From Elusimicrobiota bacterium (GTDB lineage: Bacteria > Elusimicrobiota > Elusimicrobia > UBA1565): DNA of 64,000 bases. Under the pieces are notes generated by a model. It was given only the letters and a program-made list of their open reading frames with translations. It ran no database searches and was not told the DNA's origin. Location of the stretch: assembly GCA_043827405.1 (NCBI GenBank), contig JBDRPD010000068.1, positions 1 through 64,000 on the forward strand. The letters run 5' to 3'. The translations under genes were made by a program, and so were the position numbers. Below are positions 1 through 64,000 of this stretch, in pieces; position 1 is the first letter of the stretch, and each line of letters opens with the position of its first letter.

Positions 1-1
1 G

Positions 2-3000
2 TATGCGGCGCTGTACGCGGCCGGAAGCGGCGCGCCGCTGCCCTTCCATGCCGCGGGAATCGGCCTGCATATCCTCAACGCTTTGCTGGTCCTATGGCTG
101 ATCACGGCCTTGTTCCGGTCCCGGACGACCGGCTTTATTACCGCTCTTGTCTTTCTGCTGCATCCTGCCCAGGTCGAGTCGGTAGCCTGGATAAGCGCCC
201 TAGCCAACCCCTTGTTCCTGACGACTTATCTGCTGGCGGCGCTGTTTTTCCTGCGGGCGCTCGATACCGGCAGCAAGACCTACTACCCGCTTTCGGCCTT
301 CTGCTTCGTTCTCTCTCTGCTCAGCAAAGAGATGGCGGTCACTCTCCCCATGCTCATGGCTGTGATCGTCATGCTGCGCCGGAGAGACGGGCAGAAGGCC
401 GCCTATTTGCCGGTTGCATTGTATGGCGCCGGAGCTGGCGGCTTCGCCGTCCTGCGCTCGCTGGTTCTCGGACAGACGGCGCAGACCGGCTACTGGGCGG
501 GGAGCTTCTACTTCCAGGCGCTGACCATGCTCAAGGGCTTCGCCTACTACGTGAAGCTGGCGCTGGCGCCCTATCCGCTGAGCCTCGAATACCTATGGCC
601 CGCCAAGCAGGGCTTGGACGCCGAGACGGCGTTCTACGCGCTGCTCCTCGGCAGCCTGTTGGCGCTCGGGGTCAAATTGCTGCGCCGGGCTCCGAAGGCC
701 GGGGTCGGCATCCTGCTCTTTGCCGGGGCGCTGGCGCCGGTGTCGAACCTGATCCCCCTGACCACCATCATCAATGAGCGTTTCATGTATCTCTCGCTTA
801 TCGGCTGGGGTCTGATAGTCAGCGAAATCCTCGAGCATTCGGGGCGCGCACGCGCGGCCGCGTTAGTCGCCGTCTGCTTGGCCTATGCCGGCATCACCAT
901 TGACCGCAATCGCGACTGGCGCGATGCCGAGTCGCTGGTGACCGCCAGCCTCAAGACCTGTCCCCAGTCCTCGCGGCTGCATGCGGCGCTGGGCAAGGTG
1001 CGGGTGGCGGAACGGGACTGGGATGGTGCGGCAGCCGCTTACCGGCAGGCGCTGGCGATCGAGGTGCTGGGCGACGCCGAGCGCGGCGCCGTGCATGCTG
1101 TTGAGCCGTGGGCCGCGGGGCTGTTGACGCGCGCGGCGGATTATCGCCGGGTAGTGCAGGTGCGGGTGGATCGCGGCGAGACTTACTTTCAGCTTGGTAC
1201 CATTCATATCCACCGCGGCGACTATGCGAAGGCCGAGGGCTATTTGGAGCTGGCCTTGAAGCATCGTCCGACGGACGCCAAGGTCATGCACAATATTGCG
1301 GTTGCCCGTGAGCTCGCCGCCGAAGAGTTTATGCCCCGGCTGCGCCGTGAGTACCCCGGCCTGGAATCCACCTGGAGCAAGCTCGCAGCGCTCAATTATG
1401 AGAGATCGGGAAGGAGCATCCTTCCCGGATCTGCCGCGCAGGGCCGCAATCCGCAGGAGCGGGAAGCGCTGCGGGCGCTGGCCGCGCGCGGTGCTCCGGC
1501 CTTTCCCAATACCTTCGGACGCGCCTATACGGTGCGTGCCGGTGATGCCGCGGTGGAAGTGCGGCATGCGCAGGGACGCGGGGTTACGGCGCAGGTCGGC
1601 GGCGGCGCCATCCAGTATCCGGAGGCGTATCCGGAGACCACGGTCTTTATCGCCGCCGGCGAAGGCGGCATCGAGGAGTTTTACTACCTGAAGTCGCCGC
1701 GGGCGCCCAAGACTTTCACGCAGGAACTGACGCCGCGGGGACGGATCAAGTCCTTCCGGCTGGATCCCGCGGGACGCCTCGAAGCCGTCGACGCCGCCGA
1801 CCGGACGGTCTTCCAGCTTTCCCGGCCGGTGGTGTTCGATGCCGCCGGCAAGCGCCGGCAGGGGCGCTTCGAGCTCAAGCGCGGCAAACGGACATCGCTC
1901 GCCATGAAGATCGACGATCGCGGCCTGCGCTATCCGCTGCTGATCGATCCGGCGTGGACCACGGCGGGCGCATCGAATATGAACTCTGTCCGTCAGGCAG
2001 CCACGGCGACTTTGCTTCCCAACGGCACCGTGCTGGTCGCCGGCGGCATGGACGGCGGTCCGACTCCTATCGGTACGGCTGAAATCTACGACCCGTTCGC
2101 CGGCACCTGGCGCACTACGGGGAACATGGCTACCGCGCGCGTCAATCACGGCGCGGTGCTGCTGCCCAGCGGAAAGGTCCTGGTCTTCGGCGGACAGGAT
2201 CAGGTATATGCCGTTCTCTCCTCGAGCGAGCTCTACGATCCCGACAGCGGAACCTTCAGCAGCGCCGGCAGCATGACGACCGCCCGGGTTATTCCGAGCG
2301 CGGTCCTGCTGCAGGACGGGCGGGTGCTGGTCGCGGGCGGTTGGAACGCCGGGACGCTGTCGACGGCAGAGGTCTACGTCGCCAGCGATACACCGAAATG
2401 GCAGTCGACGGCGCCGATGGGGAGCATGCGCTACGACCATACGCTGACCTCGCTGCCGGACGGTACGGTGCTGGCGGCGGGGGGCGAGGACGGCGGCGGC
2501 AATACCGTCAACACTGCGGAGGTTTACAGCCCGTTCCTGAATAACTGGAATCCGGCCCTCAACACTATGTCGGCGGCGGTACGCAGCCACGCCGCGACCT
2601 TGGCGCCCAACGGCAAGGTCGTGATCACCGGCGGCCGCATCCAGCCGGCCGGTACCGATCGGAATACCTGCGACCTGTTCGACCCGAGCACGCAGCTCTT
2701 CGCGCCTTGCGGCGGGAACATGACGCGCACGCATTCGACCCATTCCTCCGTCCTGCTGCCGAACGGCAGGATACTCATCGCGGGAGGAGACAGCGGCGAC
2801 GGCGGCGGTTCCGCGTCGCAGATCTACGATCCGGTCGGCGATTCCTGGGCGCTTGAGGTCAACCTGAGCAACGGCGCGCGCACCAGCGCGGTGTCGGTCC
2901 TGCTGCCCAGCGGCAAGGTGCTGATCGCCGGCGGCACGGGAAACGCCACCACCGACCTCTATGATCCGGATACCGGTTCTTGGGTCGGCGCAGGGAACTT

Positions 3001-6000
3001 TACCGACAACGCCCGCTACGACCATTCGGCGACCTTGCTGCCCAACGGCAAGGTGCTGATCGCCGGCGGCTATAACGGCGCGAACCCCGTCAACAAGTGC
3101 CAGCTCTATACGCCCGGCGGGGGCTGGGCCTCTACCGGCAATTTAAACACCGCGCGCGACCACCATACCGCGACCTTGCTGGTCGACGGCACGGTGCTGG
3201 TGGCCGGCGGCTTCGGCGCCGGCAATACGATCCTATCCTCGGTCGAGATCTACGACCCGGGCAGCGGCACCTGGGCGCCGGCCGACCCCATGAGCACCTC
3301 GCGCGCCTATCATACGGCGACATTGCTGGCCAATGGTGAGGTCCTGGTCGTCGGCGGCGTCGCCATTTTCGGCCCCAATCCTTCCCTGGAGACCGCGGAG
3401 ATATATGCCGGCGGCGGCTGGCGGCCGACGGCGTCGCTCATGGCGGCGTCGAAGCGTCAGCAGCATACCGCGACCCTGCTGACGGACGGCACCGTGCTGG
3501 TGGCCGGCGGCCTGGAGAACCAGTTCTTCTCGATATACAACGACGCCTTCATATTCGATCCCGACAGCGAAAGCTGGAGTTCCGCTCCGGGCATATTGAC
3601 GGCGCGCTACGGCCACAGCGCCACTTTGCTGCCGGACGGCCGGGTGCTCGTCTTCGGCGGCGAGAACACGCCGGTCAACGACACTGACATCTACACTCCC
3701 GGGGTGGCCTGGACCTCGTATAACTGGGGTACCGAGCGCCGCGGCCATACCGCGACCCTCCTTCCCGACGGCAAGCTCGCCGTCATCGGCGGCAACTTCT
3801 CCGGCCCGACCTTGAACGATGTGTCCGTCTACGCGCCCGGGACCAGCGTTTGGACCACCATGCCGACCTTGACGGCGAACCGCGAGTACCATACGGCGAC
3901 CTTGCTGCCCAACGGCAGAATCCTGGTCGCGGGCGGCTTCGGCGGCGCCGCCGCCCTGAGCTCGACCGAGCTCGCGCTCTATACCGAGTACGATCATGCC
4001 GCGGCCGGCGTCGACCATATGCGGCCGGTGATTGACGAGATCGCCGGCAATGCCTCGTTCCCGGTCTGGCTGACCACGGGGACTTATGTGATCACCGGCT
4101 CGACCTTCACCGGCGGCAGCGCCGCCGACAGCGGCCACCAGCACGACTCGCCGGGCGGCCATCCCCGCCTCCTGCTGATGCCGATGGGCGCCGACGGCTC
4201 CAACCATCGGGGCGGCGGCGGCCGCTTCATCGACCTGACGCACCGCATCTACGGCACCGCCGAAGAGACGTACTACAAAAACGGCCAGGCCGACGATACG
4301 CTGAAGTTCACGATCGACCCCAGCAGCATCGCCTGCGGCTACTACCAACTGCGGGTGATCGCCAATGCCGCGCCTTCCGACGCCAGGATCGTGCGCATCA
4401 CCGATCCCGTCATCGACGGCGCGCCGGGTTCCATCTCGCCGCCGTACGCGCAGGTGCGGACGACGACGGCGGCCGTCGACTGGGGGCTGCTCGCCGTGAC
4501 GCCCGACTACTACCGCCTGCATGCCTCGACGGCGGCGGACTATACGGGAGCCTGGGACGTGATCACCGGTACGGACTCGGCGGCTTCGTCGGGCGACCTC
4601 GAAGGGCTTTATCCGAACACGACCTATTACTTCCGCGTCGCCGGGGTGAACTGCGCCGGCACCGGCCCCTACTACGAGCCGGCCTCGACCTCGACCTTGG
4701 CCAATCGGGTCCGCGGGGTGGAGATGAAGGGCGTCTTCCTCACCAGCGCTACTTTTACCTGGCAGAAGCTGCCGACGGCGGCGCAGGAAGGCTCCACGAG
4801 CACCGCCGAAGGCTATATCCTGCAGGCTTCGGACGCCGAAGACTTCAGCACGACCATCTACTCAGCGCAGACGCCGCTGATCGGCTTGAGCACGCTGACC
4901 GTGACGGGCCTCAATGCCGGCACGACCTATTACTTCCGCGTGGGATCGCTCAACTGGAACAGCGTCGGCAACTTCGCCTCGACGATCGCGGCGCGGACCG
5001 ACGGCTGGTATGAGGAGTTTGTAACTGGGGAAACGGACCAGAGTATGGGCGCTGCCTGGGGCGATCTCGATAATGACGGCGATCTGGACTTTGTCGCGGT
5101 CAATCAAGGAACGTTCGTTCAGGTCTATCGCAATGATGGCGGCGGCAGCTTCAGCCTGCCTTGGGACAGCAACGCCGAGGGGGCAAAGTCCAACTACGCT
5201 GTTTCACTCGGTGATTACGATAACGATGGAGACCTCGACATCGCGATCGGGCGAGCTAATGAAGCTAACGTCGTTTTCCGCAACAACGGGAACTTCAACT
5301 TCGGATCCGCTCCGGTATGGTCGAGCAGCGAAGCTGACGACACAGAGGGAATCGCTTGGGGAGACTACAATAACGATGGCTACTTAGATCTCCTTGCCGC
5401 GAACCTTACGGCTAACCGTGTATACCGCAACAACGGCGACGGGACCTTTACCTTGGTCTGGACCGACTCCGAGTCGGAGAACACGAACGATGCCGCATGG
5501 GCGGACTACGACGGGGACGGGGACTTGGACTTCGCTGTCGCGTGCGAAGATTGTGCCAGTCGCGTCTACCGCAACGACGGCGCCGACACGTTTACCCCGG
5601 TCTGGAACGACGGCAGCCCGGGCGGTGCCGGGCGCAGCCCTGCTTGGGGGGACGTCGACAACGACGGGCGGCTCGATCTGGCCTTCGGATACAGAAGCGC
5701 GGCCAATCGCGTCTTCCGTCAGAACGGGACGGATAGCTTCGGCGAGATATGGAACGATGGTAGGAGTGACGATTCGGTCAGTGTCGCCTTAGGTGATTTT
5801 AACAACGACGGCCTGCTTGATTTGGCGTCCGGGAATTATGCTGAAGCGAACCGCATCTATGTCAACAACGGGGATCAGAGTTTTTCATCGATTTGGTTTA
5901 GCGCAGTCGCCAATAATACCGAGTCGATCGCCTGGGGGGACTATAATGGGGATGGCGGGCTCGATCTGCTGGCTTCGAATAGGTCGCAGTCGAATCGCGT

Positions 6001-9000
6001 CTACCGCGGTTCCTTCTCCGTCGTCAATACCTCGCCGACCGCGCCCGGCGGCATCGCCGCGGTCTTCGACGGCGACATCATGCAGAGCACCTTGACCATC
6101 AAGTGGGACGCCTCCGACTATGACGCCAACGGCTCGACCGAGAGCGTCTACTACGCGGTGGCTTTGACGACAATACCGATGATGCTGTCACCCGACAATC
6201 GCCGCATCCTCAAGCCGGCGGCCGGCAATGTCTCATCCTTCACGATTTCCGGCGTCGAGGCTTCGCCGCTGCTGGGTAAATACCTGCGTCCGGCCTACCA
6301 GGTATGGCCGGGCGACGCCGTGCCCAAGCACGGCGTCATGATCAGCACGACGCCCAACCTGCCCAATGGATGGCTGCTATCGGAGACTACCTACTACGTG
6401 CGGATCCAGGCCATCGACGCCGGGCTCGCCCGCAGCACCTGGAGCCGCGAAGTGGAGTTCCGGACCGGCAAGATCTGCGGTACGATGACGAGCCTGCAGA
6501 GCGGCGACTGGTCCGATCATGATACCTGGGTCGGCAGCGGCGATATGGTCCCCAACGACTGCACCGAGGTGACGATCGCCGGCGGTCATACTGTAGTTGT
6601 GGACACACAGTCCGCCGTCGCCAGCACCACGACGATCGAGGGCACGCTTAAGTTCAGCCGGGTGACGCACAGCACGCTGACTATCGTCGGCGGCGACATT
6701 ACCGTCGAGCCGGGCGGCCATTTGGACATGGGCACCGGCGACGATTCAATAGATGCTTCTTCCGCCTCGCTCGTTCTCGCCTACGGCAGCGTTGCCGGCG
6801 AGTTTGGCCTTATCATTAAAGACGGCGGCGACTTTACTGTGTTCGGCGCGACGCGGACTTCGGTAGCGGACCTGGGAGGAATCTTTATCAACCCATGGTC
6901 CACTAACTTCCAAGTAGGGGTAGCGAGCTCCACGGGCTGGAAGCCCGGCGATATGATCGTTCTGGGGCCGACTTCGGGCTTCGGCCAAGCGGTCGCGACT
7001 TCGCATACCATTACCAATGTCGGTCCAGGCGACCCGCGTATGATCATGTTTGAGCCGAATACGGGACCACAAATCCGTGTCGGCTACTCTACCAAGCCCG
7101 TCATCGCCGCCAATATTAGCCGCAATGTCATCATCCGCTCGTCGGGAACGGACACCACCGCCAACAGCGCCTACGTGGAAAGCCTGGTCAGCAATACTAC
7201 GAGCTTCAGCGTCTTCTACGGCGAGTTCGCCTATCTCGGCGCCGAGGGCGATCCGACCTGGGGCATCAAGCTGCAGAACGGCTCGCAGGCGCAGATCTCG
7301 AGCTCATCTATTCGCAACTGCCGCTACGGCCTCTATGCCAACAACGTCGACAATCTAACCTTTACCGACAATGTGGCTTACGGCAATGCGGCCAATGGCT
7401 TCACCTTGTATGGGGGCAATAATAATATCTACCGCGGTAATGTCGCCGCCGGCAATGACTCGGTTGGCTTCTATATCGGCGGCAGTTTCACCGAGAACGT
7501 ATTCGAGAAGAACTACAGCTTTGCAAACAACCTACACGGCTTCTACCTTGATTCAGGCGGCTCAATCGGCAACCTGCTGCAGGATAACCTGTCCTTCGGC
7601 AACGGCCAGCACGGCTTTACCCTGAACTATGCGGACCGCAACATTTTACTGAACAACCACGTCTACGAGAACGACGGAACGGGCTTTTATGTGAGCAACG
7701 AGTCGGACCTCAATACCTTCCAAGGGAATAGTGTTTCCGCGAATAAGTCCGCCAACGGCCTGGGCTTCCGCATCGACAACTCCTGGGCCAATCTCCTGGT
7801 GGATAACCAGATCTATATGAACGAGAGCACCGGCGTCTATATCCTCAATGGGGCGAGCGGCACCGTGATTTCTTCCGGCAGCGTCTACGGAAACGGCGGC
7901 TACGGCTATGCGCTGAAGAATTCCGTCGGCAACCAGATAGTGAACGGCTCGGTCGGCTTGCCGCAGTCGAATGCCGCCGGCGTCCTCTACATAGATCCGG
8001 ATGCCAATCCTGAGACCCTGGTCGCCAAGGCAGTCAAGAGCGACGACGGACCGCTCTCCACTGCGGCATTCAACAACTCCGGGACTTACCTCATAACCTA
8101 TGACGTCGATGCGAGCTCGAGCTCGGTGGGCTTTAACGGCGAGTACACGATCTCGGGCGAGACCTGGAACATCGATTACAATCAGCGGCTCTACGCCTCG
8201 ACGGCGACGACGCCCAGGCTGATGCGGGGTTCGGGCCACAGCGCGGCGATCTGCGCGCTAAGCGATACGAACGCCGTTACCCAGTACGTCTACGCGGCAT
8301 ACAACGGCGCCAACTGGGACCTCTACGGCTCGCAGGACGGCTTTATGGGCAGCGTCGCCGGGGGGCTGTGCCTGGACCCGGGGGCCGGTCAGTTTTCGAT
8401 CGATATCACCGAAGCCGCCCCGGCGCCGGGCGACCGGATCGACTTCCTGATGCAGGCGGCTTCCGGCGATGTGAACAGGGACAAGAGCCTGTGGATCGGC
8501 CCCTCGGCGGCAGGCTACAACCAGGGACGTTCGAAGCTGGTGGTGGCGCCCGACGGCGGCATCGTCTTCCGCGGCAATTCGAGCACCTATACCATCATCA
8601 ATTGGATGGATAACAATACGACATACTACAGCTTGGTCTCCTCGGGCGCCTTCACCGCGGAGTACACCTCCTTCACTAATTTGGACCATAACGGCCTGCA
8701 GCTTTCGGGCAATCAGGGAGTCGTGCTCTCAACGGTGAGTTTTGACCGCCTCGGTTTCTGGGACGGCGTCAACAGCGGCACCAATACCTACATCACCCTG
8801 CGCGACCTGACCGCGGCCGCGACCTTCTACGGCGTGCAGTTCGGCATGAGCCGCTCCTCCACCGGCTTCGACAGCGCCTACAATGTTCGGGTGGAAGCGC
8901 CGCATGACAACCTCGACGTCTATTTCGCCGGCGTAGCGACCAATTCCGGCGTTTACTGGGGGGAGGGCTACGAGGATGATGCGAACGGCCGGGTCACGTG

Positions 9001-12000
9001 GAACGATCTCATCTGCATGCCGCATGTGTCTAATCAGAGCGGGAACTGGACCGACCCGCTGACCTGGGACCCGCCGTATGTCCCGCAGGCCTGCACGACG
9101 GTGACGATCATGACCGGCGATACCGTGACGGTCGACACCACTACCGCAACGGCCAGTACGACGACGATCGCCGGGACTTTGCGCTTCAGCCGCGTGGCCG
9201 CGAGCACTTTGACCATGGTCGGCGGCGACCTTACGGTCGCTAACGGCGGACACCTGGACATGGGAATGGGCGGCGACCAGATAGCGACCACCTCGGCGAC
9301 TCTGGTGCTGGCCTACGGCCAGGCCGCGGGTCAGTTCGGCCTAATCGTCGAAAACGGAGGCCGCTTCACCGTTTTCGGCGCGACTAAAGTGCCCGCATAT
9401 ACTCCGTCCAGCAGCCAAATCCCGACCGGCAGCAACTACATGACGATCAACGTGCCCGGTCTGACCGGGTGGAAGACCGGCGACATCATCGCCATCGCTC
9501 CGACCTCGGGCAGCGGCCCGGCGGCTATCGCCACCCATACGATTACGCAGCTCGGTACGCCGGCGCCAAACGATATGTTCTTCACGCCGGGGGTGGGAGC
9601 GACGCGCGTGAATACGTCTACGGCGCCGATCATCGTCACCAACCTCAGCCGCACGGTTCTGATCCGCTCCTCCGGCACCGATACTGGCGCCAATACCGCC
9701 TACATCCGCAATCTCTCGGAGACGGCCGGCGACTTCTACGCCTACTACGGTGAGTTCGCTTATCTTGGGGCAAGCGCCTCCGGCAAGTACGGAATAACCT
9801 TTAACGGCGGTCCCGTTAAAGGCGGCATTTCCAGTTCGACGATCCGCGACGGCTATCACGGCATCTACCTGTTCTCGGCCGACGGCAATACGTTTACGGA
9901 CAACCTGATTTACAACAGCGCGGCTATCGGCCTGTACGGCGCCTCATCCTCTAATAATGCGATCGCCAATAACCATATTTTGGGCGGCGATAGTTATGGG
10001 ACGTACCTGACGCAGTCGGACGGCAATACGCTGTCCGGCAATATGGTTTACGCCAACGGGAATTCCGGCATCTATCTGCTCGACTCCGACGATAACGGCA
10101 TCGCCGGCGGCCGGCTATTCGCCAACAGCGGCAGCGGGCTGTATTCATCCTACTCCGCTAATAACGATTTCGACTCTGTCGCGGCATACGGCAACACCGC
10201 CAATGGCGTTATGCTCAACGGCGCTTCCAGCCATACGGTTACTGCCGGTAGTTTTTACGGCAACAACTTCTACGGCATTTACGCCGGCGGCGGCTCCAAC
10301 TATAACCGCGTGCAGGACAACGAAGCCTTCGCCAACAACAGCGGTCTCGTATTTTCCGCCGCCGCCGACAATGTCGTGTCGTCGAACGTTTTCCGCGGCA
10401 ACGCCGATCGCGGCATATGGCTGGACGGCTCGGACAACAACGTCTTCGCCCACAGCATCTCCTCGGGCAACAGCGGCTACGCCGTCTACCTGGAGAACGC
10501 TTCCGACGGCAATTTCTTCATCGAGGGCCACTACTACTCCAACCCCGGCGGCGTCTATACCTCCAACTCGTCAAGCAATGTCTTCGCCGGCGGCGCCCTC
10601 GGCTACAGCGAGACCGGCGCGGATAGGTGGAACTCTCCGTCCGGCGAGGTCGACTTCGACGCCGCCGCCGGCAAGAAGGACAAGCTAACCCTCAAGGATG
10701 TGCGGGTTAACAGCATGATGGGTATAAGTTCGTGGGGCTTAAACGAGTCCGGCGAGTCCTTGCTGTCCTACGACCAGGACGACGCCACCGGCACACTGCG
10801 TCTGTACGGCGACTATGAGCTCTTGGGAAGCACCTGGACCTTCGATACCTCGCTCAACCTCTATGCCGCAACGCATACCGCGGCCCGGCTGATGCGGGGC
10901 AGCGGTCATCAGATATACAACATCGCGCCCCAGGATATTGGGGCCGTCAATGAGGTGATCAGCGTCGAATGGATGGGGACCGACTGGCGGGTCGAGGGTT
11001 CCGCCTCAGGCGTGCTTGACGGCGGATTCTGGTGCCCGGCCGGAAACACCTGCGGCTTCACCGATCCGGTCGTCGACTTCACCCTGAATCCCGCCGGCGT
11101 GATCAACGTCGGCGATCGCTTCGATTTCGCGCTGATCGCGGCCTCCAAGGACGCCGGCTTCCAGAAGCGCCTGCTTTTTGCCAATGCCAGCTGGCAGGCC
11201 GGCGCCTTCAACGAGGGCAAGTCGCGGCTGGTGGTCGCTCCCGACGGCGGCATCGTCTTCAAGGGGGCGGCCGGCAGCCATGCCATCATGGACCGGCTCA
11301 ATGCCGCGTCGACCTACTACACCTTCGTCGATTCCGGAGCCTTCACCGCCGCCTTCTCTTCCTTTACCAATATGGACTACTCAGGCCTTCAGCTGTCCGG
11401 CGACAAGGGGATAGCGATCTCGAGCACGGTCTTCGACTACCTGGGTTTCGCCACGGCCACCAACGCCTACATCACGGTGCGCGACCTTGATTCGGCGGTT
11501 ACAATCGACAGCGTGACCTTCGCCTTGTCGCGCGGCCTGCCGGGAGGCACCAACGCCTCTTACAATATTCGGGTCGAAGGCGACGACTCAAACCTCGCGT
11601 GGACCATTACCACCCAGAACCTCGGCCCGCTTTGGGGCGACACCTATGACGACGACGCCGGACGGCGCGTCGCCTGGCGGCACTGCAATGGCGTTGTAAG
11701 CTCCCAGAACGGCGACTGGTCCGATCCGACTATGTGGGACGGCGGTTTTGTGCCGACCGTCTGCAATGCCGTTACAATCGCCGGCGGTCATGCGGTCGTC
11801 GTCGACGAAATGGGCGCGATCGCGAAAGGTCTCGCCATCGACGGCACGCTGAGCGCGAGCCGAGCGGTAAGCAGCAGTCTGACGATCACTGCCGGCGACC
11901 TCAACCTCAGCCCCGGCGGTACGCTCGACTACGGCACTGAGGCCTCGCCGGTCCCGACGGGCGTTGACGCTCATGTCGTGCTGGCTTACGGCTCCAGCGC

Positions 12001-15000
12001 CGGCGAATACGGCCTCATCGTCAACAATACCGCCAAGTTTACCGTTCGCGGCTCCACCCGGACGCCGTTCGCTTTGGCGACGCAGAGCGCCACCGGCGGA
12101 CAGACCCAGGTCCGGGTGCCCAGCGTGGACGCCGTGGGCTGGGTCGCCGGCGACCGGCTGGCACTCGGGCCGACGGATGGCGACGGCGAGGGGTTGACTG
12201 AAGAGTTCTTTATCCAGTCTATCGACGCCGGCAATCCGCGCACGGTGACTTTGTCGGGGAGCGTCGGCGCGACGCGCGTCCGCACCTCCACGACGCCGAT
12301 CGTGGTCGCCAATCTGACGCGCAACGTCCTGGTGCGTTCCTCCGGCACCGATACCGCGGCCAATACCGCCTATATCCAGAATCTGACCCAGTCTCCCGGC
12401 GACTTCGTTCTGGACTACGGCGAATTCGCGTATCTGGGCGCCAACGCGGCCGACAAGCAGGGCATCAAGTTCATGTCTTCGGGCGTTGAGGGGCGCATCT
12501 CCAGCTCGACGATCCGCGGCGGCTACTACGGCATCTACGTCAATGTCGGCAGCAGTCACAAGCTGGCCTACAACGTTCTCTACGACAACGCGGCAAGCGG
12601 TATCTATGCCATCAATATGGCCGGCAGCACGGTGGCCTACAACAGCGTCATGGAGAACGGCCAGCACGGCATTTATCTGTTCAATAGTACCGGCGGCGAC
12701 GACATGCTTCAGGCCAATATGGTCTTCGCCAACGGCGACGACGGCATCCGTCTGTCCAAGGGCTTCGAGCATCGGCTGCGTGAAAACTACGCCTTCAGCA
12801 ACCTAAACGACGGTATTGAGGTCGACCGCATCTACGACAGCGAATTCTCATCCAATACCGCGCACAGCAACGGCGGCCGGGGCTTGTACTTGGTGGACTT
12901 CGGCAGCAATACGTTGACCGGCAATATCGCCTACAGGAATGCCAGCAGCGGCACGGTTCTCAGCACCGCCGACCTGAACGTGTTCGAAGACAATAGCGCG
13001 CACGGCAATTTCGGGGCCGGCTTCTATCTCTCCAATTCGGATAACAATACTTTTATAAGGAACGAGGCCTATGCCAATACCACAGGTGAAGGGCACGGGT
13101 TCAACCTGCAGAATTCCGAGCGCAATGTGTTCGCCGGCAATACCTCCCACTCCAACGCCGGCGACGGCGTGCGTTTGTATAGCGGCGACTACAACCGCTT
13201 TGCGGGCGCGCGCATTTACAACAATGCCGGCGACGGCATCTGGTACTCGCAGACGTCCGACGCGGAGTTCGGAGACGCTTGGCTCGGCTATGACGCGGAG
13301 GGCGCGGATCGGCCCGACGGCGGCGCCGAAGTCCAGCTCGATCCAGCGTCGCCCCCGGGTGCAATCGTCGATCTGCGGTCGTCGAGAGTCAACCCCGCTT
13401 CCGGCATTTCGACCTCGGGCTTCAATGACCAGTTAAAGCTTCTCGTATCGTGGAACCAGGACTATGATACCGGTACTTTGCGGCTTTTCGGGCATGTCCC
13501 GCTCGACGACACCCTGACCATAGGCTACGCTGACGCGCTGACCGGACCGACCACGACGCAAGCGCGTCTTACGCGCGGCAGCGGCAACTTCCTCACTGTC
13601 TGCTCGATCGACGCCGCCTCGGCGGTGTCCCAGATCGTCTACGCGACAAAGGTCGGCGCGAACTGGGAGGTGCGGGGGTCTTCATCGGGCTATATGGGGA
13701 TCGCGGCGGTCGCGTCCTGCCCCGGCACCGATTTTGGGCAGTTCCGGCTGAGCGTGACGGAAAGCGCGCCGAGCGAAGGCGATCGGATGGACCTCCTCCT
13801 GCTCGCCGGCACCAACGACGCCAACCGGCAGAAGAGGCTCCTCATGGGGCCGGCGGATCCGGCCTATAACGAGGGCCGTTCGAAGTTCGAGGTCCAGCCC
13901 GGCGGCGGCCTGGTCCTCAGCGGCCAGCCCGGCTACCCGACGATCATGGACCGCATCGACTCCGGCGCGACCTACTACTCATTCGTGTCTTCCGGCTCCT
14001 TCACCGCCGTCAACTCCTCGATCACCAACGTCGACTACAACGGCGTCTGGCTCAGCGGAGCGGGCCCGGTCGTGATCGCTACTTCGACCTTCGACCAGAT
14101 GGGCGTCGCCGCGGCGGTCAACTCATACATTACGGCCAACGAGCTCTCCGGCGGCGCGACCTTCTATAACGTCAAGTTCGGCAGCGCCCGCAGCACCGAG
14201 GGAGTCACAGCCTACAACGTGCGCTCGGTCGGCGCGTCAACCCCCGACTGGTACTTCCGCCGCTGGCACGGCGATATGGGGGGGGAGGATTACGACTCCG
14301 ACAGCGGCGAGATCAAGTGGACGGATCTGATGCCGTCGCCGCCGACCAATGTGGCGGCCGTGCAGACGGGCTCTTCGGTTACGCTGAAGGTCAGCTGGGG
14401 CGGGTCGGAGCGCGACGGACCCAGCTTCCGCCTGGTCTCCGGCAGCGAGTACTACATCCAGTGGAGCACCGAGACGCCGGACAGCGTCGACTGGAGCACC
14501 GCCAACGCCCAGGTGGTGCAGGCGACCGGCCCGGTCAACAGCGTCAGCGTCAGCCATACCATCGGCGGCTTGCCGGCGGGCAAGACGGTCTATTTGGGGA
14601 TCTGGTCGCGCGACGAGCTGGGCCGTTACTCGCGGCGCTCGGGCCTAGGCAGCGGCTTCAGCGCCCCCTTCACCAGCGACGTGCTCGCCTCCGGTCTCGG
14701 CGCCGGATCCGACGAGCATGACATGGCGGTCGATAAGGATGGGAACGTCCATGTCGTTTACGACGACGGGATCGCCGGTCAGGTCAAATACGTCAAGCGA
14801 ACGGGCAGCGTTTGGAGCGCGCCGGTGAATGTCGGGCCGTTGGCGGGGGGTACCCCACCACGGCCTGCAGTTGCTGTTGATATTAACGGCAACCCTCATA
14901 TCGTTTGGGCAGAAACATCGTCAAAGGTCAGCTACAGTTCCTCAACTGATGGCGGAGCAACTTTTACCACTGCAGATGAGATCTATCCATATGGAGCAAA

Positions 15001-18000
15001 GACGCATGATCTTGCGCTGGACGGACGCGGAAGTCCGCACGTCATTTTTTATAACGGAGGTCTGCAATACACTAAGAATTCTACCGGAGCCTGGACTCAA
15101 GGTGAATCTATCAGCGGAGTGAGCAATAGCTCGCCGAGCCTGGTCTTGGACGGAGACGGTCGCCCGCACATTATATACATGGATGGCCTTAATCTTATGT
15201 ACGCAAGCCGGACATCGAGCGGGTGGAACAAGATCAGCATATACTCCGATTCGGCATCTTCACAAAACGGCTCATTGGTGATCGACGGCGCTGGTCGACC
15301 GCATGTCGCCTATGCCGCTCAAGATACAGGCAATCTCCTTCACTTGTACTACGATGGTGGTTCTTGGAATTCATTCGTAGTGGACGTCGGAGGCAGTCCG
15401 GGCATGCCGTCCTTGACACTTGACGGCGACGGCTATCCGCATATCGCCTACATGGCGAACACCCCCGGGGATTTGAAGTACGCGTACTACGACGGCGCAT
15501 CCTGGTCGACGATGACGGTGGCCTCGGACGGGAACATCGGCTTCGTGCCGGTCATCGCCCTCGACGGCAATGCCAATGTGAACATCAGCTACCTCGACCT
15601 GGAAGCCGACCGTTCGCTGCATATCTCATCATGGACCGCGACCGGCTTTGCCGTGCCGATGGGCGGCAATCCGCGCGGCAAAGTGCAGGCGCCGACCGGG
15701 ATGACGGCGACGCAGGTCTATATCGCCAGCGCTACCTGGAACTGGCAGGACAACAGCGCCAATGAGGTCGGCTACCGTCTCTACGCTTCAAGCTATGGCC
15801 GTGTCGATGCCGCCTTCTCGCTGCGCGTTGATTCCAATACCATGGGCCCCGGTACCGTGAGCGCGACTTTGACCGACCTGACGCCCGATACGACCTACGA
15901 GCACTACGTCGCCGCGGTAAGCGAAGGCGGGACCGTGACCTCGACCGCGGCCTGGATTAATACCTTGGCGGATCACCCCTCGGCGGCCGCCGTGCCGGTG
16001 GCGGCGATCTATCCCGCCAGCATGACGGTATCCTGGCAGACCGGCGCCAACCCCGCATATACCGAGTACGCGGTGCGGGCCACGACCGCCGCCGATTTCT
16101 CGGGCGGCTTCAAGTATCCGCCCGGCGGCGCGGGTTGGATCGTCGATGCTTCTACCGAAATCGTCGGGATTAGCGAAGTCAATGCGACTTATTATATCCA
16201 GGTCGCGGCGCGGAACCTGAGCGGCGTTGAGACTCCCTATATCCTTACGGTAACGACGCCCTCGCTGGCGAACCTCCCGGCGACTACCGGCAACGACTTC
16301 AGCGCTGTTTCGAGCCACTCTCTGACTGTGACCTGGAGCGCCAACGGCAATCCGGCGAATACCCTCTACCGGGTGATGCTGGCGACCTCCAGCCCCTTCT
16401 CCAGTTCGCTGCAGGTGTCGACCGCGCCTTCCGGCGCCTTGTCGACGGATTTCGCCGGCCTGCGGGGCAATACGACCTATTACCTCGCCGTCGAGGCATT
16501 CAACCATGCCGGCGTCGGCACCGGCGATACCATCCTCAGTTCCACGATCACCCGCATCGCTCCGCCGACCCAGGTGTTCTTTGACCGCATTTCCAGCGAC
16601 ACCATAGTGGCCTCGGCTTATGCGCCGACGCCGGCGTTCAATAACCTGCACGCGGGACGTTCGGCGACGGCGATCAGGCTCGACGGCGGCGGCTACGCCA
16701 ACTGGCGCGGCAGCACCTGGACTTTGCTCTCGCCGCTGGCGGCGGGCGGACGTTCGATGCTGGGCGGCGGCGCGATCGACGGTACCGTCTACGCCGTCGG
16801 CGGCGACAACGGCGGCTACCTGGATCGGACTGAAGCCTATGATCCGGGCGGCGATTCCTGGGGCTCCACGAATGTTCTCAACACCAGCCGGCGGGCGGCG
16901 GGCTTGGCGGTCGCTGACGGCAAACTCTACGCTATCGGCGGCTTCAATGGCGCCTTCCTGAACTCGGCCGAAGTATATGATCCCGATACCAACTCCTGGA
17001 CCTTCGCCGACACCATGCCGTCGAATCGCGCGGCCATAGCCGCCGCCGCATTGAACGGCAGGATTTATGCCGTCGGCGGACTGACCGGCGGGACCGAGCA
17101 GGCGACCAATCAGGAGTACGATCCTGCGGCTGACCAGTGGGCCGGCGCCAATAAGACCGCGATGACGCAGGCCCGCGCGTATGCGGTCGCGGTCGGAACC
17201 TTCGGCAAGGTCTACGTCTTCGGCGGCAGCGACGGCGGCCAAACCACGCTTTATGACGATGTCGAGGCGTACGACCCTGTCGGCAACGGCTGGACCAGCG
17301 GAGCTCCGATGCCGACTTCGCGCCACGGCATGGCCGCGGGGGCTATCGGGGGCAAGATCGTCGTCGTCGGCGGCGAGGATATGGGCGGCGTGGTGGCGCT
17401 GAACGAGGAGTACGATGCTCGAGCCGACTCTTGGGCGGCTCGCGAGCCGATGCTGACGACGCGCGCCTTCGCCGGGAGCACGGTCGTCGACGGCAGACTT
17501 TACGTCTTTGGCGGTCACGACGGCTCACCGCGGGACGTGGTCGAAAAGTACGATCCCGGCGTGACGCAAAAATTCACCGGCCTGAACCCGAACTCCTTCC
17601 ATCAGTTCCGGGCCAAGGCGCGCAACTCGGCGGGCACCGAATCAAGCGAGACCGCGCTGTTCAGTATTTATACTTTGGCGGCCGTGCCGAGTACCGCCAC
17701 CCCGTCCTTCCAGACCGTCTTCCCGACCTCGGCGACCTTCCAATGGACCTCCAACGGCAATACCGGAGGCGCCACCGACTATCGGGCCGAAGCCTCGTCG
17801 GCCCCCAGCTTCAGCGGCACGCTCTACGCCATGGGCTGGACGGTGGCGCTGTCGACCGGCTTTACCGGCCTGGCGGGGAACTCCACCTATTACTTCCGCG
17901 TGCAGGCGCGCAACGGCGACGGGGTGGAGACCGCGTTTAAGGACCTCGGCTCAACGGTCACCGCGGCCAACCCGCCGCTGGCGCCGGTCGCGGCGCAGGT

Positions 18001-21000
18001 GGAGAAGTCGTCGGCAATCTTCGAGTGGAGCGCCAACGGCAATGCCGACGGGACCGGCTATGTCGCACAGCTCGCGCTCAACGAGAGCTTCGCTCCGGTG
18101 GACCGTTCTTCTTTTACCCGCAGCACCTATGCGATATTCGGGGCCAGCGGTCTGGGGGCGGATCTGGCTCTTAATACCACGTACTACTTTCGCGTCCAAG
18201 CCGTGAACCGGCGCGGCGCGCCGACTATTTTCACCTCGACCATTTCGGCCCGGACGCTCGTCGAGGCGCCGGGGACCGCCGCCGAACCGTTCCCGGTGGT
18301 CGGCGCCGACGCGATAGAATTCGCATGGGGCGATGGCGGTAATCCGGCCGGTACGCTCTACGAGGCGGATATCTCCACCGATAACTTCGCCACGCTCAAC
18401 CTTACTTCGGCGACCTACAGCACCTCGACGCTCTTCGGTGCGGGCGGCGAGGGTCTCGCGCTGCTGACCAATGCGACCCACTACTTTCGCGTGCGGGCGC
18501 TGAACTCAAGCGGCAATCCGACGGTCAATACCGCGGTGGTGTCGACGCCGACCTGGGCGACGCTCCCGCTGAGCGCGGCAGCGCCGTTTCCGAACGTCGA
18601 TCTGTCCTCGATGACCTATGAATGGAACCCGGACGCTAATAAGCCGGGGACGCTCTACCGCGTCCTGCTGTCGACGGACGATTTTTCGACGGTCAACCTG
18701 TCCTCGTGGACGCGCGGCGTCTCGGTGCTCTTCGGCACCGGTGGTGAAGGCCAGGCGCTGGACCAGAATACGACCTATTACTTCAAGGTGAATGCCGTCA
18801 GCCATGCGGGGCTGGAGACCGGCACGCTGCAGGAGTCGACCCATACCCGGGCGGCGATCCCGGCGGCGGGCGCGCCGGTCTTTAGCGATGTGCAAGTCGG
18901 CTCGGTCACCTTTAACTGGGGAGAGAACTCCAACCCGAGCGGCCTTACCGACTACTACGTCGAGGTCGGGACGGCGGCGGACTTCGCGACGCTGACTTTC
19001 GTATCGTCGACGACAGCGACGGCGCTTCAGGCCGGGGCGGGCGGCATCGGACCGACGCTCGACTTAAACACCACCTACTACTTCCGCGTTCGCGCCCGCG
19101 ACCTGGGCGGTACCTATACGCTTTATGGCGCGGAGCAGTCGACGGCGACCTTGGCCGCTGGTCCGGTGGGCGGTTCATTCGCCGATATCGGAGTTTCTTC
19201 GGCTGTCTTCCAGTGGACGGGCCCTGATCCGGCGTATACGCTCTACGAGGCCCAGGTCTCGACCGACGCTTTCGCTACCGTCAGCCTGACTTCGGCGACG
19301 CGCGAAACCGCGGCGGTATTCGGGACGACCGGCGAGGGCGCGGCGTTGGACCCGAGCACCACGCATTACTTCCGGGTACGCGCGGTTAACCGCGACGGAA
19401 TCCCGACGCTCTACGCCTTTACGGCGTCGACGCATACTTTGGCCGCGGTCCCGGCGAGCGCGGCGTCCGCCTTTACCGCCTTACATCACAGCTCCATGAC
19501 GGCGGCTTGGAACGCCAACAGCAACGGCGCGGGCACGGTCTATGAGGCGGTGCTGTCCACCGGTTCCGGCGGCGTTCAGGGCTACGCCGGCGACCAGACG
19601 GTCTCGACGCATCCCGCCGGCGCCCCGACGGCCGATATCACGGGTCTGGTCGCCAATACGACCTACTACCTCTATGTGCGGGCGGTCAATCCCGACGGCT
19701 GGCGGAGCGATTATGCGGTTCTCGGCTCCACGCCGACCTTGCCCAATGATCCGGCGGCCGCCGCGCCGCCGTTCTTCGCCGTCCACTTCACTTCGGCGAC
19801 CGTCAACTGGGACGAGAACGGCAACCAGACGGGGACGCTTTACAGCGTGGCGCTGTCGACCGGGTCCTCCTATCCGAACGGTTACAGCGGCAGCGTCGAG
19901 ATCTCGACGACGCATGCCGCGGCTCAGCCGACGGCCACGCTGACGGGGCTGTCGGCGAACGCGACCTACTACCTGCATGTCGCGGCGTTCGGCCGCAGCG
20001 GCGCCCGGACGGCGTATCTGAATTCGGGCTCCAGCGTCACCGCGGCTTTGCCGCCCGTCACCGCGGCTTCCACATTCTCCAGCGTCGCGGCGACGAGCCT
20101 GACCGGCGTCTGGGAAGCCAACGGCAATATTCCGGGCACGCTGTTCGAAGCGATCGTTTCCACCGGCAGCGGTCTGCCGAGCAGCTTCGCCGGCGATGTG
20201 GAGGTCTCGACCCGGCCGGAGGGGACGCCGGCGGCCGATTTCGCCGCTCTGACGCCCAACTCAACCTACTACCTCATCGCGCGCACCATCGGTCATGACG
20301 GCACGTCGACGAGCTATGCCGCTTTCGGTTCGACCGTCACTCCGGCGGCGCTGCCGGTGGCCGCGGTCCCGGCCTTCTCCTCCGGTTCAACTACGGGTCT
20401 GGTCGGCGACTGGGGAGCCAACGGCAATCCGCCCGACGATACCCGCTATGAGACCGTGCTGTCCACCGCGTCGTCACTGGTGCTCACCGCTGCGGGCAAC
20501 GTGCCGGTATCGACCGCGCCGGCCGGTGCGCCGTCGGCCGAGTACACGTCCCTCGAGGTGAATACGACCTATTATCTCTTCGTTCGCTCCGTGGACCGGC
20601 TGGGACGAGCCACCGCCTTTGCGGCGGTCGGCTCGTCGGCTACCCAAGCCAATGCGCCTTCTACGGTGCTCGTCTCGACGCCCTTCGCGCAGGTGGACTA
20701 CAACGCGATCCGTTATGTCTGGGACGCGAACGGCAACCCGGACGGCACGGTCTATACCGCCGAAATGGCGCTGGACGCTTCGTTTGCGCTCGTCGACCGC
20801 TCGTCGGTGACGGTCGGTACGGAGGTGATCTTCGGCAATCAAGGCGCCGGCGCCGACCTGACCTTCCAGACTACGTACTACTTCCGGGTGCGGGCGGAGA
20901 ACGTGCGCGGCGTACCGACCGATTACACGACGGTTCAGTCCACGGTAACCCTGCCCGACGATATCATCCCGCCGACCATGACGAACAATCAGCTCGGCGA

Positions 21001-23557
21001 CGGCGTCTGGCGCCGCGATGGGGCGACCCTCTACGATCTCGACGTTTTTGATACGGGCGGCCGGCACCTCAACCGCATCGAGGTCAAAGCTTCGGTCAAT
21101 CCGGGCGGCGGCGGTCCGGACCTCTTCTCCTTTACCCCGGTGCAGACGAATTTGGCGACATTCGTCGATGCCTTCACTAACGACTGGTCGCTCTCGACGG
21201 TGTTCGACCTGCTGGCCGATGATGTTACCAACTACATCACCGTGCGCGTCTATGACGGTATCGGCAACTCGTCTACCACGATTGACGCCTTCTACGTTCT
21301 TAAAGATACTTCGCCTCCCGTGTACATTAATAATGAGGCCGGCGGCGACAGCCAGGCGCGCTTTACCGCCGGCACGGCCTACGATGTGGATGCCGTGGAC
21401 CCCGGCAGCGGGCTCGCCGCCTTCCAGTACAGCGCCAGCACGGTGGCGACGTCCGCCGACGGGGGGCGCGTTCCCTGGACGGATATCGCGACGCTGACTC
21501 CCGGCGCGACCGAGTACCGCACCGACTGGCAGGTGGACTTCGCGGCGCTGCTTGAAGGCACGACCAATTATGTTTCGGTCCGGTCGTGGAACGTTTCCGG
21601 AGTCACAAGCACGGTGGTCGACGCCTTCCATGTAATCAAGGACACCAGCGGCCCCATCATCGGGATCACCCATCCGTCCGCCGGCTTCCTGCCCTCTCTG
21701 GATTCGATATCCGGCACCGCCTACGACCTGATCGGGGTCCAGGGTACCGAGCTTAACGTCCGGATCGTCAGCGGCAACTACTGGGATCCTGGAGGCCCGG
21801 CGTTCTCGGCGGGCGCGGCGGTATGGATGCCGGCCACGGGGACCACGGATTGGACGTTGGCGCCGGGTATCCCCTGGGCCGACGGAGTCGAGTATCAGAT
21901 CGTCGCGCGCTCATCGGACAGCGCCGGGAACTATACCGTCACCTACGCCACGGTGACCTTCACGCTCGACTCCGCCACGCCGACGGTCAGCATCGGCCTT
22001 CCCGTCCCGGATTCCACGATCTCGTCTTTGCCGCTGATTACGGGGACCGCCGCGGATCCCGGCGGCAATCCGTCCGGCTTGCAGGCGGTAGGAGTGCGGG
22101 TGCGGAACCTCGCCGACGGTACGTGGTGGAACTTCGTCACCGAGACCTGGTCGGGCACGGCGGTGACCGAGATCGCATCGGGCTTGACCAGCTGGAGCGT
22201 AACGCCCTCGGAACTGCTCAAGGCGAACCTTAAGGATCAGACCAGCTACTTTGTCGCGGTACAGGCCTCCGATAATGCGGCGCCGCCGAATCAGACCGAG
22301 TTCATGGTGGGGGGCGCCACCTTTACCTTCTCGGATACCACGCCGCCGGCGGCCATCGCCGACCTGGACGCCTCCTCGGGCACCGAGCCGGGCGACATTC
22401 TGCTGACCTGGACCGCGACCGGCGACGACGGCGCCGTCGGGACGATCCTGCTCGGCGAGTACCGCATACATTACTCCACCGATGCAGGAGTCGGATTCAG
22501 CACCACCAACGCCCAGGTCGTCTTCTCGACCGCGGTGGTGGCGCCGGGCGCCGGCCAAGCGCGGCTGCTGGTCGGTTTGAGCGAGGGGCTGGCGGCGGAC
22601 ACGACCTACTACCTGCGCGTTTTCCTGCAGGACGACGCCGGCAACTGGTCGCCGCTGTCCAACGGCGCGACGGTGCAGTCGGCGCCTTCGCCGCTGTCGC
22701 AGATCAAGGGGCATGTGGTGACGGCATCAAGCCAGGGGATCACCGCCGTATCCATCGCCGCTTATGACGCCTCAGGAGTCCTCGTCTCCACGGCTCTTAC
22801 GGTAGCCGACGGCAGCGGCACCTACGTCCTGGGGGGTCTGCCCCCGGCCAACTACCGGGTGGAGGCTACCTGGGAGGCCAACGAGATCATCAGTTCGGTC
22901 TGGCTTGACGGGATCCCGGTGGGGACGACTCTTATCGATTTCGTTTTGGAAATCAACTATACTCTGTCGACGATGCAGGGGAGCCTCAACGCGCTGTCGA
23001 TGGGCGCGGCCTCCTCCAATTTCGCGGCGGCCGCGGCCGACAATAACTTCGGCACCAGCCGCGTAGAACTGTTCCAGCGCGGCAAGGTCGTGGCGCAGAC
23101 GGGGATTCAGCCGACCGGGCGGTGGAGCATCGCGCACCTCCTCCCGGGCAAGTACTATGTGCGGGCTTTCAACGGGCTGGAGTATACGAAGCAGAAGGAA
23201 GTGATTCTGCTCGAAGGCGAGGTGCAGGACGTCAGCTTCGTCTTCGACCCGCTCAATGAGGACGCGGTGTTCGCCTTCCCGAACCCGGCGCGCGACGGCG
23301 CGACGATACGCTTTGTTACCGCGCTGCTGCCGCTGGAAGCGCAGGTCAGAATTTTTGATATCGCGGGGACGCTGGTTCGGGAGATCGTCGGGTTGGATAT
23401 GGAGTCGCCGTCGCCGGCGCTCTATCATGCGAAGTGGGACCTGAAGAATATGGACGGCGACGACGTCGCGTCCGGCGTTTATATCTTCATCGTTAAGGTG
23501 AAGGGCGCCAACGGGCAGTCGGCCAAGGTGGTTAAGAAGATCGCGGTGGTGCGGTAA
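2..23557 (+). CDS. Giant multidomain surface protein (>7,850 aa, 5' end outside window): TMTC/DUF1736-like GT-C glycosyltransferase, TPR, Kelch propellers, FN3, FG-GAP, 3x G8/parallel beta-helix, FN3 array, Ig-like domains, FlgD-Ig/T9SS-type C-terminal domain
   Basis: The frame is open from base 2 (YAALYAAGSGAPLPFHAAGIGLHILNALLVLW) to the stop at 23557. TMTC-type motifs: FLLHPAQVESVAWIS, LLSKEMAVTLP, PYPLSLEY, PVSNLIP..NERFMYL, RNRDWRD. C-terminus FAFPNP...IFDIAGTLVREI...WDLKNMDGDDVASGVYIFIVK. Confidence 0.9.
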   Translation, partial: YAALYAAGSGAPLPFHAAGIGLHILNALLVLWLITALFRSRTTGFITALVFLLHPAQVESVAWISALANPLFLTTYLLAALFFLRALDTGSKTYYPLSAFCFVLSLLSKEMAVTLPMLMAVIVMLRRRDGQKAAYLPVALYGAGAGGFAVLRSLVLGQTAQTGYWAGSFYFQALTMLKGFAYYVKLALAPYPLSLEYLWPAKQGLDAETAFYALLLGSLLALGVKLLRRAPKAGVGILLFAGALAPVSNLIPLTTIINERFMYLSLIGWGLIVSEILEHSGRARAAALVAVCLAYAGITIDRNRDWRDAESLVTASLKTCPQSSRLHAALGKVRVAERDWDGAAAAYRQALAIEVLGDAERGAVHAVEPWAAGLLTRAADYRRVVQVRVDRGETYFQLGTIHIHRGDYAKAEGYLELALKHRPTDAKVMHNIAVARELAAEEFMPRLRREYPGLESTWSKLAALNYERSGRSILPGSAAQGRNPQEREALRALAARGAPAFPNTFGRAYTVRAGDAAVEVRHAQGRGVTAQVGGGAIQYPEAYPETTVFIAAGEGGIEEFYYLKSPRAPKTFTQELTPRGRIKSFRLDPAGRLEAVDAADRTVFQLSRPVVFDAAGKRRQGRFELKRGKRTSLAMKIDDRGLRYPLLIDPAWTTAGASNMNSVRQAATATLLPNGTVLVAGGMDGGPTPIGTAEIYDPFAGTWRTTGNMATARVNHGAVLLPSGKVLVFGGQDQVYAVLSSSELYDPDSGTFSSAGSMTTARVIPSAVLLQDGRVLVAGGWNAGTLSTAEVYVASDTPKWQSTAPMGSMRYDHTLTSLPDGTVLAAGGEDGGGNTVNTAEVYSPFLNNWNPALNTMSAAVRSHAATLAPNGKVVITGGRIQPAGTDRNTCDLFDPSTQLFAPCGGNMTRTHSTHSSVLLPNGRILIAGGDSGDGGGSASQIYDPVGDSWALEVNLSNGARTSAVSVLLPSGKVLIAGGTGNATTDLYDPDTGSWVGAGNFTDNARYDHSATLLPNGKVLIAGGYNGANPVNKCQLYTPGGGWASTGNLNTARDHHTATLLVDGTVLVAGGFGAGNTILSSVEIYDPGSGTWAPADPMSTSRAYHTATLLANGEVLVVGGVAIFGPNPSLETAEIYAGGGWRPTASLMAASKRQQHTATLLTDGTVLVAGGLENQFFSIYNDAFIFDPDSESWSSAPGILTARYGHSATLLPDGRVLVFGGENTPVNDTDIYTPGVAWTSYNWGTERRGHTATLLPDGKLAVIGGNFSGPTLNDVSVYAPGTSVWTTMPTLTANREYHTATLLPNGRILVAGGFGGAAALSSTELALYTEYDHAAAGVDHMRPVIDEIAGNASFPVWLTTGTYVITGSTFTGGSAADSGHQHDSPGGHPRLLLMPMGADGSNHRGGGGRFIDLTHRIYGTAEETYYKNGQADDTLKFTIDPSSIACGYYQLRVIANAAPSDARIVRITDPVIDGAPGSISPPYAQVRTTTAAVDWGLLAVTPDYYRLHASTAADYTGAWDVITGTDSAASSGDLEGLYPNTTYYFRVAGVNCAGTGPYYEPASTSTLANRVRGVEMKGVFLTSATFTWQKLPTAAQEGSTSTAEGYILQASDAEDFSTTIYSAQTPLIGLSTLTVTGLNAGTTYYFRVGSLNWNSVGNFASTIAARTDGWYEEFVTGETDQSMGAAWGDLDNDGDLDFVAVNQGTFVQVYRNDGGGSFSLPWDSNAEGAKSNYAVSLGDYDNDGDLDIAIGRANEANVVFRNNGNFNFGSAPVWSSSEADDTEGIAWGDYNNDGYLDLLAANLTANRVYRNNGDGTFTLVWTDSESENTNDAAWADYDGDGDLDFAVACEDCASRVYRNDGADTFTPVWNDGSPGGAGRSPAWGDVDNDGRLDLAFGYRSAANRVFRQNGTDSFGEIWNDGRSDDSVSVALGDFNNDGLLDLASGNYAEANRIYVNNGDQSFSSIWFSAVANNTESIAWGDYNGDGGLDLLASNRSQSNRVYRGSFSVVNTSPTAPGGIAAVFDGDIMQSTLTIKWDASDYDANGSTESVYYAVALTTIPMMLSPDNRRILKPAAGNVSSFTISGVEASPLLGKYLRPAYQVWPGDAVPKHGVMISTTPNLPNGWLLSETTYYVRIQAIDAGLARSTWSREVEFRTGKICGTMTSLQSGDWSDHDTWVGSGDMVPNDCTEVTIAGGHTVVVDTQSAVASTTTIEGTLKFSRVTHSTLTIVGGDITVEPGGHLDMGTGDDSIDASSASLVLAYGSVAGEFGLIIKDGGDFTVFGATRTSVADLGGIFINPWSTNFQVGVASSTGWKPGDMIVLGPTSGFGQAVATSHTITNVGPGDPRMIMFEPNTGPQIRVGYSTKPVIAANISRNVIIRSSGTDTTANSAYVESLVSNTTSFSVFYGEFAYLGAEGDPTWGIKLQNGSQAQISSSSIRNCRYGLYANNVDNLTFTDNVAYGNAANGFTLYGGNNNIYRGNVAAGNDSVGFYIGGSFTENVFEKNYSFANNLHGFYLDSGGSIGNLLQDNLSFGNGQHGFTLNYADRNILLNNHVYENDGTGFYVSNESDLNTFQGNSVSANKSANGLGFRIDNSWANLLVDNQIYMNESTGVYILNGASGTVISSGSVYGNGGYGYALKNSVGNQIVNGSVGLPQSNAAGVLYIDPDANPETLVAKAVKSDDGPLSTAAFNNSGTYLITYDVDASSSSVGFNGEYTISGETWNIDYNQRLYASTATTPRLMRGSGHSAAICALSDTNAVTQYVYAAYNGANWDLYGSQDGFMGSVAGGLCLDPGAGQFSIDITEAAPAPGDRIDFLMQAASGDVNRDKSLWIGPSAAGYNQGRSKLVVAPDGGIVFRGNSSTYTIINWMDNNTTYYSLVSSGAFTAEYTSFTNLDHNGLQLSGNQGVVLSTVSFDRLGFWDGVNSGTNTYITLRDLTAAATFYGVQFGMSRSSTGFDSAYNVRVEAPHDNLDVYFAGVATNSGVYWGEGYEDDANGRVTWNDLICMPHVSNQSGNWTDPLTWDPPYVPQACTTVTIMTGDTVTVDTTTATASTTTIAGTLRFSRVAASTLTMVGGDLTVANGGHLDMGMGGDQIATTSATLVLAYGQAAGQFGLIVENGGRFTVFGATKVPAYTPSSSQIPTGSNYMTINVPGLTGWKTGDIIAIAPTSGSGPAAIATHTITQLGTPAPNDMFFTPGVGATRVNTSTAPIIVTNLSRTVLIRSSGTDTGANTAYIRNLSETAGDFYAYYGEFAYLGASASGKYGITFNGGPVKGGISSSTIRDGYHGIYLFSADGNTFTDNLIYNSAAIGLYGASSSNNAIANNHILGGDSYGTYLTQSDGNTLSGNMVYANGNSGIYLLDSDDNGIAGGRLFANSGSGLYSSYSANNDFDSVAAYGNTANGVMLNGASSHTVTAGSFYGNNFYGIYAGGGSNYNRVQDNEAFANNSGLVFSAAADNVVSSNVFRGNADRGIWLDGSDNNVFAHSISSGNSGYAVYLENASDGNFFIEGHYYSNPGGVYTSNSSSNVFAGGALGYSETGADRWNSPSGEVDFDAAAGKKDKLTLKDVRVNSMMGISSWGLNESGESLLSYDQDDATGTLRLYGDYELLGSTWTFDTSLNLYAATHTAARLMRGSGHQIYNIAPQDIGAVNEVISVEWMGTDWRVEGSASGVLDGGFWCPAGNTCGFTDPVVDFTLNPAGVINVGDRFDFALIAASKDAGFQKRLLFANASWQAGAFNEGKSRLVVAPDGGIVFKGAAGSHAIMDRLNAASTYYTFVDSGAFTAAFSSFTNMDYSGLQLSGDKGIAISSTVFDYLGFATATNAYITVRDLDSAVTIDSVTFALSRGLPGGTNASYNIRVEGDDSNLAWTITTQNLGPLWGDTYDDDAGRRVAWRHCNGVVSSQNGDWSDPTMWDGGFVPTVCNAVTIAGGHAVVVDEMGAIAKGLAIDGTLSASRAVSSSLTITAGDLNLSPGGTLDYGTEASPVPTGVDAHVVLAYGSSAGEYGLIVNNTAKFTVRGSTRTPFALATQSATGGQTQVRVPSVDAVGWVAGDRLALGPTDGDGEGLTEEFFIQSIDAGNPRTVTLSGSVGATRVRTSTTPIVVANLTRNVLVRSSGTDTAANTAYIQNLTQSPGDFVLDYGEFAYLGANAADKQGIKFMSSGVEGRISSSTIRGGYYGIYVNVGSSHKLAYNVLYDNAASGIYAINMAGSTVAYNSVMENGQHGIYLFNSTGGDDMLQANMVFANGDDGIRLSKGFEHRLRENYAFSNLNDGIEVDRIYDSEFSSNTAHSNGGRGLYLVDFGSNTLTGNIAYRNASSGTVLSTADLNVFEDNSAHGNFGAGFYLSNSDNNTFIRNEAYANTTGEGHGFNLQNSERNVFAGNTSHSNAGDGVRLYSGDYNRFAGARIYNNAGDGIWYSQTSDAEFGDAWLGYDAEGADRPDGGAEVQLDPASPPGAIVDLRSSRVNPASGISTSGFNDQLKLLVSWNQDYDTGTLRLFGHVPLDDTLTIGYADALTGPTTTQARLTRGSGNFLTVCSIDAASAVSQIVYATKVGANWEVRGSSSGYMGIAAVASCPGTDFGQFRLSVTESAPSEGDRMDLLLLAGTNDANRQKRLLMGPADPAYNEGRSKFEVQPGGGLVLSGQPGYPTIMDRIDSGATYYSFVSSGSFTAVNSSITNVDYNGVWLSGAGPVVIATSTFDQMGVAAAVNSYITANELSGGATFYNVKFGSARSTEGVTAYNVRSVGASTPDWYFRRWHGDMGGEDYDSDSGEIKWTDLMPSPPTNVAAVQTGSSVTLKVSWGGSERDGPSFRLVSGSEYYIQWSTETPDSVDWSTANAQVVQATGPVNSVSVSHTIGGLPAGKTVYLGIWSRDELGRYSRRSGLGSGFSAPFTSDVLASGLGAGSDEHDMAVDKDGNVHVVYDDGIAGQVKYVKRTGSVWSAPVNVGPLAGGTPPRPAVAVDINGNPHIVWAETSSKVSYSSSTDGGATFTTADEIYPYGAKTHDLALDGRGSPHVIFYNGGLQYTKNSTGAWTQGESISGVSNSSPSLVLDGDGRPHIIYMDGLNLMYASRTSSGWNKISIYSDSASSQNGSLVIDGAGRPHVAYAAQDTGNLLHLYYDGGSWNSFVVDVGGSPGMPSLTLDGDGYPHIAYMANTPGDLKYAYYDGASWSTMTVASDGNIGFVPVIALDGNANVNISYLDLEADRSLHISSWTATGFAVPMGGNPRGKVQAPTGMTATQVYIASATWNWQDNSANEVGYRLYASSYGRVDAAFSLRVDSNTMGPGTVSATLTDLTPDTTYEHYVAAVSEGGTVTSTAAWINTLADHPSAAAVPVAAIYPASMTVSWQTGANPAYTEYAVRATTAADFSGGFKYPPGGAGWIVDASTEIVGISEVNATYYIQVAARNLSGVETPYILTVTTPSLANLPATTGNDFSAVSSHSLTVTWSANGNPANTLYRVMLATSSPFSSSLQVSTAPSGALSTDFAGLRGNTTYYLAVEAFNHAGVGTGDTILSSTITRIAPPTQVFFDRISSDTIVASAYAPTPAFNNLHAGRSATAIRLDGGGYANWRGSTWTLLSPLAAGGRSMLGGGAIDGTVYAVGGDNGGYLDRTEAYDPGGDSWGSTNVLNTSRRAAGLAVADGKLYAIGGFNGAFLNSAEVYDPDTNSWTFADTMPSNRAAIAAAALNGRIYAVGGLTGGTEQATNQEYDPAADQWAGANKTAMTQARAYAVAVGTFGKVYVFGGSDGGQTTLYDDVEAYDPVGNGWTSGAPMPTSRHGMAAGAIGGKIVVVGGEDMGGVVALNEEYDARADSWAAREPMLTTRAFAGSTVVDGRLYVFGGHDGSPRDVVEKYDPGVTQKFTGLNPNSFHQFRAKARNSAGTESSETALFSIYTLAAVPSTATPSFQTVFPTSATFQWTSNGNTGGATDYRAEASSAPSFSGTLYAMGWTVALSTGFTGLAGNSTYYFRVQARNGDGVETAFKDLGSTVTAANPPLAPVAAQVEKSSAIFEWSANGNADGTGYVAQLALNESFAPVDRSSFTRSTYAIFGASGLGADLALNTTYYFRVQAVNRRGAPTIFTSTISARTLVEAPGTAAEPFPVVGADAIEFAWGDGGNPAGTLYEADISTDNFATLNLTSATYSTSTLFGAGGEGLALLTNATHYFRVRALNSSGNPTVNTAVVSTPTWATLPLSAAAPFPNVDLSSMTYEWNPDANKPGTLYRVLLSTDDFSTVNLSSWTRGVSVLFGTGGEGQALDQNTTYYFKVNAVSHAGLETGTLQESTHTRAAIPAAGAPVFSDVQVGSVTFNWGENSNPSGLTDYYVEVGTAADFATLTFVSSTTATALQAGAGGIGPTLDLNTTYYFRVRARDLGGTYTLYGAEQSTATLAAGPVGGSFADIGVSSAVFQWTGPDPAYTLYEAQVSTDAFATVSLTSATRETAAVFGTTGEGAALDPSTTHYFRVRAVNRDGIPTLYAFTASTHTLAAVPASAASAFTALHHSSMTAAWNANSNGAGTVYEAVLSTGSGGVQGYAGDQTVSTHPAGAPTADITGLVANTTYYLYVRAVNPDGWRSDYAVLGSTPTLPNDPAAAAPPFFAVHFTSATVNWDENGNQTGTLYSVALSTGSSYPNGYSGSVEISTTHAAAQPTATLTGLSANATYYLHVAAFGRSGARTAYLNSGSSVTAALPPVTAASTFSSVAATSLTGVWEANGNIPGTLFEAIVSTGSGLPSSFAGDVEVSTRPEGTPAADFAALTPNSTYYLIARTIGHDGTSTSYAAFGSTVTPAALPVAAVPAFSSGSTTGLVGDWGANGNPPDDTRYETVLSTASSLVLTAAGNVPVSTAPAGAPSAEYTSLEVNTTYYLFVRSVDRLGRATAFAAVGSSATQANAPSTVLVSTPFAQVDYNAIRYVWDANGNPDGTVYTAEMALDASFALVDRSSVTVGTEVIFGNQGAGADLTFQTTYYFRVRAENVRGVPTDYTTVQSTVTLPDDIIPPTMTNNQLGDGVWRRDGATLYDLDVFDTGGRHLNRIEVKASVNPGGGGPDLFSFTPVQTNLATFVDAFTNDWSLSTVFDLLADDVTNYITVRVYDGIGNSSTTIDAFYVLKDTSPPVYINNEAGGDSQARFTAGTAYDVDAVDPGSGLAAFQYSASTVATSADGGRVPWTDIATLTPGATEYRTDWQVDFAALLEGTTNYVSVRSWNVSGVTSTVVDAFHVIKDTSGPIIGITHPSAGFLPSLDSISGTAYDLIGVQGTELNVRIVSGNYWDPGGPAFSAGAAVWMPATGTTDWTLAPGIPWADGVEYQIVARSSDSAGNYTVTYATVTFTLDSATPTVSIGLPVPDSTISSLPLITGTAADPGGNPSGLQAVGVRVRNLADGTWWNFVTETWSGTAVTEIASGLTSWSVTPSELLKANLKDQTSYFVAVQASDNAAPPNQTEFMVGGATFTFSDTTPPAAIADLDASSGTEPGDILLTWTATGDDGAVGTILLGEYRIHYSTDAGVGFSTTNAQVVFSTAVVAPGAGQARLLVGLSEGLAADTTYYLRVFLQDDAGNWSPLSNGATVQSAPSPLSQIKGHVVTASSQGITAVSIAAYDASGVLVSTALTVADGSGTYVLGGLPPANYRVEATWEANEIISSVWLDGIPVGTTLIDFVLEINYTLSTMQGSLNALSMGAASSNFAAAAADNNFGTSRVELFQRGKVVAQTGIQPTGRWSIAHLLPGKYYVRAFNGLEYTKQKEVILLEGEVQDVSFVFDPLNEDAVFAFPNPARDGATIRFVTALLPLEAQVRIFDIAGTLVREIVGLDMESPSPALYHAKWDLKNMDGDDVASGVYIFIVKVKGANGQSAKVVKKIAVVR
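1975..3980 (+). repeat. 14 Kelch/galactose-oxidase-type repeats (probably two 7-bladed propellers) in the giant protein
   Basis: 14 copies of R-x-x-H-T/S-A-T-L-L-P-D/N-G-x-V-L-V/I-A-G-G...E-I-Y-D-P...W. Confidence 0.9.
5040..6010 (+). repeat. 7 FG-GAP/VCBS repeats (integrin-alpha-like Ca-binding propeller)
   Basis: AWGDLDNDGDLD, SLGDYDNDGDLD, AWGDYNNDGYLD, AWADYDGDGDLD, AWGDVDNDGRLD, ALGDFNNDGLLD, AWGDYNGDGGLD. Confidence 0.9.
6475..14330 (+). repeat. Three tandem ~850-890 aa G8 + parallel beta-helix (PbH1/NosD-like) modules
   Basis: Units start at about 6475, 9013 and 11683 with S-x-Q-S/N-G-D/N-W-S/T-D-x-x-x-W...P-x-x-C-x-x-V-T-I. They share LVLAYG, RSSGTDT..N.AY, GEFAYLGA, ISSS.IR and Asn/Gly-rich coils. 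Confidence 0.85.
14710..15635 (+). repeat. 7-repeat beta-propeller (L-x-L/I-D-x-x-G-x-P-H-I/V-x-Y type)
   Basis: MAVDKDGNVHVVY, VAVDINGNPHIVW, LALDGRGSPHVIF, LVLDGDGRPHIIY, LVIDGAGRPHVAY, LTLDGDGYPHIAY, IALDGNANVNISY. Confidence 0.8.
15685..20955 (+). repeat. Array of about 15 fibronectin type III domains with an inserted 6-bladed Kelch propeller (16715-17560)
   Basis: Recurring W-x-x-N-G-N-P-x-x-T-x-Y ... L-x-x-N-T-T-Y-Y-F-R-V-x-A-x-N ... S-T-x-T. Six classical Kelch repeats (G-x-V/I/L-Y-A/V-x-G-G). Confidence 0.85.
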
Positions 23558-25545
23558 TGGGGATGGTTCGAGCGCTAATCTGTGTGCTCTGCGCGTTCAG
23601 CGGCCTGACGACGGCGCACGCGCAGTTGGCGGGGCAGGCCGTCCTGGTGCTGGATTCCTCCCGCAGCCCGCGCACTTCTTTCTCAACCAACGAGCGAGCC
23701 ACCTTCCAGCAGAAAGTCTCCAACGGCGCGGCCAGCAGCGGCCGAATCTATTTTACCTTCATCGTCGCCGATCCCCAGCTTAAGGAGGTGTTCCGGCATG
23801 CCGGCAATGCCGTTCCCGGCCGCGTCGGCAACGCCGCCAGCCAGCTGGCCGGCGTGCAGATCTCGTCGCTCTATACCGTGCCCGGCGTCTACAAGCTGAC
23901 CGCGCGCGCGATCCTGGACGCTCAGGTCGTCGACCAGGAGCTTTCTTTCACCGTTTCGTCGCCCAATATCCTGCTGATCTATCCGCCCAACGGCGCGCAG
24001 GACGTCGCCGACAAACCGTTGATGTTCCGCTGGTCATCAAGCGGGGCCGCCAAATATCGCATCACGGTCGGAGATAACCCGTCTTTCTTCAACTCCGTCT
24101 ACAACGCCAATACCGAAGGCAACGTGAACGCCATCAGCTATCCGGAGAACCCCGCCGATGCCCGGGCGCGGCTCGCGGCGGGCACGGTGTACTACTGGAG
24201 AATCGAGGGGCTGGACGCCAACGATAACGTCGTGGCGCAAAGCGCGGTTCCTTTCTCTTTCACCGTCAAGTCGGCGTCGCTGTCGCGCGATATCGCTGTG
24301 ACCGGGCTGGAGATTATCGGCAAGTCGGGCGATAATATTACCTTCAAGGTGACCGTGCATAACCAGGGGGGGACCAGCGAGAGCGGCCTGCAGCTCAAGT
24401 TCAGCATCGGAGGGGTCCCGGTGGCCGGCTCCCCCGTGCAGATGCCGCTGTTGTCACCGAGCGCAGTCAAGACCTACAACTTTACCGGGCAGCTCCCGCC
24501 CGACCAAGGCAAAAGCCTGGCCATCGGCTGCGTTGAGTTTTTCGACGATAATGTCGCCAACAACTGCAAGACGATGCAGCTGACGCGGACGGTGGAAGAG
24601 GCGGCCGGCGACGCGTCGATTTTCGCCGCGCGCAAGCTGTCGAACGAGGAGATCTGGAGCGCGATCCAAGAGCTGCTGCGCGATCGCGGCGTCGATCTGA
24701 CCGAGTACTCTATCGTCGGCATGGACAAGGACATGACGCGGGCCGAGCTTGAAGCGCTGCTGGCGGCGCTGCGCAGCGGCCAGGCGGATGTTTCCGTGAG
24801 CGGACCGGCGGGCGGCGCGGCGGACCTGCCGTCCTTCATCCCGCCGCCGGTTTCGGCGGGACCGCCGCCGGACGCGCCCGATGACCTGCCGGCGGACAAG
24901 GGCGAGGAGCGGATAATGACGGACAAGGAGCTGTGGCAGGCGCTGCAGCCGCCGCTCAAAGGACGCGGTTTCGACCTGACCCAGTTCGCGGTCCTCGGCG
25001 CCGACCGGCGGCTGACGGCCAGTGAGCTGCAGATTCTCTTGGCCGCGGTCAAAAGCGGCGTCGCCGAGATCCTGGTGTCGGGACCGGCGGCGCCCGATGT
25101 GATGCCTGTCGCGGCGGAGTCCGCGCCGCCGGCTGCCGCGCCGCCGCCTCCGGCGGCGGATGAAGACCGCCAGTGGCGGGGGCTCGCGCCGGCGCTGAGC
25201 AAGAAGACCGCGCACCTGAAAATCACATCGAACAAGCACTGGAGCAAGGTGTGGAAGCGCCTCGGTGGAAAGAAAACGCCGAAGATCGACTTTGCACAGT
25301 ACATGGTCATCGGCGTCGTCGCCGGCGGCGAGGAGCGATCCGACCGGGTTGAGATCGTCGAGGTTCGCAAGTCGCTTTCCGGCCTGCGGGTTCTCTACCG
25401 GCGGGTTGTCCACCGCCGTATGCTGGCGCCGCTGGGTCCGCAGCAGGCGGCGGCGCGCGATCTGGTGCCTTATCACCTGCGGGTGATCCCGAAGTCGGGG
25501 CTGAAGATCCGCTTTGAGCATGTTAGCGAAACAGGGGGGAGGTAA
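23557..25545 (+). CDS. Exported protein with Ig/FN3-like and CARDB domains, a duplicated ~58 aa unit, Pro-rich linkers and a PrcB C-terminal-like domain
   Basis: Signal peptide (..TTAHAQ). CARDB-like DIAVTGL...VTVHNQG...DDNVANN. PrcB_C-like WSKVWKR..PKIDFAQYMVIGV...PYHLRVIPK. ATG overlaps the stop of the giant gene. Confidence 0.7.
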   Translation: MGMVRALICVLCAFSGLTTAHAQLAGQAVLVLDSSRSPRTSFSTNERATFQQKVSNGAASSGRIYFTFIVADPQLKEVFRHAGNAVPGRVGNAASQLAGVQISSLYTVPGVYKLTARAILDAQVVDQELSFTVSSPNILLIYPPNGAQDVADKPLMFRWSSSGAAKYRITVGDNPSFFNSVYNANTEGNVNAISYPENPADARARLAAGTVYYWRIEGLDANDNVVAQSAVPFSFTVKSASLSRDIAVTGLEIIGKSGDNITFKVTVHNQGGTSESGLQLKFSIGGVPVAGSPVQMPLLSPSAVKTYNFTGQLPPDQGKSLAIGCVEFFDDNVANNCKTMQLTRTVEEAAGDASIFAARKLSNEEIWSAIQELLRDRGVDLTEYSIVGMDKDMTRAELEALLAALRSGQADVSVSGPAGGAADLPSFIPPPVSAGPPPDAPDDLPADKGEERIMTDKELWQALQPPLKGRGFDLTQFAVLGADRRLTASELQILLAAVKSGVAEILVSGPAAPDVMPVAAESAPPAAAPPPPAADEDRQWRGLAPALSKKTAHLKITSNKHWSKVWKRLGGKKTPKIDFAQYMVIGVVAGGEERSDRVEIVEVRKSLSGLRVLYRRVVHRRMLAPLGPQQAAARDLVPYHLRVIPKSGLKIRFEHVSETGGR

Positions 25546-25549
25546 AGTC

Positions 25550-26329
25550 ATGAGAAGAATAATGATGGGAATAGGAAGCCTGGCGGCCTGCGCGCTGCTG
25601 GTCGCGGCGTCGGCGCCGCCGGAGCTTCTGGCGCAGGGCAAGGAGGTTACCGCGGGCGTCGTCATCGACGTGCGCGGCAAACCGCGCATCGTGCGGCGTA
25701 AGGATGCGGCTGAGCTGGACGGCATATCGCGGGAGGACAAGGACAAGGCCGGCCAGCGGCTTAAGACGAACAAGTTCGTTTATGAGGGCGATGTGATCAT
25801 CACCGGCCGCAGCGACCGGGCGGCGGTCGCCTTCGTGGGCGGCGCCGAGGTCCGCATTAACTCGAACTCGGAGTTCGTCGTCGAATCGGGGGGGGGGCGC
25901 CGGCCGACAAGCCTGTTCACCCGGGTGGGGCAGGCCTGGACGCGGATGCTGCACGGCAAGTCGGGCATGAACATCCGCACGCCGCTGGCCGTGGCCGCGG
26001 TGCGCGGTACGGAAGCGGACGTGGACATGGGCCAGCGCCTGGACGTCAAGGTCTATGAGGGCCACGTTGATGTCTCAAACAAGTACGGCACTCAGACGCT
26101 GCGGGCCGGGATGATGACGTCGGTCTCGGGGCCGGGGGTCGCTCCGGCGGGCGCGCGCCGTATGGGCGAGGGCGATCAGGGCAGCTGGCAGAATGCGCTG
26201 CAGCCGAAAGCCATCGAGAAGAAGCTCCAGCGCCTGCAGCAGAAGGCGGACAAGGAGCGCAAGGTCCAGCTGAAGTACATGCAGGACGGCAAGCCGGAGG
26301 AGCTGAACCTGGAACTGGAGAAGAAGTAA
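25550..26329 (+). CDS. Exported FecR-domain protein
   Basis: GGAGG RBS before ATG 25550. Signal peptide. GDVIITG..RAAVAF..GAEVRINSNS and IRTPLAVAAVRGT...VKVYEGHVDV motifs. Confidence 0.85.
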   Translation: MRRIMMGIGSLAACALLVAASAPPELLAQGKEVTAGVVIDVRGKPRIVRRKDAAELDGISREDKDKAGQRLKTNKFVYEGDVIITGRSDRAAVAFVGGAEVRINSNSEFVVESGGGRRPTSLFTRVGQAWTRMLHGKSGMNIRTPLAVAAVRGTEADVDMGQRLDVKVYEGHVDVSNKYGTQTLRAGMMTSVSGPGVAPAGARRMGEGDQGSWQNALQPKAIEKKLQRLQQKADKERKVQLKYMQDGKPEELNLELEKK

Positions 26330-26362
26330 GACGCCGGCTGAGGGCCGGCTGGAATAGACAGC

Positions 26363-28294
26363 ATGCTGGACTTAAGACGCAGCGTACTCCCCCTAGGACT
26401 CGCCGCCGCCTGCCTGTGCCTCGGCTTCGCCGGGGCACAGGCGGCGGATTCGGCGAGTCTGCAATTTACCATCCCCGCGCCGAATCCCATCCAGGCCGGG
26501 GAGACGCTCGCCCTGCAGGCGCTGGGCGTCAATACCGGCGCCCAGACCTGGACCGCCGGCTCTTATTACTGGGTGGCGGAGGTTTACGACCTCGAATACA
26601 ACCTGGTGGCGCGAACCGATCAGGTCTCGCCGCCCGAGGACGTGCGGCGCGGCGCGGTGGCTTCGATATCGCTGTCGTTCCGGGTGCCGGAAACCTTGGT
26701 CGGGCGTCATCTTTACCGCATCTATCTGGTTAAGAATGCCCAGACCCTGATCGAATCGCAGTACACGCCGTTCCAGGTCCTGTATCGTCCTCTGCCGCCC
26801 AAGCCCAAGGTCGTCGACTACCGCGTTGAGGGCAATGTTACGGTTTCCTACAAGAATGTCCGGCGCAGCGGAGCATCCTCCGAGCATACCGGCGCCACAA
26901 CCATGAACGCCGTCGGCAAGATCAAGGAGTCCTCCTATCTATTTAACGCCTATATCCTGCATGAGCGAGGTCAGGCTTTTGATCCGTTTATCCTCCTCTT
27001 CACCTACTACGCGCCTTGGGGTACGGTGTACGGCGGGGACCTTACGCCGACCTTGAGCGAGCTGTCGGTCAACGGCCAGGGTTTCCGCGGCGTCATGCTC
27101 GAACAGCGGCGCGGGCGCTTCGATTGGACGGTTCTCGGCGGGCAGTCGATCGAGTCGCAGGCCGGCACTTCGGCGACCAACGGCCGTTTCGCGCGCACCC
27201 TTTACGCCGGCAAGCTCGGCATCGAGGCGGCGGAGTCGGTCAAGACCGCTCTGACCTACTTCCTGAGCGCCGACGAGCCGGGCTCGCTGAGCACCGACCC
27301 GGATTCCCCCAAGTACCGCGGTCCGTCTTTGACGCCGCAGAAGAACCAGGGCACGGGCGCGGCGCTTTCCTGGGAGCCGGTGGAAAAGCTCAAGCTCCTG
27401 GCCGATTATCAGAGCAATGCGTTTTTTGATGATTCAGCGGGCGCCAGCGTGAAGGATACCGCCTGGCGCGGAGAGCTGCGCTGGGAGCGCAGGTATTTCA
27501 AGTTCAAGAGCTCGCTGCAGGAGGCGGGGCCGGATTTCGTCGCCTTCGGCGCCCCGGGCATCGTCGGCGACCGGCGGACCTTCGCCGGCGGCCTGAGCCT
27601 CTATCCCGCGTCCTGGTACACGGTGACGCTCAACGGCACGCAGTACGAGGACAACCTCGACAATAATCCCGCGCGGGTGACGACCAGCCAGCGCGTGGTG
27701 TCGGTCGGTAATGCCCTGCAGCTCAAGACCGGTACCAACCTGAATGCCTCGATGACGATGAATACCGCCGAAGGCAAGCCCAAATCGGCGCTCGACAACC
27801 AGACCACGACCGCGGGTTTGGGCATCTCGCAGAGCCTGGGCCGCCATAGCGCGTCGCTTAACAGCTCGCTCAGCCAGTTCCGCGACAACAATAAGCTGGC
27901 CAGCGACCTGGATACGATGACCGTATCGCTCTCCGGCAGCTTCGTCCTTCCCAACCGCGCCAGCTGCTCGTTCGGCGTCACCCAGTCGGAGACCAAGGAT
28001 AAAGGGGACGGCTCGAAGCGCACCAGCCGCACGGTATCGCCCAGCTACTCGAAACGCTTTTCGAGCTCCTATGTCGTGCAGTTGTGGGGAACGCTCACGC
28101 AGACCCAAAACGACAATCCGCTTCTCGCGGCGGATACGCAGAACGTCGCGGCCAACTCCGAGCTGACCTGGGCGCAGTCCAACGTGCTGAACCTGACCTT
28201 CGGGCTCGGCTACAACAAAAACACCGATAAGATTCGCGCGAACAACAGCTACAACGAGATCGTCCTGTCCAGCCGGCTGTCCTACTCTTTCTAG
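26363..28294 (+). CDS. Putative outer-membrane beta-barrel protein with N-terminal Ig-like domain
   Basis: Signal peptide (AQAA), alternating amphipathic strands over the C-terminal ~450 aa, and terminal SRLSYSF (BAM beta-signal-like, final Phe). Confidence 0.75.
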   Translation: MLDLRRSVLPLGLAAACLCLGFAGAQAADSASLQFTIPAPNPIQAGETLALQALGVNTGAQTWTAGSYYWVAEVYDLEYNLVARTDQVSPPEDVRRGAVASISLSFRVPETLVGRHLYRIYLVKNAQTLIESQYTPFQVLYRPLPPKPKVVDYRVEGNVTVSYKNVRRSGASSEHTGATTMNAVGKIKESSYLFNAYILHERGQAFDPFILLFTYYAPWGTVYGGDLTPTLSELSVNGQGFRGVMLEQRRGRFDWTVLGGQSIESQAGTSATNGRFARTLYAGKLGIEAAESVKTALTYFLSADEPGSLSTDPDSPKYRGPSLTPQKNQGTGAALSWEPVEKLKLLADYQSNAFFDDSAGASVKDTAWRGELRWERRYFKFKSSLQEAGPDFVAFGAPGIVGDRRTFAGGLSLYPASWYTVTLNGTQYEDNLDNNPARVTTSQRVVSVGNALQLKTGTNLNASMTMNTAEGKPKSALDNQTTTAGLGISQSLGRHSASLNSSLSQFRDNNKLASDLDTMTVSLSGSFVLPNRASCSFGVTQSETKDKGDGSKRTSRTVSPSYSKRFSSSYVVQLWGTLTQTQNDNPLLAADTQNVAANSELTWAQSNVLNLTFGLGYNKNTDKIRANNSYNEIVLSSRLSYSF

Positions 28295-28321
28295 GTCTGC
28301 CCCGCCTTACCTGAAAGGCGG

Positions 28322-29260
28322 CTAGGGCCGCGGCTTCCTTCTCTGGCGGGTCGCGCGATTCGACGGGGTGTTCTTCTTGGGGGCGTTTTCGGCGCGCTGG
28401 GCGCGCGCGAGGAATTTTTGCAGCGTCTTGTCTTTGGGCGCCAGCTTGAGCGCCCGGCCCCATATCTGGCGCGCCTGCGGGTAGCGCTTCAGCTGGTAGT
28501 AGGCGGAGCCCAGGCGCTTAAGGGAGTCGATGTCGTTGGGCTCCAGCGCCAATACCTCGTTAAGCTGCTTGATCGCAAAATGGTATTTCCCGTCGTAGAT
28601 GTAGTCGAGGGCGATGACGCGCTTGTAGTCGATGAGCTTCATCCCGGGCGTAATCTTTTCGTCGGCCAGCGTCTTGTCTTCCTTAAGGATGAGCTGGAGT
28701 ATGAGGTCGAAGCGCTTCTCTCCGGCGTTGAGGTCTTTGGCGTGCCGCAGCCCGTTGTAGGCCAGCCGCAGATTGTCCTCGCGCGCGATGTAGCCGGTCA
28801 GCCCGCGCGCCGCGCGCACCCAGGCCTGCTGATGCGGGGCTTTTTTGATGACTTCGGTAAGTAGCTCCAGCCGGTTCTGCAGCTTTACATATAAGGGGTG
28901 ATCCGGATCGCGGCCCAGCAGCGGCTGCAGTTCGAGGTAGGCCGCCTGATAGTCGCCCTCGGCGACATTGTCGAACAGGCTGTCCTGCGCCTTCTTGTCG
29001 CGTTCGTCGATCTTTGTGCGGGCGTCGCGGATCATCTTCTCCGCGGTCTTCTGGTTGCGGTCGATCGCCAGAACTTCGTTCCATTCCTTTATAGCTTTCG
29101 TGAATTGGCCGGCGGTGTAGTATTCAAAGGCCTGTTTGTAGTGGCCCTTGAAATCCAGCAGCTCCTGCTTCTCATCGCTTGGGGCCGCCGTCACCGTCGC
29201 GGCACGGGCCGCGAGCGGAGCGGCGCAGAGCGCGGCCAGCAGCAGTGCCCGGCCTCTCAT
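28322..29260 (-). CDS. Exported TPR protein (~312 aa)
   Basis: ATG at 29260 overlaps the motB stop (ATGA). Signal peptide MRGRALLLAALCAAPLAARA. TPRs such as AIKQLNEVLALEPNDIDSLKRLGSAYY. Confidence 0.85.
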   Translation of the reverse strand: MRGRALLLAALCAAPLAARAATVTAAPSDEKQELLDFKGHYKQAFEYYTAGQFTKAIKEWNEVLAIDRNQKTAEKMIRDARTKIDERDKKAQDSLFDNVAEGDYQAAYLELQPLLGRDPDHPLYVKLQNRLELLTEVIKKAPHQQAWVRAARGLTGYIAREDNLRLAYNGLRHAKDLNAGEKRFDLILQLILKEDKTLADEKITPGMKLIDYKRVIALDYIYDGKYHFAIKQLNEVLALEPNDIDSLKRLGSAYYQLKRYPQARQIWGRALKLAPKDKTLQKFLARAQRAENAPKKNTPSNRATRQRRKPRP

Positions 29261-29907
29261 TTGCTGCGCATCTCCCGGATGATCGTGATTTCGATGCGGC
29301 GGTTCTTGCGGCGTCCCGGTACGGTGTCGTTGGGCGCCGCCGGCCGGTATTCGCCGTAGCCCCGGGCATGGAACCGCTCGGGCGCCAGACCTTGGCGGGA
29401 AAAGTAGCGGATCACCGAGAAGGCCCGGGCGGCGGAAAGCTCCCAGTTGGTGCGGTGCTCGCCGCGCCGGATTGGCCGGTCGTCGGTGTGGCCTTTCACG
29501 ATAACGGCGTTGGGCACGTCGGCGAGTAGCCGTGCCAGCGGCAGCAGCACGCCCGCGCCGCTCCGGCTGAGCCGGCCGGAGCCGAAGCGGAACAGCACCG
29601 GGCTGGGCAGGGTGATGTGGATGTAGTGGGCGGTAATGCGCAGGCCGAAGTCCTTGAGCGCCAGCCCCTCCATGAGGTCTTTTACATCGGAGGCCAGTTC
29701 CGCCTGGCGCAGGTTGATCGCGGCGGCCTCGGCGCTCTCGGCGCTGGCCAGGACCTGCTCGATCTTGCGCAGCGTCTTCTCCATCCCGGCGGCGTTGTTG
29801 AAGGAGTAGGCAAAGAGCGCGAGAAACAGGATCATAAGGATGGTCATGAGGTCGGCGTAGGGCACCATCCACAGCCCGGTAGCGTCCCTGCTGCCGCCGG
29901 TGCTCAT
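29257..29907 (-). CDS. motB: MotB-family stator subunit 2 (TM + OmpA-like peptidoglycan-binding domain)
   Basis: WMVPYADLMTILMILF with the conserved Asp; GHTDD, NWELSAARA, GYGEYRP, NRRIEI. Confidence 0.92.
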   Translation of the reverse strand: MSTGGSRDATGLWMVPYADLMTILMILFLALFAYSFNNAAGMEKTLRKIEQVLASAESAEAAAINLRQAELASDVKDLMEGLALKDFGLRITAHYIHITLPSPVLFRFGSGRLSRSGAGVLLPLARLLADVPNAVIVKGHTDDRPIRRGEHRTNWELSAARAFSVIRYFSRQGLAPERFHARGYGEYRPAAPNDTVPGRRKNRRIEITIIREMRSK

Positions 29908-30584
29908 CCCTCCGCTCCCTGACGCAGAATGACGATCTCGACGCGCCGGTTGCGCGCGCGATTGCCGCTGCTGTCATTGGGCGCGACGGGATGGAACTCG
30001 CCGTAGCCCGCCGCTACCAGCCGCGCCGGCGCGACGCCTTCGGCGATGAGCCGTTCGATGACGGAGTACGAGCGCGCCACCGACAGTTCCCAGTTGCTGC
30101 GAAAGCGCATCCTGGTGACGGGGATATTGTCGGTATGGCCTTCGATCACGACCTCGTTCGGGATGGTCTTGAGGACCCCGGCGAGGACGCTGAGCGTGCC
30201 GCCGGCGCGCGGGTCGAGCTGCGAGCGCGCGGTTTTGAACAGGAGGTTTTCGCGCAGGCGGACGCGGACCGCGGTCTCGGTCTCAAGAACCTCGGCCGCA
30301 TCCTGCAGCCCCTCTTCCTTGAGCAGGCGGCGCAGCCGCTCCGCCGTTTCGGCGGCGGGGGGCGTCGGCGGCTCATCCGGCGTGATCTCCTGAGGGGGTT
30401 CGATGATCTCTTTGACGGCGAAGGTGCGGACGAACTCCGCCCGCTGGTCCTCCGGCTGATAGGTGTAGGAGAACATCATGAGAAAAAACAGCATCAGGAT
30501 GGTCATCATGTCGCACAGGACGACGAGCCAGATCGGGTTCTTGTCTTCGCTTTGCGGACGGGTGTAGCGGTCGAGCAGGCTCAT
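29904..30584 (-). CDS. motB: MotB-family stator subunit 1
   Basis: WLVVLCDMMTILMLFF with the conserved Asp; EGHTDN, NWELSVARS, GYGEFHP, NRRVEI. Confidence 0.92.
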   Translation of the reverse strand: MSLLDRYTRPQSEDKNPIWLVVLCDMMTILMLFFLMMFSYTYQPEDQRAEFVRTFAVKEIIEPPQEITPDEPPTPPAAETAERLRRLLKEEGLQDAAEVLETETAVRVRLRENLLFKTARSQLDPRAGGTLSVLAGVLKTIPNEVVIEGHTDNIPVTRMRFRSNWELSVARSYSVIERLIAEGVAPARLVAAGYGEFHPVAPNDSSGNRARNRRVEIVILRQGAEG

Positions 30585-31372
30585 GACGGGACCTGGTAGT
30601 CCTTGGCCCCGCTGCGCCGCAGCTCAAAAGTGAGATAGGCTTCCAGCTTCTTGGCGATAAGCCAAGGCGCTTCACCGTCCTGCATGGCGAGGATGCCCTG
30701 GGCGATGAGCTCGCGCGCCAGAACCTCCTCGTCGGAGTAGAACGTCAGCTTGTTGGAGATCGGCAGGAACAGGAAATTCGCCGCGAAGATGCCGTAGAAG
30801 GACGCCGTCATGGCCACCGCCATCTTGCGGCCGATGAGCGAGGGCGTCGATATGTTCTTGAGGACGGCGACCACCCCGATCAAAGTTCCCAGCAGGCCGA
30901 AGATGGGCGCGAAAGTCCCGGCCGAGCGGAAGACGCCGCTGATCTGGTCGTGGCGGTGGCGGGTAGCCAAAATATCGCGCCGGCAGCGCTCCGCTACCGT
31001 TCCCTTGTCGAGCCCATCGAGCAGCATCTGGATGCAGTCCTGCATAAAAGGGTGGGGCAGGCTTTTGAGCTCCGTGCCCAGGGAGTCGATTCCCTGGCGG
31101 CGCGCCTTTTCGGACAGCCGGACGAAGGTGCTGATCAGGTGATTGGGCTGCGGGCGCTTGGGCGGGATGACCATCATCTTCACCGCGCTCGGGATATGTC
31201 TGAGGGCGGACGCCGGGTAGCTGATGAGCACGGAGCCGAGAGTGCCGCCGAAGATCAGGACGATGGCCTCCGGGTTGAGCAGGAACTGAACCATGTCGCT
31301 GACGATGAGAACGAATAGAATCACGCCGAGCCCCACCGTGGCGCCGATGATGGTCATGAAATCGATTCGCAT
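30581..31372 (-). CDS. motA: MotA/PomA-family stator subunit
   Basis: MDFMTIIG-like start, IFGGTLG, ARRQG, PF...DG, APIFGLLGTLIG, MAVAMTASFYG..AN..FLP. Confidence 0.93.
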   Translation of the reverse strand: MRIDFMTIIGATVGLGVILFVLIVSDMVQFLLNPEAIVLIFGGTLGSVLISYPASALRHIPSAVKMMVIPPKRPQPNHLISTFVRLSEKARRQGIDSLGTELKSLPHPFMQDCIQMLLDGLDKGTVAERCRRDILATRHRHDQISGVFRSAGTFAPIFGLLGTLIGVVAVLKNISTPSLIGRKMAVAMTASFYGIFAANFLFLPISNKLTFYSDEEVLARELIAQGILAMQDGEAPWLIAKKLEAYLTFELRRSGAKDYQVPS

Positions 31373-31378
31373 GAGGCG

Positions 31379-33082
31379 CTACGGCGCGGAGCCGTCCTCC
31401 GGTTGCTCGAAGCGCCGCGGCCGGATGCCGGGTTCGCTGTCGAGCGGTTCGTCGTCGTCGATGTCGAAGTCGTCCGCGGGCGGTTCCTGCCGCGCGGCGG
31501 GCCGCGGCCGGGGCCGCGCCTTGGGCGCCGGCGGTGCGGCGGCGGGAGAGCGTTCCGGTTCAGAGGCGGCATGCAGCCAGGACTCATCCACCTCTTCGTC
31601 GGTGTCCGTGCCTTCCAGCTCCTCGTCGTCCATGACGGCGGCGACGGGCGTGCCCGCATCGGCATCGTCGCGCCGCAGGATGATCTCGCCGTCGCGTACC
31701 AGCCGGGTGAGCGCGGAGAGCACCGTCTTCTGCTCGGCCGCCAGCATGCCGGGCGGCAGGTCCTGGGACAGCTCGATCTCCTGGGTCAGCCATTGTCCCA
31801 GACCGGCGGTCAGTTTCGGCAGCAGGCGGCCCTGCAGATCCTGGTTGCCCTTGAGGACCGCCGCGATGCTCTTGAGCTGCACGCTGCGCGACAGCGTCTT
31901 CAAGTCGTCGCCGCCGAGCAGCGCCAGGTCCTCCAGCGTCACCAGGCGGCGGCCGAGGCGGCGGCCGAGATCGGGGTCCTTGCTGGCGAGCGCGCTGATG
32001 AGCTCCTCCTGCATCCCGGCGGGTACTTCCTCGAGGATGGCCGCGAGCTTGTCCTCGCCGCCCATCAGATAATTGATTTTCTTGAAGACGTTGGCCTCGA
32101 CCGCCTTGACCTCGGTCTCCTCCAGCTGCGTTACGCGGCTCATATAGCGGATGACCTCGCGGCGCTTGTCTATCTTCAGGCCGACCAGAATCTGCGCGGC
32201 AAGACGCGGCGGCAGATAATGCGTGATGACCGCGGTGGTGCGCGGCGTCATGCGGCGCATGAGATGCGCCAGCATCGGCAGGTTCTTCTCGCTGACGAAG
32301 CCGAACGGCAGCTTCTCCCGCTCGGCGCCATGGGCATGCCCGTTGCCGTTGGAGGTCTTCGCGCCGTTGGCGAGTTTGGGGGCCTCCACCGCCGCCGCGG
32401 CCAGCCGCGGGATTTCCGTTCCGGACGGCGGCGGCTCATGCTTGGCGGTGGACCAGTGCGTCAGCGCCTCGCTCGCCAAACGGATGATCGGCCGGGCAAA
32501 GCTGATATAGGCGAGGAGCATCCCGCATAGCGCGGAGAGGAGCCACAGTATGGAGATGATGGTCTGCGGCCGGAGCAGGTCGCCGCCCCAGGCCGAGTCC
32601 CTGAAGGCGCCGGCTGCTGCTGCTGCGCCTTCGGCGCCGGCCTCGCGCCGCATGCGGAGCTTCTCGATGAGGAAGCGGTCGCCCCGCGCCTTGTCGAGGC
32701 CGAGGATGTCATTGGCGGTGCGCTCGATGAGCTCAAGGTCCTTCGGCGGCGTATTATGTTCGACTATGACGACCGCCGACAGGCTCTTGAGCATGGTCAT
32801 CGCGATGCCGCCCGTGGTCGGCGTATTTGGCGCGGGGACGCCCGGCATCAGCTCGTCCTCGAGCTCTTCGGCGCTGTAGAGCTCGGCCTTGACGATGACG
32901 ATGACGTCGTCGGTCCCCAAGGCTTTTTGCAGCACGGTCAGCAGGCGCTTTTCGAGGGAGGCTTCGAGGGCGATTTTCGTCTCGATGGTCTGGGAGGGGG
33001 ACGCGGACGCGGCATAGGCTTCGCCCGCCAGCGCCGGCAGCAGGCAGAAGCATGCGATAAGTAGGTTCCGCAGTCTTAACAT
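31379..33082 (-). CDS. fliG: FliF-like ring domain + TM + FliG middle/C-terminal fusion protein (~567 aa)
   Basis: Signal peptide from ATG 33082. FliF-C/SpoIIIAG-like LEKRLLTVLQKALG..DVIVIV..LKSLSAVVIV..GLDKARGD. One TM. FliG-like PFGFV..TAVITHYLPPRLAAQIL..MGG..LAAIL..DPDL..TLEDL..LKG..EQK.VL..L.RL..GEI. Confidence 0.8.
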   Translation of the reverse strand: MLRLRNLLIACFCLLPALAGEAYAASASPSQTIETKIALEASLEKRLLTVLQKALGTDDVIVIVKAELYSAEELEDELMPGVPAPNTPTTGGIAMTMLKSLSAVVIVEHNTPPKDLELIERTANDILGLDKARGDRFLIEKLRMRREAGAEGAAAAAGAFRDSAWGGDLLRPQTIISILWLLSALCGMLLAYISFARPIIRLASEALTHWSTAKHEPPPSGTEIPRLAAAAVEAPKLANGAKTSNGNGHAHGAEREKLPFGFVSEKNLPMLAHLMRRMTPRTTAVITHYLPPRLAAQILVGLKIDKRREVIRYMSRVTQLEETEVKAVEANVFKKINYLMGGEDKLAAILEEVPAGMQEELISALASKDPDLGRRLGRRLVTLEDLALLGGDDLKTLSRSVQLKSIAAVLKGNQDLQGRLLPKLTAGLGQWLTQEIELSQDLPPGMLAAEQKTVLSALTRLVRDGEIILRRDDADAGTPVAAVMDDEELEGTDTDEEVDESWLHAASEPERSPAAAPPAPKARPRPRPAARQEPPADDFDIDDDEPLDSEPGIRPRRFEQPEDGSAP

Positions 33083-33252
33083 AGCAATAGAATTCCCAAT
33101 CCGTGCCCGCAATCCGGCACGAATCGGCGTTGAAGCGCTTCGTTCCAATAGTAACAGCGGGCTGTTACGATTTCAAGACTGCGTTAACAAGGATTTAACA
33201 CGCAAAAATAAGCCTTTTCTTTCGACTGCGAGGAGGGAACGTGAAAAAGCCT

Positions 33253-33555
33253 TTAAATGCTGAGCATCCTGTAGTATTCCAGAATCTTCATAATGGACTT
33301 GTAAGTGGACCAGATCATGAATATCGATATGATGCCGATGATAACCGTCAATATCTTTTTCCGGCGCCGCGGCATCACGGGATGCAGCCATACGAGCGGG
33401 AGCATGAAGGGGCCGACGCAGAGAAACGAGACCAATAATGAGCTGTTGCCGTAGTACCAGGGCAGGGCGTCCCCTCGATCCAGGCGCTCGCCGCAGTGCC
33501 TGCATTTGATGGCTTCGTCCTGAATCTCTTCGGCGCAAAAGCGGCACTTTTTCAT
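33253..33555 (-). CDS. Zinc-ribbon membrane protein
   Basis: [21 protein letters not shown] followed by hydrophobic helices. Confidence 0.85.
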
Positions 33556-33564
33556 GGTGGGTGA

Positions 33565-36231
33565 TTATATATCTGTCGGCGGGTGCGCGCCAACCGGGTC
33601 CGGCGGCTTGCTGCGCGGCGCGAGGGTGTCGGTGAAGAAGCCGCGCACGCCGCGCTGGGCGAGGCGCTCCGCCAGCTTCTCGTCGTTGACCGTATGGGCG
33701 TAGACGAAGATACCCATGGCGCTGAGCCGCTGCGCCAGGTCCGACTCCAGCGCCCGCTGGACCGGCATGGCCACGGCGTAGAGCTCGTTGTTCTCGGCGA
33801 ATGTCAGGACCTGTTCGTCCGAGGCGCCCGAGCGGTAGAGCGTGAGGATGATCCGATCGTAGCCCAGGTAGCGGACCTTGCGGTATTCGCTGAGGCGGTA
33901 GATTTGGGCGATGAAGCGGCCGATCAGTTCCGGATTCTGCCGCCACAGCGTATTGAGCGCGCGGTGGTTGTCGTTTTTGACGTCGGTCACGATCTGGGCT
34001 TGCGGATGGGCGGTGAGCCAGCGCAGGAGCGCGTCCGGCGTCAGCGGCGTCAGGCCGCCCCGCATCTTCAGCTTCACGAACTCATCCGCGCCGACGCGGT
34101 CCCGGCGCCCGAAGAGGCGGGAATACGTTTTTTGCCAGTCGTGCAGCAGGACGTAGCGTCCGTCCGCCGCCAGCTCGAAGTCCAGCTCAAAGAAGCGGTG
34201 CCCGCGCTGGTGATAGCTTTGCTCCAGCGCCTCCAGGCTGTTGGTGTAGATCTCGCCGTTTACGGCACCGCCGGCATGGGCGATCCATTTCGGCGGCCGG
34301 GTCTTCGCCGCTGCCGGAGCGCCGTCCGGATAGACGTCGGCCGGCCGGGAGATCCGATCGCGCAGGCTGGTTACCAGGTAGGCCGCCAGCGCCTCGTCGG
34401 CGAAGCTCTCGAGCCGGGCGCCGCGCTGCTCCGGCAGCGGACGACGCTTTTCCGGCGCATGGTCGCGCAGGAGGTCGCCGTCGAGCGTGAAGGCGGCGTG
34501 TCGGGACGGGGTGAACATCCCGCGCTGCGCCTCCGGCCGGAACGGGAAGTGATCGTTGTAGAGCACGGTTTCGGCGTCGTAGAGATAGGCGTCGGCGAAG
34601 CGCAGGTTCCAGCGCTCGTCGTGCAAAGTGAAGACGAACGGCTCGGCCGCCGGCGGGCGCAGAAGGCTGCGGCCCAGGAAGGAGTGCTTGGCGCGCAGGC
34701 CGAGGAAGTCCAGCACGGTGGGGGCGACATCGAGGTGGCTGGCCAGCCGGCCGTCGGCGCCCGGAGCGACGTTTCCGGGCGACCATAGGAGCAGCGGCAC
34801 CCGGAAGAATATCTCCTGGCGCGCGGCGTTGTCGAGCGCGGCGTCTTGCGGGAACAGCATCATGCCGTGGTCGCCGGTTACGACAAAGAGGGTGTTTTTG
34901 GCCCACGGGCGCCGGCGAACCTCCTGGAAGAACTTCCCGAGCGCGTGGTCGGTATAGTAGATGCCCTGAGTGTAGGCCTGATAGAGCGGGTCGCCCCGGA
35001 CGCGCGGGGTGCGTCTTTTCGTCGGGTAATCCCATTGGTAGGGGAAATGGTTCGTGAGCGTGAGGATCTCGGCGAAAAAGGGTCCGGTTTCCCGGTCGAG
35101 GATATTGAGCGCGAAATCGAATAGATTCTCGTCGGAGGGGCCGGGGCCGAGCCGGGGGAGCCCCGAGCCGTAGGTCGAATGGAAGTGATCGACGCCATGG
35201 CGCGACAGGAAGGACTTTTTGCTGCCGAACGTGGGCGGATAGGAGCTGATCCAATGGCTGCGGTAGCCCGCGCGCTTCAGGATCGCCGGCAAAGTGACGA
35301 CCGCTTGCGCGGGGTTGCGCACGTAAGTCGCGCCGCCCGCGTAGTTGGGCATGTAGGAAGCGTGGAGCGCATACTCGGACTTCGTGGTCTGCGAGGCGTT
35401 GGCGTAGAAGGTCGAGAACAGCCGCCCCTCTTTCGCCAGCCGGTCAAAATTAGGGGTGAAGGATGGGCGCGCGCCGTAGGCTCCCGATTCGAAGGCGCGT
35501 ACGGATTCGAGGAGGACCAGCACCACGTTCATCTTTTTCGCGCCCGGGGCTTGCGCCGGCGGCGCGTCGTCAAGCGGCGTCGTCTCGAACGGGAAGCTCC
35601 GGCCGCCTGTCCGGCGCCGCCGCGCGCGGTCCAGCGGCTGATAGCGGTCGGCGTCGGCGGCGATGCGGGCGAGCTCGCGGCCGCCGGACCAGTTCAGCTG
35701 CGCGACGCGCGCCGCCTGGCGGAAGGGGAAGAAGAAGGGGTTGTTCTCGGCGAATAGAAAGCCGGGCCGCGCGGCGGCGGCATGCAGCGCGAGCCCGAGA
35801 GCGGCCGCCAGCGCCAGCCGCAGGGCCGCGCGCGAGCGCGGCGCCGGAGCGAAGGAGCGGGCGGCCCAGGCCAGAGCCGCGGGCAGCGCGAGCCCGAGGA
35901 TCATATCCGCCGGCCTGAGCAGGGCGCGGATGCCGTCGAGCGCGATCGGCATTTCGGAGCGGTGAAGCAGAATTTCGAAATGCGCCCAGGAGCCGAAGAC
36001 CCGGTGATAGACGACCTCGCCGGTGAAGTAGAGGGCGCAGGATGCGGTCAGCGCCAGCCGCGCCAGGGGCTTGGCGGTCGCAAGGAAGAGAGCGAGAAAC
36101 AGCAGCGCGAAGGCCGCGTGATCGATGAGTCCCGTGAAGTTCGGGATGATCCGCATGCTCGCCGCCGAATAGAAGAGCAGGGCCGCGGGGACCGCGGCGA
36201 CCGCCGCCCATTCAGCCCGGCGGGGCTTCAC
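33565..36231 (-). CDS. LTA synthase (LtaS/OpgB, sulfatase fold) family protein fused to a glycerophosphodiester phosphodiesterase (GDPD) domain
   Basis: About 5 N-terminal TMs. NVVLVLLES, TPNFDRLA, QTTKSEY, TNHFPY, TGDHG, VPLLLW, SHLDVAPT. C-terminal IAHAGG..TNSLEAL..ELDF..HD..AHTVND..GFFTD. Confidence 0.85.
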   Translation of the reverse strand: MKPRRAEWAAVAAVPAALLFYSAASMRIIPNFTGLIDHAAFALLFLALFLATAKPLARLALTASCALYFTGEVVYHRVFGSWAHFEILLHRSEMPIALDGIRALLRPADMILGLALPAALAWAARSFAPAPRSRAALRLALAAALGLALHAAAARPGFLFAENNPFFFPFRQAARVAQLNWSGGRELARIAADADRYQPLDRARRRRTGGRSFPFETTPLDDAPPAQAPGAKKMNVVLVLLESVRAFESGAYGARPSFTPNFDRLAKEGRLFSTFYANASQTTKSEYALHASYMPNYAGGATYVRNPAQAVVTLPAILKRAGYRSHWISSYPPTFGSKKSFLSRHGVDHFHSTYGSGLPRLGPGPSDENLFDFALNILDRETGPFFAEILTLTNHFPYQWDYPTKRRTPRVRGDPLYQAYTQGIYYTDHALGKFFQEVRRRPWAKNTLFVVTGDHGMMLFPQDAALDNAARQEIFFRVPLLLWSPGNVAPGADGRLASHLDVAPTVLDFLGLRAKHSFLGRSLLRPPAAEPFVFTLHDERWNLRFADAYLYDAETVLYNDHFPFRPEAQRGMFTPSRHAAFTLDGDLLRDHAPEKRRPLPEQRGARLESFADEALAAYLVTSLRDRISRPADVYPDGAPAAAKTRPPKWIAHAGGAVNGEIYTNSLEALEQSYHQRGHRFFELDFELAADGRYVLLHDWQKTYSRLFGRRDRVGADEFVKLKMRGGLTPLTPDALLRWLTAHPQAQIVTDVKNDNHRALNTLWRQNPELIGRFIAQIYRLSEYRKVRYLGYDRIILTLYRSGASDEQVLTFAENNELYAVAMPVQRALESDLAQRLSAMGIFVYAHTVNDEKLAERLAQRGVRGFFTDTLAPRSKPPDPVGAHPPTDI

Positions 36232-37814
36232 TTTCGCATCTCAAACAGGAAGGTATCGTGGAGCAGGCCGCGGCCGAAAGAGAAAGGCACCGGGCCGACC
36301 AGCGAGCTGTAGAAGCCGGCGCGCCGGCCGGCGGTATCGGTCGTCTGCACCCCGTAGCGGTTATGAACGGGGAGCTTCATATGGGTGCGTACATTTTCGC
36401 GCAGCGGGGGGGGGAGCCGGCGGGCGCCCGTATTGTTGGTGGAGACTAGGAGAATCTCGTCGCGCGCGAGCCGCGGGCGGCGGTAATCAAAAGCGGCGGC
36501 GCCTTCCTGCTCCATGTAGTGCTGGAAGCCCCAGTGGCCGATGAAGGAGACCTTTCTCCCGTCGGCGACCAGAGCGCGGGCGGCGGTGCGGGCGAGAAAG
36601 CGGTGCGCTTCGGCCATGGCGTGGTCGGCCGCCGCGACCCACAGCGTGAGCGCGGCGGCGGGAACCAGCATCCAGGACAGGGCTTGGGTCCACAGCCGTT
36701 CGCGGGGCCGGCCCTCCAGCCAGCGGACGGCGAGCAGCGCCGCGGGAAAGGCGGCGGGCAGCAGGGAGCGGGCGCTCACGGTCCAGTTGAGGCCCGTCGC
36801 GAACACTACGGTCCCCCCCAGCCATAAAATCAGCAGCAGCGAGTCGGCGTCGGCACGGCGCAGCGCGCTTTCGCCGGCCAGCGCGAGGAGGACTATCCCC
36901 GCCAGGGCGAGCGGCGGCCAGAGCCCGCCGGCCGCGGTGCCCGCCGGCATCGCCAGCCACAGCAGCAGCCACAGCCCGGCGGCGGCGGCGGCGAGCCGGC
37001 GGCTGTACGCGGCGGCGGCCGGCAGCAGGACGGCTGGCCACAGAAAGCAGCCGCCGAGAAACGCCGCCGCCGCGCCCAGCGACAATGCCGGGTCGCGGCC
37101 GGTGCTCGCCGCGAATGAGGCCGCGGCCAGCGGATGGAAGAAGCCGATCTCGCCGACGGAGTAGCCGCCCCACAGGCCGACCGCGAGGGCGGGGAGCAGC
37201 AGGGCGCTCAGGTGCGGCGTCCAGCGCCGGGAGCGCGCGGCCCAGTCGGCGATCAGCAGGGGCAGCAGCGCCAGCCCGAAGAGGTTGGTCATCGCGGCGG
37301 CGGCCGCCGCCGCGCCCGCCGGCCACAGCAGAGCCGGACGGTCCGCTTCGCCCGCCGCGCGCGCGAGCAGCACCGCGAGGAGCCAGAAAAACAGCAGCGG
37401 GATGTCGGTCATGACGCTGGTCGCGCTGATGAAGAACGCCGGCGAAGCCAGGGTCATCAGCGCCGGGAGCCCCGGGCTCCGGCACATCCGGCGTCCCAGC
37501 AGGTACATCCAGAGAACGCAGCCGAGGGCGAAGAGCAGGTAAAAGGCGTGCAGCCGTACCTCGTCCTCGCCCAGCGCCGTGACCGCACCGGCCAGGATAT
37601 AGGCGTTGAGCGGCGGGTGCAGGTTGTTGAGCCAGAGCGGAGCCGGCGTGCCCGTCCAGTTGTACAGCGCGCCGTAGGGCCGGGCGGGCGCGGCGCGAAT
37701 CTGCCGCGCGACGCGCAGCTGATAGGCGTCGTCGATATGGAAGGGCTTGGCGAGAAACGGCGCGAGCAGCAGGGCGGTAAGCAGCAGCAGGCCGGCGAGG
37801 GACCGTTGGCGCAT
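36228..37814 (-). CDS. GT-C fold (ArnT/PMT_2-like) membrane glycosyltransferase (~528 aa)
   Basis: PFHIDD, HPPL, MTDIP and R-x-L-L-P motifs with many TMs. ATG 37814 overlaps the stop of the FAH gene. Confidence 0.8.
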   Translation of the reverse strand: MRQRSLAGLLLLTALLLAPFLAKPFHIDDAYQLRVARQIRAAPARPYGALYNWTGTPAPLWLNNLHPPLNAYILAGAVTALGEDEVRLHAFYLLFALGCVLWMYLLGRRMCRSPGLPALMTLASPAFFISATSVMTDIPLLFFWLLAVLLARAAGEADRPALLWPAGAAAAAAAMTNLFGLALLPLLIADWAARSRRWTPHLSALLLPALAVGLWGGYSVGEIGFFHPLAAASFAASTGRDPALSLGAAAAFLGGCFLWPAVLLPAAAAYSRRLAAAAAGLWLLLWLAMPAGTAAGGLWPPLALAGIVLLALAGESALRRADADSLLLILWLGGTVVFATGLNWTVSARSLLPAAFPAALLAVRWLEGRPRERLWTQALSWMLVPAAALTLWVAAADHAMAEAHRFLARTAARALVADGRKVSFIGHWGFQHYMEQEGAAAFDYRRPRLARDEILLVSTNNTGARRLPPPLRENVRTHMKLPVHNRYGVQTTDTAGRRAGFYSSLVGPVPFSFGRGLLHDTFLFEMRK

Positions 37815-38755
37815 CAAGGTTTTGCTGCCGGATGCTTGCGGTAGTTCAGCTCGCGCTGGTGCGCGGCATCCGGCGTTCCGACGGTGTTGCGCAGAACGCC
37901 GATTCCCGGCACTTCCAGCTCGATGTCGTCGCCGGGCCGGAGCCAGCGGCCGAGGTCGAGCCCGCAGCCGCCGTAGAATGTTCCGGAGCCAAGAATGTCG
38001 CCGGGGTGCACGGTCTCGCACTGCGAGGCATGCGAGACCAGGAGGGGGAAGCTCCAGTACTGATCCCGGCTGTGTCCCGCCGACCACTGCTCGCCGTTGA
38101 CGCGGACCGTCATCGAGAAGTCCCGGGAGGGCACCGCCTCGTCCGCCGTGACCAGGCAGGGTCCGAAGGAATTCGCGAAATCCTTGCTTTTGGCCGGCCC
38201 CATGCCGAGGAGCATCTCCTTTTTCTGGATGTCGCGCGCCGAGAAGTCGTTGAATATCGTATAGCCGAAGATGTGCTCGGCGGCTTGTTGCGGGGAAATA
38301 TCCCGGCCGCGCTTGCCGATGACGCAGGCGATCTCGCACTCAAAATCGAAGCGCCGCGTATAATGCGGCCACGGAATCTCCTCTTCCGGACCGTATATTT
38401 CGCGATGGTTGCCCTTGAAGCAGGCGGGGAGGTCGTGCCACTGTTCGGGCAGCGCCGCGCCGGAGCGCTCAGCGGCGGCGCGGGCATGGTCGGCGAAAGC
38501 GAAGAAGTCGCGCAGGGACGGCGGGGCGGGCAGCGGTGCGAGCAGACGCACCGATTCAAGCGGCCGGGCGGCGGACGCGGGCGGCTTCACCATAATCTCC
38601 TGCGCGCGCCGCAGCGCGGACTCTCCCTGCTGGATAAAGGCCAGCATGTCATCGGGGAGCGTGCCATGGGAGGCCGCGTTCAGATCATAGATCTTCCCGT
38701 CGACAACAGCGCCCAGCGCCGTCGCATCGTCGGCATGGAAAGTCGCCAGCTTCAC
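37814..38755 (-). CDS. Fumarylacetoacetate hydrolase family protein
   Basis: GTG start (KLATF). RDFFAF..H, DFECEIA, GYTIFNDFSARDIQ, GPAKSKDF, PGDILGSGT. Confidence 0.92.
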   Translation of the reverse strand: MKLATFHADDATALGAVVDGKIYDLNAASHGTLPDDMLAFIQQGESALRRAQEIMVKPPASAARPLESVRLLAPLPAPPSLRDFFAFADHARAAAERSGAALPEQWHDLPACFKGNHREIYGPEEEIPWPHYTRRFDFECEIACVIGKRGRDISPQQAAEHIFGYTIFNDFSARDIQKKEMLLGMGPAKSKDFANSFGPCLVTADEAVPSRDFSMTVRVNGEQWSAGHSRDQYWSFPLLVSHASQCETVHPGDILGSGTFYGGCGLDLGRWLRPGDDIELEVPGIGVLRNTVGTPDAAHQRELNYRKHPAAKP

Positions 38756-38859
38756 GATTCGAGTGTATGAATTTCGAGCGGAACCTGCTAGCCGCCTATT
38801 GGGAATATCCATTCCGGCGCACGGCTTATCCAGGCGGCTGGTCCCGCCGTAAGGCGGGG

Positions 38860-39636
38860 CTAGTTGTAGATTCCGGTCGACTGCCGGATCAGGTGGAAGG
38901 CGGTGGGAATGCCGCTGTTCGCCGGCAGGCGGCGGATATCGGTTACGTCGGACTGGTAGAAAAGGAGGACTTTGCGCACGTAGTGGCGCGTTTGCCGGTG
39001 CCAGCGGTTGCGGTACAGAAAGCGCGGGCCGGCATTGTAGGCCGCGACGACGCGCTGTACGACCCATACCGGCGCGTCCTGGTAGCGGACGCCCTTGAGG
39101 TTGTACTTGCGCCAGGCGCGCTGGAATAGATGCTCGACGTATTTCGCGCCGGCGCGGATATTGGCTTCCGGGTCGGTCAGCTGCCCCGGGGAGACTCCCA
39201 TCTCCTGGGCGGTGTGCGGCATGAGCTGCATGAGCCCGATGGCTCCGGCCGGCGAGCGGGCGCTGCGGTTGAACTCGGATTCGGCCGCGATGATGGACTT
39301 GAGCAGGCGCGGATCGAGACCGTGCAGGTGCGCGTATTTGAGGATCAGCTGGTCGTAGCGGTCGGTGATCTGCGGGCGGCCGCGCAGAACGCGGAACGTC
39401 CGGCGGTAGGCGCGCGAGGCCTTGGGCGACGGGATGACCTGCGGATGGCGCGTGCCCTTGAGGGTTTTGGGTTTGCACAGGTCGCGCGGAACGCTGGCAT
39501 AGGCCAACAGCACGGACCGCGAACGAGCCTTCTGCGGAGAAGGCGCGCTTTCGGCGCGGTCCTGGGATAACGCGGTGTTGAGCGGGGAGAGGGAGAGTAT
39601 CCCGACCAGAGTTATACGAGCGCTACGTCTTAACAC
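38860..39636 (-). CDS. Lytic transglycosylase (SLT domain)
   Basis: AESEFN, SPAGAIGLMQLMP.TA, NIRAGAKY, AAYNAGP; signal peptide. Confidence 0.93.
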   Translation of the reverse strand: MLRRSARITLVGILSLSPLNTALSQDRAESAPSPQKARSRSVLLAYASVPRDLCKPKTLKGTRHPQVIPSPKASRAYRRTFRVLRGRPQITDRYDQLILKYAHLHGLDPRLLKSIIAAESEFNRSARSPAGAIGLMQLMPHTAQEMGVSPGQLTDPEANIRAGAKYVEHLFQRAWRKYNLKGVRYQDAPVWVVQRVVAAYNAGPRFLYRNRWHRQTRHYVRKVLLFYQSDVTDIRRLPANSGIPTAFHLIRQSTGIYN

Positions 39637-39696
39637 TACCTGACTATTATACCACGGAAACGGCGCCGCCGGCCGAAGAGTTGAGGTGCATTTGAG

Positions 39697-39725
39697 TTGC
39701 GTGTGGACGGAACTCCTGCTACAGT
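39697..39725 (+). promoter_or_regulatory. Putative sigma70 promoter of the leader ORF/cus operon
   Basis: TTGCGT (39697-39702), 17 nt spacer, TACAGT (39720-39725) with an extended -10 TG. Confidence 0.5.
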
Positions 39726-39733
39726 ATCTATGG

Positions 39734-40108
39734 ATGTCAAGAATAATTTTTCGCTGCGTTTTGGTTCTGTCCCTGACGTTGGGCTCCTACCTCAATACCG
39801 GGCTCGGCATGAACATGGGGATTGGGGCGCAGGACGACCATGCCTGCTGCCGCGATGGAGACGGCTCTCCTGACCCGCAGGAGCCGGAAAAGGTTTTGGG
39901 GTGCTGTGTTTTCGCTCCCGGCATCCTTGGCAACGCAGCTCTTTTGCCCATACGTCCGCAGGGCGAACAGGTTTGGACCGCCGTGGTCGCGAACTCCGCG
40001 CCGGCAAGCCAGCCTGAAACCGGAGAAACCGTTCTCGCGCGTGCTCCGCCGGGAGCAAGTACGCATTTCCGCCGTCCTCCTTCCTCCAGAGCACCTCCGT
40101 TCGCCTGA
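39734..40108 (+). CDS. DUF2946/CruR/CutF-like leader protein with Cys pairs and C-terminal RAPP motifs
   Basis: Hydrophobic N-terminus, HACC and GCC, ending LARAPP...RPP..RAPPFA, directly upstream of cusCBA. Confidence 0.7.
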   Translation: MSRIIFRCVLVLSLTLGSYLNTGLGMNMGIGAQDDHACCRDGDGSPDPQEPEKVLGCCVFAPGILGNAALLPIRPQGEQVWTAVVANSAPASQPETGETVLARAPPGASTHFRRPPSSRAPPFA

Positions 40109-40196
40109 TTCCAGGCTGAACTCTCCTTCGTCTGTTCAGCAAGCAACCGTCATTGCCGCGTTGACGCATTAATACGTTTGCCGATTGGAGTCAGAG

Positions 40197-41468
40197 ATGA
40201 ACATACGCATCCGATGCATCGAATTATCGATCCTGCTAGCGGCGCTGGCAGCCGGATATTCAGCCGCCGCTGAGACAGCGCCTGAGCCTATCGCTGTAAA
40301 TGCGCTGGTTGAACAAGCGCTCAATGCCAATCCCGGTCTTAAGGCGGCCCGCCAAAGGTGGTCCGCTGAGCTGGAGCGGCCGGCGCAGGCCAAGGCGCTT
40401 CCCGATCCCCAGCTGACCGTCTCGCAGATGACGGAGAAGCTGGAGACCCGTGCCGGACCGCTGCAGGGAAAGGTCGGGGTGTCGCAGCGCTTCCCGTTCT
40501 TTAGGAAGCGTGCGCTTCAGAGTGAGACCGCGTCGTGGGAGGCCAAGGTCGCGGAGGCGGCCTATCGCTCCGCCCAGCTTAAAGTCCGCGCTCAGGTCAT
40601 CGGAGCCTACTACGACCTGTACTATCTGAATCGAGCGGCGGATATCCTGGGAGAACAGGTCGGCTTCCTGCGGCATTTCGCCCGCGTGGCGGAGAAAAAA
40701 TACGCGGTCGGCAAAGGCGCGCAGGCAATGGTTTTTCGCGCCCAGGCCGAGCTGTCCCGCCTGCAGAACGACGTGATCACGGCGGAGCAGGAAGCCAAGA
40801 GCGTGCGGGCGCGGCTTAACGCTTTGCTTAACCGCAAGCCGTGGGCGGAGGTCGGAAAGCCGCAGGCGCCGGAGTTTCCCAAGCTCCGCTGGGAGGTCGA
40901 GAAGCTGAGGGAGCGGGCGCTGCGGGAGCGACCCGAGCTCCAGGCGCTGGCGGCGCTGGAGGGGAAGACGGAGGCGCAGAGGAAGCTGGCGTTCAAGCGC
41001 TTCTTCCCGGACTTCCTCGTCGGCTACGAGTGGACGCGCATCGGCGCGGGGACGACGATGTCTTCATTCGACGGCAAGGACGCGCATGGACTGTCGATCG
41101 GGCTGAACCTGCCGATCTGGGGCGGTTCTCTTAAGGCGGCGCATAGGGAAGCTGAAGCCCGCGAAAAGGCCGCTTCGCTGAGCAGGGCGGATCTCGTCAA
41201 CCGTACGTTGGCGGAGCTCGAGGACCTCGCGGTCCGCGCCGAGACCTCGGTGCGTCTGGCCAAGGTTGACGAGGAGTCGATCCTGCCGCAGATTCGCGCG
41301 GCTTTGCAGTCGACGCTGAGCGGCTACGAGTCCGACGCCGTGGGCTTTCTGGATCTACTGGATGCCGAGCGGGCGCTGCTTAATCTCGAGCTCGGGCATG
41401 AACGGCACAAGGTGATGTTCCATCAGGTCGTCGCCGAATTGGAGCGTGTTGTCGGGGGGGAGATATGA
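40197..41468 (+). CDS. TolC-family outer-membrane efflux protein (CusC-like role)
   Basis: Signal peptide; AL.ANP.LKAA, LPDPQL, SQRFPF, LNLPIW, FLDLLDAER. Confidence 0.9.
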   Translation: MNIRIRCIELSILLAALAAGYSAAAETAPEPIAVNALVEQALNANPGLKAARQRWSAELERPAQAKALPDPQLTVSQMTEKLETRAGPLQGKVGVSQRFPFFRKRALQSETASWEAKVAEAAYRSAQLKVRAQVIGAYYDLYYLNRAADILGEQVGFLRHFARVAEKKYAVGKGAQAMVFRAQAELSRLQNDVITAEQEAKSVRARLNALLNRKPWAEVGKPQAPEFPKLRWEVEKLRERALRERPELQALAALEGKTEAQRKLAFKRFFPDFLVGYEWTRIGAGTTMSSFDGKDAHGLSIGLNLPIWGGSLKAAHREAEAREKAASLSRADLVNRTLAELEDLAVRAETSVRLAKVDEESILPQIRAALQSTLSGYESDAVGFLDLLDAERALLNLELGHERHKVMFHQVVAELERVVGGEI

Positions 41469-42556
41469 AGCCTGGAAAAATAATCGCGGTATTTGTCGTG
41501 GCGTCGGCAATCTTCGGCGCCGCCTGCGGCAAGAAGCAGGACGTCATTAAGGAGCATGACGGTCAAAAAACGGCCAAGGCCGAGAAAAAAGCCCTGTATC
41601 ACTGCCCCATGCACCCGACCTATACGTCGAACGAGCCGGGCGAGTGCCCGATCTGCGGCATGAACCTGGTGCCGATCGAGGATGACGAGGGCGGCGTTGA
41701 TAAGCATGCGGAGCATCAGGTGGAAGGCCAGTCGCGCGTAAAGGTGGATTCCCGGCGCCGCCAGCTTATCGGTCTAAAGACCGCGGCCGCGGCCGAGCGC
41801 CATATGGTCAAGGTGATTCGATCGGTCGGTCGGGTGGCCTACGATCCGGAGCTTTACCGGACGCAGGAGGAGTACCTGACGGCCTTGGGGAGCTATCGCA
41901 AAATCAGCGCCGGAGGCAGTCCGGAGGCGGCGCAGCGGTCAAAGACCTTGCTCGAATCGAGCAAGCTGCGGCTGAAGATTCTGGGGATCTCGGAGGGGCA
42001 GATCGAAGAGCTCGCCAAGCGCGGCAAGCCTGAAGTGAGCCTGCTGCTGGCGCAGGGCAAGGGCTCTACGCCCTGGCTCTACGCCGATGTCTACGAGAGC
42101 GATCTCCCGGTAGTGCGTGTCGGCCAGGCGGTCAAGGCCGTCTCCTCTTCATTGCCCGGCGAGGTGTTCGAGGGACGGATCAAGGCCATCGATCCGACGA
42201 TCAATCCGAAGACGCGGTCGGTCCGCATCAGGGTCCAGCTCGACGATGCCAAGGGCCTGCTCCGTCCCGATACCTACCTCAATGCGCGCATCCAGGTCGA
42301 CATGGGGAAGCGGCTCGCGATTCCGGCCGAGGCGGTGGTGGACACCGGCGTGCGGCAGGTCGTCTTCGTGGATGAGGGAGAGGGCTATATCACGCCCCGC
42401 ATCGCCGTGCTCGGCGTCCGCGATGATGAGTTCGTCGAAGTTCGGGAAGGCATTGCCGAAGGCGAGGCAGTCGTGACCAGCGGCAATTTCCTTATCGACT
42501 CAGAGTCCAAGCTTAAGGCGGCTATCGCGGCTATCGCCGGCGGCCACCAGCACTAA
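41465..42556 (+). CDS. cusB: CusB-like RND membrane fusion lipoprotein with a heavy-metal-binding domain
   Basis: Lipobox (GAAC); YHCPMHP...PGECPICGMNL; IDP.INPKTR, FLIDSES. Confidence 0.9.
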   Translation: MKPGKIIAVFVVASAIFGAACGKKQDVIKEHDGQKTAKAEKKALYHCPMHPTYTSNEPGECPICGMNLVPIEDDEGGVDKHAEHQVEGQSRVKVDSRRRQLIGLKTAAAAERHMVKVIRSVGRVAYDPELYRTQEEYLTALGSYRKISAGGSPEAAQRSKTLLESSKLRLKILGISEGQIEELAKRGKPEVSLLLAQGKGSTPWLYADVYESDLPVVRVGQAVKAVSSSLPGEVFEGRIKAIDPTINPKTRSVRIRVQLDDAKGLLRPDTYLNARIQVDMGKRLAIPAEAVVDTGVRQVVFVDEGEGYITPRIAVLGVRDDEFVEVREGIAEGEAVVTSGNFLIDSESKLKAAIAAIAGGHQH

Positions 42557-42574
42557 CGGCTGGAGAGTGATGCC

Positions 42575-45500
42575 ATGATAAATCGAATAATCGCTTGGTG
42601 CGCGACGCACCGCTTCTTCGTCTATCTGGGCACGGCCTTCGCCGTGGTTTGGGGTTTCTTCGCCATGAAGAATATCCCGCTGGATGCCATCCCGGATCTT
42701 TCCGACGTTCAGGTCATTGTCTTTACGGAATGGCCGGGGCGCTCCCCGGACATCGTTGAGGACCAGATCACGTATCCGATCGTGACCGCCATGGTCGCCG
42801 CGCCCAAGGTCAAAGTCGCACGGGGCTATTCCTTCCTCGGGCTTTCATTCGTCTACATCATATTCGAGGACGGCACCGATATCTATTGGGCGCGGTCGCG
42901 GACGCTGGAATACCTTTCCAAGATTCGCGGCAGCCTTCCCGACAAGGTCAATCCTGTTATGGGCCCGGACGCCACCGGCGTCGGCTGGGTGTTCGAGTAC
43001 GCCTTGGTCGACAAGAGCGGTCAGAACAGCCTGGCGGATCTGCGTTCCTTTCAGGATTGGTATCTGCGCTACTGGCTTGAGTCGGTCAAGGGGGTGGCGG
43101 AAGTCGCCTCCATCGGCGGCTTCGTCAAGCAGTACCAGGTGGAGATCGATCCGGACGCCCTGCTGGCGCACAATATTCCGTTCAGCCAGGTGGGGATGGC
43201 CATCAAGCGCTCCAACAACGACGTCGGCGGCCGGGTGTTGGAGATGTCGGAAAAAGAATACTTCGTCCGGGGGCGCGGTTATATCAAGAGTCTTAAGGAC
43301 GTGGAGAATATCCCCTTGGGGGTGGACGAAAACGGCGTACCGGTTCTGGTAAAACACGTCGCCCGCGTGCATTTTGGTCCGCAGATGCGCCGCGGCGCCG
43401 CCGAGCTCGACGGCGAGGGCGAGGTCGTGGGCGGTGTTGTGGTCATGCGTTTCGGCGAGAACGCCCTGGCCGTTATCGACCGCGTCAAGAAAAAACTGGA
43501 GGAGGTGAAAGGTTCGCTGCCTCCCGGCGTGGAGCTGGTAACGACCTATGACCGCTCCGATCTCATCCATCGCGCCATCAGCACGCTCAAGCATAAGCTG
43601 ACCGAGGAGATGCTGGTTGTGGCATTGGTGATAATGATGTTTCTTTTGCATTTTCGCAGCGCCTTGCTGCCCGTCATTATGCTGCCCATCGCGGCGCTCT
43701 TGTCCTTTATCCCGATGTATCACCTGGGATTGAGCTCGAACATAATGTCTTTGGGCGGCATCGCCATCGCCATCGGCGCCATGGTGGACGCCGCCATTAT
43801 CATGGTGGAAAACGCCCATAAACATCTTGAGGAGTGGGAGCACGAGGGAAAAAAAGAGGATATCGGTAAGGTCCTGATCCGGGCGACGCAGGAAGTGGGG
43901 CGGCCGATTTTCTTTTCGCTGCTAGTGATCGCGGTGGCCTTTATGCCGGTGTTCACGCTGGAGGCGCAGGCGGGCAGATTGTTCAAGCCACTGGCCTTCA
44001 GCAAAAACTTCTCCATGTTCTTCGCGGCGCTCCTGGCGGTGACCCTGGTCCCCGTCTTGATGCAGTCCTTGCTGCGGCCGGTGCGGGAGTTGAGCCTGCG
44101 CCCGGCCTGGTTGGGCAAGATCGTGAACTTCTTCTGGGCGGGAACGATCTACCGCGAGGACAAGCATCCTATCAGCAAGGTCCTGTTCCGCATTTACGAA
44201 CCCATTCTCCGCTGGATTCTGCAGCGGCGAAAGGCGGCCATCGCGGTCTCGATCGCGCTGATACTCTCCACGATCCCGGTCTACCTGCAGCTCGGCTCCG
44301 AGTTCATGCCGCCCTTAAATGAAGGCGACCTCCTATACATGCCCACGACCCTGCCCGGGATATCCATCGAAGCCGCCAAGACCTGGCTGCAGCAGCAGGA
44401 CAAGCTGATTCGGACCTTCCCCGAGGTGGAGCGGGTATTCGGCAAGATCGGCCGGGCGCGGACGCCGACCGACCCAGCGCCGCTCTCCATGGTGGAAACC
44501 ACGGTGAAGCTCAAGCCGCAGAAGAACTGGCCGCCGGTGCATCATGACCGCTGGTACTCCGGCTGGGCGCCCGGCTGGCTCAAGCACGGTTTGGGGATCG
44601 TATGGCCCGAGATGAAGTCCCGGACCTGGGAAGAGCTGATCAAGGCCCTGGACCATGAGGTGAAGATGCCGGGCACGACCAATGCCTGGACCATGCCCAT
44701 CAAGACCCGGATCGATATGCTGACGACCGGCATTCGCACGCCCATCGGCATCAAGGTGTTCGGTCCGGACCTCGCGCGCATTCAGCAGATCGGCGAGCAT
44801 ATCGAGGGCGTCCTGCCGCGCATCGAGGGCACGCGCAGCGTCTATGCCGAGCGGGTCACCGGAGGCTACTTCATCGACTTCGAGGTGCGCCGGGAGGAGG
44901 CGGCGCGCTACGGCTTGACGGTCGGCGATGTCCAGGACGTCATTGAGGCGGGCATCGGCGGCAAGGATGTCACCACCACGGTCGAGGGCCGCGAACGCTA
45001 TCCGGTGAACGTGCGCTACTCCCGGGAACTGCGGGATGATCTAAACAAGCTCAAGCGGGTGCTGGTGCAGACGCCGACGGGCGCTCATGTTCCTATCGCT
45101 CAACTGGCCGACATCAAGGTGAATACGGGCCCGCCGGCGATCAAGGATGAGAACGGCATGCTGACCGGCTGGGTGTACGTGGATATCGTGCCGGAACGCG
45201 ATATCGGCAGCTATGTTAAGGAAGCCAAGGCATTGGTGGCGAAAGAGATCACCCTGCCCGCCGGCTACTACCTGAGCTGGAGCGGCCAGTTCGAATATAT
45301 GGAGCAGGCGCGCAAGCGCCTGCTGGTGATTCTGCCGTTGACGGTGCTGATCATCCTGCTCCTGCTGTTTCTGAACACCGGCTCATGGGTCAAGACCGCG
45401 ATCGTCTTCCTGGCGGTGCCGTTCTCCCTGATCGGGGTGTTCTGGCTGCTTTTCATCCTTGACTACAACATGTCCATCGCCGTATGGGTGGGCGTCATCG

Positions 45501-45901
45501 CGCTGGCCGGCGTCGACGCCGAGACCGGCGTGGTCATGCTCCTGTATTTGGACCTCGCCTATGCGGACTGGATCAAGAAGGGAAAGATGAAGACCTTGGA
45601 GGATCTGGAAGAGGCGGTCATGCACGGCGCGGTCAAGCGCATCCGGCCCAAGATCATGACCGTGGGGACGACGTTTCTGGGTCTTCTTCCCATTATGTGG
45701 GCGGCGACGCATGAGGCGGGCGCCGACGTGATGAAGCGCATCGCCGCGCCTATGATCGGCGGCATCTTCACATCTTTTATAATGGAGCTTATGATCTATC
45801 CCGCCATCTATACGGTATGGAAGTGGCGTTTCGAGATGAAAGAGGGCGCGGTGACTAATGAGAAGCTTTTGCCTGTTGATTCAACGGCTGAAATATCTTA
45901 A
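42575..45901 (+). CDS. cusA: CusA/CzcA heavy-metal RND permease (Cu/Ag type)
   Basis: DAIPDLSDVQVI, GPDATGVGWV, AIGAMVDAAI.MVENAHK, GSEFMPPL.EGDLLYMP, PAPLSM.ET. Confidence 0.95.
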   Translation: MINRIIAWCATHRFFVYLGTAFAVVWGFFAMKNIPLDAIPDLSDVQVIVFTEWPGRSPDIVEDQITYPIVTAMVAAPKVKVARGYSFLGLSFVYIIFEDGTDIYWARSRTLEYLSKIRGSLPDKVNPVMGPDATGVGWVFEYALVDKSGQNSLADLRSFQDWYLRYWLESVKGVAEVASIGGFVKQYQVEIDPDALLAHNIPFSQVGMAIKRSNNDVGGRVLEMSEKEYFVRGRGYIKSLKDVENIPLGVDENGVPVLVKHVARVHFGPQMRRGAAELDGEGEVVGGVVVMRFGENALAVIDRVKKKLEEVKGSLPPGVELVTTYDRSDLIHRAISTLKHKLTEEMLVVALVIMMFLLHFRSALLPVIMLPIAALLSFIPMYHLGLSSNIMSLGGIAIAIGAMVDAAIIMVENAHKHLEEWEHEGKKEDIGKVLIRATQEVGRPIFFSLLVIAVAFMPVFTLEAQAGRLFKPLAFSKNFSMFFAALLAVTLVPVLMQSLLRPVRELSLRPAWLGKIVNFFWAGTIYREDKHPISKVLFRIYEPILRWILQRRKAAIAVSIALILSTIPVYLQLGSEFMPPLNEGDLLYMPTTLPGISIEAAKTWLQQQDKLIRTFPEVERVFGKIGRARTPTDPAPLSMVETTVKLKPQKNWPPVHHDRWYSGWAPGWLKHGLGIVWPEMKSRTWEELIKALDHEVKMPGTTNAWTMPIKTRIDMLTTGIRTPIGIKVFGPDLARIQQIGEHIEGVLPRIEGTRSVYAERVTGGYFIDFEVRREEAARYGLTVGDVQDVIEAGIGGKDVTTTVEGRERYPVNVRYSRELRDDLNKLKRVLVQTPTGAHVPIAQLADIKVNTGPPAIKDENGMLTGWVYVDIVPERDIGSYVKEAKALVAKEITLPAGYYLSWSGQFEYMEQARKRLLVILPLTVLIILLLLFLNTGSWVKTAIVFLAVPFSLIGVFWLLFILDYNMSIAVWVGVIALAGVDAETGVVMLLYLDLAYADWIKKGKMKTLEDLEEAVMHGAVKRIRPKIMTVGTTFLGLLPIMWAATHEAGADVMKRIAAPMIGGIFTSFIMELMIYPAIYTVWKWRFEMKEGAVTNEKLLPVDSTAEIS

Positions 45902-46025
45902 TATCTACATGTCCGGCACCCCCGGCCCCTAAGGGTTGGCCTGGGGAATAGGTCCAAAAAATAAAGGAAAAGGGTCTTTCGGCTCATTCGAGTCGCAAGG
46001 GCTTCTGTTAATATTTAAAAAGAAG

Positions 46026-48455
46026 ATGAATATCTTAAGGCTGGCGGCGGCATTTTTTCTGCTCTGCGGGGCGGCGCCCGTTTCGGCCGTGGTCGACAAT
46101 CCGCGGCAGACGCAGCTGCGCTTCGTCCCGCCGAAAAGCCGCAAGGCCGTGCGCGGCGCCTTCTGGGAGACCATGTTCCGGCTCGAGCGCAAGCAGATGA
46201 ACGAGCAGAACAGCCAGCATGGCCGCAAGAATCTCGTCGAGCGTATCCGCGACAACCTTCACCGTTTGTCGCCGCGGCAGCAGACCGATACCATGCTGCG
46301 CTTTCTGCGCATCGCCTACCACTACCGGGGCAAGGAAGATCCGCAGACGCCGTCCGATGATCGCGCCTTTCACTCCGAGAAGTTCTTCCAGGAGGTCGAC
46401 GCCTATTCGCGCAAGGCCGAGAAGGAGTTCCTTAGCAACCGGGACGACACCTATGTCCGGCTGTTTTCCGATATCCGCTCGCTGGCCTCGGCGGGGACCG
46501 AGGGCCTGCGGCTGTCGCGCGATCTGACGCGCATCGATCCGCAGAACGCTTTGCTGCAAGGCCGGCTGGCGCAGGACTACCTGAACGTCGGAGATCTGGA
46601 GGAGGCGGTGGCGGCGAGCCAGCGCGCCATCCGGCTCAATCCGACGCGGGCGCTGCCTTTTACCACCATGGCCAGCGCGAAGTATTCCCTCGGCGACCTG
46701 GGGGGCGCGCATGAGGCGGCCGCCTCGGCGCTGCTGCTCGATCCCGGCGACAAGATCGCCTACTCGATCATGAAGCTGACCAAGAGCCGCTCCGACGACG
46801 GCGAGGAGAGCGGCGGCGGCGCGGGCTTCGACGGAGCGCCGGTTACGGCTTTCGATCTCGCGCCGGAGGATGCGCCGGCCAAAGACGCGGTCCAGGCGCT
46901 GACGGCAGGAGCGGCGGGCCGGCTGCTGCCGGCGCGGGCGTTGTCGCCGGGAGCCGTCGAGCGCCTGCGGGCGTCAAAGCAGCTGGCTGACCAGGCGCGC
47001 ATGGAGATCCGCGACGGAAACTTCAAGTCCGCGCTGCGGCTGACCGGCGAAGCGCTGGCAAAAGATCCCGAGAATACCTCGGCGCTGTTCCGCCGGGCGC
47101 ATGCCAACTACCGGCTCAAGCGATTCGACCAGGCGCTGGGCGATACTTCGGCCGCCGTCGCGCTCATGGGCGCCAAGCCCAATCCTATTTTGCTGATGCT
47201 GCATGCGCGCATTCTCAACAGCCTCGACCGGCCGCAGGAAGCGCTGGCCGCCGTCGATCGGGCTCTCGCGACGGGGCCGGCGGCCGATATCCAGGCCAAG
47301 CTGCTGTTCCAGAAGGCCTGGTCGCTGGTGTCTTTGGACCACAAAGAGGACGCGCTGCATACTCTCGCCCAGGCGGCGCGTCTCGACGGCAGATATATTC
47401 CGTACTACCAGGAAGCGCTTGAGCTGCCCAACGAAGCCGATTGGACGGTGATCTTCCGCCGTGAGCTGGCGGCCGAAGCGCCGCGTTATACGCGCAATGC
47501 GGTGCGCCGCGTCGTCAGCGGGCGCATGGCGATGATTCTGCTGCTGACGCTCATGGGAGGCTTCCTCGTCGCCCTGGGCGTGCTGCACGTCTTCGGCGGC
47601 CGCTCGGGCGCGGCGTCCGGCGCCGCGGCCGGCGTGGGTATCGCCCCGCCGCACAGCGAGCTGCTGGGGGGAACCTACCGCATCAGCCGCAAGATCGGGG
47701 TCGGCGGCATGGGCGTCGTCTACGAGGCGCTGGACGTGAACCTGCAGCGCTCTGTGGCGATCAAAAAGCTGCGCGATGAGATCAGCCGCGATCCGCGCGA
47801 GCGCGAGCGCTTCATCCGGGAGGCGCGAACGGTCGCGCTGCTGCGCCATCCGAACATCGTCCAAATCCATACCGTGGTGGCGGATCCCGCGGACACCTAT
47901 CTCGTCTTCGAGCTGGTCGACGGGCATACCGTGGGCGACTATATCCACCATTACAAGCGGCTGGCTCTCGCCCCCGCGCTGCGCATCCTTGAAGGGACGG
48001 CGGCCGGGCTCGAGTTCGCGCACCGCAACGGGGTCGTGCACCGCGACCTGAAGCCCTCGAATATCATGATCAGCCGCGAAAACGTCGTTAAGGTCATGGA
48101 TTTCGGCGTGGCGCGTCAGGCCAAGGACGCCATGCTTTCCAAAGCCTATACGATCTCCGGCACGCCGCCGTATATGGCTCCCGAGCAGGATGAAGGGAAA
48201 GCCTGCGCCGCCACCGACGTCTTCGCGATGGCGGTCTGTCTCTATGAGCTGGTGACCGGAGTCCTGCCCTTTAACGGGACCAGTTCGGGAATGGCGCTGG
48301 CCAAGCTGCGCCGTACGTATACGCCGGCGTCGAAGCTGGCACCCGACCTGCCGGCTGGTTTCGATCAGGTGATGGCCTGGGGGCTGGAGCCCGACCCAAG
48401 CAAACGCTGCCCGTCGCCGGCCAAGTTCGTCCAGGGCTTCCAGGCCCTGGCGTAG
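46026..48455 (+). CDS. Receptor-like Ser/Thr protein kinase (signal peptide, TPRs, TM, C-terminal Hanks kinase)
   Basis: IGVGGMGVVY, VAIKK, HRDLKPSN, DFG, GTPPYMAPE; TPRs; TM at about 47530-47595. Confidence 0.92.
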   Translation: MNILRLAAAFFLLCGAAPVSAVVDNPRQTQLRFVPPKSRKAVRGAFWETMFRLERKQMNEQNSQHGRKNLVERIRDNLHRLSPRQQTDTMLRFLRIAYHYRGKEDPQTPSDDRAFHSEKFFQEVDAYSRKAEKEFLSNRDDTYVRLFSDIRSLASAGTEGLRLSRDLTRIDPQNALLQGRLAQDYLNVGDLEEAVAASQRAIRLNPTRALPFTTMASAKYSLGDLGGAHEAAASALLLDPGDKIAYSIMKLTKSRSDDGEESGGGAGFDGAPVTAFDLAPEDAPAKDAVQALTAGAAGRLLPARALSPGAVERLRASKQLADQARMEIRDGNFKSALRLTGEALAKDPENTSALFRRAHANYRLKRFDQALGDTSAAVALMGAKPNPILLMLHARILNSLDRPQEALAAVDRALATGPAADIQAKLLFQKAWSLVSLDHKEDALHTLAQAARLDGRYIPYYQEALELPNEADWTVIFRRELAAEAPRYTRNAVRRVVSGRMAMILLLTLMGGFLVALGVLHVFGGRSGAASGAAAGVGIAPPHSELLGGTYRISRKIGVGGMGVVYEALDVNLQRSVAIKKLRDEISRDPRERERFIREARTVALLRHPNIVQIHTVVADPADTYLVFELVDGHTVGDYIHHYKRLALAPALRILEGTAAGLEFAHRNGVVHRDLKPSNIMISRENVVKVMDFGVARQAKDAMLSKAYTISGTPPYMAPEQDEGKACAATDVFAMAVCLYELVTGVLPFNGTSSGMALAKLRRTYTPASKLAPDLPAGFDQVMAWGLEPDPSKRCPSPAKFVQGFQALA

Positions 48456-48461
48456 CGGCGT

Positions 48462-48890
48462 CTATCTCCGCTCGATGTAGTCGACGAAGTACTGCAGGTA
48501 CTTCTCCTCGTCGAAGACCTCGCGCAGGACGCCCGCGAAATCCGACAGGCTGACCATCCCCACGGGCTTCTTGCCGTCGGTGATGGGGACGTGGCGAAAG
48601 CGCCGCCGCGACAGGAGCTCAAAGACTTTCTCGAGCGGCTCCTCGCGGTCCACCGTCGCGGGCTCCCGCGTCATATGCTCGGAGACGGCGGCATTTTCCG
48701 CGTCGATGCCTTCGGGCACGATCTTGTTGGCGAGGTCCCGCTCGGTGAATACGCCGACGATTTCGTCATTTTCCGCCACCACGACCGAGCCGACGCCCTT
48801 GCGCCGCATGAGGAGCGCGACGTTTTTTACCGTCTCGGTAGGGGATACGGTCACCACGTCGCAGAGCAGCAGCTTGGCCTTGTATTCCAC
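48462..48890 (-). CDS. CBS-pair domain protein
   Basis: VGSVVV..GVFTERD, MTREP, RHVPI..GMVSLSD. GTG 48890 has an RBS-like GAGGT and an upstream TGCTAGAAT. Confidence 0.88.
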   Translation of the reverse strand: MEYKAKLLLCDVVTVSPTETVKNVALLMRRKGVGSVVVAENDEIVGVFTERDLANKIVPEGIDAENAAVSEHMTREPATVDREEPLEKVFELLSRRRFRHVPITDGKKPVGMVSLSDFAGVLREVFDEEKYLQYFVDYIERR

Positions 48891-49101
48891 GGGGGCACCT
48901 CGGTTGTCGGGTATGCGCCATTCTAGCAAAATGGCCCGCGCGTGAATTCAGCCGATAGAAAGCTGCGTGGGCAAAACGATGAGGGTCCGCGCCTCTAGCG
49001 CAGATACAGGTCGGCGGCGGCGCCGCTGAGACCATTGAGGAGATAGAAGGTGAAGAGCCCGTGACGCGCGTGATCGAGCGCGCGCCTTCGGTGCCGCCGA
49101 A

Positions 49102-50634
49102 TTACTGGCTGTAGCGCTTTTGGTACTCCTTCTTAAGCGCCTCGATTTCCTGCGGCGACAGGCCCTGGAGCCACAAGTGCTCCTCGCCCTCGAGCAGCTT
49201 GTCGATCTTGGCCTGCCACTTCTTGCCCAGGGCGGCGCTCTTCTTCTCCGCCGCCTTGATCACCGCCGGGAGGAACTTGTTGTAGAAGTGCTTGGACACC
49301 TCGTACATGCCGTGCCAGTGCGTATAGTCCGGCCCCATCATGCTGGCGCCGTGGCGGGCGCGCCGGCCCTCGTGATGCCATAGCTCCCAGAACACCCACT
49401 GGACTTCCTGCGCGAAGGGCGACTTCGGGTTGAGGATGCCGTCCTCGGTCAGCTCGGCCATGATCTTGACCGACGGCTTGGCGAACTTGTCGTTGTAGAG
49501 CGCCACCAGGCTGTCGAACTGCTTATAGAAGTTCTCGACGAAGGTCTCGCCGTGGCAGTTGCGGCAGACGCCCTGCATCGCCGCGCGGCGCTCCTCCCAG
49601 CGGACGATCTTCGCCGCCTTGCGCTTGACCGAGCGGCTGATGAGGGCGTCGTTTTCTACCGCCGTCTCGCTGGTGTCGACGGTATCGCCGATCTTGGGCA
49701 GCGCGCGGTTCTCGGGATAGTCCTCTTTATACCCGTCGGCGAACAGCACTAGATTCAGCTTGGTGCTGACCATGGGCCGCAGGGTCCAGCTGATGCGCGA
49801 GCCGACGTCGTGCGAGTATCCCTGCGCCTTGCCGTCCGGGGTCATATATGAGGAGATGTGGCAGGTGGCGCAGGTCGGAGCGGCCGAGTAGTCGCGGCCG
49901 AGCACCCAGTCGCCGTCTTTTTCCAGGGCCATCTCGTGCCGGTTGGCGTGGAAGGCGATGCCGTGCTTGGACTCGTTGTAGATCTCTATCTGCGGATGGT
50001 CCGGCCCCAGGTGGCACTTGCCGCAGTTCTCCGGCGCCCGGGCCAGCTTCGCCTCAAAGGAGTGGCGCGAATGGCAGGCGTGGCAGGAGCCTTTCGACCC
50101 GTCCGGATTGAGCCGGCCCACCCCGCTGTTGGGCCAGGAGTCGGGGTCGATGACCGGCTTGCCCTTATCGCGCAGCACCTCTCCCTTGGCGTCCTTCATG
50201 TATTTGATGATGCTGCCGTGGCACTGCCAGCAGCCGTTGACCGCGTCGGCGATATTGCCGGGCATGCCGGCGACCTTCTCGGCGAGCACGTTGTCGAGGC
50301 TGGCGAGGATCTCTCCGGCCTTGGCGTGGTGGCTGGTGGAGAACTCCTCGAACTGCGCTTGATGGCACTGCGCGCAGTCCTTCGGCGTCACGATCGGGGT
50401 GACCCATTCGCCGCCGTGCTTCCAAGCGTCCACATCCTTCTCTTCGGCGCTGTGGCAGGTCAGGCAGTCGAAGCCCATCTCGGCATGCCTGGACTTTTTG
50501 AACTCCTGCACCAGCGCGGGAGAGCGCTTCTCATGGCAGCCGGCGCAGCTTTCCGCCGCCGCGGGTTGGGCGGCGGCGCCAAGCGCGCAAATGATGAACA
50601 AAATTTCGGCGACAGTGTGAAAAGGCTTATGCAT
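49102..50634 (-). CDS. Octaheme cytochrome c, hydroxylamine oxidoreductase (HAO) family
   Basis: Eight CxxCH motifs (CAGCH, CLTCH, CAQCH, CWQCH, CHACH, CGKCH, CATCH, CRNCH); GPDHPQIEIYNESKHG; GPDYTHWHG; signal peptide. Confidence 0.9.
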   Translation of the reverse strand: MHKPFHTVAEILFIICALGAAAQPAAAESCAGCHEKRSPALVQEFKKSRHAEMGFDCLTCHSAEEKDVDAWKHGGEWVTPIVTPKDCAQCHQAQFEEFSTSHHAKAGEILASLDNVLAEKVAGMPGNIADAVNGCWQCHGSIIKYMKDAKGEVLRDKGKPVIDPDSWPNSGVGRLNPDGSKGSCHACHSRHSFEAKLARAPENCGKCHLGPDHPQIEIYNESKHGIAFHANRHEMALEKDGDWVLGRDYSAAPTCATCHISSYMTPDGKAQGYSHDVGSRISWTLRPMVSTKLNLVLFADGYKEDYPENRALPKIGDTVDTSETAVENDALISRSVKRKAAKIVRWEERRAAMQGVCRNCHGETFVENFYKQFDSLVALYNDKFAKPSVKIMAELTEDGILNPKSPFAQEVQWVFWELWHHEGRRARHGASMMGPDYTHWHGMYEVSKHFYNKFLPAVIKAAEKKSAALGKKWQAKIDKLLEGEEHLWLQGLSPQEIEALKKEYQKRYSQ

Positions 50635-50687
50635 GCGGCTATTATAGCGCTTTAAACTTTCGCCGCTATTGCTGTATCCTATTCGGC

Positions 50688-53600
50688 ATGAGCCAACCGA
50701 AAGCACGCTACCGATTGGAACCGGAAACCTCCTCCTTCATTATTGAGAACTACAACTGGGGCGAGTCTTTCTCCAATTTCTTCCCCGGCATCGCCGGCAA
50801 ATGGGGCATACCCCTATGGTGCTACTACATCAACCGCGGCCAGGCGGTAGCCTCCATGGGCGTGGGCAATAAAGACGGCCAGATCCTGGAGTTCTACTCC
50901 TTCAATAAGGCCGTGATGCGCGTCGCCCGCGAGGGCTTCCGGACCTTCATCCGGGCGGACGGCGGGCCGGTCTACGAACCCTTCCGCAAGACGCGGCAAC
51001 GCGGCGTGCGGCAATTGATGCGCATCTCGCCGGCCGAGCTCATGATCCGGGAGACCAACGACCGGCTCGGGCTCGAAATAGAAGTGCGCTACTTCCCGCT
51101 GCCGAACCTGCCGATCGCGGCGCTGGCGCGCGACGTACGCATCCGCAACCTGCGCCGCAAGTCGCGCCGTCTGGAGTGGATCGACGGCGCCCCGCGCATC
51201 CTGCCGTTCGGGCTCAACCAGGGCAGCATTAAGTTCACTTCGCGCCACATTGAAGCCATGATGGGAGTCGACATGTTCCACGGCTTCCCGGTATTCCGTC
51301 TTAAACAAACGGCGGCGGACACCGAACGGATAGATAAGATCACCGACGGCCATTTTTACGCCCCGCTGGGAAGCGCCCGCGACCGCGGCATCGTCGTAGA
51401 CCCCGCGGTCCTGTTCGGCGAGACGCTGAACTTCGACCATCCGTGGAGCTTCGAGGAGGAGGGGGCGCGCGGCGTCCTGGCGCGCACGCAAATCCGCGAA
51501 AATAAGACGCCGGCGGCCTTTGCCGTACGCAGCGAGCGGCTGGCCGGCCGGGAAGAAACGCGTCAGGTCTCCTTCCTCGGCCATGTGCGCCGCGACGAAG
51601 ACCTTCTCCCCTTCCTAACGGCGCTTAAGCGCAAGAGCTTCATCAGCCGCAAGCGCCGCGAAAACACCCGCATCGCGGGCGCGGTGGCGCACCACTGCTT
51701 CACCGCCTCGGCGGCGCCCGCATTCGACGCCTACTGCGGCCAGGACTTTCTCGATAACGTGATCCGCGGCGGCATGCCGCTGATGTTCGACACCGCCGCG
51801 GGCCCCAGCGCCTTTTACCTCTATTCACGGCAGAACGGCGGCCTGGAGCGCGACTACCATCAGTTCGTGCTCGACGCCACGTACCTGTCCCAAGGCAACG
51901 GCCACTACCGCAGCGTGCTGCAGAACCGCCGCACCGACACCTGGTTTTTCCCCCAGGTGGAGGATGCCAATATTCGCACCTTCATGAACCTGATCCAGCT
52001 CGACGGCTACAACCCGCTCGAAGTGCGCTGCGCCGCCTACCGGGTCGCCGACGAAAAGGGCATGCGGCTGTGGCTGCGCCGCCGTGTGCGCTCGCGCCGC
52101 ACCCGCGAGGCGATGCAAGAGCTTATCCGCCGCCCCTTCTCGCCCGGCGAGTTTTTGCGGCGGCTGGAGCATTCCGGCGGCGGCGCCTGGAACGCCCGCT
52201 CCGGCGCCCGGCGCGAGCGCATCATTCGGGAGGCTCTCACCTTCTGCGTCGAAGACGAACTCGGCGGGCTGCACGAAGGCTTCTGGGTAGATCATTGGCA
52301 CTACAACTTTGACCTGCTCGAAAACTATCTCATGGTGTATCCCGACCGCCTGCGGCGTCTGCTGCTTGAACGCCGCGACTACACCTTCTTCGATGATCCC
52401 GATATTATCCTGCCGCGCGCGAAGAAAAGCGTCGATGCCGGCGGCCGCATCCGCAGCTACGGAGCGGTGGTGCGTGATCCGGATAAGCAGAAGATGATCG
52501 CGGCCAGAATATCCCTGCCCTACACGGTGCGTACGCGCGGCGGCCGGGGCCGGATATACCGGACCCACCTGCTCGCTAAGCTGCTGTGCATCGTCGTCAA
52601 CCGCCTGGCGACGCTCGACGCCTCCGGCACCGGCGTCGAAAAAGAAGCGGGCAAACCGGGCTGGAACGATTCGATGAACGGCCTGCCCGGGCTGTTCGGC
52701 TCAGGGCTGTCCGAGGCGATGGAACTGCGCCGCGCCGTGCGCTTCCTCCACGATGCCATCAGCGACCCAAAACTGGCGGACGGCGGCAGGGTCACGCTCT
52801 ACGGGGAGCTCGCTTCTTTTATCCGCGCCCTGCGCAAGATCATGCGGCGGCGAACCGCCTCCCGCGCTAAAATCGCCGACTTCCGCTACTGGGACGAATC
52901 CAATTCACTCAAGGAGCGCTACCGGGAGCGCACAAAGTTCGGCGTCACCGGGAGCGAGACTAAGATTTCGCCGGCCGAACTTAAGGGGTTTCTTGCCGAT
53001 GCCCAGGAGCTGCTCGACACCCTGTGCCGCGGCCCCCGGCGGCGGCGCTTCCTTAACAGAGACGGCGTACCCTACACCTACTTCGTCAATAAAGTTACCC
53101 GCCACCGCCTCACCGGCGGCCGCAGCCATCTCGACCTGCCGCTGGTCGAGCCGCGCGCCTTCCGCCAGCGGCCGGTCCGTCTGTTCTTGGAGGGGCCGGT
53201 GCACTGGATGAAGGCCCGGCGCTCCGACGCCAAAGCGGTCTACTCCGCCGTACGGCGCTCCGGCATCTACGACCGCAAGCTTAAGATGTATAAGTCCTGC
53301 GAAGATATGCGGGGGGAGTCGCACGAGCTGGGCCGGGCGGTGGGCGCCTATCCCCGCGGCTGGATCGAAAATGAGTCGGTCTACCTGCACATGGAGTACA
53401 AGTACCTGCTCGAGATCCTCCGCGCCGGCTTATGCCGCGAGTTTTGGTCCGACGCTAAAACCTGTCTTATTCCCTTCATGGACCCGGCGGTCTATAAGCG
53501 AAGCACCCTGGAGGGCGCATCCTTCCTGGTCTCCAGCGCCTACGTCGACCCGCGCCTGCACGGCCGCGCCTTTCAGCCGCGGCTCTCCGGGCTAACCTGC

Positions 53601-53999
53601 GAGTTCCTGCACATGTGGATTCTGGCGGTCGCGGGCGAGCGGCCCTTCCGCACCGGCGAGGACGGAGGCCTCGAACTGGCTTTCGAACCGCGCCTGCCCG
53701 ATTGGCTCTTTACCAAGGAGGCGAGCACGCGGCCCTACACCGATCCGCAGGACGGCTGGACCGAACTTGCGGTCCCCAAAAACGCCTTCGCCTTCAAATT
53801 CCTGGGACATACCGCAATCGTCTACCACAACGAAAAGCGGCGCTCGACCTACGGCCCGCGCGCCGCGCGCCCAGGATCCTACCGCTGCCTGCTGCGCAGC
53901 GGCCGCGTCGAAGAGGTGGTCGGGGACTGCCTGCGGGGTGAGCTCGCCGCGGCCGTACGGCGCGGAGAAGTGCGGCGCATCGACGCCTACCTTGAATAG
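50688..53999 (+). CDS. Large glycoside phosphorylase, GH161/GH94-like (possible beta-1,3-glucan phosphorylase)
   Basis: FSNFFPGIAG..GIPLW.YYINRGQ, LERDY, SQGNG.YR.V.QNRR, IQLDGYNPL, EAGKPGWND.MNGLPGLFGS, GWIENESVYLHMEYKY. Confidence 0.75.
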   Translation: MSQPKARYRLEPETSSFIIENYNWGESFSNFFPGIAGKWGIPLWCYYINRGQAVASMGVGNKDGQILEFYSFNKAVMRVAREGFRTFIRADGGPVYEPFRKTRQRGVRQLMRISPAELMIRETNDRLGLEIEVRYFPLPNLPIAALARDVRIRNLRRKSRRLEWIDGAPRILPFGLNQGSIKFTSRHIEAMMGVDMFHGFPVFRLKQTAADTERIDKITDGHFYAPLGSARDRGIVVDPAVLFGETLNFDHPWSFEEEGARGVLARTQIRENKTPAAFAVRSERLAGREETRQVSFLGHVRRDEDLLPFLTALKRKSFISRKRRENTRIAGAVAHHCFTASAAPAFDAYCGQDFLDNVIRGGMPLMFDTAAGPSAFYLYSRQNGGLERDYHQFVLDATYLSQGNGHYRSVLQNRRTDTWFFPQVEDANIRTFMNLIQLDGYNPLEVRCAAYRVADEKGMRLWLRRRVRSRRTREAMQELIRRPFSPGEFLRRLEHSGGGAWNARSGARRERIIREALTFCVEDELGGLHEGFWVDHWHYNFDLLENYLMVYPDRLRRLLLERRDYTFFDDPDIILPRAKKSVDAGGRIRSYGAVVRDPDKQKMIAARISLPYTVRTRGGRGRIYRTHLLAKLLCIVVNRLATLDASGTGVEKEAGKPGWNDSMNGLPGLFGSGLSEAMELRRAVRFLHDAISDPKLADGGRVTLYGELASFIRALRKIMRRRTASRAKIADFRYWDESNSLKERYRERTKFGVTGSETKISPAELKGFLADAQELLDTLCRGPRRRRFLNRDGVPYTYFVNKVTRHRLTGGRSHLDLPLVEPRAFRQRPVRLFLEGPVHWMKARRSDAKAVYSAVRRSGIYDRKLKMYKSCEDMRGESHELGRAVGAYPRGWIENESVYLHMEYKYLLEILRAGLCREFWSDAKTCLIPFMDPAVYKRSTLEGASFLVSSAYVDPRLHGRAFQPRLSGLTCEFLHMWILAVAGERPFRTGEDGGLELAFEPRLPDWLFTKEASTRPYTDPQDGWTELAVPKNAFAFKFLGHTAIVYHNEKRRSTYGPRAARPGSYRCLLRSGRVEEVVGDCLRGELAAAVRRGEVRRIDAYLE

Positions 54000-54192
54000 C
54001 TAATAAGAAGCTGCTCGCCCGCCGCTAGATTACCCAGCGATTTCCTATCACCCCTGGCACGTTTTTACCGTGCAAGCTATGCTTTCTACAGGTCGGAAGG
54101 TCCGCGGTTGTTTGTCAAGGTACAGGAGCAGAGCGAAGCAGCGCCGTTTTGAGAAATCACTCAAAGGTGAAGCTGTCTGGAGGGTATATAAA

Positions 54193-54567
54193 ATGAAGAT
54201 GAACATAGTTTTAGCCATTATCATGGCTATGGCAACGGGCGCTGCCGGGTGCAAAAGCGCGGAGCAGACGAATCAACTCGGCAGCTATTCCGCGGCATCG
54301 GCTAAAAGCGTTGATGCAATCGCTGCGACCGACTTCGCGATCAAAGCTAAGGAAATGGAGATGCGGAAAAGCGCTGATACAGCTTCAGCGAAAATCAGCC
54401 TCATCAAGATTATCAATGTTCAAAAGCAGGTTGTTTCGGGAATAAACTTTAGAATCAGATTCAGAGTGAATCTGGATGGCGTGGAAAAAGAAGCGGAAGC
54501 TATCGTATGGCATCAGGCTTGGAGAAAACCGGAGCCGTATCGTCTGATGTCGTGGAATTGGATGTAG
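54193..54567 (+). CDS. Cystatin-like lipoprotein (cysteine protease inhibitor fold)
   Basis: Lipobox AAGC; QVVSG (QxVxG) motif; downstream AW; AT-richer than its flanks. Confidence 0.75.
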   Translation: MKMNIVLAIIMAMATGAAGCKSAEQTNQLGSYSAASAKSVDAIAATDFAIKAKEMEMRKSADTASAKISLIKIINVQKQVVSGINFRIRFRVNLDGVEKEAEAIVWHQAWRKPEPYRLMSWNWM

Positions 54568-54657
54568 TCTGCCCGCGGTCGCCTCTAAGCATTCCGCGCG
54601 GCGGAATCGCGCCAGGGTCGCGCGTTAAATCAGCGGGAAGGGACGGCTGCGGTGCGA

Positions 54658-54692
54658 CCAAGATGCATGGTTAGGGATCATCATAATCTTGG
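54658..54692. repeat. Palindromic element, copy 1 (direct repeat of 56635-56667)
   Basis: CATGGTTAGGGATCATCATAATCTTGG (54666-54692) matches 56641-56667 at 25/27 positions; CCAAGAT...ATCTTGG stem. Confidence 0.7.
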
Positions 54693-54780
54693 GCAGATCG
54701 AACGCACCTGCCTGGTCTTCGACGCCGAAGGGGGGATGCTCTTGATCGACCAGCACGCGGCGTAGGAGAAAATCCTCGCT
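54688..54780 (+). pseudogene. mutL: Remnant of the MutL C-terminal endonuclease region with an in-frame stop
   Basis: Translates LGQIERTCLVFDAEGGMLLIDQHAA*EKILA, matching the MutL GQ...IDQHAAxER motif; TAG at 54763-54765. Confidence 0.75.
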
Positions 54781-54801
54781 GCACCTGGACCGCAACGAAC
54801 T

Positions 54802-54827
54802 CGCCCGGCGCTTCGGCCGGCCGGGCG
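54802..54827. terminator. GC-rich hairpin downstream of the ECF cassette
   Basis: CGCCCGGC (54802-54809) pairs with GCCGGGCG (54820-54827); no clear U-tract. Confidence 0.3.
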
Positions 54828-54840
54828 CCCCGCCCCGCGG

Positions 54841-55428
54841 CTAGCGCCACTCCCAGCTTTCTTCGTCGCCGGTGATTTCGTTGAGGTGCCTATCGACGAT
54901 CTTCTTCTTGAGATTGCGGCGCTTGGTGATGCGCTCCCGGAGTTTCGCGATATCCTCCTCCATTTTTTTAAGATGCATCTCCTGCTTCGCGAGCCTCGCG
55001 TCGAACTGCACGGCCAAGGCTGCTCTCATTTCTTTCTTGAGGCTCTCCTTCTGCGCATCGTCCTCGGACTTGCGGTACTGCATGATGAGTTCCTGCGTCT
55101 TGTGCTCGGAGGCGGCGTTCTTTAGGAACATCTCCCGCTGCTTGGGATCGCGCAGCATCGGCGCCATATGCCGGACCCGCTCGCGAAATTCCTTCGGGTT
55201 GCGTTTGCGCATCTGCACCAACTTCTGGTGCATTTTCGGATTGTGCTTCTTGATTTCGGCAAGCGCCTTCTCGAGCTCCTCCTTTTGTCCCTCGCCCAAG
55301 TCCATGCCCGGGTCATGCCGCTCTCCCGCCATCGCTTCGTCATGTTCCTGAGCCCAGCCCGCTTGCGGCGCCGCGGTGAGCACCGCGAAAAGTCCCGCCG
55401 CCACGACCGCCATTGCAATGTTTCTCAT
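54841..55428 (-). CDS. Exported helical Met/Lys/Glu-rich protein (Spy/CpxP-like accessory of the ECF cassette)
   Basis: Signal peptide (AGWAQ), coiled-coil composition, third gene of a sigma/anti-sigma operon. Confidence 0.65.
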   Translation of the reverse strand: MRNIAMAVVAAGLFAVLTAAPQAGWAQEHDEAMAGERHDPGMDLGEGQKEELEKALAEIKKHNPKMHQKLVQMRKRNPKEFRERVRHMAPMLRDPKQREMFLKNAASEHKTQELIMQYRKSEDDAQKESLKKEMRAALAVQFDARLAKQEMHLKKMEEDIAKLRERITKRRNLKKKIVDRHLNEITGDEESWEWR

Positions 55429-55429
55429 C

Positions 55430-55930
55430 TCATCCCCCTTGGATCCGTCCCTCTATCCATTCCGATTCCCGCCGCAGTCTCTCAAGCTCCGAATCTATCT
55501 CCACCGACGTGTCGTCAAGAGCAAGCGAGCGGTCCAGGCTTTCGAGCTGGGCGTCGAGTCGCTCAATACCGCTCTCGACACCGCTGATCCACGCCAGTTC
55601 GTCGTAGGAATTCGTCGGTGCCATGGCAAAGTATGTCCCGATCGCCAGCATGGCCGCGGCCGCGACCAAAATCCTCCCACCCCAAAATGGACGCAGGCTA
55701 TCTTCTGGCGGCGCTTCATCGAGCACGCGTTCGACGATCCGGTCCCTCGCCCCTTCGGAAACAGATACGGCGGCGAGCGCGGCGGCCTGCGTTCCCGTTT
55801 CGAGCGCCCGTGTCAGAGCCGCGCAGTCGGCGCAGCCCTCTCGGTGCGCGCGAAAGCGTTCGCCCTCCGCGGATGGAAGCTCACCGGCCAGATAGAGCAG
55901 GCAGGATTCGTCATGCTCAGCACTATGCAT
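55430..55930 (-). CDS. Zinc-binding (zf-HC2) transmembrane anti-sigma factor
   Basis: YLAGEL...H-x3-C-x2-C (HREGCADC) followed by one TM. Confidence 0.88.
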   Translation of the reverse strand: MHSAEHDESCLLYLAGELPSAEGERFRAHREGCADCAALTRALETGTQAAALAAVSVSEGARDRIVERVLDEAPPEDSLRPFWGGRILVAAAAMLAIGTYFAMAPTNSYDELAWISGVESGIERLDAQLESLDRSLALDDTSVEIDSELERLRRESEWIEGRIQGG

Positions 55931-56486
55931 CCAGGTCCCCCAACTTATCGCGAAGCTTCAATACGGCGTAGCGCATTCGGGCAAGCGCCGTTCCCAAGGG
56001 GCAGCCGGTCTCGCGGGCGATCTCGGCGAAGCTCAAGCCCCCGTACTCCCGCAGCAGAAAGACCTCCCGCTGATCCTCGGGCAAAGCCGCGACCGCAGCG
56101 TCGATGCGCGCTCCCATAGCGGAGGAGTCGGCCAGCCGCTCCGGACCCACCGCGGAATCGGCGTACCTCTCTCTCTCTCCGATTCCTTCCGCGGCATCAA
56201 GCGAAGCCGTCCGTCGGCGCCTGATCTTGTCTTCGTGATCGAGGGCCGTTCTGCGCGCGATGGTGAACAGCCATCCCGCCAGGCTCCCGCGCGCCTCGTA
56301 CGCGTCGCGATTTTTCCAGACCTTCACGAAGACCTCCTGAAGCACGTCGTCGGCCGCGGAAACATCCGTCATCCGATGATATAAGTAGCTGAATAACGGC
56401 CGCTGATATCGCCCGATAAGTTTCCGGACGGCGTCGGGATTACGCGACAAAAGCAGGCGCTCGCACTCAATTTCTCCCGAATCCAC
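55923..56486 (-). CDS. ECF RNA polymerase sigma factor
   Basis: DDVLQEVFVKVW, WLFTIARR..LD, LPEDQREVFLLR...SFAEIA...GTALARMRYA; GGGAG before GTG 56486. Confidence 0.93.
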   Translation of the reverse strand: MDSGEIECERLLLSRNPDAVRKLIGRYQRPLFSYLYHRMTDVSAADDVLQEVFVKVWKNRDAYEARGSLAGWLFTIARRTALDHEDKIRRRRTASLDAAEGIGERERYADSAVGPERLADSSAMGARIDAAVAALPEDQREVFLLREYGGLSFAEIARETGCPLGTALARMRYAVLKLRDKLGDLDA

Positions 56487-56634
56487 GTTGCGCTCCCATA
56501 CTGCATAACGGACAGGACAGCGATTTATTGTATTGCGCCTGGAGACCGGACTCAAGGAGCCGGCGAGATTCGGCGCGGAGAGTCTTTGCTTCTTTTTAGC
56601 TAAGGCGAGCTCCTTTCCGCGGATCGCTCCTTTG

Positions 56635-56667
56635 CCGGATCATCGTTAGGGATCAGCATAATCTTGG
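56635..56667. repeat. Palindromic element, copy 2
   Basis: CATCGTTAGGGATCAGCATAATCTTGG at 56641-56667, inside an imperfect TGCCGGAT...ATCTTGGCA stem. Confidence 0.7.
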
Positions 56668-56710
56668 CATGTTTAAAGCCGGTAATTAACGCTTCTTCGC
56701 GCAGCGCTTG

Positions 56711-56753
56711 ACCCCGGCGCGAAAACCCGGGCGCGACACCCGGGCGCGACACC
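56711..56753. repeat. Tandem 13-bp repeat ACCCGGGCGCGAC (two perfect copies, one degenerate)
   Basis: Copies at 56725-56737 and 56738-56750, variant at 56711-56723. Confidence 0.75.
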
Positions 56754-56782
56754 TTGCGAAGAGCCTCTTACCCTGATACACT
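56754..56782 (+). promoter_or_regulatory. Putative sigma70 promoter of the HEAT/HD-GYP/GT operon
   Basis: TTGCGA, 17 nt spacer, TACACT with an extended -10 TG. Confidence 0.5.
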
Positions 56783-56813
56783 ACCGCTGGCTTCGTAAAG
56801 CCGGAATCAGCCC

Positions 56814-58628
56814 ATGGCCGACGCCGCGCAAAAAAAAGACGCCGCCGTCCCGTCGACGACCGCGGCCCCGATTGACAGGAACAAGCTGAAGGCCGTCAAC
56901 GCCTTCCTGGAGAGCTTCGTCAAAGGGGCGAAGACCATCGCGCTCTACAAGGAAGGGCATGAGATGATCGGGCAGATCGTCTCCCGCGTCAACAACCTGC
57001 TGCGCACCGCGCTCGGCCGCGAGCCGAACCTTACGATCCGCGTCAAATCCAAGAACATCTATTTCGAGGAGGCGACCATCGAAGAGACCGAGGAGATGAT
57101 TTCCTTCGCCGCCACCATGCACGTGCTCGGCATCGGCCAGGTCATGTTCTCCGGCAAGCTGCAGGACGAGGGGATGATGAAGTTTATGCGCATCCTCACC
57201 GAGCGGCCGGACGTCAAACGCTCGCTTATCGATATGCAGAAGGAGATCCAGCAGACCCGCATCGACGGCCTGCAGCTGGTCAGCATCATGAGCTTCGTCG
57301 AGACCGATGACTCGGTGGAGCAGATGACGCCGGGACACCTTACCGAGGAGGAAGTGCAGGACGTCGTGGCGGCGGCCACGCTTCCCGACTTCCTGTTTCT
57401 CCTTTTCCATCAGAACGAGCCGCTGACCGGCAAGCAGGCGGACAAGCTGACGGTTCTATTCGACGAGGTTATGGACCGCAGCATCTCTCTCGACGACTTC
57501 GCCGGCCGCATGCCCTGGGACCTGTACGACCCGCGGGTGCGGCAGCGCTGGGACCAACTGCTGCAGGATATCGCCGGGCGGACGAAGTGGACGCGGGCTG
57601 CGCTCTGCTCGGACCTGTCCGTCATGACCGCCGCAGATAAAGCGTTCAAGGAAAACGAGAAGCCGCTGGAGGCCGCCGCCGCCTTTGGTTATGCGCTGGC
57701 CTACGTTCACACGGTGCTCGCCAAGCCCGCCGGCGACAAGCAGCCGAAGTACGCCCTGTTCGCCTATACGCGCCTGCTCGGTTCCATGGCCCTCCGCGGC
57801 GAGCTCCAGGGGCTGCTCAAAGAGGTCGAGATTTGGCGCAGTATGGCCGCGGATGCCAAGTGGGCGGCGTATTTGGCGGCGCTGAGAAAGGAAGTGCAGG
57901 CGCAGATTCCGCAGGCGGCCCTAGCGAAGAATTTGGTCGCGGCGCTCAAGGAAGTGGAGCCGGAGAGCCCCGGGTTTCAAACGCTTAATGATTTCGTGCT
58001 TACTATCGGACACGGCATCGTGCCGCTGCTGCTGGCCGACCTCAAGGAGGTCGGCGACAAGGCGCACCGGCAGAAGGTCTGCGCCCTGCTGGCCGCGGTT
58101 TGCCGGCGGCTCGGTCCCGACGACCTGTTCGCGGCGCTCGGCGATGAGGACTATTTCCAGGTCGTGCTGGTGGTGGGCATCCTGAACGAAATCAATATGC
58201 CGGGCTCCGCGGAAAAAGTCGCGCCGCTGCTCCAGCACTCTCATGCCAAGGTGCGGCAGGCGGTGTTTCAGGCGCTGCGCCGCTTCGGCGGCGACGCGTC
58301 GGTCAGCGGCATGGCGAACTTTATCGTCACTCACAACGATGAGAATGAGGTCAAGCTGGCGGTTACCTCGCTGTCCTTGATCAACCATCCGAAAGTGGGC
58401 CAGAAGCTTGTCGAGGCCTATATGGCCAATGAGAATACCGCCGTCCGGGTGGCGCTGGTGACCGCCTTGGGCCGTTTCGGCACCACCGATACGCTGAACT
58501 TCCTGCAATCGCTCGATCACTGGGGCTGGCTCGACTGGGCGACCGGGAAGAACAAAGAGCTGCGCATCGCGGTGCGGGCCTCTATTCTGCAGGTGAAAAA
58601 GGAGCTGGAAGATGGCGCGGCGAATTAG
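56814..58628 (+). CDS. HEAT-repeat protein
   Basis: C-terminal PBS-lyase/HEAT repeats (LLQHSHAKVRQAVFQALRRFG, VRVALVTALGRFG). Confidence 0.85.
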   Translation: MADAAQKKDAAVPSTTAAPIDRNKLKAVNAFLESFVKGAKTIALYKEGHEMIGQIVSRVNNLLRTALGREPNLTIRVKSKNIYFEEATIEETEEMISFAATMHVLGIGQVMFSGKLQDEGMMKFMRILTERPDVKRSLIDMQKEIQQTRIDGLQLVSIMSFVETDDSVEQMTPGHLTEEEVQDVVAAATLPDFLFLLFHQNEPLTGKQADKLTVLFDEVMDRSISLDDFAGRMPWDLYDPRVRQRWDQLLQDIAGRTKWTRAALCSDLSVMTAADKAFKENEKPLEAAAAFGYALAYVHTVLAKPAGDKQPKYALFAYTRLLGSMALRGELQGLLKEVEIWRSMAADAKWAAYLAALRKEVQAQIPQAALAKNLVAALKEVEPESPGFQTLNDFVLTIGHGIVPLLLADLKEVGDKAHRQKVCALLAAVCRRLGPDDLFAALGDEDYFQVVLVVGILNEINMPGSAEKVAPLLQHSHAKVRQAVFQALRRFGGDASVSGMANFIVTHNDENEVKLAVTSLSLINHPKVGQKLVEAYMANENTAVRVALVTALGRFGTTDTLNFLQSLDHWGWLDWATGKNKELRIAVRASILQVKKELEDGAAN

Positions 58629-60096
58629 ACGGTCGCGCGCGCAGCTCAAGTGCTGGAACGAGCTGGTCGCCACCGTCAAGCTGATCAACTTCGCTCTTAA
58701 CAACGTGAGCATCTATCCCGCGACCCACTCCGAGGTCAAGGATGTGGTCCAGCGCCTGCACAACCAGATGCGGCCGATTTTCAACGAGCAGGACGACCTC
58801 GGTATCGGCTATATGGACGAGGTCCTCTATATTGAGGGCGCGATGTCGATCGATGAAACGCGCAATAACGAAATGCTCATCGAGCGGGTGAAGTTCTGCC
58901 GTATCAAGTACCTGACCATAATGAAGGACGCCAGCGTCGAGGATCTGCTGCAGTTCTTCGTTGTCGTCAACGAGGCGTCCAAATCCGTCAACCATCGGCC
59001 GCTGCCGGAGCTGCTCGACGAGGCGGGCGTGGAGACCGTCAGCATCGTGGAGGCCGAGGCCGATGAGGAGGCGGACCGGAAAGGCCGCCGCAAGACGCTG
59101 CTCGACTGGTACGAGAAGATCATCGAGGCTCTGCCGCAGTTCCACAAGAAGATTCTCGATGACCCCCGGGCCGACCTGCGTCCGCTCTATCGCATCGCCG
59201 ATGACATGATGGCGACGATGCGCACCAAGGGGCATGATGCGTTTCTGCTGCTGCCGGTTTTGAGCCGGCGCTTCGATCCGCATATGGCGCATAACGTCAA
59301 CGTCGCGATCTACTGCGGGGCGTTGGGCTACCAGTACGGGCTCAATGCCGGCCAGGTCCAGACCCTGTGCGTCGCGGCCTTCCTCCATGACGTGGGCCGC
59401 TGCATTATCCCGCTGGAATGGGCCAAGGAGGAGAGCCCGCTCTCGCTCTTCGAGCGCGCGGTCGTCAGCCAGCATCCCGCTTGGAGCTTCCTGCTGCTCG
59501 CCCGCAACCCCGAACTGCCGGCGCCGATTCCGCTGTTGGCGGCCCATCACCACGACAACCCGGCCCAGGCATCCGCCGCGACGGGCTATACGCCCGACAT
59601 TATGCACAAGATTCTCAGCGCCGCCGATACCTTCGACCTGGCGGCGCTCAGCGACCGGATCTACTGGAAAAAGGCGCGCCATGACCGCATGCTCCGGCGT
59701 ATTCTGCACCGGCGCGGCCGGTGGTACGATCCGACGGTGGCCAAGGCGCTGGTCCAGCTGGTGGGCTACTATCCCCCGGGGACTTTGCTGCGGCTGGCCG
59801 ACGGCCAACGCGGCATCGTGGTGCGCAACGATCCCGGCCATGCCGCCCGGCCGCTGGTCTACCTGTTCGACGCCCCGGCGCCCGTGGTCGAGAAAAAAGA
59901 GATGGAGAAAGGCATCGCGCCGGAGTTCGATATCGGTCCGCCTCCGGCTCTCCTCGACCTGATGGAGCTTGAGAAAGGGCGGCTGCGCTTCAAGCATGCG
60001 GTGGCGGCGACTCTGGGAGCGGCCGAGGGCGTCGATGTCGCCGCCTTGATCGATGCCAAAAAGGAGCACCTCCTCGATCCCCAACTCGCCGCCTGA
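58612..60096 (+). CDS. HD-GYP-like metal-dependent phosphohydrolase (atypical GYP loop)
   Basis: HNVNV, LHDVG, QHP, HHD, ADTFD, GYYPPGTLLRL. Confidence 0.82.
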   Translation: MARRIRRSRAQLKCWNELVATVKLINFALNNVSIYPATHSEVKDVVQRLHNQMRPIFNEQDDLGIGYMDEVLYIEGAMSIDETRNNEMLIERVKFCRIKYLTIMKDASVEDLLQFFVVVNEASKSVNHRPLPELLDEAGVETVSIVEAEADEEADRKGRRKTLLDWYEKIIEALPQFHKKILDDPRADLRPLYRIADDMMATMRTKGHDAFLLLPVLSRRFDPHMAHNVNVAIYCGALGYQYGLNAGQVQTLCVAAFLHDVGRCIIPLEWAKEESPLSLFERAVVSQHPAWSFLLLARNPELPAPIPLLAAHHHDNPAQASAATGYTPDIMHKILSAADTFDLAALSDRIYWKKARHDRMLRRILHRRGRWYDPTVAKALVQLVGYYPPGTLLRLADGQRGIVVRNDPGHAARPLVYLFDAPAPVVEKKEMEKGIAPEFDIGPPPALLDLMELEKGRLRFKHAVAATLGAAEGVDVAALIDAKKEHLLDPQLAA

Positions 60097-60112
60097 TGGC
60101 GCCGGCTTACCG

Positions 60113-61792
60113 ATGAGCGAGAGATCTTCCCCGCGGCGCTGGATCGTCCTGGCGGCCGCGCTCATCCTCCTGCATGCCGCTCTGGGGCTTTGGTCGATCA
60201 CCACGCATAGCGCCACTTTCGACGAGCCGGCGCATATCGCATCGGGCCGCGTCTTCTGGGAGAGGGGCCAGGCGGTGGATACTTTTCACGCGCCGCTGCC
60301 GCAGCTGTGGGCGGCTCTGCCGCTGCTGGGGCTCGACCTCAAGGTCCCCTACGACACCCAAGAGTACCGCGGGAGGTTTATGTACGCCTTCGGTGAGCGC
60401 CTCCTGTACTACAGCGGCAACGACGCCGACCGGCTGCTGCGGCGCGCGCGCGCCATGAACCTGCTGCTTTCCCTGGCACTGGCCGCCGTCCTGTGGAGCT
60501 GGACGCGGCGGCGCTGGGGCGAGGCGCCGGCGGCCTGCGCTCTCGCGCTCTATGCCTGCTCGCCCAGCATCCTCGCGCACGCGACGGTCGCCATGACCGA
60601 TATGCCCGCGGTCTTTTTTATGACCCTATCGATTCTGGCCTTCCTCTCTTTTCTGGAGCGTCCGGGCCGCCGGCCGGCGCTGGCGGCGGCGGCGGCCGCG
60701 GCCGCGGCTCTGCTGTGCAAGTTCTCGGCGCTGGTGCTGTGGCCGCTGTTCGCGGCGGCGCTGGTTGGCGAATTCCTGCGGGATCGCCGCAAAGGAGCGG
60801 AGACGGCCGCCTGCTTCGCGCGCTGGGCCTGCCTGCCGGGCCTGGCCGCGGCGGTGCTCTACTTCGTTTTTTATCCGCCGGCGGCCGCGGGCTTTATCCA
60901 GCGGCTGACCATGGTAACGGGCGGCGAGCATCCGACCTTTCTGCTGGGCCGCACCTCGCGGACCGGCTGGCTCGCCTACTACCCGGTGGCGCTGCTGGCG
61001 AAATCCACTCTGGTGGAGCTGGCGGTGCTGGGCGCGGCGCTATGGACGCTGCGCCGGCGCGCAGAGGCGCCGCCGTCCGTCCGGGTCGCGCTGCTGGCCG
61101 CCGGCCTGCTGCTGGCGGTGGTAGCCAAGAGCCATATCCAGGTCGGCGCCCGCTACATCCTGCTGATCTATCCGCTGCTGGCACTGGCGGCGGCGCCGCT
61201 GGCCGCCCGGCTCATTGCGCGGACGCCGCGGGCGATGACCATCCTTCTCGCCGGCGGCCTGCTGCAGGCGGCGGCGGCGTTTATCGCGATGCCGCATTTT
61301 ATCGCCTTCTTCAATCAGGCGGCGGGGGGGCCGGCGAACGGATACCGCATCCTGGTGGACTCCAACCTCGACTGGGGCCAGGAGCTCAAGGCGCTGGGCG
61401 CGGCGCATCGCCGTGCCGGCCGGCCCGAGGTGGTGCTGGCCTATTTCGGCACCGCTTCGGCGGAGTATCACGGCGTTCTCGCCCAGCAGCTTAAAGCCAC
61501 GGCCGCGATCGCGCGCCGGCACCGCAACTCGGACCGGCCGCGGGCCGAATGGCTGGTGGTGAGCGCGACCTTCCTGTCCGGCGCCTATGTCGGCCGCGAA
61601 ACCTTCGCCTGGCTGCGCGGGCGCGAGCCGCTGATGGTGCTCGGCCACAGCCTGTTCGTCTACGATATCACGCGCGATGGCGCCGCGCACCGGCGCTTGG
61701 CCGAGCTCTATGCCGCCGAGGGCGATCCGGCGCTGGCGGCGCGCGAGCGCATCCGTGCCGAGCTCATCGCCGCGGAGGAAGCGAAAGGATGA
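60113..61792 (+). CDS. GT-C fold (ArnT/PMT_2-like) membrane glycosyltransferase
   Basis: SATFDEPAHIASG, HAPL, MTD, KFSAL, RYILLIYP, DSNLDWGQ; many TMs. Confidence 0.85.
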   Translation: MSERSSPRRWIVLAAALILLHAALGLWSITTHSATFDEPAHIASGRVFWERGQAVDTFHAPLPQLWAALPLLGLDLKVPYDTQEYRGRFMYAFGERLLYYSGNDADRLLRRARAMNLLLSLALAAVLWSWTRRRWGEAPAACALALYACSPSILAHATVAMTDMPAVFFMTLSILAFLSFLERPGRRPALAAAAAAAAALLCKFSALVLWPLFAAALVGEFLRDRRKGAETAACFARWACLPGLAAAVLYFVFYPPAAAGFIQRLTMVTGGEHPTFLLGRTSRTGWLAYYPVALLAKSTLVELAVLGAALWTLRRRAEAPPSVRVALLAAGLLLAVVAKSHIQVGARYILLIYPLLALAAAPLAARLIARTPRAMTILLAGGLLQAAAAFIAMPHFIAFFNQAAGGPANGYRILVDSNLDWGQELKALGAAHRRAGRPEVVLAYFGTASAEYHGVLAQQLKATAAIARRHRNSDRPRAEWLVVSATFLSGAYVGRETFAWLRGREPLMVLGHSLFVYDITRDGAAHRRLAELYAAEGDPALAARERIRAELIAAEEAKG

Positions 61793-63702
61793 GGATCGCC
61801 GCCGGCGTATTCACCGCGCTCGTTATCGGCCGCAATATGGGGGCCTGGCTCTACGCCGCGCGGGCGCTGGACGCGCGCTCCGTCGGCATGATCCTGTTTC
61901 ACGCCGTTCTCCCCGTCGCCTCCCTGATCTGCGCGGCGACGGTGCTGTGGGGCGCGGGGCGGCGCCTGCTGCGTCTCTTCGGTCTGGAAATGAACGAGTC
62001 GGTAGAGCAGATTACGTCTTTCTCCCTGGGCCTCGGCCTGACGGGTACGGCGCTGCTGCTGCTGGGGCTGGCGGGGGGGCTCAATATTTGGGGCATCCTG
62101 TGTTTGACGGCGGCCGCGGCTGGCTATGCGCTGCCGGAGCTGTGCCGAACGTTCGATATGGATATCCCGGCGCCGCCGAAGCTCAACTGGTGGCGGGGGG
62201 TTCTTCTGGGGCTCATGGGCTATGCCTTGTGGCATGCGGCGGTCGCCGCCCTGGCGCCGCCGGCCGGCTGGGACGTTACCGCGTACCACCTCGCGCTGCC
62301 CAAGCTGTACCTGCGCGCGGGAGCCGTGCGCGAGATCCCCTGGCTGCTGCACAGCCATTGGCCGCACTTGATGGAGCTGCTCTACACCTTCGCGCTGGCG
62401 GTGGGGATGGATCAGGCCGCGGCGCTGCTGCATGCGGCCGTCTGCGCCGCGCTGGTGCTGGCGGTGGCCGCCGCCGCGCGCACGGAGTTCGACTCCGCGA
62501 CCGCCTGGTTCGCGGCGGCGCTCATCGCCTGCCAGCTGGTGCTCCTGCGCATCGCGCCGATGGCGCACAGCGACGGCGCCTATGCCCTGTTCGCTTTTCT
62601 CTCGTCGTGGACCGTGTGGCGCTGGACGCGCGAGCGGACCCGGGCCCTGCTGGTGCTGGGGGGCCTGCTGGGAGGCTTTTCGGCCGCGGCCAAGCTGCTG
62701 GGCGTCTATCCCACTCTCATCAACGCCGCCTGGATCGCGGTGCATGTGCGCAAGGAGCGCCAGGGCGGGCGGGCGGCGCCGCTGATCTACCTCGCCTGCG
62801 TGCTCGCCGTGATGGCGCCGTGGCTGCTCAAGACCTGGATCGGCGCGGGCAACCCGCTATGGCCGTTCTTCTCCGAGATGCTGGGCGGACGCTTCGGCGC
62901 GGAGGCGATCGAGGCCGCCTACCTGAGCAGCAACTACTGGACTTGGCCGCCGGACTCGGTGCAGATCCTGCGCTACGGTCCGCAGTTCCTGCTGGTGCCG
63001 GCGGCGCTGCTGGCGGCGGCCGCCAGCCTGCGAGGGCATGCGCTGCCGCCGTTTGTCCGCTTCCTGCTGATTCAGGCGCTGATGTTCGTGCCTTTGGTTT
63101 TTCGCCACAATGAGGGCTGGCGCTTCTTTCTGCCCTTCTATCCGGCCCTGGCGGTGACTGCCGGCTGGGCCGCGGCGCGCCTGATCAAGGGCCGCGCCGC
63201 CGTATGCGCCGGGGCGGCGCTGGCGCTGGCTTTCGGCCTGCTGCCGGTCCTGACCGCGACCCAGAACAATGAGCTGTTCGCCGTGCTCGGCCTGCGCTCA
63301 CAGGTGCAGCCCGGGCGCGACCCGCGGGAGCTCTATCTGGAGCGTCGGCTCGACCACTATAGCTTCTATCTTGAGGTTAACAAGCTCCTGCCGCCCCGCG
63401 CCAAGGTGCTGCTGTTTCGCGAGATCCGCGGCTATTATCTGGACCTGGATTATATGTGGGGGGACCCTCTCAACCAGGGGCAGATCGCCTACGCCGACCT
63501 CGACGGGCCGGACCAGCTCTATGCCCGTCTGCGCGAGCTGGGGGTCACGCATATCCTGGTCAATAAAGGCCTCGCTATGTACGCGCCGCGCGACGGCTAC
63601 TATGATCCGAAGACCGTGCTCATGATGGAGCGTACGCTCAGCCGCTTCAGCCGCCGCATGCTGGCGCGCCAGCCGCTGGAGCTCTACCGGCTCGACCTCT
63701 GA
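61789..63702 (+). CDS. GT-C fold membrane glycosyltransferase-like protein
   Basis: WDVTAYHLALPK, HWP..ME.LY, GNPLWPF, RFFLP; many TMs; ATGA overlap with the upstream gene. Confidence 0.8.
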   Translation: MRIAAGVFTALVIGRNMGAWLYAARALDARSVGMILFHAVLPVASLICAATVLWGAGRRLLRLFGLEMNESVEQITSFSLGLGLTGTALLLLGLAGGLNIWGILCLTAAAAGYALPELCRTFDMDIPAPPKLNWWRGVLLGLMGYALWHAAVAALAPPAGWDVTAYHLALPKLYLRAGAVREIPWLLHSHWPHLMELLYTFALAVGMDQAAALLHAAVCAALVLAVAAAARTEFDSATAWFAAALIACQLVLLRIAPMAHSDGAYALFAFLSSWTVWRWTRERTRALLVLGGLLGGFSAAAKLLGVYPTLINAAWIAVHVRKERQGGRAAPLIYLACVLAVMAPWLLKTWIGAGNPLWPFFSEMLGGRFGAEAIEAAYLSSNYWTWPPDSVQILRYGPQFLLVPAALLAAAASLRGHALPPFVRFLLIQALMFVPLVFRHNEGWRFFLPFYPALAVTAGWAAARLIKGRAAVCAGAALALAFGLLPVLTATQNNELFAVLGLRSQVQPGRDPRELYLERRLDHYSFYLEVNKLLPPRAKVLLFREIRGYYLDLDYMWGDPLNQGQIAYADLDGPDQLYARLRELGVTHILVNKGLAMYAPRDGYYDPKTVLMMERTLSRFSRRMLARQPLELYRLDL

Positions 63703-63754
63703 AGCTCTTTCCCGGATTTGTTACATTAACCGCAGTGCCGGACAGGAGGAAGGA

Positions 63755-64000
63755 ATGATTTTGACCAATATCGAGTCGGTGCCGGGAAAGCAGATCCTCG
63801 AGAGCTACGGGCTGGTCTCGGGCAGCACCATCCGGGCCAAGCACCTGGGCAGCGATTTCATGGCGGGCCTCAAGAACCTCGTGGGCGGCGAGCTTTCGGG
63901 CTATACCGAGCTGCTGATCGAGTCGCGCGACGAAGCGACCCAGCGCATGATCGCCCAGGCCGAGGAGCTCGGCGGCAACGCCATTATCAATGTCCGCTAT
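63755..64000 (+). CDS. ybjQ: YbjQ/UPF0145 family protein (3' truncated by the window)
   Basis: AGGAGG RBS; MILTNIESVPGK..GLVSGSTIRAKHLG.DFMAGLKNLVGGEL.GYTELL.ESR.EA..RM. Confidence 0.9.
   Translation, partial: MILTNIESVPGKQILESYGLVSGSTIRAKHLGSDFMAGLKNLVGGELSGYTELLIESRDEATQRMIAQAEELGGNAIINVRY

Follow-up and report, generated by a model that had tools for sequence, protein, structure and literature searches.

A TMTC-like membrane domain fused in frame to a giant surface protein in groundwater Elusimicrobiota

The window, the whole 64,000-nucleotide stretch analysed here, is the start of contig C68 in a genome of groundwater Elusimicrobiota. It opens with a single forward-strand reading frame (+2) that runs uninterrupted from base 2 to a stop codon at 23557 (7,851 aa). 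The 3′ end of a second contig, C103, overlaps window positions 1–844 at 91% identity, and its frame adds 76 residues (C103:3286–3513) that contain TM1, a DD motif and a WRP motif; the GTG start codon on C103 overlaps the stop codon of a PorV-like gene. Joining the C103 N-terminus to the window frame, we infer a full protein of about 7,927 aa. Among assembled contigs of sequencing run X1, the one carrying the C103 upstream DNA (depth 17.4) and the one carrying the giant gene (depth 17.5) are joined via short bubbles. We favour strain alleles of one locus over two copies because the shared piece has a depth of 21.6 against 17.4–17.5 for its flanks, and because in two relatives (G003 and G017) an orthologous PorV-like gene immediately precedes the fusion; two paralogues are judged the less likely arrangement. 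Between the C103 and window alleles pN/pS was 0.27, a value in which a short compensated frameshift inflates pN. Searches of RNA runs X3 and X4 matched just 2 short foreign pieces.

The frame begins within a TMTC-like GT-C membrane domain (2..910, TM2–TM11), which holds HPxQxE, an altered M3, KE, EY, PVxN and ERxxY; TM1 and the DD/RP loop lie on C103. Its last transmembrane helix, TM11 (848..901), is predicted to run N-in/C-out from the sequence, the positive-inside pattern and a topology by analogy with PMC7801869. TPR repeats follow (905..1321, one repeat fewer than in close relatives), and a predicted junction helix (1277..1351, pLDDT 94–97), with an in-frame ATG at 1331, leads from the TPR cap into the passenger. 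The initial annotation had this region in frame, as it is, but read 1331–1957 as Kelch; it is instead a helix followed by a beta-supersandwich that ends in YPLLIDP, with Kelch repeats from about 1960. This 'IDP' domain (1322..1957), a helical lead-in and a DUF7948-like, galactose-mutarotase-like supersandwich recognized from the model and from relatives, is usually the first domain behind a signal peptide. Next come 14 Ser/Thr-rich Kelch repeats (1958..3982; two propellers by count), which belong to the conserved core that every fusion shares, and a galactose-oxidase-like E-set (Ig-like) domain (3983..4402; PF09118 on relatives), with which that core ends. A variable passenger region defined with Pfam (4403..23275) comprises FN3, FG-GAP, G8 and beta-helix domains, a third Kelch block, a long FN3 array and carboxypeptidase-regulatory-like domains, and the frame closes with a T9SS type A-like C-terminal sorting domain (CTD) and the stop codon (23276..23557).

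That a TMTC-like domain runs in frame, with no internal signal peptide, into a surface protein of more than 7,000 aa had been proposed from the window sequence, and both parts of the proposal hold: the frame is open, contigs bridge it and relatives are fused, and a Kyte–Doolittle scan from the TPRs to the end of the protein gave no hydrophobic stretch that would suit a signal peptide, except one Kelch strand. Assembled run contigs (Logan) show no break or indel near 1310–1340. An X1 contig (record 7; 38,391 bases, depth 17.5; X1 is possibly the source sample) spans 473–6000 without gaps, with 16 differences that all lie within 583–677. A contig from a second study (X2, record 9), 94% alike, spans 65–1548, with two compensated indel pairs at 413–461 and no net frameshift; the X2 check covers the substitutions listed, and that strain may still carry a stop. 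In an AF2 model of 1160–2125 (pLDDT 92) one helix continues from the TPR cap through Met444, encoded by the ATG at 1331, into the passenger. Met444 sits mid-helix, relatives do not conserve it and no signal peptide lies downstream; a separate gene starting at this codon was rejected. Two genes joined by a lost stop codon or a chimeric contig is a hardly credible account: it can appeal to a gene that begins at a contig edge where two 91%-alike alleles overlap, and to the possible identity of X1 with the source sample, but two studies bridge the junction, GC3 is steady across it (0.74–0.88), and 26 other sequences are fused. The relatives alone already refute this account. The fusion is real and not an assembly artefact.

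Residues 1 to about 303 form the polytopic GT-C domain (PMT_2, E = 8e-5), and Pfam returned weak GT-C matches at residues 24–306 and TPRs at 302–433 of the window protein. A PDB sequence search with the GT-C domain gave 0 matches, a PDB profile search gave TPR proteins among the best 60 rows listed, and Foldseek returned GT-C rows at E > 0.001 only. An AF2 model of the C103 allele (pLDDT 96) aligned with Pmt4 (Z 17.3, rmsd 4.6, 301 residues aligned), Pmt1 (Z 17.3, rmsd 4.4, 300 aligned) and ArnT (Z 17.2, rmsd 4.8, 302 aligned), the set represented by PDB 6p2r, 9e61 and 5f15; the top 19 structure-alignment rows (VIA-align) were all GT-C, with Z of 10–17, and PIG-U matched at Z 13.7. There are 11 membrane helices, 10 in the C103 model and TM11 in the window. 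Basic residues lie in the loops after TM2, TM6, TM8 and TM10, which would place the DD motif and everything beyond TM11 on the periplasmic side, as in TMTC1–4 (PMC7801869); we predict that the sequence past TM11 is periplasmic or exported.

Across the 29 rows of the fused clade described below, GT-C domains are 34–76% identical (median 44%), and the 32 invariant columns (of 302) include both M1 Asp, M2 R-P, M4 E, M5 E-Y, M6 P..N and M7 E/R/Y. The catalytic DD (M1, in the first external loop, after TM1), for which the upstream N-terminal loop had been suggested as the place to look, is present on C103 and in 29/29 rows. M4 KE is nearly invariant (K 28/29, E 29/29); M5 reads EY at the aligned DW position in 29/29; M6, scored for the first P of a PxxP-like motif only, has it in 29/29; and E, R and Y of M7 (ERxxY) are each present in 29/29. 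DD, KE, EY and ERxxY are thus kept in 28–29/29 rows, more strictly than in standalone homologues. From M2 (SHKSYRP) [WY]RP alone is retained, with R and P invariant, and the sugar-contacting SHKS part differs. M3 (RxD, in EL2) departs, reading RxN or xxN: its Asp is found in 0/29 rows (N 26, S 2, G 1), whereas 97/128 standalone rows have Asp or Glu there, and its Arg is kept in 20/29 and lost in 9/29, the window protein having neither Arg nor Asp. In PMC7801869 motif residues are assigned to acceptor, metal and donor (lipid-phosphate) binding, and M3 is located near the sugar, so its change may mean another donor or reduced activity.

The label 'DUF1736-like' from the initial annotation stands as regards homology and motif order and falls as regards the profile itself. 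PF08409 (DUF1736) matched none of 7 fused GT-C domains at E up to 5, and in a profile search of the genome neither it nor its control gave a match; the fused domain nevertheless aligns over its whole length with a PF08409-bearing bacterial protein (P0030; BLASTP E = 8e-31). Because M3 departs and PF08409 does not score, despite the P0030 alignment, we call the domain TMTC-like, in the sense that it may work in the manner of a TMTC, and stop short of classing it as a TMTC member or a mannosyltransferase.

The same fusion, for which a search of homologues had been suggested, occurs elsewhere: a single frame with the order GT-C, TPR, beta-supersandwich IDP domain and Kelch is present in 11 other genomes and in 15 further database proteins. 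Ten of 60 relatives are fused in one frame (1,291–5,107 aa; five of the ten frames are truncated by a contig end and two by an N-gap), and they belong to three families (G003 and G014; G017, G027, G035, G037, G039, G051 and G052; G018). A 300-genome sample of the phylum adds G080, of another class; with 4 candidates scored per genome, the 8 other fused frames among the 300 genomes are a lower bound. The 15 non-redundant database proteins are P0003, P0005–P0010, P0122, P0126, P0128, P0134, P0138, P0151, P0159 and P0219, after P0002, P0004, P0124 and P0163 were left out because they duplicate genomes in the count above; the records of P0002 and P0005 name Elusimicrobiota as their source. Six of them (P0005–P0009 and P0138) are complete, natural short versions of 1,666–1,800 aa. 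A pattern search for related loci in the genome contigs gave just 4 unrelated TPR matches among 247 pattern matches.

A 173-row tree places the fused GT-C domains together in a single clade of 31 tips (FastTree support 0.98), or 29 rows without the window allele and one duplicate, and IQ-TREE on a subset recovered this clade with an SH-aLRT of 97. None of the 128 standalone rows or 13 added standalone loci fell inside it. The fusion to an IDP domain is visible in 26/29 clade rows; of the other three, G306 and P0001b are truncated, and in P0001a a second GT-C domain follows the first. P0128 has the same passenger, yet its GT-C domain groups with standalone paralogues (SH-aLRT 96). A second fusion origin is suggested by the tree and not shown, as an AU test did not reject a single origin (p = 0.21).

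The conserved core of the fused proteins (GT-C, TPR, IDP domain, about 14 Kelch repeats and E-set) spans about 1,500–1,650 aa, and beyond it the proteins vary, some ending in a short Trp-rich tail and others continuing for thousands of residues; total lengths range from 1,666 to 7,900 aa, with passengers of 1,100–7,400 residues. The model of 1322–1957 matched chondroitinase, mutarotase and lyase domains (Z about 10), within a range of Z 9–11 for galactose-mutarotase-like supersandwiches. DUF7948 (PF25778) did not match the window protein, matched the relative P0134 at E = 0.001, and was an Atlas lead at 0.85. The D and P of the IDP motif are at least 90% conserved, and the DP motif is present in unfused proteins too. 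A search with the IDP region returned 144 new proteins, 11 of which match the GT-C profile (one being the window's own record and one a fragment). Most other IDP-domain proteins among the matches listed have a signal-peptide-like start, then the IDP domain and often Kelch repeats; this type of passenger, with adhesin-like modules, is free-standing and secreted in many phyla. As unfused homologues start with a signal peptide, the GT-C/TPR module occupies the signal-peptide position, and the suggestion that it serves as a membrane anchor or export element is well supported.

The module can also be lost or replaced, as four relatives indicate. Fourteen relatives have a true IDP domain (matches in G032 and G056 were spurious): 10 are full fusions, three (G006, G060 and G012) have no enzyme domain, and in G040 the last helix (TM11) and shortened TPRs are all that is left of the module. 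The G006 protein (12,133 aa) has a signal-like N-terminus and lies 1.2 kb behind the orthologous PorV-like gene, at the same locus.

The CTD of the window protein scored 39.5 bits with TIGR04183 (cut-off 23) and 23.2 with PF18962, under its cut-off of 27. The genome has 26 frames that end in a CTD-like domain (by a profile built from 9 of them), PorV-like genes (12 PF19572 matches, 26 by phmmer) and, on contig C17, a SprA-like frame of 1,936 aa with three collinear TIGR04189 matches (best E = 8e-20, under cut-off); a SprA-like match was also found in 5/5 other fusion-bearing genomes tested. PF14349 (SprA_N) gave no match in the genome, and its control was also silent. In type IX secretion the CTD of the cargo attaches to PorV, and the cargo is drawn out CTD-first through SprA (PMC10994853). 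The window protein has no cleavable N-terminal Sec signal peptide, its N-terminus being TM1 of the GT-C domain; with an inner-membrane N-terminus and a CTD, it must span the envelope or be cut. The initial annotation had raised this paradox, and for the window protein it stands, with SprA-like and PorV-like genes present. For the family it does not: only three fused proteins (the window protein, P0126 and G080) carry a CTD, which makes the paradox a late add-on and not the reason for the fusion. We saw no conserved cleavage site or motif at the junction; the Asp-Pro of the IDP motif is, speculatively, a candidate site.

Our favoured reading, to which we give a little under an even chance, is that an active TMTC-like enzyme is the export anchor of its own passenger and glycosylates it in cis. 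The GT-C domain with its 11 helices would insert first in the inner membrane, and its last helix would act as export signal and anchor, sending the TPRs, supersandwich, Kelch propellers and the rest into the periplasm. Made first, the enzyme would be tethered beside the translocon, where it could use a polyprenyl-phosphate donor to add sugar to beta-strand Ser/Thr of the passenger (Kelch, E-set, FN3) as they emerge. That step is modelled on TMTC/TMEM260 biology: TMTC1–4 act on cadherin strands and TMEM260 on IPT strands, both beta-strand Ser/Thr of Ig-like domains, and O-Man is also found on FN3 domains (PMC11292533). Most family members would stay membrane-tethered. In the few with a T9SS-like tail, the far end might be handed to a PorV/SprA-like outer-membrane route, the protein spanning the envelope or being released by a cut invisible in sequence. 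Glycosylation of the passenger in cis, which the initial annotation had put forward, is plausible by analogy. The recurrence of the fusion, the signal-peptide position of the module, the single clade, the motif invariance at a median identity of 44%, the fold (Z 17.3) and the pN/pS of 0.27 speak for it; the M3 change, Ser/Thr contents that are the same in fused and unfused proteins, other GT-C genes that could act in trans, and the 3/14 IDP-domain relatives that carry the passenger without the enzyme (with G040 keeping the last helix only) speak against it. Ser plus Thr over the first 300 Kelch residues had a median of 0.238 in fused (16/26 scorable) and 0.228 in unfused proteins (22/132 scorable; p = 0.37). 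Those other GT-C genes of the window genome comprise 3 standalone TMTC-like genes and 4 weaker matches. Best-scoring standalone homologues adjoin CTD-bearing secreted proteins in G238, G221, G117 and G148 (one genus) and G070, with G262 at 1.5 kb, which is circumstantial support for cis-glycosylation; 16 other standalone loci had no CTD within 1.5 kb. The fuller picture, a self-glycosylating surface protein in which a TMTC-type enzyme joined to its own substrate coats it with sugar in cis during export and, in members with a CTD, retains at the inner membrane one end of a filament that passes through a T9SS-like translocon, is possible but on balance doubtful.

The same motif conservation would be expected if the enzyme were active in trans, with TPRs, supersandwich and Kelch repeats as a recognition arm or scaffold and with some other exported protein, or a glycan or lipid of the envelope, as the acceptor. 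AftD and EmbC carry carbohydrate-binding modules and provide a model for such an arm. Carbohydrate-active enzymes often have the fold of the first passenger domain (Z about 10), the best fold matches of the enzyme include the lipid A modifier ArnT on a par with Pmt1/4, the 26 CTD-bearing frames are possible targets, and the passenger is not enriched in Ser/Thr. We nevertheless consider action in trans rather unlikely: the passenger is of a type that exists as a free-standing secreted protein in many phyla, its adhesin-like modules vary far too much in length (1,666 to 7,900 aa for the fused proteins) for a fixed binding arm, and a tether favours the nearest acceptor.

Two further readings dispense with a lasting enzymatic link. 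PIG-U is a non-catalytic subunit with a GT-C fold, and the fused domain might likewise be a pseudo-enzyme or incidental anchor that only exports and tethers, perhaps binding lipid. Replacement of the M3 Asp in all clade rows, loss of the Arg in the branch of the window protein, the PIG-U match and the fact that some relatives (G006, G060, G040) manage with a signal peptide or with just the last helix in its place all fit this, but an anchor would have no need of DD, KE, EY and ERxxY in 28–29/29 rows at 34–76% identity, and we judge it improbable. We would also give little credence to a polyprotein, in which fusion couples only synthesis and export and the passenger is cut off at once (for instance at the nearly invariant IDP Asp-Pro or in a linker), the parts being independent thereafter. 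The CTD-first exit through SprA (PMC10994853), which is hard to fit with a permanent inner-membrane tether, the conserved D and P, and Pro/Ala-rich linkers in some relatives point that way. However, the window protein, G052, G039, G014 and P0122 have no linker at the junction, which is modelled as one helix; no conserved cleavage motif was seen, only three fused proteins have the CTD, and unfused proteins share the DP motif.

TMTC homologues abound in bacteria but are uncharacterised (PMC7801869), and the fusion speaks to whether they glycosylate proteins. Evidence from gene neighbourhood is weak, whereas a fusion that is conserved, in frame and still equipped with the catalytic residues points to a candidate acceptor and lets the question be tested with one gene. 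If cis-glycosylation is true, bacterial TMTC homologues would for the first time be tied directly, in Rosetta-stone fashion, to beta-rich protein acceptors, and the natural 1,700-residue version would be a one-gene test system. The fusion also bears on the export and anchoring of giant Elusimicrobiota proteins and on how TMTC1–4 meet their substrates, folded or unfolded, a point left open in the available part of PMC11292533. Our literature search found no description of a fusion between a TMTC-like domain and a giant surface protein, although supplements with domain tables could list it: the main texts of PMC11573180 and bioRxiv 10.64898/2026.06.07.730766 contain neither 'TMTC' nor 'mannosyl', and the available part of PMC7801869 mentions full-length standalone prokaryotic homologues only. 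As far as these searches reach, the parts are known and their covalent union across families and two classes is not described.

Several known systems share parts of this architecture. Type A cargo of the T9SS shares a CTD that passes TIGR04183, and the genome has SprA-like and PorV-like genes, but such cargo usually has a cleaved Sec signal peptide and the SprA match here is far below cut-off (PMC10994853). The archaeovorins of Omnitrophota (bioRxiv 10.1101/2023.11.21.568195) are likewise giant, membrane-bound proteins of related groundwater phyla with glycosyltransferase and TPR domains and with cleavage left open; their numerous membrane helices are interspersed with domains of GT1 type, SecA-like domains and peptidase domains, and an N-terminal TMTC/GT-C module is not described in the available part of that report. 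The animal protein O-mannosyltransferases TMTC1–4 (CAZy GT105) and their standalone prokaryotic homologues (PMC7801869) share the 11-helix GT-C domain followed by TPRs and the motif order M1, M2 (RP), M4, M5 (acidic-aromatic), M6 and M7; the proteins described here differ in being fused to a passenger of 1,100–7,400 residues, in M3 (RxD to RxN/xxN) and M5 (DW to EY), and in giving no PF08409 score. TMEM260, the IPT-domain O-mannosyltransferase (PMC11292533), also combines GT-C and TPR and acts on beta-strands of an Ig-like domain, and the fused-protein core ends in an Ig-like E-set; as described there it is set apart as a different family by motif pattern, and it acts in trans. Fungal Pmt1 and Pmt4 and bacterial ArnT are the best fold matches, over about 300 residues at rmsd 4.4–4.8, with 7–12% identity and with neither TPR nor passenger; since Pmt1/4 modify proteins and ArnT modifies lipid A, the acceptor cannot be read from the fold. 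Dedicated adhesin glycosyltransferases such as HMW1C, Aah/TibC and, for serine-rich repeat proteins, GtfA/B also tie an enzyme to one large surface protein, as cytoplasmic nucleotide-sugar enzymes encoded by separate adjacent genes. In contrast, the enzyme predicted here is a lipid-donor-type membrane protein that lies within the same polypeptide as its passenger.

The giant gene is followed on the same strand by genes coupled to it (window 23557-28294, +). The gene for a 662-aa CARDB protein overlaps it by 1 base, and the set also includes a 271-aa FecR-like protein and a frame of 643 aa to which Pfam gave no match. The genome (G000) encodes 26 PorV-like frames and 26 frames bearing the C-terminal sorting domain (CTD), which are paired in most cases, a giant gene lying immediately upstream of a PorV-like gene. 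A SprA-like outer-membrane protein of 1,936 aa is encoded elsewhere in the genome (G000:C17:8077-13884; L051, L052), and frames resembling it were found in all five of the other Elusimicrobiota genomes tested.

At the orthologous locus of a relative, G006, the passenger occurs unfused as a 12,133-aa protein (L045/L046; G006:C40, from about 60290). Endonuclease-like stretches are inserted in the IDP domain, the first passenger domain, both in this protein and in G012, a relative also lacking the enzyme.

The closest relative of the window's GT-C domain is the second GT-C domain of P0001, a 969-aa tandem double GT-C protein arranged as GT-C, TPR, linker and second GT-C. Two further PMT_2-type GT-C genes lie in the window (36228-38339, -, and 60053-61792, +), one of them adjoining a sulfatase-GDPD fusion (33565-36231). 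In genus g83, a standalone TMTC-like gene lies between two genes for CTD-bearing secreted proteins, one resembling a glycoside hydrolase, and its ends touch or overlap both (L079:7704-13342 and L081:7666-13678); a sugar ABC transporter adjoins this cluster.

At window 49102-53999, a multiheme cytochrome frame on the minus strand (534 aa by ORF call) adjoins an unannotated 1,103-aa frame.

Consecutive genes for FliG-like (589 aa), MotA-like, MotB-like and TPR proteins occupy window 28322-33148 (-). Flagellin (PF00669) was not found in the 98% complete genome, and we interpret the FliG/MotA/MotB-like row as a stator/rotor module without a flagellum, which perhaps powers the proposed T9SS-like export route.

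Follow-up and report, generated by a model that had tools for sequence, protein, structure and literature searches.

The window analysed here, a 64,000-nucleotide stretch of DNA, comes from an Elusimicrobiota bacterium genome that is 97.97% complete and non-flagellated by gene content. The predicted genes and features of the locus are as follows.

31379..33082, minus strand: fusion rotor gene, 567 aa
30581..31372, minus strand: motA, 263 aa, 6-bp gap from the fusion
29904..30584, minus strand: motB1, 226 aa, ATGA overlap with motA
29257..29907, minus strand: motB2, 216 aa, ATGA overlap with motB1
28322..29260, minus strand: TPR gene, 312 aa, ATGA overlap with motB2
26363..28294, plus strand: 643-aa barrel gene, outer-membrane protein of no Pfam or NCBIfam family
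25514..26329, plus strand: FecR-domain protein gene (Pfam FecR, E 4e-13), signal-peptide-like N-terminus
23557..25545, plus strand: exported multi-Ig (CARDB) protein gene (Pfam CARDB, E 2.7e-7)
83..23557, plus strand: giant ORF, 7,824 codons, ending in a T9SS type A-like sorting domain
33148..33176, minus strand: sigma70-like site by consensus match only, 66 bases before the start of the fusion
32834..32848, minus strand: MPGVP (LPGxP) motif, lying in the insertion of the fusion's RBM3

The five minus-strand genes proved to be coupled as an earlier sequence-only reading had described, with overlaps at the last three junctions, and all 11 loci of the window's clade keep this gene order. Signal peptides of the locus proteins were called by eye from the sequence. 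Three sigma70-like sites were found in the region, compared with 0.9 expected from shuffles; a 100-aa zinc-ribbon gene upstream of the fusion had no counterpart in 84 other loci, and an Rfam search of the whole window gave no match. The genome encodes five paralogous FliF-FliG fusions, all intact. One paralogous module elsewhere in it retains FlbD and a c-di-GMP-I riboswitch, which fits a motility or attachment trait.

The fusion consists of a signal peptide, an RBM3 domain (about aa 27-145), a single TM by hydropathy (about 175-193), FliG-M/C (271-469) and an acidic disordered tail, and RBM1, RBM2 and FliG-N are missing. Pfam placed FliG_M at 271-336 (E 2.8e-9) and FliG_C at 364-469 (E 3.3e-10), and the single sequence matched YscJ_FliF_C (96-140) at E 0.052 only. 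A 77-sequence profile of the FliF-like segment, 57 members of which matched YscJ_FliF_C at E<=0.01, found FliF chains at E 5.5e-11 and 2.2e-9 and SpoIIIAG at 3.1e-5. In the predicted model of the fusion (mean pLDDT 84.9), the N-terminal domain aligned with FliF RBM3 over 99 residues (Z 14.4, rmsd 2.2 A), and its scores against SpoIIIAG and the T3SS ring proteins PrgK/EscJ were lower (Z 8.9-9.5). Because profile and structure model agree, the segment was assigned to RBM3, which bears out the proposal that the first gene joins a FliF-like domain, one TM and the FliG middle and C-terminal domains. The combination of RBM3, TM and FliG-M/C was present in 85/85 fusions tested (one cut locus and one flagellar FliG were excluded) and in 121 of the best 150 library hits, with 28 more incomplete. 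In the LPGxP motif, P is invariant in 78/78 alignment rows and G is kept in at least 90%, and the region aligns with the rod-gripping loop of FliF (hhalign to FliF P0180, probability 97), in which loops P309-N324 contact the rod. By analogy with FliF, SpoIIIAG and engineered FliF-FliG fusions, the protein would oligomerise as one ring. A lost EHPQ motif was discarded as proof of lost FliM binding, as 3/5 canonical FliG controls also deviate.

MotA matched Pfam MotA_ExbB (E 5e-22), the NCBIfam MotA models at E 1e-52 to 7e-57 against 0.036 for ExbB and 0.046 for TolQ, and PDB MotA/PomA chains at E 9e-51 to 4e-42. The MotA and MotB scores are under the NCBIfam equivalog cut-offs, yet far above the scores with ExbB/TolQ. 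Each MotB has a TM with an Asp (Asp25 in MotB1, Asp19 in MotB2), MotB_plug and an OmpA-type domain, peptidoglycan-binding in MotB1, so the proposed set of one MotA and two MotB held up. By these matches MotA and both MotB are classed as flagellar-type and, a FliG being present as well, the module does not class with the generic 5:2 motors of the ExbBD/TolQR/AglRQS type. The excerpt of PMC12505986 likewise divides MotAB homologues into flagellar and generic types, and gives the rotor-stator charge pairs as R90/D288-D289 and E98/R281. Here the first pair is retained (R91; Q434/E435) and the second is gone (G99, where E. coli has Glu98; G427), and MotA keeps both prolines as well as its basic torque residue. 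Across the modules, both MotA prolines were conserved in 60/60, position 90 was basic in 41/60, and an acidic residue stood at FliG 288 or 289 in 75/86 fusions. Glu98 was present in 14/60 MotA, the lone flagellar MotA control also being without it, and FliG 281 was basic in 17/86 fusions, 0/11 of the 643-aa-barrel subtype and 5/5 canonical FliG. The MotB Asp was found in 40/40 MotB that occur singly and, where there are two, in the first of 33/34 pairs; in the second it is replaced by Asn in 13 of the 34 two-MotB loci. MotB1 and MotB2 may act as a heterodimer. Rotor, stator and TPR distances correlate with one another (rho 0.59-0.68, 48 loci), as linkage would produce, and these correlations were left out of the evidence.

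The TPR protein of the window, exported by its putative signal peptide and containing TPR repeats by Pfam, is homologous to the C-terminal domain of PorV-TPR fusions in paralogous modules (phmmer E 2e-21, 2e-18 and 7e-12 against three paralogues). The TPR domain adjoins 81/86 FliF-FliG fusions, and it was matched in 1/37 genomes without such a fusion, though PorV genes were present in 37/37. This distribution marks the TPR protein as a dedicated part of the motor module, and the co-occurrence suggests that its domain is the periplasmic partner of the RBM3 LPGxP loops. The earlier proposal of a minimal, self-contained stator and rotor with a TPR partner is therefore supported in part: the TPR protein is dedicated to the module, but the module is neither minimal nor self-contained, since a PorV-barrel-TPR fusion adjoins 61/86 fusions and, in the window, barrel, FecR-like, CARDB and T9SS-tail genes adjoin the five.

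In the window's subtype, a free TPR protein and a separate 643-aa barrel replace the PorV-TPR fusion. The 643-aa protein was modelled (pLDDT 84) as an N-terminal Ig-like domain and a beta-barrel of about 26 strands with no built-in plug, nearest by fold to MtrB (Z 22.2, rmsd 4.3, 440 aligned) and TonB-dependent receptors. It had 33 full-length matches in 31/201 genomes, 31/31 of which were also positive for FliG_C and MotA, and at least 23 of the 33 have a motor gene no further than about 6 kb away, 10 of those 23 having built the profile. This linkage indicates that the barrel is a dedicated partner of the window's motor subtype. Such a wide, plug-free barrel could suggest that in this subtype the ring energises uptake in a TonB-like way, by pulling a plug (TPR, FecR-like or Ig) from the barrel to import large substrates that the giant surface protein has cut. 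We regard this as highly improbable, because most paralogues use this TPR and rotor with barrels of the PorV family and the fold scores of large barrels reflect size, not function. FecR-domain, CARDB and CTD genes were each present in 8/11 loci of the clade. The giant ORF contains Kelch, FG-GAP, G8/beta-helix and fn3 repeats and its sorting domain scored 38.1 bits with TIGR04183 (cut-off 23), so its product is probably surface cargo.

The genome encodes a SprA-like homologue (1,909 aa; TIGR04189 E 1.6e-42, 145 bits against a cut-off of 200), 30 PorV-family matches and 26 CTD genes. A PorV-like gene comes after 23 of these CTD genes; the giant ORF is among the other three, and is followed by the CARDB, FecR and barrel genes. 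One PorV-TPR fusion scored 104 bits with NF033709 (cut-off 90). The T9SS phylum range stated in the excerpt of PMC11285876 does not include Elusimicrobiota, and T9SS-like parts are now placed in a phylum outside it. GldL, GldM, GldN and, for the PorU sortase, Peptidase_C25 had 0 matches in the genome, and no control genome holds any of them above cut-off. The set of SprA-like, PorV and CTD genes with no GldL/M/N match would suit the main rival explanation, in which the pull of the motor, replacing GldLM/GldKN, helps particular giant CTD cargo to be threaded through, or let go by, the SprA-like translocon, without lasting cargo movement. So would the size of the motor-linked cargo, which is among the largest (7,824, at least 6,155, 3,109 and at least 2,534 aa). 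However, SprA was found in 176/201 genomes, including 57/59 and 42/63 in two families with MotA in 0/59 and 0/63, and PorV in 44/44 genomes tested, which argues that general export does not need the FliF-FliG motor. Moreover, cargo of at least 5,597 and of 3,589 aa is paired with plain PorV, and the Gld searches lacked a true positive control. We consider a role as secretion helper unlikely.

Whole-genome searches with FHIPEP (FlhA), FliMN_C, Flg_bb_rod, Flagellin_N and FliP gave 0 matches, each model having matched in 4/14 known genomes. Three outcomes that the sequence-only reading had named as refuting it were examined, namely a flagellar gene set elsewhere in the genome, an N-terminal domain with no FliF-like fold and a cluster that is not conserved, and the results above went the other way for each. 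In the phylum sample, FliG_C was found in 71/201 genomes and MotA in 73/201, in nearly the same families; FliP was matched in 5 of the 71 FliG_C-positive genomes, which were the scope of that search, and 66/71 had no FliP match. These five genomes, the flagellar homology of all core parts and the FlbD retained in one module could be read as a remnant of a lost flagellum, or as a flagellum with its other genes missed. That explanation is largely refuted and keeps only a minimal chance, given the five intact paralogues, the old fusion subfamilies spanning classes (grouped by a quick FliG tree that served only for this purpose), genome G064 with a canonical FliG beside two fusions, and the dedicated non-flagellar partners (643-aa barrel, TPR). 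In addition, with RBM1/2 and FliG-N missing, no export gate can be housed. By its gene content, the genome keeps only the torque core of the flagellum, one fused ring protein with predicted ion-driven stators. Searching with an 11-sequence alignment of the subtype found 21 loci, all labelled Elusimicrobiota, and among ten library hits looked up those named with a taxon were Elusimicrobiota; beyond the phylum there are ESM Atlas cluster labels, which are leads only and suggest Cloacimonadota, Bdellovibrionota, Balneolota and Myxococcota.

A histidine kinase was found within 6.5 kb of 20/86 fusions and fused in frame in 4, and 9 more kinase fusions were among the 150 best library hits. Together with the FecR domain in the window's subtype and the loss of one torque charge pair, this could suggest a trans-envelope load sensor, in which adhesin drag alters the ring/stator state, the kinase or the FecR-like protein reads it, and motor activity serves signalling. 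We judge this improbable: 66/86 fusions have no kinase nearby, nor has any of the 11 loci of the window's subtype, and the FecR protein starts signal-peptide-like, without a cytoplasmic anti-sigma domain.

The locus combines the torque core with genes for an outer-membrane barrel and for a giant exported surface protein, a combination pointing to a machine, hitherto undescribed, that moves or handles surface proteins. In our preferred reading, to which we give a probability of roughly 0.45, an unswitched ion-driven ring uses the TPR protein to pull on a barrel that carries a T9SS-like surface adhesin. The fusion would form one ring, with the modelled RBM3 fold outside the inner membrane and FliG-M/C inside. 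MotA5 with a MotB1/MotB2 heterodimer, anchored on peptidoglycan and carrying the residues described above, would turn the FliG ring, one way only because there is no FliM/FliN switch. The LPGxP loops, homologous to those that grip the rod in FliF, may grip the periplasmic TPR domain that co-occurs with them. In most paralogues TPR is tied to the outer-membrane barrel covalently, with PorV; here TPR and the 643-aa barrel are separate chains, and gene linkage suggests their tie. The barrel, FecR-like and CARDB proteins would hold a giant adhesin whose export is by way of the SprA-like translocon, as CTD-PorV pairs and SprB-SprF suggest. By turning or dragging this adhesin once it is displayed, the motor would most likely serve movement on surfaces or act on an attached surface. 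Both rotation and binding in the fusion-MotAB-TPR system are what we infer.

Several observations argue against this motor-adhesin reading. The MotA Glu98/FliG Arg281 pair is mostly lost, and the module has no P/L-ring bushing and no conserved wall hydrolase to bring a shaft through peptidoglycan. There is no motA within 6.5 kb of 25/86 fusions and no CTD gene at 31/86, some of the 86 loci ending at contig borders, and the nearby and fused kinases are not needed by the model. The named loci are all MAGs, with no isolate, and no gliding track proteins of the Flavobacterium or Myxococcus type were identified. A broader version, which we offer as tentative and rather doubtful, is a third surface-motor architecture, in which a one-gene FliF-FliG rotor driven by MotAB turns T9SS-exported giant adhesins via a TPR shaft and a barrel, the wide barrel here being the shaft bushing, and lets most free-living Elusimicrobiota, and perhaps other phyla, move without a flagellum. 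If true, it would be the first FliG rotor known to occur naturally outside the flagellum, and would offer a stripped motor core as a living model.

To our knowledge, FliG has been regarded as a flagellum-only part, and other 5:2 motors function without it. The FliF-FliG rotor described here is natural, conserved and rich in paralogues, and goes with flagellar-type stators where there is no flagellum, which suggests that the torque core can be a stand-alone module. The five genes could serve directly as a minimal system in which to study ring size, rotation without a switch and the two-MotB stator. FliG counts in MAGs should not be taken as flagella. A preprint has noted motAB/fliG without flagella in Elusimicrobiota, their role being unclear there (10.1101/2022.07.08.499144), and the module is a possible answer on that role. 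The excerpts of PMC12204202 and PMC13277936 contain nothing on a FliF-FliG fusion system.

Among known systems, SpoIIIAG and the T3SS proteins PrgK/EscJ have the stand-alone RBM3-related ring-building motif in common with the fusion, but are without FliG and stator. Myxococcus Agl-Glt, as described in the excerpt of PMC11761067, likewise combines a pentamer with two B subunits, predicted to form a heterodimer, and directs force to outer-membrane barrels and a surface adhesin, whereas its AglRQS is TolQR-like, its transducer is GltG and it has no FliF/FliG ring. Bacteroidota T9SS and gliding, with SprA, PorV/PorP, CTD cargo and SprB-SprF moved by GldLM (PMC9143113, in excerpt), share the SprA-like translocon, numerous CTD genes paired with cognate barrel genes, very large repetitive proteins at the surface and an ion-driven 5:2 motor acting across the periplasm. 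They differ in the motor, which here would be MotAB on an inner-membrane FliF-FliG ring with no GldL/M/N match in the genome, and the translocon in Elusimicrobiota persists where the motor is lost. With the flagellar motor core, in which engineered FliF-FliG fusions are described (PMC11481574, in excerpt), the module shares the RBM3 fold, FliG-M/C, flagellar-type MotA, MotB with Asp, plug and OmpA, the rod-gripping loop motif and, in one paralogue, FlbD. In contrast to flagellar FliF/FliG, the fusion occurs naturally as one chain, in which a signal peptide stands where TM1/RBM1/RBM2 would be, and has a short beta-collar and no FliG-N; and unlike the flagellum, the module is without switch, export gate, rod, hook and filament, and has two MotB, TPR and outer-membrane barrel partners and several paralogues per genome.

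The sequence-only reading had described five tightly coupled minus-strand genes, and their number, strand and junctions agreed with our analysis. These genes and their neighbours in the window are arranged as follows:

83-23557, plus strand, giant ORF of 7,824 codons
23557-25545, plus strand, CARDB gene
25514-26329, plus strand, FecR-like gene
26363-28294, plus strand, gene for a 643-aa barrel
29260-28322, minus strand, TPR gene
29907-29257, minus strand, motB2
30584-29904, minus strand, motB1
31372-30581, minus strand, motA
33082-31379, minus strand, rotor fusion of 567 aa
33565-36231, minus strand, sulfatase-GDPD membrane fusion (Pfam), unrelated neighbour
40185-45901, plus strand, CusCBA-like efflux trio (by eye), unrelated neighbour
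49102-50706, minus strand, multi-haem cytochrome (by eye), unrelated neighbour

A lytic-transglycosylase-like motif was also seen by eye in an ORF at 38860-39636 (minus strand), 5.8 kb upstream of the operon.

Pfam placed FliG_M and FliG_C on the first gene's product, as had been read from the sequence, MotA_ExbB on the second, MotB_plug and OmpA on the third and fourth, and TPR repeats on the fifth. The FliF-like segment suspected in the fusion was weak when the lone window sequence was searched against Pfam (E 0.052), and a 77-domain profile of it matched FliF chains (E 5.5e-11 and 2.2e-9) and SpoIIIAG (3.1e-5). In the AlphaFold model of the fusion (78-row alignment, mean pLDDT 84.9, pTM 0.49), residues 4-119 matched FliF RBM3 (Z 14.4, rmsd 2.2 Å, 99 aligned) and residues 233-448 matched FliG (Z 15.7, rmsd 5.2, 215 aligned). 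The segment is therefore real, and the fusion is a signal peptide (judged by eye) followed by the C-terminal half of FliF (RBM3, TM) and a FliG without its N domain.

The flagellar genes reported missing from the 64 kb were missing from the whole genome as well: FlhA, FliM/N, rod, flagellin and FliP had no match in the 97.97%-complete assembly, in searches whose controls gave signal. Six FliG_C matches were found in this genome, five of them RBM3-bearing fusions, with motA/motB beside four; the fifth (G000:C52:14007-16033, L004) had a short TPR gene and no motA/motB nearby. The sixth was a lone 87-aa FliG_C ORF at G000:C99:20211-20474, surrounded by integrase-/transposase-like ORFs. On contigs C49, C54 and C42 the gene order was a giant protein with a T9SS-like C-terminal sorting domain (CTD), a PorV-family barrel and a TPR domain in one chain (PorV-TPR), the fusion, an optional coiled coil, motA and motB, and the window's TPR protein was homologous to the TPR domain of these PorV-TPR fusions (E 2e-21 to 7e-12). 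The C49 module also held a 732-aa coiled-coil gene, a c-di-GMP-I riboswitch before PorV-TPR (L001:5821-5897) and flbD before motA (G000:C49:13949-14125); the window had neither riboswitch nor flbD. A sixth PorV-TPR gene (G000:C23:19993-21972) lay close to a contig end, which was 470 bases away, and no fusion was seen alongside.

Across the phylum, FliG_C was present in 71/201 sampled genomes (52/76 genera) and MotA in 73/201, and two large small-genome families were nearly without both (FliG 0/59 and 1/63; MotA 0/59 and 0/63). FliP was found in just 5 of the 71 FliG_C-positive genomes. A library search with a cut-off of E<=1e-10 yielded 940 representatives, and FliF proteins may be among them; RBM3 and FliG stood together on 121 of the best 150 matches. 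In a separate scan, all 21 named loci carried Elusimicrobia/Elusimicrobiota or Endomicrobiales titles. The fusion loci set comprised 80 of about 170 FliG_C places in relatives, hand-picked for spread, plus four from the own genome. RBM3 was present in 85/85 fusions tested, and within 6.5 kb of 86 fusions we found a TPR domain in 81 cases, a barrel gene in 73, PorV-TPR in 61, motA in 61, a CTD gene in 55 and a kinase in 20 (four fused in frame). The fusions locally devoid of stators (25/86) may share stators. In-frame fusions of a histidine kinase (TM, HisKA, HATPase) ahead of the rotor occurred at L003 (own genome, G000:C42:20691-23174, L003:8692-11175), L044, L047 and L058, and nine more were counted among the best 150 library matches.

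In a quick tree the window clustered with ten loci that belong to several classes (SH-aLRT 90), and the order fusion-motA-motB-motB-TPR, whose conservation had been left to be checked, recurred in 11/11 loci of this subtype. The 643-aa barrel gene was present in 10/11, six sharing the strand of the motor genes, and FecR-like, CARDB and CTD genes in 8 each; among 21 named subtype loci, motA was reached in 16, the TPR gene in 15 and the barrel in 11. No Pfam or NCBIfam family matched the barrel, whose model combined an Ig-like domain with some 26 strands (counted by eye), with MtrB nearest (Z 22.2). Its 33 full-length matches came from 31/201 genomes, all with FliG_C and MotA among the matches listed (read by hand), and at least 23 of the 33 were no more than about 6 kb away from a motor gene. 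After the giant ORF come CARDB, FecR and the barrel, where PorV otherwise stands. Since the barrel, FecR-like, CARDB and CTD genes are linked to the motor, the unit spans 83-33082 and the earlier limit of five genes was too narrow. The first part of the giant ORF (83-1400) encodes a multi-pass membrane protein segment of about 400 residues that has TPR repeats and reads in frame into the secreted repeats; this may reflect either a genuine fusion or loss of a stop codon.

The window's A subunit matched flagellar MotA/PomA models (NCBIfam, E 7e-57 to 1e-52) and was distant from ExbB and TolQ. Charge-pair positions were placed on the MotA and FliG alignments by PDB alignments and by motifs that we take to mark them. 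Both MotA prolines were kept in 60/60, the Arg90 position was basic in 41/60 and the Glu98 position was Glu in 14/60, while FliG 288 or 289 was acidic in 75/86 fusions and 281 was basic in 17/86 (0/11 of the window's subtype, 5/5 canonical FliG). Of the rotor-stator charge pairs named in PMC12505986, the alignments indicate that one is kept and the other is missing from MotA and FliG alike; the sole flagellar MotA control likewise lacks Glu. Single MotB proteins had the ion-binding Asp in 40/40. The 38 two-MotB loci, minus four probable duplicates (L132, L141, L144, L152), left 34 pairs: Asp/Asp 19, Asp/Asn 13 (the first MotB retaining Asp, e.g. L002, L099, L104, L114), Asp/Ala 1 and Gly/Asp 1. 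This distribution suits a heterodimer, such as that modelled for AglQ/AglS (PMC11761067).

The most conserved spot of the entire fusion was LPGxP in the RBM3 insertion (PGxP in 63/85 fusions, PG in 20 further). By hhalign it falls on an LPGALSNQ stretch of a FliF, which lies within the reported rod-binding loop of Salmonella FliF, P309-N324, by numbering counted from the matched FliF chain; such loops are reported to carry torque. That the rod grip is retained although no rod exists implies a different shaft, for which the sole partner present nearly everywhere, the TPR domain, is the candidate.

SprA homologues were found in 176/201 genomes, including most motor-less ones (own genome: 1,909 aa, G000:C17:8074-13803, L036), and PorV in 44/44 genomes tested, with 2-38 PorV-family genes each. 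The own genome had 30 PorV-family matches and 26 CTD genes, 23 followed by a PorV-like gene. This T9SS-like export system sits outside the FCB group. The TPR domain was detected in 1/37 fusion-less genomes, weakly, and in 7/7 fusion-bearing ones, which were the profile's source; its near-absence without the fusion marks it as a motor part. Because SprA and PorV persist without the motor, the export apparatus is independent of it, which disfavours a general secretion energiser; that the motor helps export particular giant cargo is possible yet unlikely.

Alongside the directly observed folds, residues, gene linkage, flagellum absence and PorV-TPR fusion, we give about 80% to a working ring motor that is driven by ions and acts on a barrel in the outer membrane. 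The fusion would assemble into a ring, as engineered FliF-FliG fusions are reported to do (PMC11481574), and rotate one way; the TPR domain would serve as shaft, and the barrel would hold cargo by analogy with SprB-SprF (PMC9143113). Moving a displayed adhesin is tentatively proposed as the motor's job, at slightly less than even odds. Among the rival roles, a load sensor was judged quite unlikely, an uptake energiser very unlikely and a mere flagellar relic hardly credible.

The one mention found in print reports that non-flagellated Elusimicrobiota carry many homologues of motAB, flbD and fliG, whose role is unclear (10.1101/2022.07.08.499144), and no publication describing the fusion, its operon or the link to the barrel was found among listings and abstract openings, most subscription journals being outside reach. 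The likeness to the bacterial flagellum lies at the inner membrane, and its defining parts were tested and absent here. The likeness to T9SS lies at the outer membrane, and its motor ring was not found, GldL, GldM, GldN and Peptidase_C25 having no match in the own genome in a search without a true positive control. The system is thus not a flagellum and probably not a full T9SS; it is real and conserved, its output is putative, and as a whole it is unlike any described system.
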